From Eledone cirrhosa (taxonomy: Eukaryota): a stretch of 64,000 bases of DNA. Position numbers and translations under genes: made by a program. The stretch is taken from contig OZ024744.1 in the NCBI GenBank assembly GCA_964016885.1, positions 82,894,001-82,958,000 of the forward strand. The letters are read 5' to 3'. The notes under the pieces were generated by a model that saw only the letters and a list, made by a program, of their open reading frames with translations, was not told the DNA's origin and searched no databases. The number at the start of each line of letters is the position of its first letter. Positions within the stretch are counted from its first letter, which is position 1. Below are positions 1 through 64,000 of this stretch, one piece after another.

Positions 1-13296: not shown

Positions 13297-13750
13297 TCCT
13301 TCGTTCTTTCATTATTTACTTCATTCTTTCTTTCTTTCTTTCTTTCCTTCTTTCTTTCTCAATCTCTCTCCTTCTCTATATCTCTATTAGATATTTCCTT
13401 ATCTCTTTTCCTCTTCTCCCCCCTCTTCTCAGTCTTTCCTATCACATTATATTTTCTCTAAGTCACTTCTTCCTTTTTCCTTCTTTACCATTTAATTCTG
13501 CTATACTTATATATACCTGACTTATTTTTTATAGTTACTTTTTCACGAGCTGCAACTTCAAATCTAACTTTTACCTCATATAAATTCTATATCATTTAAA
13601 CCTCCACACATTCTCACACTTCATCTCTTTCAACTTATACACACACACACGTATACATCTCTCTCTTCACCATCGGATCTTGTTACCCGGAGAATTACCG
13701 ATCTGCATTGTTGAGGCTTCCAAAACGACCTAAAGAAAAAAAAAAATATA

Positions 13751-13827
<77 letters not shown>

Positions 13828-13905
13828 CTAAAATAACAGATTAAAGTTTAAGCAAAGAATCGCTGCTTTCACCCTTAATTTTATTATTATTATTATTATT
13901 ATTAC

Positions 13906-14091
<186 letters not shown>

Positions 14092-14153
14092 TATATATGA
14101 AAGACGTAAAATAAGAAAATTTTAAAAATTAAAAATCAACTTACTAAATTTTC

Positions 14154-14235
14154 ACTTCAACTAATTAGTTTCTGTAATGGGATAAATATAGTTACATAAT
14201 ATAACTATAGAGAATTCATTACGTCATCAGGGAGT
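14154..14235 (-). ncRNA. Hammerhead ribozyme, inverted copy with two substitutions
   Basis: Reverse complement of 15078-15159 with single changes in stem I and stem II. Confidence 0.7.
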
Positions 14236-15077
14236 CTATTCTCAGCTAAGTTTCCAGGCAATGCGCGGACACTAGGAACCCATATAAAAATAATAATTCA
14301 GTGGATGAAATAAAGCTAGCGAGGACTAAATTCCGGAGCACTGAAAAAATTTCACTGCCTCTGATCAGTTGCAGATTCTAAAGAATCAATCACGTGACAC
14401 CGAAGTTAATCAGGAGCGGGGTGGTATTATGACAAGAGCCTACTACTACCATGAAACAGCAGTAAATTTTGGCAAGTTTTGCTCAACAAATAATTTGGAG
14501 ATAAATATAGAGAATTAGTACATCTATCAACATATGTGTACAGATGTACACTCATGCTAGCAAATATATAAGTTATGTCTTAGTACCGATGTATTTATCC
14601 CATTACAGAAACTAATTAATTGGAGTGAAAATTTAGTAAGTAAGTTGATTTTTAATTTTTAAAATTTTCTTATTTTACGTCTTTCATATAATTGTTCTGC
14701 ACCCCCCTGCATAGAACCACATCGGTACTAAGACATAACTTATATATTTGCTAGCATGAGTGTACATCTGTACACATATGTTGGTAGATGTACTAATTCT
14801 CTATATTTATCTCCAAATTATTTGTTGAGCAAAACTTGCCAAAATTTACTGCTGTTTCATGGTAGTAGTAGGCTCTTGTCATAATACCACCCCACTCCTA
14901 ACTGATTAACCTCGGTGTCACGTGATTGATTCTTTAGAATCTGCCACTGATCAGAGGCAGTGAAATTTTTCAGTGCTCCGGAATTTAGTCCTCGCTAGCT
15001 TTATTTCATCCACTGAATTATTATTTTTATATGGGTTCCTAGTGTCCGCACATTGCCTCGAACTTAGCTGAGAATAG

Positions 15078-15159
15078 ACTCCCTGATGACGTAATGAATT
15101 CTCTATAGTTATATTATGTAACTATATTTATCCCATTACGGAAACTAATTAGTTGGAGT
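15078..15159 (+). ncRNA. Type I hammerhead ribozyme with extended stem II and palindromic loop III
   Basis: ACTCC-CTGATGA-CGTAATG...CATTACG-GAAA-CTAATTAG-TT^GGAGT. Stem I is 5 bp; stem II is 7 bp with a distal hairpin ATAGTTAT/GTAACTAT; CTAATTAG is self-complementary. Confidence 0.88.
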
Positions 15160-15327
15160 GAAAATTTAGTAAGTAAGTTGATTTTTAATTTTTAAAATTT
15201 TCTTGTTTTACGTCTTTCATATAATTGTTCTGCACCCCCCTGCATAGAACCACATCGGTACTAAGACATAACTTATATATTTGCTAGCATGAGTGTACAT
15301 GTGTACACATATGTTGGTAGATGTACT

Positions 15328-15488
<161 letters not shown>

Positions 15489-15795
15489 CGTGTGTGTATG
15501 TATAAGTTGAAAGAGATGAAGTGTGAGAATGTGTGGAGGTTTAAATGATATAGAATTTATATGAGGTAAAAGTTAGATTTGAAGTTGCAGCTCGTGAAAA
15601 AGTAACTATAAAAAATAAGTCAGGTATATATAAGTATAGCAGAATTAAATGGTAAAGAAGGAAAAAGGAAGAAGTGACTTAGAGAAAATATAATGTGATA
15701 GGAAAGACTGAGAAGAGGGGGGAGAAGAGGAAAAGAGATGAGGAAATATCTAATAGAGATATAGAGAAGGAGAGAGATTGAGAAAGAAAGAAGGA

Positions 15796-15907
<112 letters not shown>

Positions 15908-15939
15908 ATGAATGAAATAATGAAACAAAGAAGAAATCA

Positions 15940-15979
<40 letters not shown>

Positions 15980-16128
15980 CAGAAAGAAAGAAAGAAAGAG
16001 AGAAAGAAATGATGAAAGAAAGAAACGCGAAAAAAGAAATGAGGAAATAATGTGTGGGTGGAGTAAGAGAGAACTAGTGTGTTGAAAACGGAGAGAAAAG
16101 AGGGAGAGAGAGAGAGAGAGAGAGAGAA

Positions 16129-16217
<89 letters not shown>

Positions 16218-16219
16218 TG

Positions 16220-17270
16220 TCATGAGAAAAACTGCCACTTCTTTACAGAAGAAAGCCATGTCTGTAACGTTCTGCTGGACGGCTATGGACCCGCGAATGA
16301 CTCTGCAAAATTGCCTCGCTACTGCATACTTTTTTTTACAATTATCACACACATAAGTCCTTTGGACATTTTTGAATGTAACTTGCTCCATATGCACACT
16401 CATGTGTCGCTTGAGTCAGGCAGCAGACATGCAAACCTTGTCCCCAAACTGACACGAAACTCTGCAGGCTTTTCAGGCAGGACATCAACATAATTGGTCC
16501 CAGACTGCTGATTGCTATGAGCTCTTAAACAATTAGCCAACGCAGCACGTGAACAACTTTTCCGCAGATGTTATAGACATGATCCGACTGGATATCTTCC
16601 GTGACTGTGTCTACATCACCTTTCATAAGTGCTCTTTTAAACACTGAATACTCATTCCTTTTGACCTCAAAGTGATAACAACCACCATAAGCCATATTTC
16701 TGCAACCTGATAAACTCTCTGCCTCGTCTTCCCAATCCTTGATACTAACACCAAGAATCCTCAGGATGCATTTAACAACATCTTTGACACATTTTTTTGT
16801 GGGATTAACCGAGAGTTAGCTCTCCATACCAAATTTTCTTATGCAACCTCTTATCTCCCATCTGCTTTAAATGCCCTGCCCGATGCAGTTGTTTTCGAAT
16901 GAGCGGTTTTTCTATGCTGGATGAATTGGCCCGCAAAAGAACAACTTCCACTAAATGTCCACAATACGCCTTAGGCATGTTTAGTGGAATCTTTCTAATG
17001 TCTTGAGATGATGCCAGAATGTGGTACCATGTCTCTGAAGAGTACAAGAGAACAGTCAGGATAGAACATGGGTAGACATTTATCTTAGTGCCAATCGAGA
17101 TGACTATGCCCGACCAGACTCGTCCCTTCCAACCTAGTGAATGCTTTGCTGTCATTTTTTAAATTCTTAGTTTAATTTTGGAATCCAATGAACGATCTAT
17201 GGAGAGAGCATTACCAAGGGAGACAAATGTGTCAACAACGTTCAATTTCTGACCCTGAACAAAGATGCAT
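16220..17270 (-). pseudogene. Decayed RTE-clade LINE 3' fragment
   Basis: TKINVY...LTVLLYSSETW and HRAGHL.QMGDKRLHKKIWYGEL, plus a C-terminal CDNC, are typical of the post-RT region of RTE ORFs. The region has frameshifts and stops. Confidence 0.75.
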
Positions 17271-17375
17271 ATATATGTATTCTTGATAAAGTCATTCACT
17301 TAGAATTTACTACGTTCCATTTTTCAATCAATATTCGTTCATTAAATTCATTCCGCTAATCACACATCTTGCTAC

Positions 17376-17406
<31 letters not shown>

Positions 17407-17425
17407 GATGATACATACACATATA

Positions 17426-17733
17426 CAGTTGTCCCCTGGTATTCGCGGGGTTTACGTTCATAGAGCACCTCCGAATATTGGACGTAGTCCATAAAAATGC
17501 CTATAAACGTCAAAACATAAGGTAAAATATAGGTCGACAAATACGGTATATCGTTATCAATAATTTAGCGTTGAAAACGTGAAAAAATATATATTGCCAC
17601 GAAAATAGCCATAAAAAATCGCAGAAGATATTTACGATTCTGCAAATATGCGTTGGTTTTCACGAATAATTATTAATTAGATTCCGAAGAAAATACCGCG
17701 AATAAACGAGACTGCGAATGCCCCGGATACACA

Positions 17734-17734
<1 letters not shown>
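17426..17734. mobile_element. Tigger/pogo-like MITE (degenerate)
   Basis: Left end TA|CAGTTGTCCCCTGGTATTCGCGG. The degenerate right end is CCGCGAATA...GCGAATGCCCCGGATACACAG|TA. Confidence 0.5.
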
Positions 17735-17768
<34 letters not shown>

Positions 17769-17916
17769 TATATATATATTGTTATACTTTGGGAGGGTCA
17801 TGTTGCCAATAAGACACACACGCACCAGTTGCTTTCACTTCAATTTATTATATATTTATATATTTATAACAATATCGGTTTCAACACACGATTTCAGATA
17901 AACAAATTCAAAAACG

Positions 17917-17954
<38 letters not shown>

Positions 17955-17960
<6 letters not shown>

Positions 17961-18385
17961 ATAAAATGTGGAGAGGAAGCACACGAGGGAGAAAGAGACG
18001 ATTATGAAGAGTTCCACATTATGCACGTTTTTTTTTTCCTTTTTCTTTTTTCTTTTCACTTCTTAAACCTTGTTTGTATATAACATTATTCTTTCTGCAC
18101 CTTCTGTTTAACATGTGCGACACCATACTAATACATTTCACTATCATTTGATAAGGCATATAAATGCTGAAACCGGTAATAGACAATAATTAAATATATA
18201 AATAGATAAATAAATGCCATTGTTAAATAATAAATAAATCAACTAATACCTTAACACTTCACACAAAGTAAAATATTTCGTTTTAATCATTTTCTAACCC
18301 AGAAAATAGAGAGAGAGAAACAAAAAAAGGAAAAAAAAATATTTTTCTTCCTCATAATCGTCCCCTTCTCCCTGTTTTCATATAT
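17955..18385 (+). mobile_element. Solo Penelope pseudo-LTR with short inverted 5' piece
   Basis: 18015-18385 matches 35340-35690; 17955-18010 matches pLTR 3'-end sequence (35650-35730) in reverse. Contains TTGATAA-GGCAT ATAA ATGCT-GAAA-CCGG-TA. Flanked by (TA)n. Confidence 0.8.
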
Positions 18386-18616
18386 ATATAAATATATATA
18401 TATAATACAGAGAGACGTTCAGCAAGCGTGCTGTAAGGCTACGTTGAGAGTAATTGAACCCTAGTTTATAACATAATATCTGAAGAAGGATATTCTGTTA
18501 TAAAATCTGAGTTTCTAGAAGACCCAACCAACATTTGCCGTACCGTGCACACTTCATTATAAACATTTCGGAACCTGAGATAACTGACATTTCAAAAGTG
18601 GTTGCTATCATTGCAG

Positions 18617-18694
18617 TTGTGTCCAAGGACAACGAAGGTTTCGAATGGCAACTTATCCAAAAAGGAAGCGATTGGTCAAGCTGCACTACTTCAG
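18617..18694 (+). CDS. Candidate host exon (78 nt)
   Basis: TTGCAG| acceptor and strong CAG|GTGAGA donor. Length is a multiple of 3 and all three frames are open (phase 0: LCPRTTKVSNGNLSKKEAIGQAALLQ). Confidence 0.45.
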
Positions 18695-18899
18695 GTGAGA
18701 TATAGTGTCTAGGCTGGGTGTGTAGAGTATGTCGATTTCTGACCCCATTTCTCTTACGTTTGCTATTTAACTTCTTTCTTTTCTTTCCTTTTCTTTCTTT
18801 TTTTTGGCAAACATTATATAGTCCAATAGAAATTTATTTAATAAAAATAGTAATATTTCTAAGGGGCATTATACTTTTTCGTCACCATGACAGTGACGT

Positions 18900-20480
18900 C
18901 GTCCGCATATGCTGACACAGCCCTTCCGCTTTCTGGCTCTGATGTGGTTGGGTAAATGTGATGTGGAATGATTTCGATAGATGGCCGTTGACTTTGACCA
19001 CCAAGCAGATGCTGCTGTGCATTGCAGCGATCCAGCCACTGAAGACAGGACTGAAGACGACTGCCTTGAAGACAGCATCCAGGTGACGATGGTCATCACT
19101 ATAGAAAGCTTTTCATTGATCCAAATTGATCAGAGTCCTACCAAAGCCAGGTTTACTCCCCTCTCAATCTCTTTACTTCATGCTATGAGGACCATCGATT
19201 CTTCATTAACCCTAGTACAAAGTTTTCTGTAAGTTGTGTTATTTGTGGCTGATTTTGTGTTTGTTTTCTTTTAGTTGTCATTGGTTGTGGCTGGTTGTCG
19301 TTGTTGGTGCTTGTGTTGCTAGTTGGAGTGGAGATGAAGTTGGTGTTGTTTCAGATGTGTTTGTTTGGTGTGAGTGTGCGTCTTGTGTTCACTGGATGTT
19401 GAATATTGGTGTCTGGCAGGGAATGTTAGATGATGTGGTGTGTGTCTTTAAAAACTTTTTTGGTTTGTGAGTTTCCTCTTCTCCTGCACAACCAGACCTT
19501 CGCTTTTAAAGAGCACTGAAATGCCCGCAAACATCCTTGACCTGGGGATGTGTTGTACGTTGGGCATTATTTCTTTCAGTTAACCTCGGCGGTATTTGAA
19601 CACTCTGAATTCAAATCCCGCTGAGGTTTACTTTGCCTTTCATCCTTACGGGGTCGATAAAATAAATTACCAGTAATGCACTGGAAAATTGCTGGCCTTG
19701 TGCCAAAAGTAGAAACAATTATTTCTTTCAGTGCTCTTTCTACCACACCATGATTTGTTGTCTCCGGCCGTTTCGTTTCTTTGGATACACATTTGTACGT
19801 AACCGTCTTTTTCTGTGTTTACCCCAAAATGTCGGCGTGGGGTGGATGTAATGGCTACGCCAGCCTAGGATTTACTAATTTTATCAGTTTGGCTGCTCCA
19901 GCGAAACATGTGTCCTTTTCAGCGTTGTTCATGCAAAAGACTTCGGTATTTCTGGCAGCTGTTGCTGCAAAATTATTGTTGTTGTTCTTGTTTCTGTTAT
20001 TGTTGTTGTTATTATTGTTATCATTATTGTCCTACTTATTGTTATTCATGTTGTTATTGTTATTGTTAATCATGCTGCTGTTATCATTTGTGTTGTCGCT
20101 GTCGTCTGTGTTAGTGTTACTTTTATTTTTCCTTCAGTTGTTGCAGAGGTGGTCGTAGTCGTGATCGTGGTGGTGAGAGTGTTGCCTGTGCTTACTGTCG
20201 TTGTGATGGAGGCAGCGGCGTTCACAATGGTAGACATTTGCAGAAGAATAAAGACTATTTGATCTACGGCTGCTGAACGAGATAATAAGTTTTTGTTAAT
20301 AAGTACTGAACGAGATAATAAGTTTTTGATAATAAGTACTGTTGTTGCCGCTACTGTTATTTTCTTCCTAAATTTTGCCGTTCCACTTCATTGAAAGTTG
20401 GCCATTCCGTTTAGCGGACGCAAATAATTTTATCCACCGTCTTGATTTCCTCAAGAAATAGAGGGACGTGTTCGGTAAAC
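18900..20480 (-). pseudogene. Old, internally deleted L1/Tx1-clade LINE remnant
   Basis: 18950-19160 in reverse matches the RT region at 42016-42210 (LINLDQ.KAF.VDH). 19230-20200 retains ORF1-like segments (VERA, FAATAAR and an Asn-rich tract). Confidence 0.7.
19581..19717 (+). mobile_element. SINE with 5' inversion and 15-bp TSD, nested in the Tx1 remnant
   Basis: ATTATTTCTTTCAGT at 19566-19580 and 19718-19732. The 5' end is a fold-back: TAACCTCGGCGGTATTTGAA...TTCAAATCCCGCTGAGGTTTA. Confidence 0.8.
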
Positions 20481-20649
20481 AAACGTAGGTTAACCCCTAA
20501 GAGCTACAGTAAGAGTTAATCTAATCAGCTCAAAACAGTTACAAATGTGCAATATTCTAGATTGAATAACAGTGTGTAATTAGAAGACACTTATGGAACG
20601 ATTTATGACGTTTTGTTGAGTCACGAAACATTGGCCTGTTAGCACTCGG

Positions 20650-21006
20650 CCAGTAATTACTCCAGTGCATTACAGGTGTTTTATTTTATCGACCCCATAA
20701 GGATGAACGGTAAAGTTGACCTCGGCATGATTTGAACTCATACGGTAAAGGGCCGTAACTCTATGTTGCAAAGCATAGCGCATAATGATAAGGGTTTCTG
20801 ATTTAGGCACAAGGCCAGCAATTTTGAGAGAAGGGATTGTAGATTAAATCTAGCCCAGTGCGTGACTGATACTTTATTTCATCGACCCCAGTTAAGATGA
20901 AGGGTAAAGCTAACCTCGACGGGATTTGAACTCAGAAAGTAAAGGGCCATAATTCTATGCCGTAAAAACATGTTGTCCGACGTTCTATCAATACTACCAA
21001 TCCACC

Positions 21007-21008
<2 letters not shown>
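20650..21008 (-). mobile_element. Two tandem tRNA-derived SINE copies next to (AAT)n
   Basis: The core TTTATCGACCCC...GGATGAA and the B box GGATTTGAACTC each occur twice. Confidence 0.8.
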
Positions 21009-21060
<52 letters not shown>

Positions 21061-21283
21061 GTGATTATTCTCAATATTACCATAACTTAAGCCATTTCCA
21101 TGACCCATCATCCACTACGCATGGCCATCTTCACCCATATTCCCCCAAAACCAATAATAAACAAATACAAAAATATTAACAAAAACAGCATGAAATAACA
21201 ACAAAATCAACATCATCCCCGTTTATTCATCAGTCTTGTTTAAATGCGAATGTGGAAAATAATAAAGAAAAAATAGGGGAAAG

Positions 21284-21398
<115 letters not shown>

Positions 21399-21669
21399 TT
21401 TTCTTATTAGAAAATAAAATAAAATAAAATATAAAGATAAATACCCCAATAACATTCTTTCTTGGAATTCATTGTCTGCTAGTGGAGCTGAGACAAACAA
21501 ATTGCCATCCCTGGCATCTTTCTGGTCCCCCCTCCCCCACACTCTCACTATCTCGCTCTCGCTCTCTCTCGCTTTCTCTCTTTCCCGTCTCTTCCTTTTC
21601 CCACTCTCTGTCTAGCTATGACTTCTTTCATTCTGTCTTCTCCTCTCCTCCCCTTGTCTCTTCGTTCAG

Positions 21670-21710
21670 ACACTATTCCATAGAAGTATACTCGAATGCC
21701 AGAACGAATG
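21670..21710 (+). CDS. Candidate host microexon (41 nt)
   Basis: Long polypyrimidine tract ending TTCAG| and strong donor ATG|GTAAGA. Phase 0 reads TLFHRSILECQNE; phase 2 reads HYSIEVYSNARTN. Confidence 0.5.
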
Positions 21711-22185
21711 GTAAGAGTTTTCCGAAGTATAATGTAAATGGCGCTTCAGCTAAAGACTTGTATTGGCGAAAGTCTTGTTTGGAAGAGTGGAGAGAGAATG
21801 GCGGAAGGTTGTGAGGATGTGGTGACATCACCAATAAAATAAGTCCATTGCTTGGCTATGAGGATGTGTAGTATAGCGTTGCATGATTGTATGTGAGATG
21901 GTTAGTGTCTGTGAATACTCCTTTGCGTTTGAATGTAGACATATCTACGTGTGTGTGTGCATTTACGTGAGTAAGCATACATGCAAATATGTGTGTATGT
22001 ATGTGTGTATGTGTATGCATGTATGCATGTATGTATGCATGTATGCATGTATGCATGTATGTATTTATGTGCGTATTTGTGTATGTATTTATTCATGTAT
22101 TTGTATATTTATGTATGTTTGTGTGTATATGTCCATGTATGCCATATATGGCAGGCATATGTGCGTGTGTATATATATATATATA

Positions 22186-22230
<45 letters not shown>

Positions 22231-22377
22231 ATGTACGTATATACATATGTACGTGAATATTTATAGGCTTTACATGTACCTTTTTTTATGTCTAAGATTT
22301 TATGTATATGTGATGAGTTAAGGATTGTGTGAAAATGTAACCTATGAGTAAGCATGTGACAAAGAGAGAGAGAGAGA

Positions 22378-22486
<109 letters not shown>

Positions 22487-22799
22487 GTGAAGAGAAATGA
22501 TGATGAGGAAAGAGGCATTTCAATGTGGGTTTATATAGAGATGTCTGTTCTGTATAAAATGTGAAGTTAGTTGAAGGAATGTTTATGTATGACTTTGTAA
22601 ATATGCCTTCATCAGTATGTGTGTTTGTAGCTGTATGTCTGTGTAAAACAGGTCCCAGTCATATATGCAGACCATAGGTTCGTGTGTGTTTATGTGCGCG
22701 CGCGTGTGTATGTATGTGTGTGTGTGTGTGTGTTTGTATGTATTTTCACATATAAACATACGAGTAGTTGCATTTTGAAAAAGATAGTGTAAGTATATG

Positions 22800-22863
<64 letters not shown>

Positions 22864-23905
22864 TATATATGTATGTGTGCGTGTGTGTCTGTGTGTGCGT
22901 GTGTGTCTGTGAGTGTGTGTGTGAGTGTGTGCACGCGTGTGTGTTTTCACATACAAACACACATGCATATATTTGCATTTTGAACAAAAGAATGTGTGTA
23001 AGTATATATGTATTTTATATATATATATATATGTGTGTGTGGGTGGGTGTGTGTGTGAATGTGTGCGTGCGTGTGTCTGTATGTATACACATGCATTAAT
23101 GCGTAAGGTGTACACGTGAGAATGTATCTTAATGATTCTATACACCGACACCTCTATGTCGATGGTAGTTCAAATAAAATGGAGTGTGTATTCACTTTAA
23201 CATTTCACACACACGTATGTATGCACACGTTTTCATTTTGTCTGTTTCAACATTTTGTGTGTGTGACTGTGTGTGTGCTTGTGTATGCGTGTGTGAGTGT
23301 GAATGCTTGTGACTGTTTGTGTGTGTGTGTGAGTGTATTTGTACACAGCATTATCAAGGCAAACACAAACGCTTATGTCTGAGTTCGTTGAGAAGGTGAG
23401 AATCAAATGAAAGTGGAGAAAGAAGTAATAGACAGACTATGTCCTCAGAAACCAGAAAAAGAGGTACTGAAGTAGCAAATGGGGAGGGGGGAGAATGGGA
23501 GAGAGAGGAGATTGAGGGAAAGGGTGAGAGAGAGAGAGAGAGAGGGGGGGATTCAGTGAAAGAGAGAGAAAGAAAAACAGAGACAGATAGGCAGACAGAA
23601 AAGTAGTCGGGGAAGGAAAGATATCTTAAAATGAAGGAAGGACAGTATGAAAATGAATGAATTGTGGTTGAGAAATTCTTGGTAAAGACAAAATAATCTT
23701 AAGTTTATGTATGTAACACATACACAGACACACAGTCACACACACACACAGACATATATATATACATATATATATATATGCGTGCGTGTGTGTGTGTGCG
23801 TGTGTGCGTGTTTGTGTTACATGTATAAATTTAGGATTATTTTGTCTTTACCTTGCTTCTGGCATGGTCGTTGTTTTTTCATTTTGAAACGTGTGTTTCC
23901 TGTAG

Positions 23906-23940
23906 ATGGTCAAGCCTGGATTACCTTCTCCTTGATGTGA
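23906..23940 (+). CDS. Candidate terminal exon start
   Basis: TTTCCTGTAG| acceptor, then DGQAWITFSLM-stop (or an immediate TG|A stop in the alternative frame), then ~400 bp of unique UTR-like sequence. Confidence 0.35.
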
Positions 23941-24358
23941 CGCCACTGGTCACTGAAAGTTAAAGACTACTACTACATTCAGTTGTGTTCAGTAACGTGA
24001 TGTGACGCCGTACGGAACTTTCCATTCAGGGGATAACTCCTGCTGACGACATAACGCCTGCCAACTTACGTAATGCATATTAACTTCACCTAATTTTTGC
24101 ACATGGCGAATCCATTCAAACTACCGACGGCAAGTCGAAATCTTAGAAACTGTTGCCACGGTCTGAGTAACTCAAATTTCCTACCCACACGAAGTCATCC
24201 TCCGTACTGATTAACGCATAAGTGAACACTCTAAACGGTTAGGACGGAATTTTAATAACATGGACTTGATTAAATTATTGAGTCAATGAGTAAACGACTG
24301 AAGCTGAGTCCATTCCATTCTATTCGATAAGCTTCGTTCTATAATTTTATATATATAA

Positions 24359-24442
<84 letters not shown>

Positions 24443-25237
24443 GTGCGTAGATACCGGGTTTAATCGGGGGTAACCATAGTAGGTAAGGTACTCAATTCAT
24501 AGTAGAGTATAAATGTTTAATATTAATGTTTATAATTGTTTAATATTGTCTGATGACCTCGTGATGAACTAGCGAAACTCCATAGCAAAAAAAACCCTCA
24601 CTATTTAGCCTTAATAAGATTAATATTTAACTCTACTTCGGTTTTGAGTACTCATACGGATATATATATATATGTATGTATGTATATATGTATGTATGTA
24701 TGTATATGTGTATATACATATATATATGAGAGTGTGTATATTTATGTGTGTCTCTTTGAGTGTGTGTGTGTGTGTTTGTATATGTGTGTGTACGTTTTGG
24801 TTTCAGGGAAATACGTATATTTGGTATGCTTACATTCTATATACTAAAAATATATACATATATATATATCCGTTTACGCAGTCCCTGTTACCCCAAACTT
24901 TCTCATATACACCAATTGTTTTTCGCACAGATTACTATATATCTTTATTAACTACCAGCATGTGTGCCTCATTTACGTGTTGCCTTCTGGTTTTCAGATG
25001 ATATTCATACCTTCTTATGAGGAATCAAAGTAGGTCTCAAATCGATTCAAGAATATCATTTATATTCAATTTACGGGGAAATGAGTATATTTGGCAGGCT
25101 CACACATTCATAATGTCTAATTGTAAATTTATATAGATATCTATTTAATCCTTTATTATTTACACATACAGATATAAGTTTATCATATATTTCGGCTTTG
25201 CACACACATTTACACAACCATACCCATACACATATGA

Positions 25238-25308
<71 letters not shown>

Positions 25309-25444
25309 TAAATCCACCAATTATTGGTAGGGTCTACTAAACCGTATGAAGAACTCAATGTAATCCGTATGTAGAAGATGTCGTGAAGCAAAGTTTAAAA
25401 TACAAAATTTTCAACGATATCATTTATTGGATACAAAGTCAAAA

Positions 25445-25655
25445 ATACAAATAGTGAAACAATGAAATTGGGGGGTACTTCCCCGTATGTCCATTCTATT
25501 ATTAATCTATGTAAAATATATTACAAAATATCATAGTATAGATCAATAATAAAATGGACATACGGGGAACTACCCCCCAGAAACGACCGTAAAATAATGA
25601 GTCTTACTATGAATTAACCGCTTTTTGTTTAATTTCATTGTTTCACTATTTGTAC
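25445..25655. repeat. Nested fold-back with hammerhead 3'-half-like motif
   Basis: Outer IR CAAATAGTGAAACAATGAAATT/AATTTCATTGTTTCACTATTTG. An inner IR with ~40-bp arms is followed by GAAA-CGACCG-TA. Confidence 0.65.
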
Positions 25656-25656
25656 G

Positions 25657-25761
<105 letters not shown>

Positions 25762-25796
25762 GAATATGTATGTATAAATATATATATATCACCAAG

Positions 25797-26869
25797 GATC
25801 TTCAGCAAGGGAGAAGATTTAACTATCTGTGTTTACACATCAAATGTAAATCTGCGAATGACCCGTTGCACGTGTCGCCTTTCTAAAACTATACACATCG
25901 TGCTAACGTCATCCCAGTGGCGTGAATAGGATTATCGACAGCTAAAAATAGCAGCCGAGTCCTTTCAACTGAGTTAGCTCTACCATCAAGGGGCCGTGTA
26001 TATATCCAAAATTAAATTAAGGGAGTCATGTCCGAGACATGCGCCCTATCCACCGTAGAATAAGCTCAAAGATTCCAATGAATAGATCCGAGCATTATAT
26101 ATCAACTAGAAATTGATTGACATATATATATATAAAATAAAAACATGAAACAATCACAGGGGATAATTTGTAAAGTGTGTAAGCACACACAGCTAGGTAG
26201 ATAACTAATTAAAGTTTAACTAGAACTTCAAATATAGATACCTTTTAAAAATGATTAATCTTCCTTGTATATATTTCATTAAAGAAATGTATTTCACCAG
26301 TAATCCGTAAACTCACAGTAGTCAAATTCCGGATCTTCAGAAAGCCCCTTGATTGTAGAGCTAACTCAGTTGAAAGGACTTGGCTGTTATTTCTAACTGT
26401 CGATAATCCTATTCACGCCACTGGGATGACTCTGGCACGATGTGTGTAGTTTTAGAAATGCAACACGTGCGACGGGTCATTCGCAGATTTACATTTGATG
26501 TGTAAACACAGATAGTTAAATCTTCTCCCTTGCTGAAGAATCGAAAATTTGACTAATGTGAGTTTACGGATTAGTGGCGAAATATATTTCTTTAATGAAA
26601 TATATACAAGGAAGACTAATCATTTTTAAAACGTATCTATATTCGAAGTTCTAGTTAAACTTTAATTAGTTACCTACCTAGCTGTGTGTGTTTACACACT
26701 TTACAAATTATCCCCTGTGATTGTTTCATGTGTTTATTTTAGATAGATATATATGTCAATCAATTTCTAGTTGATATAAAATGCTCGGATCTATTCATTG
26801 GAAGCTTTGAGCTTATTCTACGGTGGATATGGCGCATGTCTCGGACATGACTCCCTTAATTTAATTTTG

Positions 26870-26872
<3 letters not shown>
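25797..26872. mobile_element. Retrozyme-like element: two inverted, circularly permuted ~535-bp monomers
   Basis: 25797-25994 is the reverse complement of 26344-26540. 26005-26340 is the reverse complement of 26533-26872. GATCTTCAG occurs at 25797 and 26332. Flanked by (TA)n. Confidence 0.85.
26528..26611 (+). ncRNA. Candidate hammerhead with branched stem II region
   Basis: CCTTG-CTGAAGA-[57 nt forming two hairpins]-GAAA-TATA-TA^CAAGG. Stem I is 5 bp and loop III is palindromic, but stem II closure is atypical. Confidence 0.5.
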
Positions 26873-26904
<32 letters not shown>

Positions 26905-26979
26905 TTATGTGTGTGTGTGAGTCTGTGTCTCAGTGTATGTGTGTCTGTGTGTGTGTGTATGAGTGTGTGTGTGTGTGTG

Positions 26980-27067
<88 letters not shown>

Positions 27068-28569
27068 ATATTATATTCCTTAATTTTACCAGACCGTTAT
27101 TTGACTTCGTTTTCTAATTAAATTTTCACTTCGGGTATGAGATATATATACTTCGGAATTTTTCACTGCTTTCATGCATGTTCAGCTAACCTCATATATA
27201 TTAACAGTAAACTGTGTAGCTAATTCTTTCTTAGATTTTTTTCCCTGAAGACCTCTTATTTTGAGTTTTGCTATATAATCATGATGCTTGCCTATAGATG
27301 TATATAGCTATGAATGGGGATTTTAGTGTCGGTATCGTGTGTAATATGTTTGATATGTTCTCTGAAATGCACCACATTTGACATTGAAGTAATACTTGTA
27401 TGTTTGTGGTGTGTATGCTTGTGTGCGTCTATGTAGATGTACGATGAATGATGTTGATACCTAAAACTAAAGTAAGTTTAATTTTAACAATCACATCGAA
27501 TCTAGACGCAAATTTGCTCTGTAACTAAGTAACTACTTGGGGTTCAATCTTACTACGTGAAACCTTGAGCAAGTAGCTTATATCATAGTTTTGGTTTGTC
27601 CCACGCAATTTGAGTGAAAATTAGCAAACAGAAGCTATATGGCAGTAGACCTTTAAAGAAACCGCGATAGTTTAATACGTTGTCCCATTTAGCCGCATTT
27701 AGCCCCATTACCTGGGGTTTTGCCTTTAAGGCATTACCTGAGGTTTTGCTCCGTTGTAATCATTAAGGTCAATTTCTTCTATTGGATATAACGCCCTCCT
27801 TTCCTACTACTAGCTTTAGAGATTGTGAAAAGTGTCGTAGCCAGTATCCCAGATCTGTACAAAGAACTATGATTCAATTGGTCTTTCTATTTTTTATGAC
27901 TGATAATATCTAACAGAGTTGCAACTCCTGGAAGAAGCGTAACCGCTTTTCTCCTGACAAGAAACAACATTTGAATTCGGAACAGACTGAGATCGAACAG
28001 ATAGCACAAAGAATTCTGGCTGTATCATTAATAATTCCGTTAGTCCGCTGCCCCTAAGCTGGAACATTATTTATCGATCCTCAAATGATAAAAAACAAAG
28101 TTGGATTCAGTTTGATATGACTTAAGAGCGTAGAAAAGTGGAAAACTTACTAAGCCATTTAATCCGTTGCTCCAACGATTCTGCCAATTCCTTCGAGGAA
28201 ATTGAAAAGTAAAAAAAATATTATATCGAAACTATCATCTCTCGAATTCGTCAACAATACTCACTGCTCTATATTTTATTGGTCATAGATTTATAAAATT
28301 ATAAAAACATCACAGTGTTAAATGGAAACAATGGATTCTTGAGATAATCAGTAATCTTTGACTAAGTTTGTTGACAGTAGAAAGAATATTATTTATTTGT
28401 GAAGATAAAAAATTCCTCTCTCCTGATGATCACCCCTTATCTCTTTTATTGATAGACACACCCACACACCCATATATACACGTATACACTAACTAAGAAT
28501 ACAAAAAGGACAGAAAAAGAAAAGTGTGAATAACAAAAGAAATAAAGTAGAATAAGGACAAAAAAATAT

Positions 28570-29110
28570 ATGATTTGTTAATAATTTCTCGAATTTGTAT
28601 TTGTATACAATATGTATTTGCATTGGTATTTTTAAATAAATTAATGAAAGGAGTAGGAACATGCCCATGACCATTGCATTTCTATCCTGACTGCTGAGAT
28701 ATATGAGGTTAATGTAGTTCTGCTGCTACAGGGAAATTTGAATGGGGAAGAATATTCCAGGCAGAATGTTGCGCTTCTTTACAGGAAGAATTGGAGAAAA
28801 TGTATTTTACAGAGTTGGGAAGTTAAGATATCGTAAGTTACAAAATTAGTAGAAATGGATATGTAGAGTTGTGAAAACATCTAATTCAGGAGTAACAGCA
28901 ACCGTCATTGCTGTAGTTATACAAGTCCCAGAGAAAGAAGACAGCTCATTAAAAAGTGTCGGGGAGCGAACATTTGCCAAGTAAAAGAATGGCTATTTTT
29001 TAAATGTAGTTTAGAATGATTACAATTGCAGTAACCGCAGCGCCGCGAGCGAAGTTTACAATTTAGTAGAATTAGAAGCTTTCGCCGTATTTTTTACTAA
29101 AGAAATTTTT
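28570..29110 (-). pseudogene. Highly decayed CR1/L2-group LINE 3' fragment
   Basis: The minus strand has traces resembling the C-terminal FSNSF...WN.LP motif. There is no intact ORF. Confidence 0.35.
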
Positions 29111-29158
29111 AGCCTCATAGTAGATCCTTCTAAAAATGGAAACGGATGAGTATTTACG

Positions 29159-29225
<67 letters not shown>

Positions 29226-29226
29226 C

Positions 29227-29260
<34 letters not shown>

Positions 29261-29261
29261 C

Positions 29262-29418
29262 AAGTGACGGTCCTCTGCAGTCTTCGTCTACCAAATTCTA
29301 ATCACAACGCAGCGTTCAAACAGGCTATCGTAGAAGATAGCCTTAGGTGCCTTACAGCGTAATTGAGTCATGTGGTTGTGAAACGAAATCTTTAATCACA
29401 CAGCCATGCCTGCGCCCA
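29262..29418 (-). mobile_element. Second tRNA-derived SINE family (CORE-like)
   Basis: The minus strand starts GGCGCAGGCATGGCTGTGTGATTAAAG (A box) and continues ...GGCACCTAAGGCTATCTTCTACGATAGCC...ATTTGGTAGACGAAG. Confidence 0.6.
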
Positions 29419-30591
29419 TATTACGTACAATGATATGGGCAATGATTGTTATTTTTTACCTTCTGTTGAAAGTAATATTTGTAGGATTTCTATTAATTGA
29501 AGTAGGACAGAATTGTGAATTAGACTTGCTATAGTAAAGCACGTTAACAGTGCCGGGAAGAGAATTTTCTACAGATAGTACGATATTTTTATCAACTCAA
29601 CCATCTTTAACCTTACACTATTGTATCGATGAGTGTCCTAATATATGTAGAGTGCAATAAGAAGGAAAGAAAGTTCCTGGTGAGCTGCATTGCTGTAAAT
29701 CACTTTAATCACGTAGCTAATTCCCTTGGAGAAAGGCATAGCTGTCCCACAATTTCATTTCCATTCACCTATTAATATGTGACCGTGTATTTATATGCGA
29801 TATGTATAGTGTATGTTGTGATTTTTCAAACAACAAAGATTCAGGGTGTTGTTGATTGAAAGCAAAAATTAATTTCGATATTGCCGCATCGTTACTCGTG
29901 AGATTTGGAAACTGAATTCTTCCTTTCTTGTCAAATACTTCTCTGGAAAATAAAACGGAAATGAAAATATAATAGACAAAAATAAAACAGATATTATATT
30001 GAAAATTAAATTCCAAAGAATAATTCTGCAGACAAACATTATCATTCCATGATTCGTGAAGTCTCTGTTTAAATTGATAACGAATAATCGAGTATCATAA
30101 AAACCAAAACAAATACGTATAAAAATAAGAAAAATAAGATTAAGAGTAGAGTAGAAAGATTTTTTTTGTTTTTTGTTTTTTAAATTCCTAAAGTGTATGA
30201 AGTCTTCCAAGATAAGAGAAAAGGTGGAAAATGCTTAAAGCAATTAAGTGCGGAATCTGCTGCAACAAATGCAACTTTCTTCATTCACATTTAACTACTT
30301 TATCTAAGCTTGGGATGTGGTGGGAGGTGTTAGAAGAAACTTGATCCAGGCTTTCTCAATTCTCCCGCGAGTTTTAGATCAACTAAGTGGCGGTGAGTGC
30401 AGCGAGGTTTCCAGTAATAGTGGCAGAAGGTGAAATTCCTAATACGCATCGTAATGCATATAAGCGTGAGAGTCTGCTCACACACATGCATTCACGTACA
30501 CAAACACGTGTACCATACACACACCCGCACCATATACATACATATACATACATACATACATACATACACATATATATATATATATATATAT

Positions 30592-30781
30592 AGTAAAACG
30601 TATGACCCCGACGGCAGAGCTCAAGCCGTTTCGACGGCTATTTCGGGACTCGTCCAGAAATAGCCGTCGAAACGGCTTGAGCGCTGCCGTCGGGGTCATA
30701 CTTTTTCCTATTTCCCATTCTACTACCCTAAGTATTGGGTACTCTGGTGCATTATGGTCCATCTGGTTCCTTACCAGAATT

Positions 30782-30787
<6 letters not shown>
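30592..30787. mobile_element. Fold-back element, family F, copy 2
   Basis: Same palindrome and tail as 11817-12015, lying entirely between (TA)n tracts. Confidence 0.85.
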
Positions 30788-30849
<62 letters not shown>

Positions 30850-31044
30850 GTACATACATACATATATAAATACATATAAATAAATAATATTTGTTTATTC
30901 GTTACCGAGGCAGAATTCTGTATTTATGGTGGGTGCAGCCCTTACTGCCGAAATTCGACCCACACCACAGAATAGGCGGATGAATACCGAAATTATGGTT
31001 TGTTTCGTTGGATTTATTTCCTGTTTTGTTCCGTCTCCTTGGTC

Positions 31045-31115
<71 letters not shown>

Positions 31116-31463
31116 TATCAGGAACGAAATATCAATGTAGCATCATAAGTTTATTGACATGTGATGTGTGTTTCATGATTGATCTGCTCATTGTACGATC
31201 AATATTGATCGCACCGGACTCTGGAATCCATAGCTCATCAGATTTGTGGATTCTCGGTAGAGCCCTTCACATAAGGATGTTATATTGATATCTGTTACTA
31301 CTCCTTTTTATTATTAACACTCTGCTTCTTTAGGATACCGACTACAGTGTAATACCAAACGTAGAATACATTTGCAACAGAAAGTATAGTGGCAATGTGT
31401 TCTCAAACTGGTGAACCAATAATAACTACACACACATACACACACACAAACACATACACACAG

Positions 31464-31611
<148 letters not shown>

Positions 31612-31963
31612 ATGTAAAATCTTTGTTTATATACTTGTGCTATGACGGTGATGGAATTCACTTTGCAAGGTTTATTATATCAAATCGTGTGTTGTAACAA
31701 ATATTGTTAATTTTGGAAGGATCATATTGTTATAATATTGCCGCTGTGTTGTAATGTTTACTTATTCTATTCTATATTTATTCATTAATTATTGTGCAAA
31801 ACGCGCTCACATACGCATGCGCGAACAGAAACAATAATAACTAAATAAATAAATAAATATAATAAGTAGGCATTACAATACAACGGGAGAAAACATAATA
31901 GTATCATCACTAAGGTTGTCTTTTTTTCCGGGTATGTCAATATTTATTTATAAAACAAATCTG

Positions 31964-32029
31964 TATTTTATCCGATGAAAGCGCACCATAATTTGCCTTG
32001 GTTGCCCTTGAAATATGTATAATAAAATA
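31964..32029 (+). ncRNA. Hammerhead ribozyme-like motif (U4C core)
   Basis: TATTTTAT-CCGATGA-AAGCGCACCA...TGGTTGCCCTT-GAAA-TATGTA-TA^ATAAAATA. Stem I is 8 bp and stem II pairs with bulges. Confidence 0.6.
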
Positions 32030-32488
32030 AATATGGTTTTATAAATATAGTTTCCATTATTGTATATATATATATATAACACTTTCTCTCTACTGATCTC
32101 TTCCTCACACTTCCACTCACACACTCACTGTTTCTCCCCTTCTCACTTCACCCTGTTCGCGACGAAAACAATTTCCTTCTTTCTTACATTGGATTCATCT
32201 CGAAAGGTCTACTTTCTACGCGCTCATATATTCACCCAGCTTATACTGATGGAATAACTATGTAGCTTGTGTCTCTTCCTATCTACGGTTAGCTTTCCTC
32301 TTTGTTGTTTACTTGTCTCACTCGCTTTACGCGTTTTAATTGTCCTAATAACTTAATTTAGTTATTATTGCACCAACGTGAGGTATATGATTTTCAATGC
32401 AATGAAATATCTATGATGAGGGTATGATGAGGGACTCATTTTATAACATGTTATCCATGTGCAACCTGCAGTATTCTTCTCCCCATTT

Positions 32489-32554
<66 letters not shown>

Positions 32555-32562
<8 letters not shown>

Positions 32563-35500
32563 ACAGGGAGAAAAAGACGATTATTAGGAATAAAATATTT
32601 TTTTTATTTCTTTTTTTTTTCTCTTTTTTCTGGGTTAGAAAATGATTAAAACAAAATATTTTACTTTGTGTGAAGTGTTAAGGTATTAGTTGATTTATTT
32701 ATTAATTAACAATGGTACTCATTTATTTATTTATATATTTAATAATTGTCTATTACCGGTTTCAACATTTTTATGCATTATCAAATGATAATAATATGTA
32801 TTGGTGTAAAATGGTGGTGTTGAACATGTTAAGGAAATGGTGTAGAAAGAATAATGTTATTTTCACCAACTCGCAAACGCCCAACCTACCCCGAAATGAA
32901 GGAAGATATTGCAGAATTCTGTAGAAAACTAAGACTCAGCAAGCAACTATACAACAAATACAATGAGGATGACTCAATAGCCAGAAATAGAAGCAATTAC
33001 ACCCCACCAAAACGCAGGAACAAATTCTTCGATCAATTCTGCGAACACATTACTAATTACCCATACCACCACCTACACAGACATAAACAAAAACCAAACC
33101 TAAGCAAAAAAGAATGGAATGGTCTTAGTCTAAAAAACGACAAAACCCTAACAATCAAAGAGGCAGATAAAGGGAGTGCAGTAATCGTATGAAGACAGAT
33201 TACTACACGACTCTAGTACTCTCATCTCTAGAAAACCAAGCAAATTATGAAAAGGCCCAACACTACACATAACAGAAAATAATGAGAAACCTAAAATCCC
33301 TAACAACCCTTTACAAAGAAGGCCTTACCGAAAAGGAATACAACTACATCACCAATTTCAAAGCAGAATCAGCCTCTTCTACGGTATCTCAAAGACAGAC
33401 AAAAGCGAAGTAATAGGCAGGGCCTGCAAGCAAGCCACAGACATTTACATCAATATACCCCCTCCTTAAATTAAGACCCATAATAGCAGGTACCACATGT
33501 GAAACCCTCCGCCTAAGCAACTTCCTTGATATTCTGCTTAAACCTTTCCTAAAACTCATAACAAGCTTTATAAGGGACGACCTTGACATGCTCAACCACC
33601 TCCCAACAACACTCTATAATAAACATACCCTACTATTAACCTTTGATGTCATCAATTTATATTCCAATATCCCACACAACCTAGGTATAGAGGCAATACA
33701 ATTCTGACTTGAAAATTTCCCTAGTGAACTTCCACAGAGTACCCCTAAAGAATTTGTGTTGGAGGGTCTCAAATTCATCTTGGAAAACAATTTCTTCTAA
33801 TTCGTTGCCAAATACTACAGACAGAAATCTGGGACTGCCATGGGCACGAAGGTGGCCCCCTCATACGCCAACCTTGTCATGGGATATTTGGAAACCACTC
33901 TCTATCGCAAAGTTCTAGACAAATATGGCAACCACTTCTACCAACACATAGAAAAGAACTGGAAGAGATATCTGGACGACTGCTTCATCCTCTCGCATGA
34001 AAGTATAGATAGACTGATTGAGTTTAAAAACCTTCTAAATGGACTCAACACAAACTTACTATTCACAATGGATTACAGCCATGAACAACTCCCTTTCCTC
34101 GACATCCTCATCAAGAAAACAAACAACAAAATAGAAACAGATATATTCTACAAACCCATAGACTCTAAACAACATTCAACTCGTGCCACCCTCGACATAC
34201 CAAAATGGCAATTCCTTATAACCTAGCCAGAAGGATCTGCACAATAGTTTCAGATAAATACACATGCTACACACGACTAGAAGAATTAAAAAAACACACT
34301 TATCAGCAGAAACTACCCACCATCCCTAATCAACAATGGATTCCAACGTGCCCTAAAAGACGACATCCAGGAACTCAGACACCCCAAACCCAGGAATGAA
34401 CCGTAACCGAAAACTCTACTATACATCTCCAAACACAACCCCCTCAACAATGAGGCATTCGAAACCATCCTCCAGAACATTCGTTTACTAAAAAGAGACC
34501 CAAGAATGAACAAACTCCTCCAAACACACAACATCATAAAGAGCAGTAGACAACCTAAATCCATAAAAAACATCCTCACACTAGCTAAAATCCAACCAAC
34601 CCTCACAATGAGCCCTACAGTAAAAGAATGCGGAAGGCCCAACTGTGGCATATGCATAAATCTAATAGAAGGTTCAACATTCCATTTTAAACAAGGACAA
34701 TATTTCCCAGTTAAACACAACTTTACATGTGCATCTGAAAAATTATCTATGTTTTGACCTGCTCAGGTTGTCAAGAGCACTACATAGGACAGACAAAAAA
34801 CAGCCTCCGACAACGTATGACCCTCCATAAATCACAAATCAATATACAGGAATACAGAAAGATTGCGTTTAGTGAACATATCGCCAATTGTCCTCCCAAC
34901 CAATATCCAAACTTTAAAATTTTCCCCATTTACAAATTCATAGACAGCGCTACTTTCATCCATCGTACCAATGAGGAAACGTATTTCATTAACAAATTCC
35001 GATCTCTACTTAAAGCACTAAACTAAAACTGGAACGAACAATTAACTAAATCCAAATACCTATGTCTCTCTAATGAGTTACCTCCCCACACCCTACCTAA
35101 TCATTTTTTTTATATAAATTAAATACCATCCATCATTACTCTCCCACTCTGAATTACCTTCCCTGCACATCAACTCTCTAAAAAGGGAAATCATATCAAA
35201 CCCCAGACTACCATTTGCCTCCATCATGGATCAACTAAACACTCTTGCTATATTAACACATTTTGATCTGCTTATCTTCAAACAACTATGCCTGTAAATA
35301 ATATTTTTTTTCTTTCACATTGCCCTATTATGTTATACATTACGCCCCTTTTTCTTCTTTTTTCTTTTCACTTCATAAACCTTGTTTGTAAATAACATTA
35401 TTCTTTCTGCACCATTTCCTTAACATGTTCAACACCACCATTTTACACCAATACATACTATGTTTTGATAATGCATAAAAATGCTGAAACCGGTAATAGA

Positions 35501-35740
35501 CAATTATTAAATATATAAACAAATAAATAAATGCCATTGTTAATTAATAAATAAATCAACTAATACCTTAACACTTCACAAAAAGTAAAATGTTTTGTTT
35601 TAATCATTTTCTAACCCAGAAAAAAGAGAAGAAAAAAAAATGTTTCTTCCTAGTAACGTCTTTTTCTCCCTGTTTTCATATATATATATCCTAACTCGTG
35701 TGCTCCTTCTCCACATTTTAGTATTATTATTATATATTAT
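32555..35740 (+). mobile_element. Penelope-like retroelement with inverted 5' pseudo-LTR and 3' pseudo-LTR
   Basis: 32555-32862 is the reverse complement of 35395-35690. It encloses RT and GIY-YIG coding remnants and is inserted in (TA)n. Confidence 0.92.
32863..35026 (+). pseudogene. Penelope RT + GIY-YIG endonuclease, frameshifted
   Basis: IKEADKGSAVI, RPI, FDVINLYSNI, AMGTKVAPSYANLVMG, WKRYLDDCF, LPFLD, TDIFYKP, CGRPNCGIC and TCSGCQEHYIGQT...LRQRM..H appear across several frames. Confidence 0.93.
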
Positions 35741-35893
35741 ATATATATATATATATATAATATTTGAAAGTGAGTTTTTTTTTACAAAATGAAAAATAAC
35801 CGAGGTGTCGTACACGAGTGAAAGTATAAGGAAGATGAAATCGAAAATGCAACTGGAGTCTTTTTTTTTTAAATATATATATTTATTTAGTTC

Positions 35894-35929
35894 CTTTACC
35901 GGTTTCGCAGTTCTTCTGCTTTTCAAAAG
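35894..35929 (-). ncRNA. Minimal hammerhead with U3-A8 covariant core
   Basis: Minus strand: CTT-TTGAAAA-GCAG AAGAA CTGC-GAAA-CCGG-TA^AAG. Stem II is a perfect 4 bp, CCGG is palindromic, and stem I is only 3 bp. Confidence 0.6.
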
Positions 35930-35934
35930 TAGAG

Positions 35935-36340
35935 TTGAGATGGAGGGTCCCTCCATCTGAAATCCAAAGAGGGCTCGATAAGGATAAATATATATCAAAT
36001 ATATAAGAACCGCAGAGCAAATATTTATTAAAATAACGGATTAAAGAATCGCTGCTTTCACCTTTAACGGGATCTTCTGAAACTACCAAAGTCAATCTGT
36101 GAACGCAAAAGTGAATATTTCAAAAAACGTTGCAACTGGAGGAAGACAGGAAGACGATACTTTGGTTCGTGGAAACGTTCCCTGTCAAAGAACGGGAAAA
36201 AACGAATATAATACGTCATTATTTGGAGCGGTGAAAAACAATTACACGCAATGACAATTTGTTAGTTTCAGAAGATCCCGTTAAGGGTGAAAGCTGCGAT
36301 TCTTTGCTTAAACTTTAATCTGTTATTTTAATAAATATAT
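35935..36340. mobile_element. Family C element, inverted copies; intact U4A hammerhead-like motif at 36264-36314 (+)
   Basis: 35960-36100 matches 5972-6118 in reverse (with a small deletion). 36258-36340 matches 5979-6060 forward. Confidence 0.8.
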
Positions 36341-36801
36341 ATTATATATATATATATTTTTTTAACTGTTGGTCAATCAATGATAAGCATTGACTACCGG
36401 CTAAATTAACTATAGGGAGATAAAATATCCCTTCTGTTTAATTTAGATTTTCTCTGTTCTTTTTTTCTTCCTCAATAACTTTCACAAGTTTTTGACGCAT
36501 TGGGGATAGACATATTGTCTTTAATGCGTTGAAATATCGGCAGATAACTGAAGAGCGGACTTTCCTTTGTTTGTGCTTTCCTAGTATATCTAAACATACT
36601 TTATCAAGTAACCACACATCCAATTGTTTCTTTTATATATATACATACAAATATATATATATATATAAATGTAAAGTCATTTTGAACATTTATGAAAATA
36701 TATTATTTCACTCATTGTTTATGCCATTTATGCACCATATTCTAGCGGGGGCATCTTGTTAAATGACATTCGTCTCTGAGAAATAAGAAAGAAATGGTAT
36801 C

Positions 36802-36855
<54 letters not shown>

Positions 36856-38076
36856 GTAGCTGATCGAATCTATTAAAACGGAGGCCTTACTTCACTAGAT
36901 TTAAAAAGCGATAATGATAATTTCATTTTTTCACTACATAAAAGTTACGATATCAAATTTCCTATCTATTACTATTTCTGATTGCTATAGAATGGAAACA
37001 TTTTCAGACAGACATTGAGTTTTGTTTGATGTAAGGGGGCATTATATACGCGATTTTTGTTGGGTCTCTTCAGATTTCACTGTCTTCTCCGTTTCTCCCG
37101 TGTATTTACTCTCAACACCTTGAGGTAGTATTACACTTTCGTTATATATACAACCGCTTTAGAGAATCTTGGATATGAGAAAATGGCTCCTAGCTAACAA
37201 AAAGTAGATAGCTATTTCCATATGTATGAAGCTATATATTGAAATATTTACTAAAATTGTTCCATCGAATTAATTAATTTTCAACAGTCCTGGAGTATTT
37301 TGAGGTTTCTTTGTTCGATTTGTATTAGTGACTATCTGTTCGTGGAAGGTTATCTCTTGACCTAAACCATGAAAGTAAAACATTACAAATTGGGATTGAA
37401 ATACACGAAGTGGCTTGATAAGGATTGGAGAAAAGTTCTTCAGTGGCTAGAGACGTTCTTTATTCAAGGATACAGAAGTCAGAATGTCACCAAATAAAGA
37501 GCTCATCGACCAGAACATGAATCCTTCCAAACAGAAGGTTTTTGGGGATGCTTCAGATATGATGGAATTGGTAGCTTTCACCTGGTTTAGAGTATCTTGG
37601 ATTAAGATATGCTTGCCACAATATATCTAAACTTTCCAAAGAAAAAAATGTTTCTGATCTGAATGTGTTATTGACCAATCGATCCGTTGTTTTTCAGTAA
37701 GATCTTGTCCCGTATCATAAGTCAAAAGAAATGAAGTATGGAGCAGCCTGGAAACTTACTTCATGCTATATATACTATTGAAATTATGTGGACAACATCG
37801 TGCCCAACAATGGCAACATTGACTGAGACCTTAATTCATGTTTGCTAGAGCGACTTCAGTCAAAATAAATAGATTCGACGCCAAAATGGATAACCATTCT
37901 TTTAAACAGTCGGAGTATGTGAATATTATATTCTTATTAAAAAACTGAGAAAAACTGATTTTTCGTTTTCAGACTTTGTTTCAATTAATTTTCATGAAAG
38001 TACACACACATACACACACACACACACACATGTATATATATATATATAAACGCATGCATATACTCTATATAAAAAA

Positions 38077-38285
<209 letters not shown>

Positions 38286-38302
38286 TATGTATATGTATAT
38301 AC

Positions 38303-38437
<135 letters not shown>

Positions 38438-38649
38438 CAGAATACGTAGGAAGAAACATTCGAGAGAAAAAGAAACAAATGATGTTCATTCCATTCGTTC
38501 ATCTCTCCTTAACTCTTCCTTTCTTTCCTTCGTTCATTCTTTCATTCTTACATTCTTACTTTTTCTTATACGCACACATTTATACGCACATACACATACA
38601 CAGTCACACACGCACACATACACAGTCACACACATGCACATACATACGC

Positions 38650-38738
<89 letters not shown>

Positions 38739-38945
38739 TGTATGTATATATGTAGTATGTTTGTATGTATGTATGTATTTAGTTCTATAACGTCTCTGTT
38801 ACGCCAACTAATTGGACGTCTTATCGTAAGGCTCTGGCTGCTACTGATGATAAGTAAATATTATATTCTAGCTACTCTCGTTATAATTAAAGAAAAGAAA
38901 AGTAACACCTGCACATTGAACATTCGGAACAATAAACAAGAAGCA

Positions 38946-39000
<55 letters not shown>

Positions 39001-39010
39001 TGATGATAAT

Positions 39011-39072
<62 letters not shown>

Positions 39073-39189
39073 TAATAATAATAGTAATAAAAATAATAGT
39101 AATAATGGTAATGAAAATAGTAGTAAAAATAGTAGTAATAATAAGAGTAATAATAATAGTAATAAAAATAGTAATAGAAATAAAGATAA

Positions 39190-39590
39190 TAATTGTTTCT
39201 ACTTTTGGCACAAGGCCAGCAATTACCCAGTGTATTACTGGTACTTTATTTTATCGACCCCGTAAGGATGAAAGGCAAAGTTAACCTCGGCGGGATTTGA
39301 ACTCAGAATGGCAAGGGCCGTAACTCTATGCTGCAAAGCATGGCGTCCGACCCTCTACCGATACTGCCAATCCACTGATAATAATGAAAACAGTAATAAT
39401 AATAAATGTTTCTACTTTTTGCACAAGGCCAGCAATCAACCAGTGTATTACTGGTACTTTATTTTATCGACCCCGTAAGGATGAAAGGCAAAGTTAACAT
39501 CGGCGGGATTTGAACTCTGAACGTAAAGGGACGTAACTATGCTGGAAAGCATGTCCGACCCTCTAACGATACTGCCAATTCACCGCCCTT
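39190..39590 (-). mobile_element. Two tandem full-length tRNA-derived SINEs in (AAT)n
   Basis: Each copy has an A box, B box, core and AGTAGAAAC 3' end. Confidence 0.85.
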
Positions 39591-39624
39591 ATAGTGATAA
39601 TAGTAATGATAATAATAATAATGA

Positions 39625-41965
39625 TTTCATTTCATTTATCAGCCACAAGGGCCGACATGTAGGGGACAATACAAAGACAGGGACAGTGGGTGTTTACAAT
39701 AAGGTCGAGTAAATCTGCACATGGCCAAGACTAATTTAACAATGAAGGTATAACAAATATAAAATAAACTATGTATAAATAGAACAAAATAGATAAATTC
39801 CCCTATCGCGGGTGGACGACCCAGAGGTGACTCAGGTACCCCATCAATCCTGAACCACGCTGCGCTTCTAGGGCACCCAGGGAGAGCACCCCTCACTTCA
39901 AATTAACTAGCCTATAGGCGCATGGTCAGAGTAGGCCCATTCACACGGGCCATTCTCGCCACATTCATCCACCTTTTAGCAAATGTACAGGGGGGGGGGG
40001 GGGGGGGGTCAGCACTTCTCTCTACACCCTCATTTTCCCTACCAGGTGAAACTTGAAGAAGTTGATGAGGGATTGGCCGAAGAGAAAAGTGTAAGTGTCT
40101 GTCTTCAGTCCTTTTAATCTGGTGCACCATATAACCTCTTTCGCACCTGCCACCAGACAGGAAAATTGCCTGCTTTCCTGACCAAAGGAAGGCGGTGGGT
40201 CGATCTTCACTATGGACTCGGCCGATAGCCGGGTCCGTTCTACACGCGACAGTAGCTGTTCGACATAACTCCACAAGTCAGTAATGCACGGACATTGGAC
40301 AAGTGCGTGCAGAACGGTTTCGTTGCTCTGTGCGCATTTTGGGCAAGTCCGTCTGACAGCACTTCCGTGCCTGTAGAGTTTATCCCGAAGCGGCAATGCC
40401 CCCGATAGCACTGCCAAGCGAGGGATTTCTGGAAATTGTCCATCGTCTCCGGCTCGAAAGTCCTCCGGAACGGACTGGTCAGTTCGAATTCGTCAAGGCC
40501 CAACGCCTCTCCGATGCGTCATCGCACTTGCCCACCATTAATCATCTATAGAACTCGAGAGTGGAAGTTCCACTGATCGCATTGCCCGCTTAGTAGAGGG
40601 CATTGAGTGCCTGGCAACATTCCAGGTGCCAGTCACCCAGGCTTGGTCTCTTCTTGACCCAGGACTGCAGGTCCGCCAAAGAAACGAGCTGCGGAAAGGC
40701 TCATCTGATAAACGGCGAGCACACCTGTTCACCGTTTAGGCAGGATATCTGGAGATGTCACAGCCTCAGCGCATGTCTGCGTTTCGGGGATTGTGGGAGT
40801 GGTGTTGATGTTATTGGGAAAGTGTTTGCGTTAGTGGTGTCTGTTTTTTTTGTTATGTATGCTTTTGTGTTTTGTTGGGGCTTTTTTTTTGGTGAGTTTT
40901 ATCTTTTATTTTTTGGCACTTTTGGGTTTTCCTTCATCTTCACTGCTGGAAGACAAAGGGTCTGTGGCTGTGAGTGTCTCTGTGTCTGTGTGTGCATTTA
41001 TTGTTTTGTCTATGTGTATAATTGGAGGGGTAGGGGGAGTGGGAGAGCGTTCCTCGTTTTCCCCTTGGATTGGTTTTGGTGCTGCTGGTGGTCCGACTGA
41101 TTTTGATGTTGGTGGGGTTACCCGTGTCATTGTTGTTGTTGTTCCTGGTGGTGGCTGTGGTGCATCTTTCCGTATTGACACTAGTTTTGGCAACAAAGGA
41201 GGTTTGCGAACCCCTGCATTTTTGAGCTGAGGGCAGAAGGCTTGCAGATGCGTTGCTTCCCCGCAGACAAAACAGTGCGGCCTTCCTCCCTCAGCGATTA
41301 ATTGGCTTGTTGTCCCGTCCAGCAGGCGGGCAAAATCCGGGATGTTGTTCATGCCCTCTGGTTGCATTTGGAGAGAAATCTCCAAATCCATTCTGGACCA
41401 TTCTTCTCTCTCTTTCCTTTTGATATCCAGGAGGGTAGTGTCTGTCCCCTTCCAGACTACGCATCCCAGGAGCCACCATATGTTCATTCCTGGTGGGATC
41501 CTGAGAATACGGACCTTTACTGTCCTTTTGCCCATCTAAGACGGGTGCATGATAATGCGTTCCGTTCTGAAGGGGGTCACCAAGTGCTTAATAGCAAGGG
41601 CCTCGGTTTTGAACTGTACCGAGATGGTACCGAACTGCTTGGCCCTTGCTTTATACTCATTGTCACTTCCGATGCACTTCAAAGCAGCCTCAACCTCTGC
41701 TTGGCTGGCAAGTTCCACTTTGCGTGTCTGCACTGAAATGCATCGAAAGTACACCGTCCTCGTTTGCATGGCCGCTATTTCCCCGTCCAGGTTTGCCCAG
41801 GATTTCTCCCGTTTAATTAACCTCCACGCCTGGCCATCTGTTCGTCTTTATCGCTAATATCAACATTCAATAAGCGCTTTGATTTCGCTGCTGCCGCTGC
41901 AAAGGTGGTGCCTCTGTTGATCTTGTTGTTGGTGTTGTCGTTCTTAATAATAATAACAATAACGA
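39625..41965 (-). mobile_element. L1/Tx1-clade LINE pieces: ORF1 remnant (40780-41950) joined to ORF2 C-terminus and 3' UTR (39625-40780)
   Basis: The ORF1 part has a CFVCGEATHLQAFC knuckle. The ORF2 end has CPKC...ETVLHALVQC. The 3' end CCCTTGTGGCTGATAAATGAAATGAAATC is followed by (ATT)n. Confidence 0.88.
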
Positions 41966-41985
41966 TCATTATTATTATTATTATT

Positions 41986-43980
41986 ATCATGCGATGCATC
42001 ATAGAGAGGGTAGGGTGTAAACCTGGCTTCGGTGGGGCACTGATCAATTTAGATCAATCGAAAGCATTCGATAGGGTCGACCATCGGTATCTGGAGTTTG
42101 TCCTCAAAGCAGCTGGCTTAGGCCCTGTCTTTAGAAGCTGGATCGTTGCAATGCACAGCGGCACACGCTCGGTGGTCAAAGTTAATGGCCACCTCTCGGA
42201 ACCATTTCGGCTCTCCCGATCGGTCCGTCAAGGGTGCCCTCTCTCTTCCCTTCTGTACGTATTGACTCTCGAGCCTTTACTGCGGAAGCTGGAGCTGTTG
42301 CAGGGCATCCCGCTCGAACCGGGACGTGGAAAGGCGGTGTCGGCTTATGCGGACGACATCACCGTGATGGTGTCGAACACCTCAGAAATCGAGGTGGTCG
42401 GCACCTTATTGAAAGAATATGAAAGGTTGACAGGAGCCAAACTTAACCCGGAAAAGTCGGTGGGCTTGCAGCTCGGAACCTGGAGAGGCAAGCCCATGCC
42501 GTCCAACAGCGTCGTGGGGCGCTGGACGGACGGACCAGTAAAGTTGCTCGGGGTTTGGTTCGGACCAGACCTCCAGGTGGAAAAGAATTGGGACGAGGTA
42601 ACGAGCAGAGTAGCCAGTCTCACCCAAAAATGGGCTGGGAGGAAGCTATCACTGAAAGGTCGCGCGGAGGTGGCGAATGCGTACATCGCGTCCGTCATCT
42701 ATTACCGCCTAACCGTCGTGCCTTGCCCCCGTCCGCGCCTCGTCAAGTTGGAACGGCTCCTCTTCAAATTCTTGTGGAAAGGACAAGTTCCATTGGTGAG
42801 GCGGTCCATCTGCTGCCAGCACCCTCTACACGGAGGGCTGGGCATGCCGTGGCTAATGATGCGCAGACATGCGTTGAGGCTGCGACATCTCCAGATATTC
42901 TGCCTCAATGGTGAACAGGTGTGGTCGCCGTTTATCAGACGGGCCTTTCCGCAGCTCATTTCTTTGACTGAGTCAAGAAGAGACCGAGACTGGGTGACTG
43001 GCACCTGGAATGTTGCCAGGTACTCACTGCCCTCTACCAAGCGGGCAATGCGATCAGTGGAACTTCCACTCTCGAGTTTTATAGAGGATTAGTGGTGGGC
43101 AAGTGCGATGACGCACTCGGAGAAGCTTTGGGCCTCGACGAAGTCGAACTGACCAGTCTGTACCGGAGGACTTTTGAGCCGGGGACGATGGACAATTTCC
43201 AGAAATCCCTCGCTTGGCAGTGCTACCGGGGGGCACTGCCGGTTCGGGATAAACTCTACAGGCACGGAAGTGCTGTCAGACGGACCTGCCCAAGATGCGC
43301 ACAGAACGACGAAACCGTTCTGCACGCACTTGTCCAATGTCCGTGCATTACTGACTTGTGGAGTTATGTCGAACAGCTACTGTCGCGTGTGGAACGAATC
43401 CAGTTATCGGCCGAGTCCATAGTGAAGATCGAGCCGCCACCTTCCTTAGGTCAGGAAGAGCAGGACATTTTCCTCTGTCTGGTGGCAGTTGCGAAAGAGA
43501 TTATATGGTGGACCAGGTTGGAAGGACTAAAGACAGACACTTTTCTCTTCGGCCAATCCCTCATCAACTTCTTCAAGTTTCACCTGGAAAGGAGGGTGAG
43601 GGTGGAGAGAGAAGTGCTGCCCCCCAGTACATTTGCTAAAAGGTGGGTGAATGTGGCAAGAATGGCTCGTGTGAATGGGCCTACTCTGATCATGCGCCTA
43701 TAGGCTAGCTAACTTGAGGAGAGGGGTGCTCTCCTGGGTGCCCTAGAAGCGCAGGGTGGTTCAGGATTGGTGGGGTACCCGAATCACCCCAGGGTCGTCC
43801 ACCCCCTATCGGGGAATTTATTTTGTTATATTTTGCATAGTTTATTTTATATTTTATATTTTCATTGTTAAATTAGTCTTGCCATTGTGCACTTTTACTC
43901 GACCTTATTGTAAACCCCCACTGTCCCTGTCTTTGTATTGTCCCCTACATGTCGGCCCTTGTGGCTAATAAATGAAATCA
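41986..43980 (+). mobile_element. 5'-truncated L1/Tx1-clade LINE (RT C-half, zinc finger, 3' UTR), one frameshift
   Basis: LDQSKAFDRVDH, VRQGCPLS, YADD and LLGV motifs (41905-43092 ORF), and CPRC..ETVLHALVQC (43092-43703). (ATT)n lies on both sides. Confidence 0.93.
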
Positions 43981-44218
43981 TTATTATTATTATTATTATT
44001 ATTGAATGCCATGGTTGACGGAGGCTCGGCTCTGTAAGGTATAGTAATTTTTAACCGTTAAAACAATTGTAAATTGTTTAAAACTTGAACCAAATTGTTG
44101 ATAAGACACCCTCCTCCTCGTGAGAGGGGTCTTTCTGTCCGTTATTTGGCCCTTCGGGGTTAAATAACCAGTTATTGGGGTTTTGTACCCAAAATTTCAT
44201 TTTAAACAAAAAAACAAC

Positions 44219-46315
44219 ATGGCTACGAAAAAGAAATTTCATACGTCACTCCCACTCATTCCGTCTTCTTCTTCCCCAATCATCACTACAGCAGAGAGAA
44301 GATTGTCTCTCTCCCTCCCTTCTTTAAATGTGTCTCTCTCCCTCCCTTCTCTTTCGCAAGTGACGAAAGAAAAGAAAAGTCTCGTGCAAAGCGTGCAAGG
44401 TTTCTCCACGACGACGACGACAGCGACGAAACAGGTGTGCGGGAAATACGAAAACCCAGTTCATTCGTCTGACGTCAGGAATAATAGCAGTAGCAGCCGT
44501 AATAACAACAGCAACAGTGACAATGAAAACAACAGTAGCAGCCGCAACAGCATCACCAGCAGCATAAACAACAACAGCATTAGCAGCAGCAACACCAACA
44601 ACAACCACAGCAACAGCGGCGGAGGCAGTAGTCGTAGTACCTGCAGCAACAACAAAAGTACCAGCAGCTCTGACGACAACAACAACAGCAGAGAAAAACC
44701 AATCTCATTTGCAGGTATTGCGAAAAACTTGGAAACAATCCTCATAACAAATGAGGAATTAGAGGAAGCGAAGAAGATGGTGACAAAGAACGGACACCGA
44801 GCAATCTGCAAGGCAGCGGAAAAATTTTTCGAAACCCAAGAGCACTGTACGGTCACGTACCGTACAGTAAGTACAAAATCCCGTAGGGTGGAAAGAGCCA
44901 CAGAGGCCCAAATACAAAAAGCCTTGGGGTCTGTCTGGCAGCGGAAAACGCACATCACCCGAGGCAAAAAATATGCCACCGTAGACGTACTTTTTGCCAC
45001 ACCCCAGGAGGCAAAGGCCCAATCAGTAGTGACCCTAAGGAGCGAGGAAATGGTGTTGGTGCCCTCCTACTGTGGGCAAAAAATTGTGAGGGTAAAACTG
45101 ACCCACGTCCTCCCCGGAATGACCCCTTCTTGGCTGGCCGCGTCTGTCCTCGTCGGAATCGAGGACAAAACAACTGTACTGCAAGTACAGAAAAAAGTAA
45201 GAGAAGATTGGGTCGGCTCCTCCATTGAGATGCTAATCCAAACCAACCAGGAGTGCATCGAAGCTATCCCGGATGTGATAGACTTCGATAACGGCACTCA
45301 ACTGCCCATAAGTGTTGAGGGCAAACGCCCGAAATGCTTTCGCTGTGGATCGAAGACTCACCTCAGGGCCTTCTGCAACGAGAAGACCCTGAGAAAGGAG
45401 AAAACCCCCCTCCTTCCGAATCCGGCTCCACGGCTACCAGCAACAGGACAAGCGGCAACCAGGAACGATAGGCCCGTGGCACCCATACCCACTCCACGGA
45501 AATCAAAAACAGCAGCAGCAGTGGAAATACTAACAACAACAACAGCAATACCAAATGCAGCTGCAACAGAGACTCCAGTGCAAACATCACCAACAACAAC
45601 AAGTGAAAGAGTGGAGCTGGTACCCCTCCCCGACCTCACAGAATCAGACATGGAGTGTGAGGTGGGAGAGAGATGGCAAAAGGTCGCAAGAAGGCACAAA
45701 CGCAGAAGCAGCGCATCGTCGCCTTTGAAAAGGGAGGAAAGAAATGAGAAAAGGGTAAAGTCTACTGCAAAGAGACCCACAGCAGCAACAACACCAACAC
45801 CATCACCACCCACACTAGCGCCACCATCACCACCGGCGACAACCCCACCGCCAACAACACCTTCAACACCACCACCACAAGCACCAACATCGCAAACACA
45901 ACAACAAAACACACACACCCAGCAACAACGACAAGAAAATAGCAGAACCACACCCCACCCCCAGAAAAACAAATGCACGGCAATAAATACACACAACAAG
46001 AAACTAATGACTTACATAATTGAACACACAGACATTTCACAACAGGACTACATAATACCAGCACCAATCAAAACGCCAACTAACATAAGACTGCTAAAAA
46101 TAGCACAGAAACAATACACAAATATTAAAACGAAATTCCCCAACGCAGTTGGTGATTTCAGGGACCTAGGAGGAACCATCAATCGAAGAGTATACTCAGA
46201 CATTCTCTTAGAAGAGCCGACGACCAGCCGAAGGGACGATTCAACGGTCCCTTCATCAGACGATCAAGTGAAAAGGGATGTAAAAACCATCCCTCCTCTA
46301 CCAAAAGTACGGTAA
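44219..46315 (+). CDS. LINE ORF1 (gag-like, CCHC zinc knuckle), 698 aa, uninterrupted
   Basis: ATG at 44219. Contains an Asn/Ser tract, a conserved central domain shared with the other ORF1 copies, CFRCGSKTHLRAFC, and a Pro/Thr-rich linker. Confidence 0.9.
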   Translation: MATKKKFHTSLPLIPSSSSPIITTAERRLSLSLPSLNVSLSLPSLSQVTKEKKSLVQSVQGFSTTTTTATKQVCGKYENPVHSSDVRNNSSSSRNNNSNSDNENNSSSRNSITSSINNNSISSSNTNNNHSNSGGGSSRSTCSNNKSTSSSDDNNNSREKPISFAGIAKNLETILITNEELEEAKKMVTKNGHRAICKAAEKFFETQEHCTVTYRTVSTKSRRVERATEAQIQKALGSVWQRKTHITRGKKYATVDVLFATPQEAKAQSVVTLRSEEMVLVPSYCGQKIVRVKLTHVLPGMTPSWLAASVLVGIEDKTTVLQVQKKVREDWVGSSIEMLIQTNQECIEAIPDVIDFDNGTQLPISVEGKRPKCFRCGSKTHLRAFCNEKTLRKEKTPLLPNPAPRLPATGQAATRNDRPVAPIPTPRKSKTAAAVEILTTTTAIPNAAATETPVQTSPTTTSERVELVPLPDLTESDMECEVGERWQKVARRHKRRSSASSPLKREERNEKRVKSTAKRPTAATTPTPSPPTLAPPSPPATTPPPTTPSTPPPQAPTSQTQQQNTHTQQQRQENSRTTPHPQKNKCTAINTHNKKLMTYIIEHTDISQQDYIIPAPIKTPTNIRLLKIAQKQYTNIKTKFPNAVGDFRDLGGTINRRVYSDILLEEPTTSRRDDSTVPSSDDQVKRDVKTIPPLPKVR

Positions 46316-46350
46316 GTGGTCTTTCCCATCTTTTCCACTCTATTTTAAAC

Positions 46351-47730
46351 ATGACCTCACTCAGAATAGGCAGCATAAATGCGCGTGGCTTGGGGTCGTC
46401 ATGGAAGCAGGGTCACCTGCTCAACGACCTCAGGTCACTAAACATAGATGTAGTGGCCATCAGTGAGACCAGAATCTCCGAAGCACGGGCCTTCGCACCG
46501 ATCTTCGGCGGCTACGATGTGTACACATCTCCCAGCCGTCCTGGATCGGGTGGAGGAGTTGCTGTGCTTTTTCGGAGAGGTTTGGATCTCGCCATACGGG
46601 CCATCTTCCTGGACCCAGAGGGTAAGCTGGTGGTGCTGGACGTGACCAGCGGAGACGGGCAAGCTTTCAGGCTAGTGGCCGTCTATGCCCCGACAGGAGC
46701 AGGGCGGCCTGATTTCTTCCGGCGTCTGGAGACCTTTCTTGGAACGTCCCGCTCTTTAGTGTTAGTGGGCGACTGGAACGGGATCTTAGATGCACGCTCG
46801 GACTGTGTGGGATTAGCGGATAGGGGTGGAGGGTGCAAGAGCCTCACCAACCTGCTCAGGCGTTTTGAACTGTCTGACAGGTACCGATTGGATTTCCCGA
46901 ATGTGCCAATGTGGACTTGGACAAACCGCATAGGGTCATCCAGATCATATCTAGATAGAGTATTTTGTAGGGAAATAGATAGGTCTAGCATAGGCTGTCC
47001 ACAATTCAAGATAGTCAGCTACACGGACCACAAATTCGTGACCTGTGTGCTTGACTTAGATAGGCTTCATAGACGAGGACCCGGCTACTGGAAGCTAAAC
47101 GCGTCCTTACCAGCGCGCAAGGCCTACAGAGACCGGAGTAGCGAACTAGTTAAGCGGGCGTTGACGGGGGCCATCGTCAACAACAAGTGGTGGTTTGCTC
47201 TGAAAAGAGCTATTAGAATAGAATCGATTAGGTTTAGTAAGGCTTTAGCAATAGAGAAAAATAGAGCAGAGGGAGAACTAGTTAGAAAATTAGACGAGGC
47301 GCTTAGCAAAGGCATTGCGACCGACGTACTTGCGGCGAAATTGGCCCTTGACCAATTCTTCAATGCAAAGCACGAAGGCTGCGTTGTCAGAGCTAGGGTG
47401 CGTGCTCTCAGACACGAGGGGACGAAAGCCGTTCAATGGGCCCGAGTGGCGGAGGCGCGTCGTGGCAACAAAGCCACGATCCGGTCTTTGGTGGACCACG
47501 ACGGGCGCATGCTACTCGATCCCGGGCAAATGTGTGAAGCTTTTCAGCGACACTTCGCTCAGCTGTTCGGGGGCAGCGGGGGGCCGGGTAGAGGGATGGA
47601 CTTTAGTGTCTACCTCGACGGACTGCCGCGGCTCTCGGCCACTGAGGCGAAGTGTTGCGAAAAGCCGATAACAGCCGCTGAAGTAAGGGAGGCAATGACT
47701 GGCTGCACAAGGGGTAAATCGCCTTCTTAA
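46351..47730 (+). CDS. LINE ORF2 N-terminal part: apurinic-like endonuclease, truncated before RT
   Basis: SINARGL, ISET, VYAP, VGDWN, SYLDRVF, YTDH and GYWKLN motifs. It stops at GKSP, where KSPGxDG would start the RT region. Confidence 0.92.
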   Translation: MTSLRIGSINARGLGSSWKQGHLLNDLRSLNIDVVAISETRISEARAFAPIFGGYDVYTSPSRPGSGGGVAVLFRRGLDLAIRAIFLDPEGKLVVLDVTSGDGQAFRLVAVYAPTGAGRPDFFRRLETFLGTSRSLVLVGDWNGILDARSDCVGLADRGGGCKSLTNLLRRFELSDRYRLDFPNVPMWTWTNRIGSSRSYLDRVFCREIDRSSIGCPQFKIVSYTDHKFVTCVLDLDRLHRRGPGYWKLNASLPARKAYRDRSSELVKRALTGAIVNNKWWFALKRAIRIESIRFSKALAIEKNRAEGELVRKLDEALSKGIATDVLAAKLALDQFFNAKHEGCVVRARVRALRHEGTKAVQWARVAEARRGNKATIRSLVDHDGRMLLDPGQMCEAFQRHFAQLFGGSGGPGRGMDFSVYLDGLPRLSATEAKCCEKPITAAEVREAMTGCTRGKSPS

Positions 47731-47747
47731 TAAAGAAATCATTATTG

Positions 47748-50700
47748 TTTTCAACCGTTCTAAACCTTTTATTCAAGTTTTAAATTTGATAAATTTGATA
47801 AGTTTAGAAGTGACCCACCTAATACAGGGGTTCACTCGTAAATAATACGGCCCCCCTTTACGGGGTGTCGTATTCGTATTTGCGCAAACATTTTTTTTTT
47901 TTTTAAATTTCAACATGGATAACACAAGAAACAGAGGGAGCGCTGTCAGACAACACAGAGAGAGGGAGACTTTATCAGCATGTCAACAAGACAGCATTCC
48001 AGCGGAGGTAAATATAAACGAAAATATTACAAAGGAAAAGAAGATTGTTACAGATTTAAAATTAACAAATATTTCTAACATAAACAACACCCACAATAAC
48101 ACCAACAACAACACCAACAACAACACCAGCAATAACAACAGCAACAAAAAAATAACAGCGGTAAAGTCGAGAACGACAATAACAAAATTAACAGCGGTAA
48201 GGTCGAGAACGACAATAACAATGACAATAACAACAGCCACAACAACAATAATAGTAGGAACAGTATCAACAAAAACAACAATAATAACAACAGCCACAAT
48301 AACAGTAACAACATCAACAGTATCAACGAAAACAACAACAACAACACCAACAACTGTACCAACGAAAACATCAACAATGACATCGATACCTGTAATAGGG
48401 ATCTCAGCACCACCAGGAAGACCAGTAGCGGCAGCAATAGGGGTGCTGCTGAAAAAGGGACCACTTCTTTTGCAGGTGTCGCCCGAAATATCGAGACAGA
48501 GGAGGAGATGGCAGTCGCAAGGGCCATGGTGACAAGAAGCGCCAATAGAGTCTCCCTGAAACCTCCACCCGATTTTTTCAAGGACCAGCAGCTACGGACG
48601 GTGACTTACCGCACCGTAAGCAAAATCTCACATCGGATGGAGAGAGCCACGGAGGCTCAAATCCAAAAGGCCTTAGGGTGCGTCTGGGCACGCAAAACCC
48701 ATATCACCCGAGGCAGAAAGTACGCCACAGTAGACGTACTTTACGCCCCCCCCCCCCCAGGAACCTCTTTGGAAACCCTAAAGAGTGAGGAGATAGTCTT
48801 GGTGCCCTCCTACTGCGGGCAGAAAATTGTGAGGGTCAAAGTGACCCAGGTCCCACCCGACGTGCCCATACCTTGGCTGGTCGCGTCTGTCCTTGCTGGA
48901 ATCGAGGGCAGGACAACCATGCTGCAAGTAGAGAAAATAGGGAGAGAGAACTGGTCAAGTATAGGCATGAAAATGCTAATACAAACTTACCAGGAGTATG
49001 TCGAGGCTATCCCGATATCATAGACATCGAAGAAGGACTCCAACTTCCTATAAGTGAGGAAGGAAGGCGCCCAAAATGTTATCTCTGTGGGTCAAAGGGT
49101 CACCTCAGACCCTTTTGCCCGCAGAAGACAGCGAAGAAGAAGGCTCCCCTCCTTCCAATGCCTGGTCCGCTGCTACCAAGAGCAGGGCAGGCAACACAGG
49201 CAACACATTATTCCACAGTGAGTAGGAGGCCAACGTCCGTGGCACCCATACCAAGGCCAAGGACAATTAAAACAGCGGCAGCATTGGCATCACCACCAGT
49301 AGCTACATTTGCAGTAGCAGCACCAGCAACAAAATCGCCGGAGAGGACTCCACTGCCACCACCAACAGCAGTGGAGATCATACCCCTCCCAGATACCACG
49401 GAGTCCGACATGGAGTGTGAGGCGGGAGTGAAGTGGCAAACGGTCAGCCACAAAAAAAGAAACAAGAAAAAAACCTCATCTTCACCATCCAAAAGTGAAA
49501 ACAAACAAAGAGGGGTAAAGGCTGCAAGGCGACTCGCAGCAACGCCAGCACCATCACCACCAAAAACCACTACACCGCCACTACCAGCATCACCACGAAC
49601 ATCAACATCGCAAACACAATAATACAAACATACCCAACAGCAGCAACAAGAACCCCCCCCCCCCAAAAAAAAAAAACAACAACAACAAAACATTACACAG
49701 CCATAAACATGGCATATAAAGAACTCTTAGAACATATAAAGCAGCACACAGACATTACGGACAAAAATTACTACAGCCCACCAACAAAAAGGACTCTCCT
49801 GAAAAATATAAACCTTATTGAAATTAAAATAGAACATGGTAAACATTATAATAAACATTTAAATTCTCCAACGCAGTTGGAGACTTTAGAGGGTCAGTTA
49901 TCAAAAGGATATACAGCGACATCATCTTGGATACACCCTTGACCAGTCCCTTTCCCACACAATCAGGGAAGGTAATCCCTTCTCACTTACACCATTCCTC
50001 CTCCAACATGGCTTTACTTAGAATAGGCAGTATCAATGTACGTGGCCTGGGGTCATCTTGGAAGCAGGGCCACCTGCTTAATGATCTCAGGTCACAAAAC
50101 GTATATGTGGTGGCCATCAGCGAGACCAGAATTTCCGAAGCTTGTGACTTCGCACCGATCTTCTGCGGCTACGATGTATACACATCTCCCAGCCGTCCGG
50201 GAGCGGAGTTGCTGTGCTTTTTCGGAGAGGCTTGGATCTCGCCATACGGGCCATCTTCCCGGACCCAGAATGTAAGTTGGTGGTGCTGGACGAGACAGGC
50301 AGCGAAAGCAATGCTTTCAGGCTAGTAGCCGTCTACGCCCCAACAGGGGCAGGACAGCCAGATTTCTTCAGACGTCTAGAGACCTTTCTTGGAACGTCCC
50401 GCTCTTTAGTGTTAGTGGGTGACTGGAACGGTATCTTAGATGCACGCTGGCATTATGTGGGGCTAGTAAATATTGGAAGAGGATGTAAAAGCCTCACCAA
50501 AATGCTCAGACGTTTTCAACTGTCTGACAGGTATCGACTGGATTATCCGAATGTGCCAATGTGGACATGGGCAAACCGCATCGGGTCATCCAGATCGTAT
50601 CTAGATAGGGTAATGTGTAGGGAAACAGATAAGGCTAGCATAGGTTGTCCACAATTTAAAGTAGTCGACTACACGGATCACAAATTTGTGATCTGTGAAG

Positions 50701-53695
50701 TCGAATTAGATAGACTTCATAGGCAAGGACCCGGTTACTGGAAGCAGAACGCGTCTTTCACGGCGCGCAAAGCTTACAGAGACCGGATAAACGAATTAGT
50801 TAAGCGTGCGTTGACGGGTACGATCGTCAACAACAGGTGGTGGATAACCCTGAAAAGGGCAATTAGAGTAGAATCAATAAGGTTTAGCCAAGAAGTAAAG
50901 ATAGAAGAAAATAGAGTAGAAGGAGAGCTAGTTAGACAGCTAGAAGAGGCGTTTAGGACAGGCATCGCAACCGACGTGCTTGCGGCAAGATTGGCACTCT
51001 GCCAATCCTTCAATGTAAAGCACAAAGGCTGTGTTGTCAGCTAGAACGCGTTCTCTGAGACAAGAGGCGACAAAAGCTGTCCAATGAGCCCGTGTGGTGG
51101 AGGCGCGACGTGGCAACAAAGCCACAATTCAATCCTTGCCTGACCAAAACGGACACATGTTACTCGAGCCCGAGCAGATGTGTGCGGCTTTTCAACAGCA
51201 CTTTGCTCAACTGTTCGGGAGCGGCGGCTGGCCGGATCGGAGTATGGATTTCAGTACATACCTCGACGGACTGCCGCGGCTCCCGACGGACTGCCGCGGT
51301 TCTCGACGACCACAGCGCAGCGCTGCGAACAGCCGATAACAGCAGGTGAAATACGGGAAGCGATGTCTGACTGCACGAGGGATAAATCGACAGGTTTGGA
51401 TGGTCTGCTCTACGAGTCTTATGCGTATATGTCAGACTTGTTTGGCGATCTCTTGGCATATGTCTACTGCAACGGGCAGCAGAACGGGACCGTTTCCAGT
51501 TTTGTGAGCCCTGGAGCGGTGGCGCTGCTGAGAAAAGACCCAAACAAGGGGGACGTTATAGACTTCAGGCCCATAACTCTGCTAAACGCAGAGTTTAAGA
51601 TTTTGGCCAAGGTGTTAGCAAATAGATTGGCGCTTGTCGTCGGTGATCTGGTGGGAGAGTCGCAGGCATGCGCCATCCCGGACAGATCTATCCACGACAA
51701 CCTCTATCTCATGCGATACATCATAGAGAGGGTGGTTAATGAACCTGACACGGGTGGAGCTCTGTTCAACTTGAATCAATGTAAAGCATTTGATAGGGTC
51801 GACCATCGGTACCTGGCTGCGGTCCTCGAGGCGGCCGGCTTCGGGCCCGTTTTTAGGGGCTGGATCGCTGCGATGCACTGCGACATCTGCTCAATTGTGA
51901 TGGTGAATGGTCACATGTCGCAGCATTTCAGCATCATGCGTTCGGTCCGCCAGTGTTGCTCCTATCTTCCCTTTTGTACGTACTGGCCCTCGACCCGTTA
52001 CTGCACAAATTGAAGACGATGAGGGGCGTCCCACGCGAACTAGGATGCGGGAGATCCGTGTCAGCTTACGCCGACGACGTCACCGTGGTGGTGTCGAGCA
52101 CCAAACACATCCGGATGCTCGGCACCGCTCTCAAGGAATACGAAGCGGTGACAGGAACAGAGATAAACCAGGAAAAGTCGGTGGGCTTGCAGCTCGGCAC
52201 CTGGAGAGGCAAGTCCATGCCGTCCGACAGCGTTGTTGGGCGCTGGACGGAAGGACTGGTTAAATAGCTCGGGGTCTGGTTCGGTCCGGACCTCCAGATG
52301 GAGAAAAACTGGTGCTAGGTGACGAGCAGGGTGGCCTCTCTTTCACAGAAATGGGCCAAGAGGGGGACTGTCTCTGATAGGTCGGGCGGAGGTGGCGAAT
52401 GCGTACATAGCGTCCGTCATCTGCTACCGCCTGACCATCATACCTTGCCCCCGCCCAACTCTGACCAAAATGGAGCCCCTTCTCTTCCGCTTTTGGTGGA
52501 AGGGACGTGCTCCCATGGTCAGACGATCCATTTGCTGTCAACACCCGTTGCGAGGAGGAGAAGGCATGCCGTGGCTGATGATGCGAAAACATGCGCTGAA
52601 GCTGCGAATGCCTGGTGCTTCCTTGACGGTGAACAGATGTGGTCACCGTTTGCCAGACGCGCTTTTCCCCAGCTCGTCTCCTTGACGAAGCTGCAGTTCT
52701 GGATCAGGAAAAGACCGAGGGATAGCGCTTGGAATCTGGAATGTCTCCAAGCGCTCACCACCCTCTATCAGCTGGGCACTAGTAACGGTGGAACATCCAC
52801 CTCGGCGTTCTATAGAGGGGAAGAGTGACGACGTTCTCGGGGAGACCCTGGGCGACGAAGACGATCAGCTGTTTGCTCTCTTCAAGAGAACTTTCAGACC
52901 TGGGCCTATGGACAACTACCAGAAATCTCTGGTTTGGTAGTTCTACCGGGGAGCGTTGCCGGTTCGGGATAAGCTCTACGGGCACGGAGGTGCTATCAGC
53001 CGAGCCTGTCCGAGATGCGCACAGGGTGACGAAACCGGCCTGCACGCACTCGTTCAGTGCCCGAGGATTGCTGACTTGTGGAACTATGTCGAACAGTTGC
53101 TGCCGCGTGTATGACGGATTCGGTTATCGACTGAGTCTATTGTGCAGACAGCGCCGCCATCCTCCTTTAAAGGGGAGGAAGGGAAGGCAGTTTTCATTTG
53201 CCTGGTGTCCATAGCGAAAGAGACTGTGTGGTGGACAAGGTTGAAAGGGTTGAAGACGGACACTTTCCTCTTCGGCCAATCCCTGATTAACTTTTTCAAG
53301 TTTCAGTTGAAGAGGAAAATCAGGGTGGAGAGGCAAGTGTTGTCTTCTAGTAAGGTTGTTGGTTGTTGAAATGTGGGTGAAAGTGGCGAGTCTGGTCCAA
53401 GTGAACGGGCCCGCTCTGAGTATGCACCTGTAGACTGCGGAGTAGGAAAACTGAGAGAGGGTGCTTGCCCTGGAGATCAGGGTGGCCGTGGTCTTTTGTG
53501 TGGTTTTCGCCACGAGTGACCCTCGGAAAATCCCCCCTATTGGAGAATTTTTGTTGTTTTAATTCTTTTGATATTTCAATCTTGTTATAACCTTTTTTTA
53601 CATGGCCAAAACCCACTTTGTATCGCCCTGTACCGTTCTGTGCCCTCTCTAATGTTTTTCTTTATGTCAGCCCTTGTGGCCAATAAAGAAACCAG
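47748..53695 (+). mobile_element. Near full-length, decayed L1/Tx1-clade LINE
   Basis: ORF1 remnants at 47915-49980 (CYLCGSKGHLRPFC). ORF2 remnants at 50008-53432 (EN motifs, KSTGLDGL, FRPITLLN, KAFDRVDH, YADD, zinc finger) with many frameshifts. 3' end CCCTTGTGGCCAATAAAGAAAC. Confidence 0.93.
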
Positions 53696-53799
53696 GACGC
53701 ACATGTGTAAAGACGCACAAGTCTGAGGTGGAAAAGGTTCGTAACTTTTACCTGTTTTAAAGTATCATTTTTTATATTTTCTTGTCGATAACGAAGCAT

Positions 53800-54611
53800 A
53801 GGGACGATGGACAATTTCCAGAACTCCCTCGCTTGGCATTGCTACCGAGGGACACTGCCGGTTCGGGATAAACTCTACAGGCACGGAAGTGCTGTCAGAC
53901 GGACCTGCTCAAGATGCGTACAGAGCGACGAAACCGTTCTGCACGCACTTGTCCAATGTCCCTGCATTACTGACTTGTGGAGTTATGTCGAACAGCTAAT
54001 GTCGCGTGTAGAACGGACCCGGCTATCGGCCGAGTCCATAGTGAAGATCGACCCGCCGTCTTCCTTTGGTCAGGAAGAGCAGGCAATATTCCTCTGTCTG
54101 GTGGCAGTAGCGAAAGAGGTTATATGGTGGACCTGGTTAAAAGGACTGAAGACAGACACTTTTCTCTTCGGTCAATCCCTCATCAACTTTTTCAAGTTTC
54201 ACCTGGAAAGGAAGGTGAGGGGTGGAGAGAGAAGTGCTTCCCTCCGTCCCCAGTACATTTGCTAAAAGGTGGATGAATGTGGTGAGAATGGCTCGTGTGA
54301 ACGGGCATACTTTGACCATGCGCCTATAGGACTAGCTAATTTGAGGAGAGGGGTGTTCTCCCTGGGTGCCCTAGAAGCGCAGGGTAGTTCAGGATTGGTG
54401 TGGTACCTGAGTCATCCTTAGGTCGTCCACCCCTTATAGGGGGAATATATTTTGTTATATTTATGCATAGTTTATTTTATATTTTTTATATCTTCATTGT
54501 TAAATTAAGTCTTGCCATTGTGCACTTTTACTCGACCTTATTGTAAACCCCCACTGTCCCCTTTATTTGTATTGTCCCCTACATGTCGGCCCTTGTGGTC
54601 AATAAATGAAA

Positions 54612-54615
<4 letters not shown>
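53800..54615 (+). mobile_element. 5'-truncated L1/Tx1-clade LINE 3' end
   Basis: Closely matches 43183-43980 and is followed by (ATT)n. Confidence 0.9.
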
Positions 54616-54658
<43 letters not shown>

Positions 54659-55009
54659 GTGATGGTGTTAATTAAACTAAAAGAGGGACGTTAATAAAAA
54701 CATCAACAACTATAACAAGCGAAATAATAGACATAATAAATCTATATCAATAAAACCGACAATATTGTTGTTGTAGTTGTAGTTGTTGTTGTCGTGCGGC
54801 CTTGCGACCAATATATGAAATCGATATCGGCATTATGATATCACGATAATGATGGTTATGATGATGGTAGTGATGTTGATGATGATGACGATGATGATGA
54901 TGAGGATTATGGCAGATGTGGCGGTTGTGATGATAATGTAGCAGAAAATTGATATTTAGGATTTTGATAATGCCAATTAGGATTTTGGAGTGGTTTTGGA
55001 GTGACATTG

Positions 55010-55780
55010 ATGGGGATGGTGATGGTGATGTAGATGGTGATGGTGATGGTGATGTAGATGGTGATGGTGATGGTAATGGTGATGATGACGGTGATGGTGA
55101 TGGTGATGGTGATGGTAATTGATGGTGATGGTAATGGTGATGTTGATGGTGATGGTGAAGGTGATGATGATGGTGATGGTGATGGTGATGTAGATGGTGA
55201 TGGTAATTGTTATGGTGATGTTGATGCTGGTGATGGTGATGGTGATGTTGATGTTGATGATGATGGTGATGGTGATGGTGATGGTGATGTTGATGGTGAT
55301 GGTAATGTTGATCGTGATGGTAATGTTGATGATGATGGTGATGGTGATGGTGACAGTGATGATGTTGTTGATGGTGATGGTGATGTTGATGGTGATGGTG
55401 ATGTTGATGATGATGGTCATGGTGATGATGATGTTGATGGTGATGGTAATGTTGATGATAATGGTGATAGTGATTTTGATGGTGATGGTGATGGTGATGA
55501 TGTTGTTGATGGTGACGGTGATGATGTTGTTGATGGTGATGGTGATGTTGATGGTGATGGTGATGTTGATGATGATGGTAATGTTGATGATAATGGTGAT
55601 AGTGATGGTGATGGTGATGGTGATGGTGACGGTGATGATGTTGTTGATGGTGATGATGTTGTTGATGGTGATAGTGATGTTGATGGTGATGTTGATGATG
55701 ATGTAGATGGTGATGGTGATGGTGATGTTGATGGTGATGGTAATGTTGATGATGATGGTGATAGTGATGGCAACGATGTT
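55010..55780. repeat. Degenerate (GAT/GGT/GTT)n trinucleotide array
   Basis: Direct reading. Similar arrays lie at 57065-57830 and 59700-59945. Confidence 0.95.
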
Positions 55781-55891
55781 AACTCAAGCAAAAATAAAGC
55801 GAATGAACTGCCTATACCTTATAAACTTTCATTTATGTGAGACTTGTTTTCAACGTTGAGAAAAGTTAGTATCGAAGCGGCGCAAACTACT

Positions 55892-55923
<32 letters not shown>

Positions 55924-56104
55924 CTAACTGGGCCCGTCCGGCTGGCCACCGGCAGGGTATATCTGTACCCACCATTCCACTGCAATGATACCACACACCC
56001 TCCAGTGTCACATTGTCCTTCCGACTTCGTAGCAATGGGGAGGAGCTACCGTAGAAATGATTTTTAAAAAGAAAGAGTTAAGCTGAAGTTGTTAATATAC
56101 ATAC

Positions 56105-56335
56105 ATACATGGTGGCTGCCAACTCGTTTTCGAGTACGGCCACTACTTTATATCCATGTAGGAGAACCCCTACCGAAGCGCTAAACGAGTGTGACTTTTT
56201 AGTCCAGTCCAGCGACTTGAAAAACTCTGGTACAAACACTACACTTGTGACAATTATTGACACATTAGTGCTGGGCCCATGGTACCATGTAACGACAAGT
56301 GCAGAGAGATCTCCAGATATAAAGCAATGCCTGTG
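56105..56335. repeat. Dispersed structured repeat (family E), copy 2
   Basis: Matches 2955-3180 and has (CATA)n on both sides. Confidence 0.78.
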
Positions 56336-56526
56336 CATACATACATACATACATATATACGACCGTCAGCTTTATAAGTATAGATATATGTGTGTGTTTG
56401 TGTATGTGTATGTGTGTTTGTGTATGTGTGTATGTGCATCTGTGTGTCTGTGTGTTTAGTTTTGATGTTATCCGACAATTGGCGAAATGAGGTGTGAAAT
56501 ATATGTGTATTTGTGTGTGTGTGTGT

Positions 56527-56564
<38 letters not shown>

Positions 56565-56740
56565 CTGTGTGTGTGTGTGTTTACTTATGCGAGCGACGAC
56601 CAGAAGAAAGATATACCACGGAAATGAATGTTATTTTTCAATCACCGCTACATTTGATCATACACATTGTTTATTTGAAAATTATTTTAAGCCGATACTT
56701 TATTTAACGTCATTGGAATTTCGGTCACTTGTTGGTCCCC

Positions 56741-56803
<63 letters not shown>

Positions 56804-56864
56804 TCTCTCACTCTCTCTCTCTCTCTCTTACCCTCTCTCTCTCTCTCTCTCTCTCTGAATAACT

Positions 56865-57064
56865 NNNNNNNNNNNNNNNNNNNNNNNNNNNNNNNNNNNN
56901 NNNNNNNNNNNNNNNNNNNNNNNNNNNNNNNNNNNNNNNNNNNNNNNNNNNNNNNNNNNNNNNNNNNNNNNNNNNNNNNNNNNNNNNNNNNNNNNNNNNN
57001 NNNNNNNNNNNNNNNNNNNNNNNNNNNNNNNNNNNNNNNNNNNNNNNNNNNNNNNNNNNNNNNN
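56865..57064. other. Assembly gap (200 N)
   Basis: Run of N. Confidence 1.
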
Positions 57065-57157
57065 TGATGATGATGATGATGATGGTGGTGATGATGATGA
57101 TGATGATGATGATGATGGTGGCGGTGATGGTGATGATGATGATGATGGTGGTGGTGG

Positions 57158-57195
<38 letters not shown>

Positions 57196-57235
57196 GTGGT
57201 GATGATGGTGGTGATGATGATGATGATGGTGGCGG

Positions 57236-57267
<32 letters not shown>

Positions 57268-57572
57268 GTGGTGATGATGGTGGTGATGTTGATGATGATG
57301 ATGGTGATGATGATGATGGTGGCGGTGGTGATGGTGATGGTGATGATGATGATGATGATGATGATGGTGGTTGTGGTGATGATGATGATGATGATGATGG
57401 TGGTTGTGGTGATGATGGTGATGGTGATGGTGTTGATGTTGATGATGATAATACCAATAATAATATTATTAATAATATTATTAATAATATTATTAATAAT
57501 AACAATTATTATTCTAATGTCAACAACAACAACAACAGCAGTATCAATAACAACAATTATAATTAATCAAAC

Positions 57573-57611
<39 letters not shown>

Positions 57612-57828
57612 GGATGATGACAACGTATATTAGCACGACTACAATTACAACGCCACCAACGCCACCCATAATGATGATTTTGACGACCATGATGTTGTTG
57701 ATGATGATGATGATAATGATGATGGTGATGATGATGATGATAATGATGATGATCACGATGATGGTGATGATGATGATGATGATGATGGTGATGGGGATGA
57801 TGAAGATGGTGGGGTTTGTGATGATGAT

Positions 57829-59698
57829 GTTTCATTTCATTTCATTTCATTTGAGTTTGAGTCCATGCTCAAGCCAAGTCGAAGACTCCACCCTCAGAGT
57901 CTGGTGTGGTTGCCAGGTTGGATTCTCTGTTTAATTTTGACATGTGTAGGAGCGAGTTTGAGTCAGTTTGTGCTCGTTGTGTATATCCTGGGAGATGGGG
58001 TTCATCTCTAATGGTGCTTAAGTATCTATCCAGCTGCAATTTGAATGATTCCACACTGCATCCTGATAGATTTCTGACATGTACCGGAATGGAGTTGAAT
58101 AGTTGTGCCCCTCGAACCAACAGACTTGACTCTCGCAGGGTTTTTGCTGCCTGGCCAGCCGTTTTGTTGATTGGTGGTAGCTGGCAGCGTCTTCCGTGGC
58201 GCAGTGAGTGGTAGGTTTTGATACCAAAGTTTGGCACCTTTTGCTCTATCATTTTCCAAATGTATATAATTCGGTATCGCTCAAATCTTCTTTCTATTGA
58301 GTACATCTTCAAGGTTTTGAGTCTTTGCCAATAGTCCAGGTCCCTCGTTTCTGAGAAGTATGAGGTAAAATTTCTTTGGAGCGATTCCATCTTAGATAGT
58401 TGGCCCTTTGTTGTTGGTGACCACAACTGAGAACAATAGTCAATCCTCGGAAGTATCATACTGTTCCAGAGGGTTTTCATTGTTGAGGTATCTCTTGATT
58501 TGAAGGTGCGCAAGATCCACTCGCTGTACTTTCTTGCAGTAAGACAGACTGAGTCAAGGTGTTCTCTGAATTTTAGGCTGGTTCCCATGTGAATGCCTAA
58601 ATCTTTCACACACTGTTTTTCCATTATTTGTTGTCCTGATGGGTTTCTGTAGTTTGTTGTATTTTTCAGATCTTGATCTGTTCCATAGCGAATTAGTTCA
58701 AACTTCTTATCATTGAACAACATGTTGTTTGTTTCCTGCCATTTGTATATGGTGGTTAGGTCCTTTTGTAAGGCCTCTGTATCCACCTCGTCTTTGATTT
58801 GTCTCATGACCCTGGTGTCATCAGCAAAGGATGAGACGTTGCTGGTTGTATCTTCATCTATGTCAGAGATGAGGATGAGAAACAGGATCGGGCCGAGTAC
58901 TGTACCCTGAGGAACACTGCTGGTCACAGGTGATGGTGTTGAATGGGTTCCATTCACAGTGACTGTTTGAGTTCTATTTGTAAGGAACTCATGTATCCAT
59001 GTACCAACTTTTCCTCCTACTCCTAGCTTTCGAAGTTTGTGTCCCAGGATGCCATGATCTACCTTGTCAAATGCCTTGGCAAAGTCGAGGTAAATAACAT
59101 CTGTGTTGTATCCATTCTCTAGATTTTCTAGGATTTGGTCATGGTGTGCCAGTAGTTGGGAAAGACATGATCTACCTAACCTGAATCCATGCTGATTGTA
59201 ATTCATCAGATTGTTGGATTCCAGGAACTCAACCAGTTTTCCACGAACTATTCTTTCGAAGACCTTGATAATGTGTGATGTCAGTGAGATTGGTCGGTAG
59301 TTCTTTGGTTTTGATTTGCTGTCCCCTTTATGTATTGGAGTTATGTGTGCTTCTTTATATGTATTTGGTATTTTGCCATTCTCCATAGATTCCTTCCATA
59401 TCATGTAAAGGGGTTTCAACAATTGTACCTTGCAGTTTTTAAGTATCATGGCATTGAAACCATCAGGCCCCGCAGCCGAGTGCATGGAGAGCTTGTCTAT
59501 GGCTCTTTCTATGTCTTCTGGGTTGAAATCAATGTCGGATAGGGTAGGTTTAGTATGGTCGATATCCTTGAAGAATTCTCCTGGGTCATGGATCTTCATG
59601 GTTTTAGATGGCTCACTGAAGACACTTTCATACTGTTGACCCAACATTTCTGCCATTTCAATAGGGTTATTCACTACATCCCCATTTTGTCTCTGTTA
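57829..59698 (-). mobile_element. 5'-truncated CR1-group LINE with (ATGAA)n tail, inserted in a (CAT)n array
   Basis: An RT ORF with a very short 3' UTR and tandem TGAAA tail. Both flanks are GAT-type microsatellite. Confidence 0.88.
57869..59674 (-). CDS. Non-LTR reverse transcriptase (CR1/L2 group), 601 codons uninterrupted, N-terminally truncated
   Basis: SAAGPDG, NYRPISLTS, QHGFR.GRSC, YLDFAKAFDKVDH, VPQGTVLGP, FADD, KDLGI, DYCSQLWSP and LFNSIP motifs. Confidence 0.95.
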   Translation of the reverse strand: MNNPIEMAEMLGQQYESVFSEPSKTMKIHDPGEFFKDIDHTKPTLSDIDFNPEDIERAIDKLSMHSAAGPDGFNAMILKNCKVQLLKPLYMIWKESMENGKIPNTYKEAHITPIHKGDSKSKPKNYRPISLTSHIIKVFERIVRGKLVEFLESNNLMNYNQHGFRLGRSCLSQLLAHHDQILENLENGYNTDVIYLDFAKAFDKVDHGILGHKLRKLGVGGKVGTWIHEFLTNRTQTVTVNGTHSTPSPVTSSVPQGTVLGPILFLILISDIDEDTTSNVSSFADDTRVMRQIKDEVDTEALQKDLTTIYKWQETNNMLFNDKKFELIRYGTDQDLKNTTNYRNPSGQQIMEKQCVKDLGIHMGTSLKFREHLDSVCLTARKYSEWILRTFKSRDTSTMKTLWNSMILPRIDYCSQLWSPTTKGQLSKMESLQRNFTSYFSETRDLDYWQRLKTLKMYSIERRFERYRIIYIWKMIEQKVPNFGIKTYHSLRHGRRCQLPPINKTAGQAAKTLRESSLLVRGAQLFNSIPVHVRNLSGCSVESFKLQLDRYLSTIRDEPHLPGYTQRAQTDSNSLLHMSKLNRESNLATTPDSEGGVFDLA

Positions 59699-59720
59699 AT
59701 GATGATGTTGTTGATAATTG

Positions 59721-59770
<50 letters not shown>

Positions 59771-60169
59771 GTGGTGGTGATGATGGCGGGGATGGTGACG
59801 GGGATGATGAAGATGGTGGCGGATGTGATGATGGTAATGAAGATGATGATGATGATGGTGGTGATGATGGATGATGATGATGATGACGACGATGATAACA
59901 ATACTGCTGCTGAAGACGTTGATGATGAAGACGACATTATGATGGATGTTATTTTTAAATTTTGAAGGGGTTAGAAAGAAAATAGTTTGAAAATATAACC
60001 TCCCATCCCGCCAAAACAAGAATTAACAGGAAACAATCAGCCCCTTAAGATTGTGGTCGGCTCGGCAGCAAAACGTCACAATTATAAACCAACAATTTCA
60101 AATCCCTAAATACTTTCTTTGCCTCACGAATCAGAATAAAACAGGACTCACTCCGACAGAACCAATAAT

Positions 60170-60675
60170 AATTGTTTCTACTTTTGGCACAAGGCCAGCA
60201 ATTACCCAGTACATTACTGGTACTTTATTTTATCGACCGCGTAAGGATAAAAGGCAAAGTTAACCTCGGCGGGATTTGAACTCAGAATGGCAAACTTTTT
60301 GGCACAAGGCCAGGAATGACACCAGTGCATTACTGGTACTTTATTTTATCGACATGCTGCAAAGCATGCTGCCCTACTTCTACCGATACTGCTGCCCTAC
60401 TTCTACCGGTACTGCTGCCCTACCTTCTACCGATACTGCTGCCCTACTTCTACCGATGCTGCCAATCTAAAAGGTTTCTGATTTAGGCACAAGGCCAAAC
60501 ATTTTAGGGAGAGGAGAAAGTCGATTAAATCGACCCCAGTGCATTACTGATACTTTATTTTATCGACCCCCGTTAGGATAAATGGCAAAGTTAACCTCGG
60601 TGGTAAAGGGCCATAACGCTATGCCTCGAAGCATGGTGTTCGACGCTCTACCGATACTGCCGATCCACCGCCCTA
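60170..60675 (-). mobile_element. Cluster of about three rearranged tRNA-derived SINE copies
   Basis: Repeated GGCACAAGGCC and TTTATCGAC. There is an internal ~23-bp tandem repeat, TACTGCTGCCCTACTTCTACCG. Confidence 0.8.
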
Positions 60676-60980
60676 ATATCAATAATAACAATAGAGTCAC
60701 GTGTACAAACAATTCGGATGTGCAACCAGTGCATAGGCATGTAAGTTGGTGATCCAAAATATATAGTTGTTAACATAAATAAAGGAGAAAAAAACCCAAT
60801 AACCGGCATCGATTAATTGATCCAAGTGATCACTGATCACTATTTAGTACGTTAACTGATAATTTTGTAACGGAAATCACATCTCTGAGGCACTATCTGT
60901 AATTTGTTATATTTCTCAAGAGGATCCGAATAAGGTGAAACATTTGTTCTCGGTATGGTGAACTAACTGTTGTAGATCTA

Positions 60981-61044
<64 letters not shown>

Positions 61045-61051
<7 letters not shown>

Positions 61052-61525
61052 GGAAAAAATGAAACAAAAATTTCATTTCATTTCTCACTCTTAGTACAGC
61101 TGTTACTTAAATATAAGTATGTATACGTACTAAGAGTGAGAAATGAAATGAAATTTCGTTTCAATTTTTCCATTTATCGTTTTCGGTGCGCCCGGCCGAT
61201 TAACTCACTCGATATGCAAATTAGGCTGCTCAGCCGTTAATATGCATAAGGAAAGTATATACTTTCAGACGTTCAATCATCTGTCAGGAAGGTATACGGT
61301 GCTGACGATAGCTAATAAGCTTGAAACTAGTACATCGTTCCTTTGTCAGTGTTGAACAAAAAGGGCACCGATGGTTGCTAAACACTGTACGGCTTAGTTC
61401 GGGATGTTTATTTACAAACAAACCGAGCATTATAATAAATGCTCGGTAAACCCATACGTACATATATATATATATGTGTGCATGTATGTATATATGGTAA
61501 TACTACTGTACGTCTGTATACATAT
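61045..61525 (+). mobile_element. Retrozyme-like element family D: short inverted piece plus forward monomer
   Basis: 61045-61097 is the reverse complement of 61127-61177. The forward part carries a hammerhead. Flanked by (TA)n, with a second copy at 2655-2916. Confidence 0.85.
61296..61338 (+). ncRNA. Minimal type I hammerhead ribozyme
   Basis: ACGGTG-CTGACGA-TAGCT AATA AGCTT-GAAA-CTAG-TA^CATCGT. Stem I is 6 bp, stem II is 4 bp, CTAG is palindromic and the cleavage triplet is GUA. Confidence 0.9.
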
Positions 61526-61544
61526 ATGTATGTACGTGTACATA

Positions 61545-61624
<80 letters not shown>

Positions 61625-61899
61625 GATACCTATATGTATGTATGTATGTGAACCTAATACTAACACTTTCTACTGCACTCCTCGTTATTGTTTTTGTTTT
61701 CTCATTTAACTATATATATATATATATATAATTTTATATGCGAGGAAAAGAATATTACCTATTTTTACTTCAAAGTCCCTATTGCAGTTCCATCGACAGG
61801 TTTGCAGAACTGGTACACCAGAGAAGATCACGAACGCAGTAAGGCAAATATCAATAAATCTTAGAGATTGATGGAACATTGCATGGATCAATGAAAGAC

Positions 61900-63280
61900 A
61901 AATAAATAAAAGAAACATCTACACAGGATAAAACTTCCTAAGTTTAATCTGCGTACAAGAAACTTGATTCGTGCTGTAAACACATGGGTTGTATATGTGA
62001 TACGGTACAGTGCAGGAATGCTCATGTGGACTAAGGCTGAAGTTGATGAGATAGATCAAAGAACAAGAAGAATGTTGTCCAAGCTTAAAAGCATTACATC
62101 TAAAACCAAGTATAAATCCGCTATGTATGAAAGGCACAGTTGGAGGAAGATGGATATGTTTACAGAATGTATCGAATATGATAGGCAAGCCATTAATTAC
62201 CACCTTCAATATTTGAAATTTTAATTTTGTTATTTTATGTTTTCCCCTTTTTTTATTACTTATCTCACTAGCTCTTTTTGATAACCAAACTGTAAGGAAT
62301 CCTTGATACTTCCCCTAGTCTGTCATGGCTTACTAGCTCTATATGGACGTTTAAATTGAATAAGTAAATAAATAAATAAATAAATAAATAAATAGTAGCA
62401 AAAATCTTCTACAGTGTGCCTCAGCCACTATGGATCTAAAATATCCGTTTTCTAGACCCATAGTTGGAGGGTGAAGAAGTGTTTAAAAGACGAGTCTCTA
62501 CGGAGAAAATAGAAATAGTAGTTAGATAGACATTACATGATTAATTTAAAGGACAAACTTTTGAATTAAAGACTGAAATATCTTGAGATTGGCTCTCCCG
62601 CAGTGTGTTAATATCAACTCAAGCCCAAGATTTCAGTAATTAGTTAGTGACTCAAGGGATATATCATCTTAATGAAAGTGTTAAGTGTAGCTTATGTGGA
62701 ATTAATACAGAAAATATCCTCCAAAATGGCGAGTGCTGGCAAACTGGAAGCTCAAAAGGAGTATAAAAAAGACGTGCTAAGGTTTGTATGTAACGTCCAT
62801 AGTCAATGTGAAAAAAAAACATCAGGTGTCCGATATATTGCACCAGCAAATCTCTGAAAGTTTCCTTGATGAAAGAGACAAACCCAAGATAATCTAGAAA
62901 TTCATTATCCAAACGAAGAGCAGACATAAACACAACAGAACTGATATTGTAGTTTTATTGAGCACCAGATTATTGATGTTACCATTCCAGGAGATCGCAA
63001 CTACAAAGAAATTGAAAAAAAAAAAAAAAATCAATATATTCTTGAAGATCAAAATTGCCCGAATGTGGCAAATGCCACATTATCAACATAATTCCAGTTG
63101 TCATTGGAGTTTTGGACGCCATACCCACTGAAATTGAAAGGGTAACTTAAGTAAATAGACCACGGATCACAAATTACTCTCCTACAAAACACTTCCCTGT
63201 TGTGAATTGCCCTTATATTCAGGAAAGTATTGTCAGTATAAGGTCCTTGTTGAGACACGACAGACAGTAGAAGATACAGT
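61900..63280 (+). pseudogene. Decayed R4/Dong-like (restriction-like endonuclease) non-LTR retrotransposon 3' part
   Basis: NLIRAVNTWVVYVIRYSAGMLMWTKAEVDEIDQRTRRML, then RADI/PD-like, IDVTIPGD and IPVVIG segments typical of RLE domains. The region is interrupted. Confidence 0.65.
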
Positions 63281-63309
63281 AATCATCATATTTACTTAGT
63301 AAACTATCA

Positions 63310-63852
63310 ATAATTGTTTTTACTTTTGACTCAAAGCCAACAATTTGAAGGGAATGGGAAAGACAATTAAATCGACATCAGCATATTACTGGTACTTGAG
63401 TTTATTTAAACTATCAACAGCAACAATGATAATAATAACTGTTTCTATTTTAGGCACAAGGCCAGCAATTTGAAGGGGAGAGGAAAGTAGATTAAATCGA
63501 CTCCGGTACTTACTGGTGTTTTCCTTTATCGAGCCCGTAAGGGCGAACGGCAAAGCATAGCTCGGCAGGATTTGAGCTCAGAACGTAAAGGGCCGTAACT
63601 CTATGCTTCGAAGCATGTTGTCCGGGGCTCTACTGATACTTCCAATCTGCTGCCCTTAATAATAATTGTTTCTACACTTGGCACAAGGCCAGCAATTACC
63701 CAGTGCATTACTGGTACTTTATTTTATCGACCCCATAATGATGAAAGGGAAAGTAAACCTCGGCGGGATTTGAACTCATATCATAAAGGGCCGTAACTCT
63801 GTGCTGCAAACATGGCGTCCGATCCTCTACCGATACAGCTAATCACCCATCC

Positions 63853-63916
<64 letters not shown>

Positions 63917-64000
63917 CAACAATAATAACAATAATAATTGTTTCTACAAGGCCAGCAATTACCCCAGTGTTTTAATGGTGCTTTATTTTATCGACCTTGT
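63310..64000 (-). mobile_element. Tandem cluster of about four tRNA-derived SINE copies with (AAT)n spacers
   Basis: Repeated 3' end AATTGTTTCTA, core and B box. Confidence 0.82.

What the first reader, a model, noticed from the sequence alone, without database searches (positions are those of the whole stretch)
25797..26872. Two inverted monomers in different circular permutations, with a possible four-way-junction hammerhead
The left arm (minus strand) runs from one CTGAAGA to the next (535 nt). It reads through the junction (...TTTTGGATATATACACG-GCCCCTTG...) that forms the two ends of the right arm. Circular permutation points to a circular or tandem RNA template. Stem I, the core, GAAA and the TATA loop fit a hammerhead, but the stem II position holds two adjacent hairpins in both copies. 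The monomer length is nearly the same as that of the apparently unrelated 14-kb element.
Basis: partly seen in the sequence, partly recalled or inferred. Interest (0 to 1): 0.75.

Follow-up and report, generated by a model that had tools for sequence, protein, structure and literature searches.

The report
Pseudoknotted hammerhead retrozyme, two-armed insertion
This is one worn copy of an abundant non-coding jumping repeat that sits as two back-to-back arms in a TA microsatellite, likely pasted by a Penelope-type retrotransposon enzyme, and it carries a hammerhead motif predicted to cut its own RNA and to be braced by an unusually long knot rather than by the four-way junction first proposed.

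Summary
In detail: two inverted arms, 94% identical, and the left arm reads through a head-to-tail junction. It is one copy of a non-coding family with a ~538-nt unit (1,853 exact hits of a 24-mer). Arms end at two fixed sites 99 nt apart, joined to (TA)n. In 36 of 45 inverted pairs there is one arm of each kind; inner ends vary. This is the Penelope-like insertion footprint, so the 'permutation' alone does not show an RNA circle. The hammerhead is real as a conserved fold: core pair 3-8 is C-G in 78 and U-A in 183 genomic hits, mismatched in 13. The supported fold is a three-way type I hammerhead with the same cut (after 26606). It has a 9-bp stem III, a U·U-closed stem II and a covarying 13-15-bp pseudoknot between loop II and the 5' flank. 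Cleavage, circles and the partner enzyme are untested; no RNA run was listed. The scan has already noted two-armed retrozymes on other DNA. Verdict: new variant of a known kind.

The parts
26344..26877 (+). Right arm: one whole monomer (unit positions 1-534), ending at the distal fixed end (site B) in the TA microsatellite
25999..26344 (-). Left arm, inner part: unit positions ~186-534, starting at the CTGAAGA core (inversion breakpoint)
   Evidence: 94% to the right arm
25995..25998 (-). Head-to-tail junction letters (CACG) between two units
   Evidence: the same junction in other loci and in run contigs
25787..25994 (-). Left arm, outer part: unit positions 1-~199, then a deleted or degenerate end. 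The family rule predicts an end at unit position 435.
   Evidence: rule; origin of the last 12 letters is ambiguous
26507..26522 (+). Pseudoknot 5' strand (flank upstream of stem I)
26524..26532 (+). Hammerhead stem I, 5' strand (pairs with 26607-26615; one C·A mismatch in the younger subfamilies)
26533..26539 (+). Catalytic core C3-A9 (CUGAAGA); U3/A8 form in the other subfamilies
26540..26578 (+). Stem II with long loop II. Family form: U·U, then CCR/UGG. This copy has A·C at the closing position and an extra base.
26541..26547 (+). Mutation hotspot just 3' of the core (unexplained)
26546..26560 (+). Pseudoknot 3' strand inside loop II
26579..26606 (+). G12-A13-A14-A15.1, 9-bp stem III (26582-26590 with 26597-26605), and AUA triplet; predicted cut after 26606
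26607..26615 (+). Stem I, 3' strand
26268..26340 (-). Second hammerhead copy in the left arm, lacking the 5' strands of stem I and of the pseudoknot (cut off by the inversion)
26779..26877 (+). 99-nt 'tail' between the two fixed ends (site A = 26778, site B = 26877)
   Evidence: loose ends at 26778
25660..25790 (.). Left (CA)n/(TA)n microsatellite flank
26872..27066 (.). Right (TA)n/(TG)n microsatellite flank; no target-site duplication discernible

Best explanation
It is an aged copy of a non-coding ~538-nt tandem repeat family (an animal non-LTR retrozyme) lying as two inverted arms in (TA)n, likely copied by a Penelope-like (probably Neptune-clade) reverse transcriptase/GIY-YIG enzyme, and each unit carries a three-way type I hammerhead fold predicted to self-cleave after 26606 and to be braced by a 13-15-bp loop II pseudoknot. 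Shown: family, tandem junction, two fixed ends 99 nt apart used one per arm, variable inner ends, (TA)n targets, and conservation and covariation of the fold. Inferred steps: (1) a source copy with two ribozymes is transcribed and cut to a unit-length RNA; (2) that RNA is probably closed to a circle; (3) the borrowed enzyme cuts both strands in (TA)n and primes reverse transcription from each DNA end, one at site A and one at site B; (4) the two cDNAs stop at variable points and are joined back to back. This particular copy is probably dead: stem II of the right arm is mutated and the left arm holds two incomplete halves.
For: Family: 104 matches from 40 scored of 3,124 candidates; 1,853 exact hits of a 24-mer. 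Footprint: in 75 non-overlapping loci taken in genome order (86 fetched, 11 overlapping dropped), 119 of 130 arms end at site A (62) or site B (57). Of 45 inverted pairs, 36 have one of each, 2 are B/B, none A/A and 7 have a degraded end. Autonomous elements with RT + GIY-YIG in the same genome also end at two sites 66 nt apart in (TA)n. PMC8557442 (passages) and PMC11167929 (parts 1-2 of 4) describe this tandem/inverted/tail footprint and two internal start sites. Ribozyme: whole-genome exact counts of a 21-mer give C3-G8 78, U3-A8 183, U3-G8 4, C3-A8 9; PMC4209133 reports the same swap in Penelope hammerheads. On 113 aligned copies the three-way fold plus pseudoknot has 91.0% of cells paired and 81 double-change cells against 34.7±5.5 in shuffles (0/500; 44 of the 81 are the 3-8 pair); slid controls are 35-46% paired. 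The 13 core pseudoknot pairs are 92.6% paired, with U-A to C-G (6 copies) and A-U to G-C (11 copies). Stem I has U-A to C-G in 5 copies. U10.1·U11.1 occurs naturally (PMC3088659, passage), and an unrelated family here has the same U-CCA...UGG-U closure (L052). Sister segments are more alike (median 93.0%, 127 pairs) than random pairs (89.4%).
Against: No cleavage, RNA or circle data: no RNA holder was listed. Only 3 of 179 arms that reach the cut region end within 3 nt of the predicted cut, so templates were uncut or re-ligated. In PMC11167929 uncut RNA was the main substrate, and in the 2026 preprint only 1 of 9 tested retrozymes cleaved. No arm above 1,080 nt was found in 75 loci (longest 898), fewer than simple rolling on a circle might give; two loci cross the junction twice (L004, L208). 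Covarying cells come from a few subfamily events, not independent copies, and pairs with double changes (11) do not exceed shuffles (64/500). The first C of stem II is unpaired in 18 of 113 copies. No sequence link to any of 40 autonomous loci was found, so the partner is not identified. Rfam does not recognise the fold.
Confidence: 0.8

Rival explanations
1. Same element and fold, but the template is an uncut linear read-through transcript of a tandem copy; the ribozyme only trims transcripts or needs the enzyme, and no circle is involved.
For: Arms read through the cut site in most of 179 cases. No arm longer than two units in 75 loci. PMC11167929 found unprocessed RNA to be the dominant substrate in vitro.
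Against: A family copied with 5' truncation needs a way to regain more than one unit; 26 of 75 loci have an arm longer than one unit. Selection kept the core pair and helices. Circles were shown for coral, mussel and axolotl retrozymes (PMC7229834, passages).
Confidence: 0.3
2. A different branched hammerhead: in the older subfamilies the hairpin right before G12 (up to 6-7 bp) serves as stem II, and the whole pseudoknot strand is a 24-26-nt insertion between A9 and position 10.1.
For: In the long-insert subfamilies a 5-7-bp hairpin can form directly before GAAA, and its two strands change together. Position 9/10.1 carries an extra base in Penelope hammerheads (PMC4209133).
Against: In the window's own subfamily this hairpin is reduced to 2 pairs (G·G in 73 of 112 at the third pair; the alignment is gapped there). 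The extra U of the older copies also extends the CCR/UGG stem. The CC...GG closure is shared by all subfamilies and by an unrelated family.
Confidence: 0.12
3. First reader's four-way hammerhead with GAAA at 26597, a TATA loop and two hairpins in place of stem II.
For: It gives the same cut site. A GAAA-TATA-TA minimal stem III is common in other families here, and 5 of 179 arms have lost 18 nt to give that minimal form.
Against: Its A13 is G in 13 of 136 copies, mostly one subfamily, and in about half of contig depth. Covariation is near the shuffled level (0.065 against 0.061, 22/500), and the inner pairs of the first hairpin are 69% paired. It needs a 9-bp hairpin to be broken.
Confidence: 0.04
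4. 5'-truncated ends (pseudo-LTRs) of an autonomous Penelope-like element rather than a non-autonomous unit.
For: Autonomous elements here leave the same two-armed short insertions.
Against: Upstream of unit position 1 lies the unit's own 3' end or, in a few loci, under 90 nt before the inverted arm. No similarity to 40 ORF-bearing loci; only 40 of 150 listed loci were fetched.
Confidence: 0.05

Closest known systems
Animal non-LTR retrozymes (PMC7229834, passages read; bioRxiv 10.64898/2026.07.22.740005, parts 1-3 of 5 read)
   Same: Non-coding tandem unit, low GC, one type I hammerhead per unit, dispersed monomers and short multimers, co-occurring with Penelope-like elements.
   Different: The unit is longer than the ~300-bp units of PMC7229834, though within the 51-972 bp range of the preprint. 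Stem III is a stable 9-bp hairpin rather than a short palindrome, and there is a long pseudoknot. Two fixed ends and inverted arms did not appear in the parts I read. Circles are not shown here.
Penelope-like elements, EN+ clades (PMC8557442, passages; PMC11167929, parts 1-2 of 4; PMC4209133, parts 1-2 of 4)
   Same: Partial tandems, an inverted 5'-truncated copy, a tail at one end only, (TA)n preference, a hammerhead in the repeat, and the U3-A8 core variant.
   Different: No ORF. The tail is 99 nt rather than 30-40 nt (66 nt in a Neptune-type family of this genome). The 38-44-nt core spacer exceeds the 7-17-nt descriptor and matches the 35-50-nt 'half core' cases mentioned for Naiads.
Pseudoknot-stabilised hammerheads (PMC3088659, section 7 and passages read)
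   Same: Base pairing between the stem I side and loop II in place of loop-loop contacts (about 40% of representatives); natural U10.1·U11.1.
   Different: The tested example there has 6 bp, and repetitive type I representatives were left out of part of that analysis. Here it is 13-15 bp in an animal repeat.
Type-SGC scrambled hammerheads (PMC10085705, abstract and outline only)
   Same: Pseudoknotted hammerhead.
   Different: Here the strands are in the ordinary type I order, so this is not a non-circular permutation.

Membership tests
Type I hammerhead ribozyme | CUGANGA and GAAA core plus NUH triplet, conserved | tested here: met
   U4 113/113, G5 110, A6 112, A9 112, G12 109, A13 and A14 113, U16.1 111, H17=A 109 of 113. 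Part of the 5' core was preselected by the search patterns.
Type I hammerhead ribozyme | 3-8 tertiary Watson-Crick pair | tested here: met
   78 C-G, 183 U-A, 13 mismatched
Type I hammerhead ribozyme | Stems I and III | tested here: met
   stem III 96.8% paired; stem I 98% at the three core pairs, compensatory change at one outer pair
Type I hammerhead ribozyme | Stem II closed by a 10.1-11.1 pair (usually G-C) | tested here: inconclusive
   U·U in 104 of 113, then three pairs 90.8% paired; U·U is a known natural variant (PMC3088659); a competing hairpin exists in older subfamilies
Type I hammerhead ribozyme | Match to an Rfam hammerhead model | tested here: not met
   no hit at E up to 10; the long loop II probably defeats the models (inference)
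Type I hammerhead ribozyme | Site-specific self-cleavage | not testable with these tools
   no RNA reads; 5' ends are not clearly enriched at the cut
   GGAA in 13 of 136 copies and about 54% of contig depth in X1
Non-LTR retrozyme | Non-coding head-to-tail unit with one type I hammerhead per unit | tested here: met
   no ORF of 150 aa or more in the element
Non-LTR retrozyme | Genomic copies with two consecutive ribozymes | tested here: met
   arms spanning two ribozyme regions, e.g. L188 and L124; intactness of both copies was not scored. Not true of this window's copy.
Non-LTR retrozyme | Expressed as linear and circular monomer RNA | not testable with these tools
   no RNA holder listed
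Non-autonomous Penelope-like element | Partial tandem plus inverted 5'-truncated copy, tail at one end, microsatellite target | tested here: met
   36 of 45 inverted pairs have one end of each kind; flanks
Non-autonomous Penelope-like element | 3'-end similarity to an autonomous partner | tested here: inconclusive
   none among 40 loci of 150 listed (10,596 candidates); one fusion to a Neptune-type 3' end at the predicted cut in L089

The most novel reading that the evidence does not exclude
Animal retrozymes include a hidden class of monomer-competent type I hammerheads braced by a very long (13-15 bp) loop II pseudoknot, missed by Rfam and by short-loop descriptors. In addition, the mutation hotspot just 3' of the core, where sister arms of one insertion disagree 3-5 times more often than elsewhere and where many arms stop, is a genomic fossil of an RNA-level obstacle (a template jump, unusual linkage or modified base) met on every round of copying.
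Probability: 0.2. Interest if true: 0.62.

Novelty: new variant of a known kind. Interest (0 to 1): 0.38.

Why it matters
The family gives a natural mutagenesis series for a hammerhead that standard searches miss. It has a compensatory core swap, a U·U-closed stem II and a long covarying pseudoknot, all testable in one transcription assay. The strict 'one arm from each start site' pattern links retrozymes to the Penelope enzyme by mechanism, not only by co-occurrence, and constrains how that enzyme uses its two start sites in vivo. Each ingredient has precedent, and the two-armed footprint has been noted repeatedly in this scan, so the surprise is moderate.

Tried and rejected
Rfam: no hammerhead hit in the region; the 150 listed whole-window hits are microRNA/sRNA models on simple repeats, all below gathering score. 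RNA evidence: no RNA holder listed; three contig sets of one sample show only presence, variants, the junction and the site A end. 5' ends at the predicted cut: 3 of 179 arms, no clear enrichment. Homology to the 14-kb element: none. Partner search: no similarity to 40 GIY-YIG loci. Generality of the pseudoknot: a shuffle test over about 60 other hammerhead-like motifs reached p<0.05 in only 4, so the similar pairings seen by eye in the L052, L216, L160 and 14-kb families are leads only. A second, scrambled ribozyme cutting at the hotspot was considered by eye and rejected because no conserved partner strands were found. Apparent 5'-end clusters at unit positions 204 and 226 are partly alignment breaks at divergent stem II sequence. 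Literature: no paper held all of hammerhead ribozyme/pseudoknot/loop II/metazoan/tandem repeats or retrozyme/twin priming; searches listed nothing on this fold, judged from titles and abstract starts. The library lacks most subscription papers, and I saw no supplements (the preprint's are closed; the supplementary file of PMC8557442 with 'half core' motifs was not opened), so prior description cannot be excluded.

Full report
Observation. The window lies in a 3.0-Gb animal genome rich in microsatellites; that it is a cephalopod is my impression and a label in earlier notes, not tested. The right arm 26344-26877 (+) matches the minus strand in two pieces, 26344-25999 and 25994-25799, each 94% identical. 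Numbering the right arm 1-534, the left arm is positions ~186-534, four junction letters, then 1-~199. CTGAAGA starts at 26340 and 25805 on the minus strand, 535 nt apart. The description is accurate. The 14-kb element has a 533-nt period but no sequence similarity.

Family and footprint. The unit is a dispersed family (104 matches from 40 scored of 3,124 candidates; 1,853 exact hits of a 24-mer). I took the first 100 hits of that 24-mer in genome order as 86 loci, dropped 11 overlapping ones and mapped 130 arms in 75 loci. Outer ends fall at position ~435 (62 arms) or ~534 (57), 11 elsewhere, and run into (TA)n. Inner ends are spread over the unit. Of 45 inverted pairs, 36 have one arm of each kind, 2 are 534/534, none 435/435 and 7 have a degraded end. 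Upstream of position 1 lies the unit's own 3' end, leaving no room for an ORF. Sister segments are closer than random pairs (median 93.0% against 89.4%). Partial tandems, an inverted truncated copy, a tail at one end and (TA)n targets are the described footprint of Penelope-like elements (PMC8557442, passages), and the tail is the stretch between two internal reverse-transcription starts (PMC11167929, parts 1-2 of 4). The genome holds young RT + GIY-YIG elements with a Cys-rich linker that I recall as the Neptune mark. One family has 97-98% identical proteins and two ends 66 nt apart. The left arm's permutation therefore comes from a fixed tandem junction, a variable inversion point and a damaged outer end. 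It needs a more-than-unit template but does not say circle.

Which hammerhead. Two registers share stem I and the cut after 26606. The other uses GAAA at 26579 with a 9-bp stem III. Among 136 copies the second GAAA is GGAA in 13, 11 of them in one older group, while the first GAAA is intact in 128 with scattered changes. In 113 aligned copies (6 of 119 distinct ones with large indels left out) A13 and A14 of the first are invariant, and the A-to-G change in the second keeps a U-G pair in stem III. Run contigs show the same change in about 54% of summed depth. The four-way register barely exceeds shuffles. Five of 179 arms have lost 18 nt between two direct repeats and show the minimal GAAA-TATA-TA form, which may be the ancestral state (inference).

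Evidence of selection. Whole-genome exact counts of a 21-mer around the core give C3-G8 78, U3-A8 183, U3-G8 4 and C3-A8 9. This is probably one historical swap between subfamilies whose majority sequences differ at about 25 of 534 positions (read by eye), but it hits exactly the tertiary pair, as reported for Schistosoma Penelope hammerheads (PMC4209133, parts 1-2 of 4). Stem I has 9 positions with a compensatory change in 5 copies. Stem II closes with U·U (104 of 113) and three pairs. U·U is known in nature (PMC3088659), and an unrelated 459-nt family here has the same closure. Loop II holds a strand complementary to the flank upstream of stem I: 13 pairs 92.6% paired plus two frayed pairs (66%), with double changes in 6 and 11 copies at two positions. 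The whole fold has 81 double-change cells against 34.7±5.5 in shuffles and 91% pairing against 35-46% when slid. In the window copy the duplex is -11.8 kcal/mol, reached by 0.75% of 2,000 shuffles. Caveats: cells are not independent events; pairs with double changes do not exceed shuffles (64/500); and in older subfamilies a hairpin just before G12 competes with stem II. Pseudoknots between the stem I side and loop II are known (PMC3088659, section 7). I did not find one of this length in an animal repeat in searches.

How it likely works. Shown: family, junction, two fixed ends used one per arm, target, conserved fold. Inferred: a copy with two ribozymes is transcribed, cut and probably circularised, as shown for other animal retrozymes (PMC7229834, passages). 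A Penelope-type enzyme cuts (TA)n, primes from both DNA ends at the two sites, and the cDNAs are joined back to back. Against or open: only 3 of 179 arms end within 3 nt of the cut; no arm exceeds 898 nt in the 75 loci, though 26 exceed one unit; no RNA run was listed; no partner sequence was found among 40 loci. One locus, L089, joins a Neptune-type 3' end to the unit at the predicted cut, a single suggestive case. The 2026 preprint (parts 1-3 of 5) proposes the Penelope origin of retrozymes and saw cleavage in 1 of 9 tested. The window's own copy is probably inactive.

Unexplained. Sister segments disagree at unit positions 198-200 and 202-204 (window 26541-26547) in 12-21 of 39-40 pairs, against about 10% elsewhere, with all substitution types and short deletions (position 201 is at background, and some pairs may be counted twice through overlapping loci). 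Of 53 genome-order arms that reach position 207, 8 stop within ~188-206, several at CTGAAGA as the window's left arm does; I estimate about 3.5 expected, a weak excess. This looks like an obstacle to reverse transcription and is not at the predicted cut.

Verdict. A real feature: a non-autonomous Penelope-type retrozyme with a three-way, pseudoknotted type I hammerhead. Earlier AI notes of this scan describe two-armed retrozymes in this and other genomes and scrambled hammerheads in this genome; none matches this sequence, and this fold is in ordinary order. New variant of a known kind; interest 0.38.

Noticed in passing
window 14090-15346: A second, unrelated hammerhead repeat (533-nt period; cores at 15083 + and 14230 -) with a 7-bp stem II, a long loop II and a palindromic loop III, laid out as inverted arms. 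Relatives in other loci show compensatory changes in stem II.
   Followed up: partly
window 13049-13658 and 15482-16171: The DNA flanking the 14-kb element is itself an inverted duplication (464 nt at 96%, plus 340 nt at 88%).
   Followed up: no
window 8255 (+) and 61302 (+): Two more hammerhead motifs of short-loop type I form, each with relatives in other loci.
   Followed up: partly
window 35725-35949 (-): 3' end of a young RT + GIY-YIG (Neptune-type) element whose 3' region carries a U3-A8 minimal hammerhead.
   Followed up: partly
window 25468-25580: A ~113-nt near-perfect inverted repeat, MITE-like; it gives weak microRNA-model hits below gathering score.
   Followed up: no
window 41821-52010 and 57872-59695: Fragments of LINE-type retrotransposons (RVT_1, zf-RVT, Exo_endo_phos), partly duplicated and inverted.
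   Followed up: no
L191 and L223: Two loci share a disrupted core (GTGACCA in place of CUGAAGA), suggesting a subfamily that moved without a working ribozyme.
   Followed up: no
L089:1931-2091: A Neptune-type 3' end is fused to the unit at the predicted ribozyme cut, a possible template switch.
   Followed up: partly
L050, L052, L053, L060, L069, L086, L160, L205, L216, L223 and other loci: Many further hammerhead families in this genome have long or branched stem II regions (26-91 nt between the core halves); L050 and L223 appear to have two adjacent hairpins before GAAA-TATATA, closer to a true four-way junction than this element.
   Followed up: no
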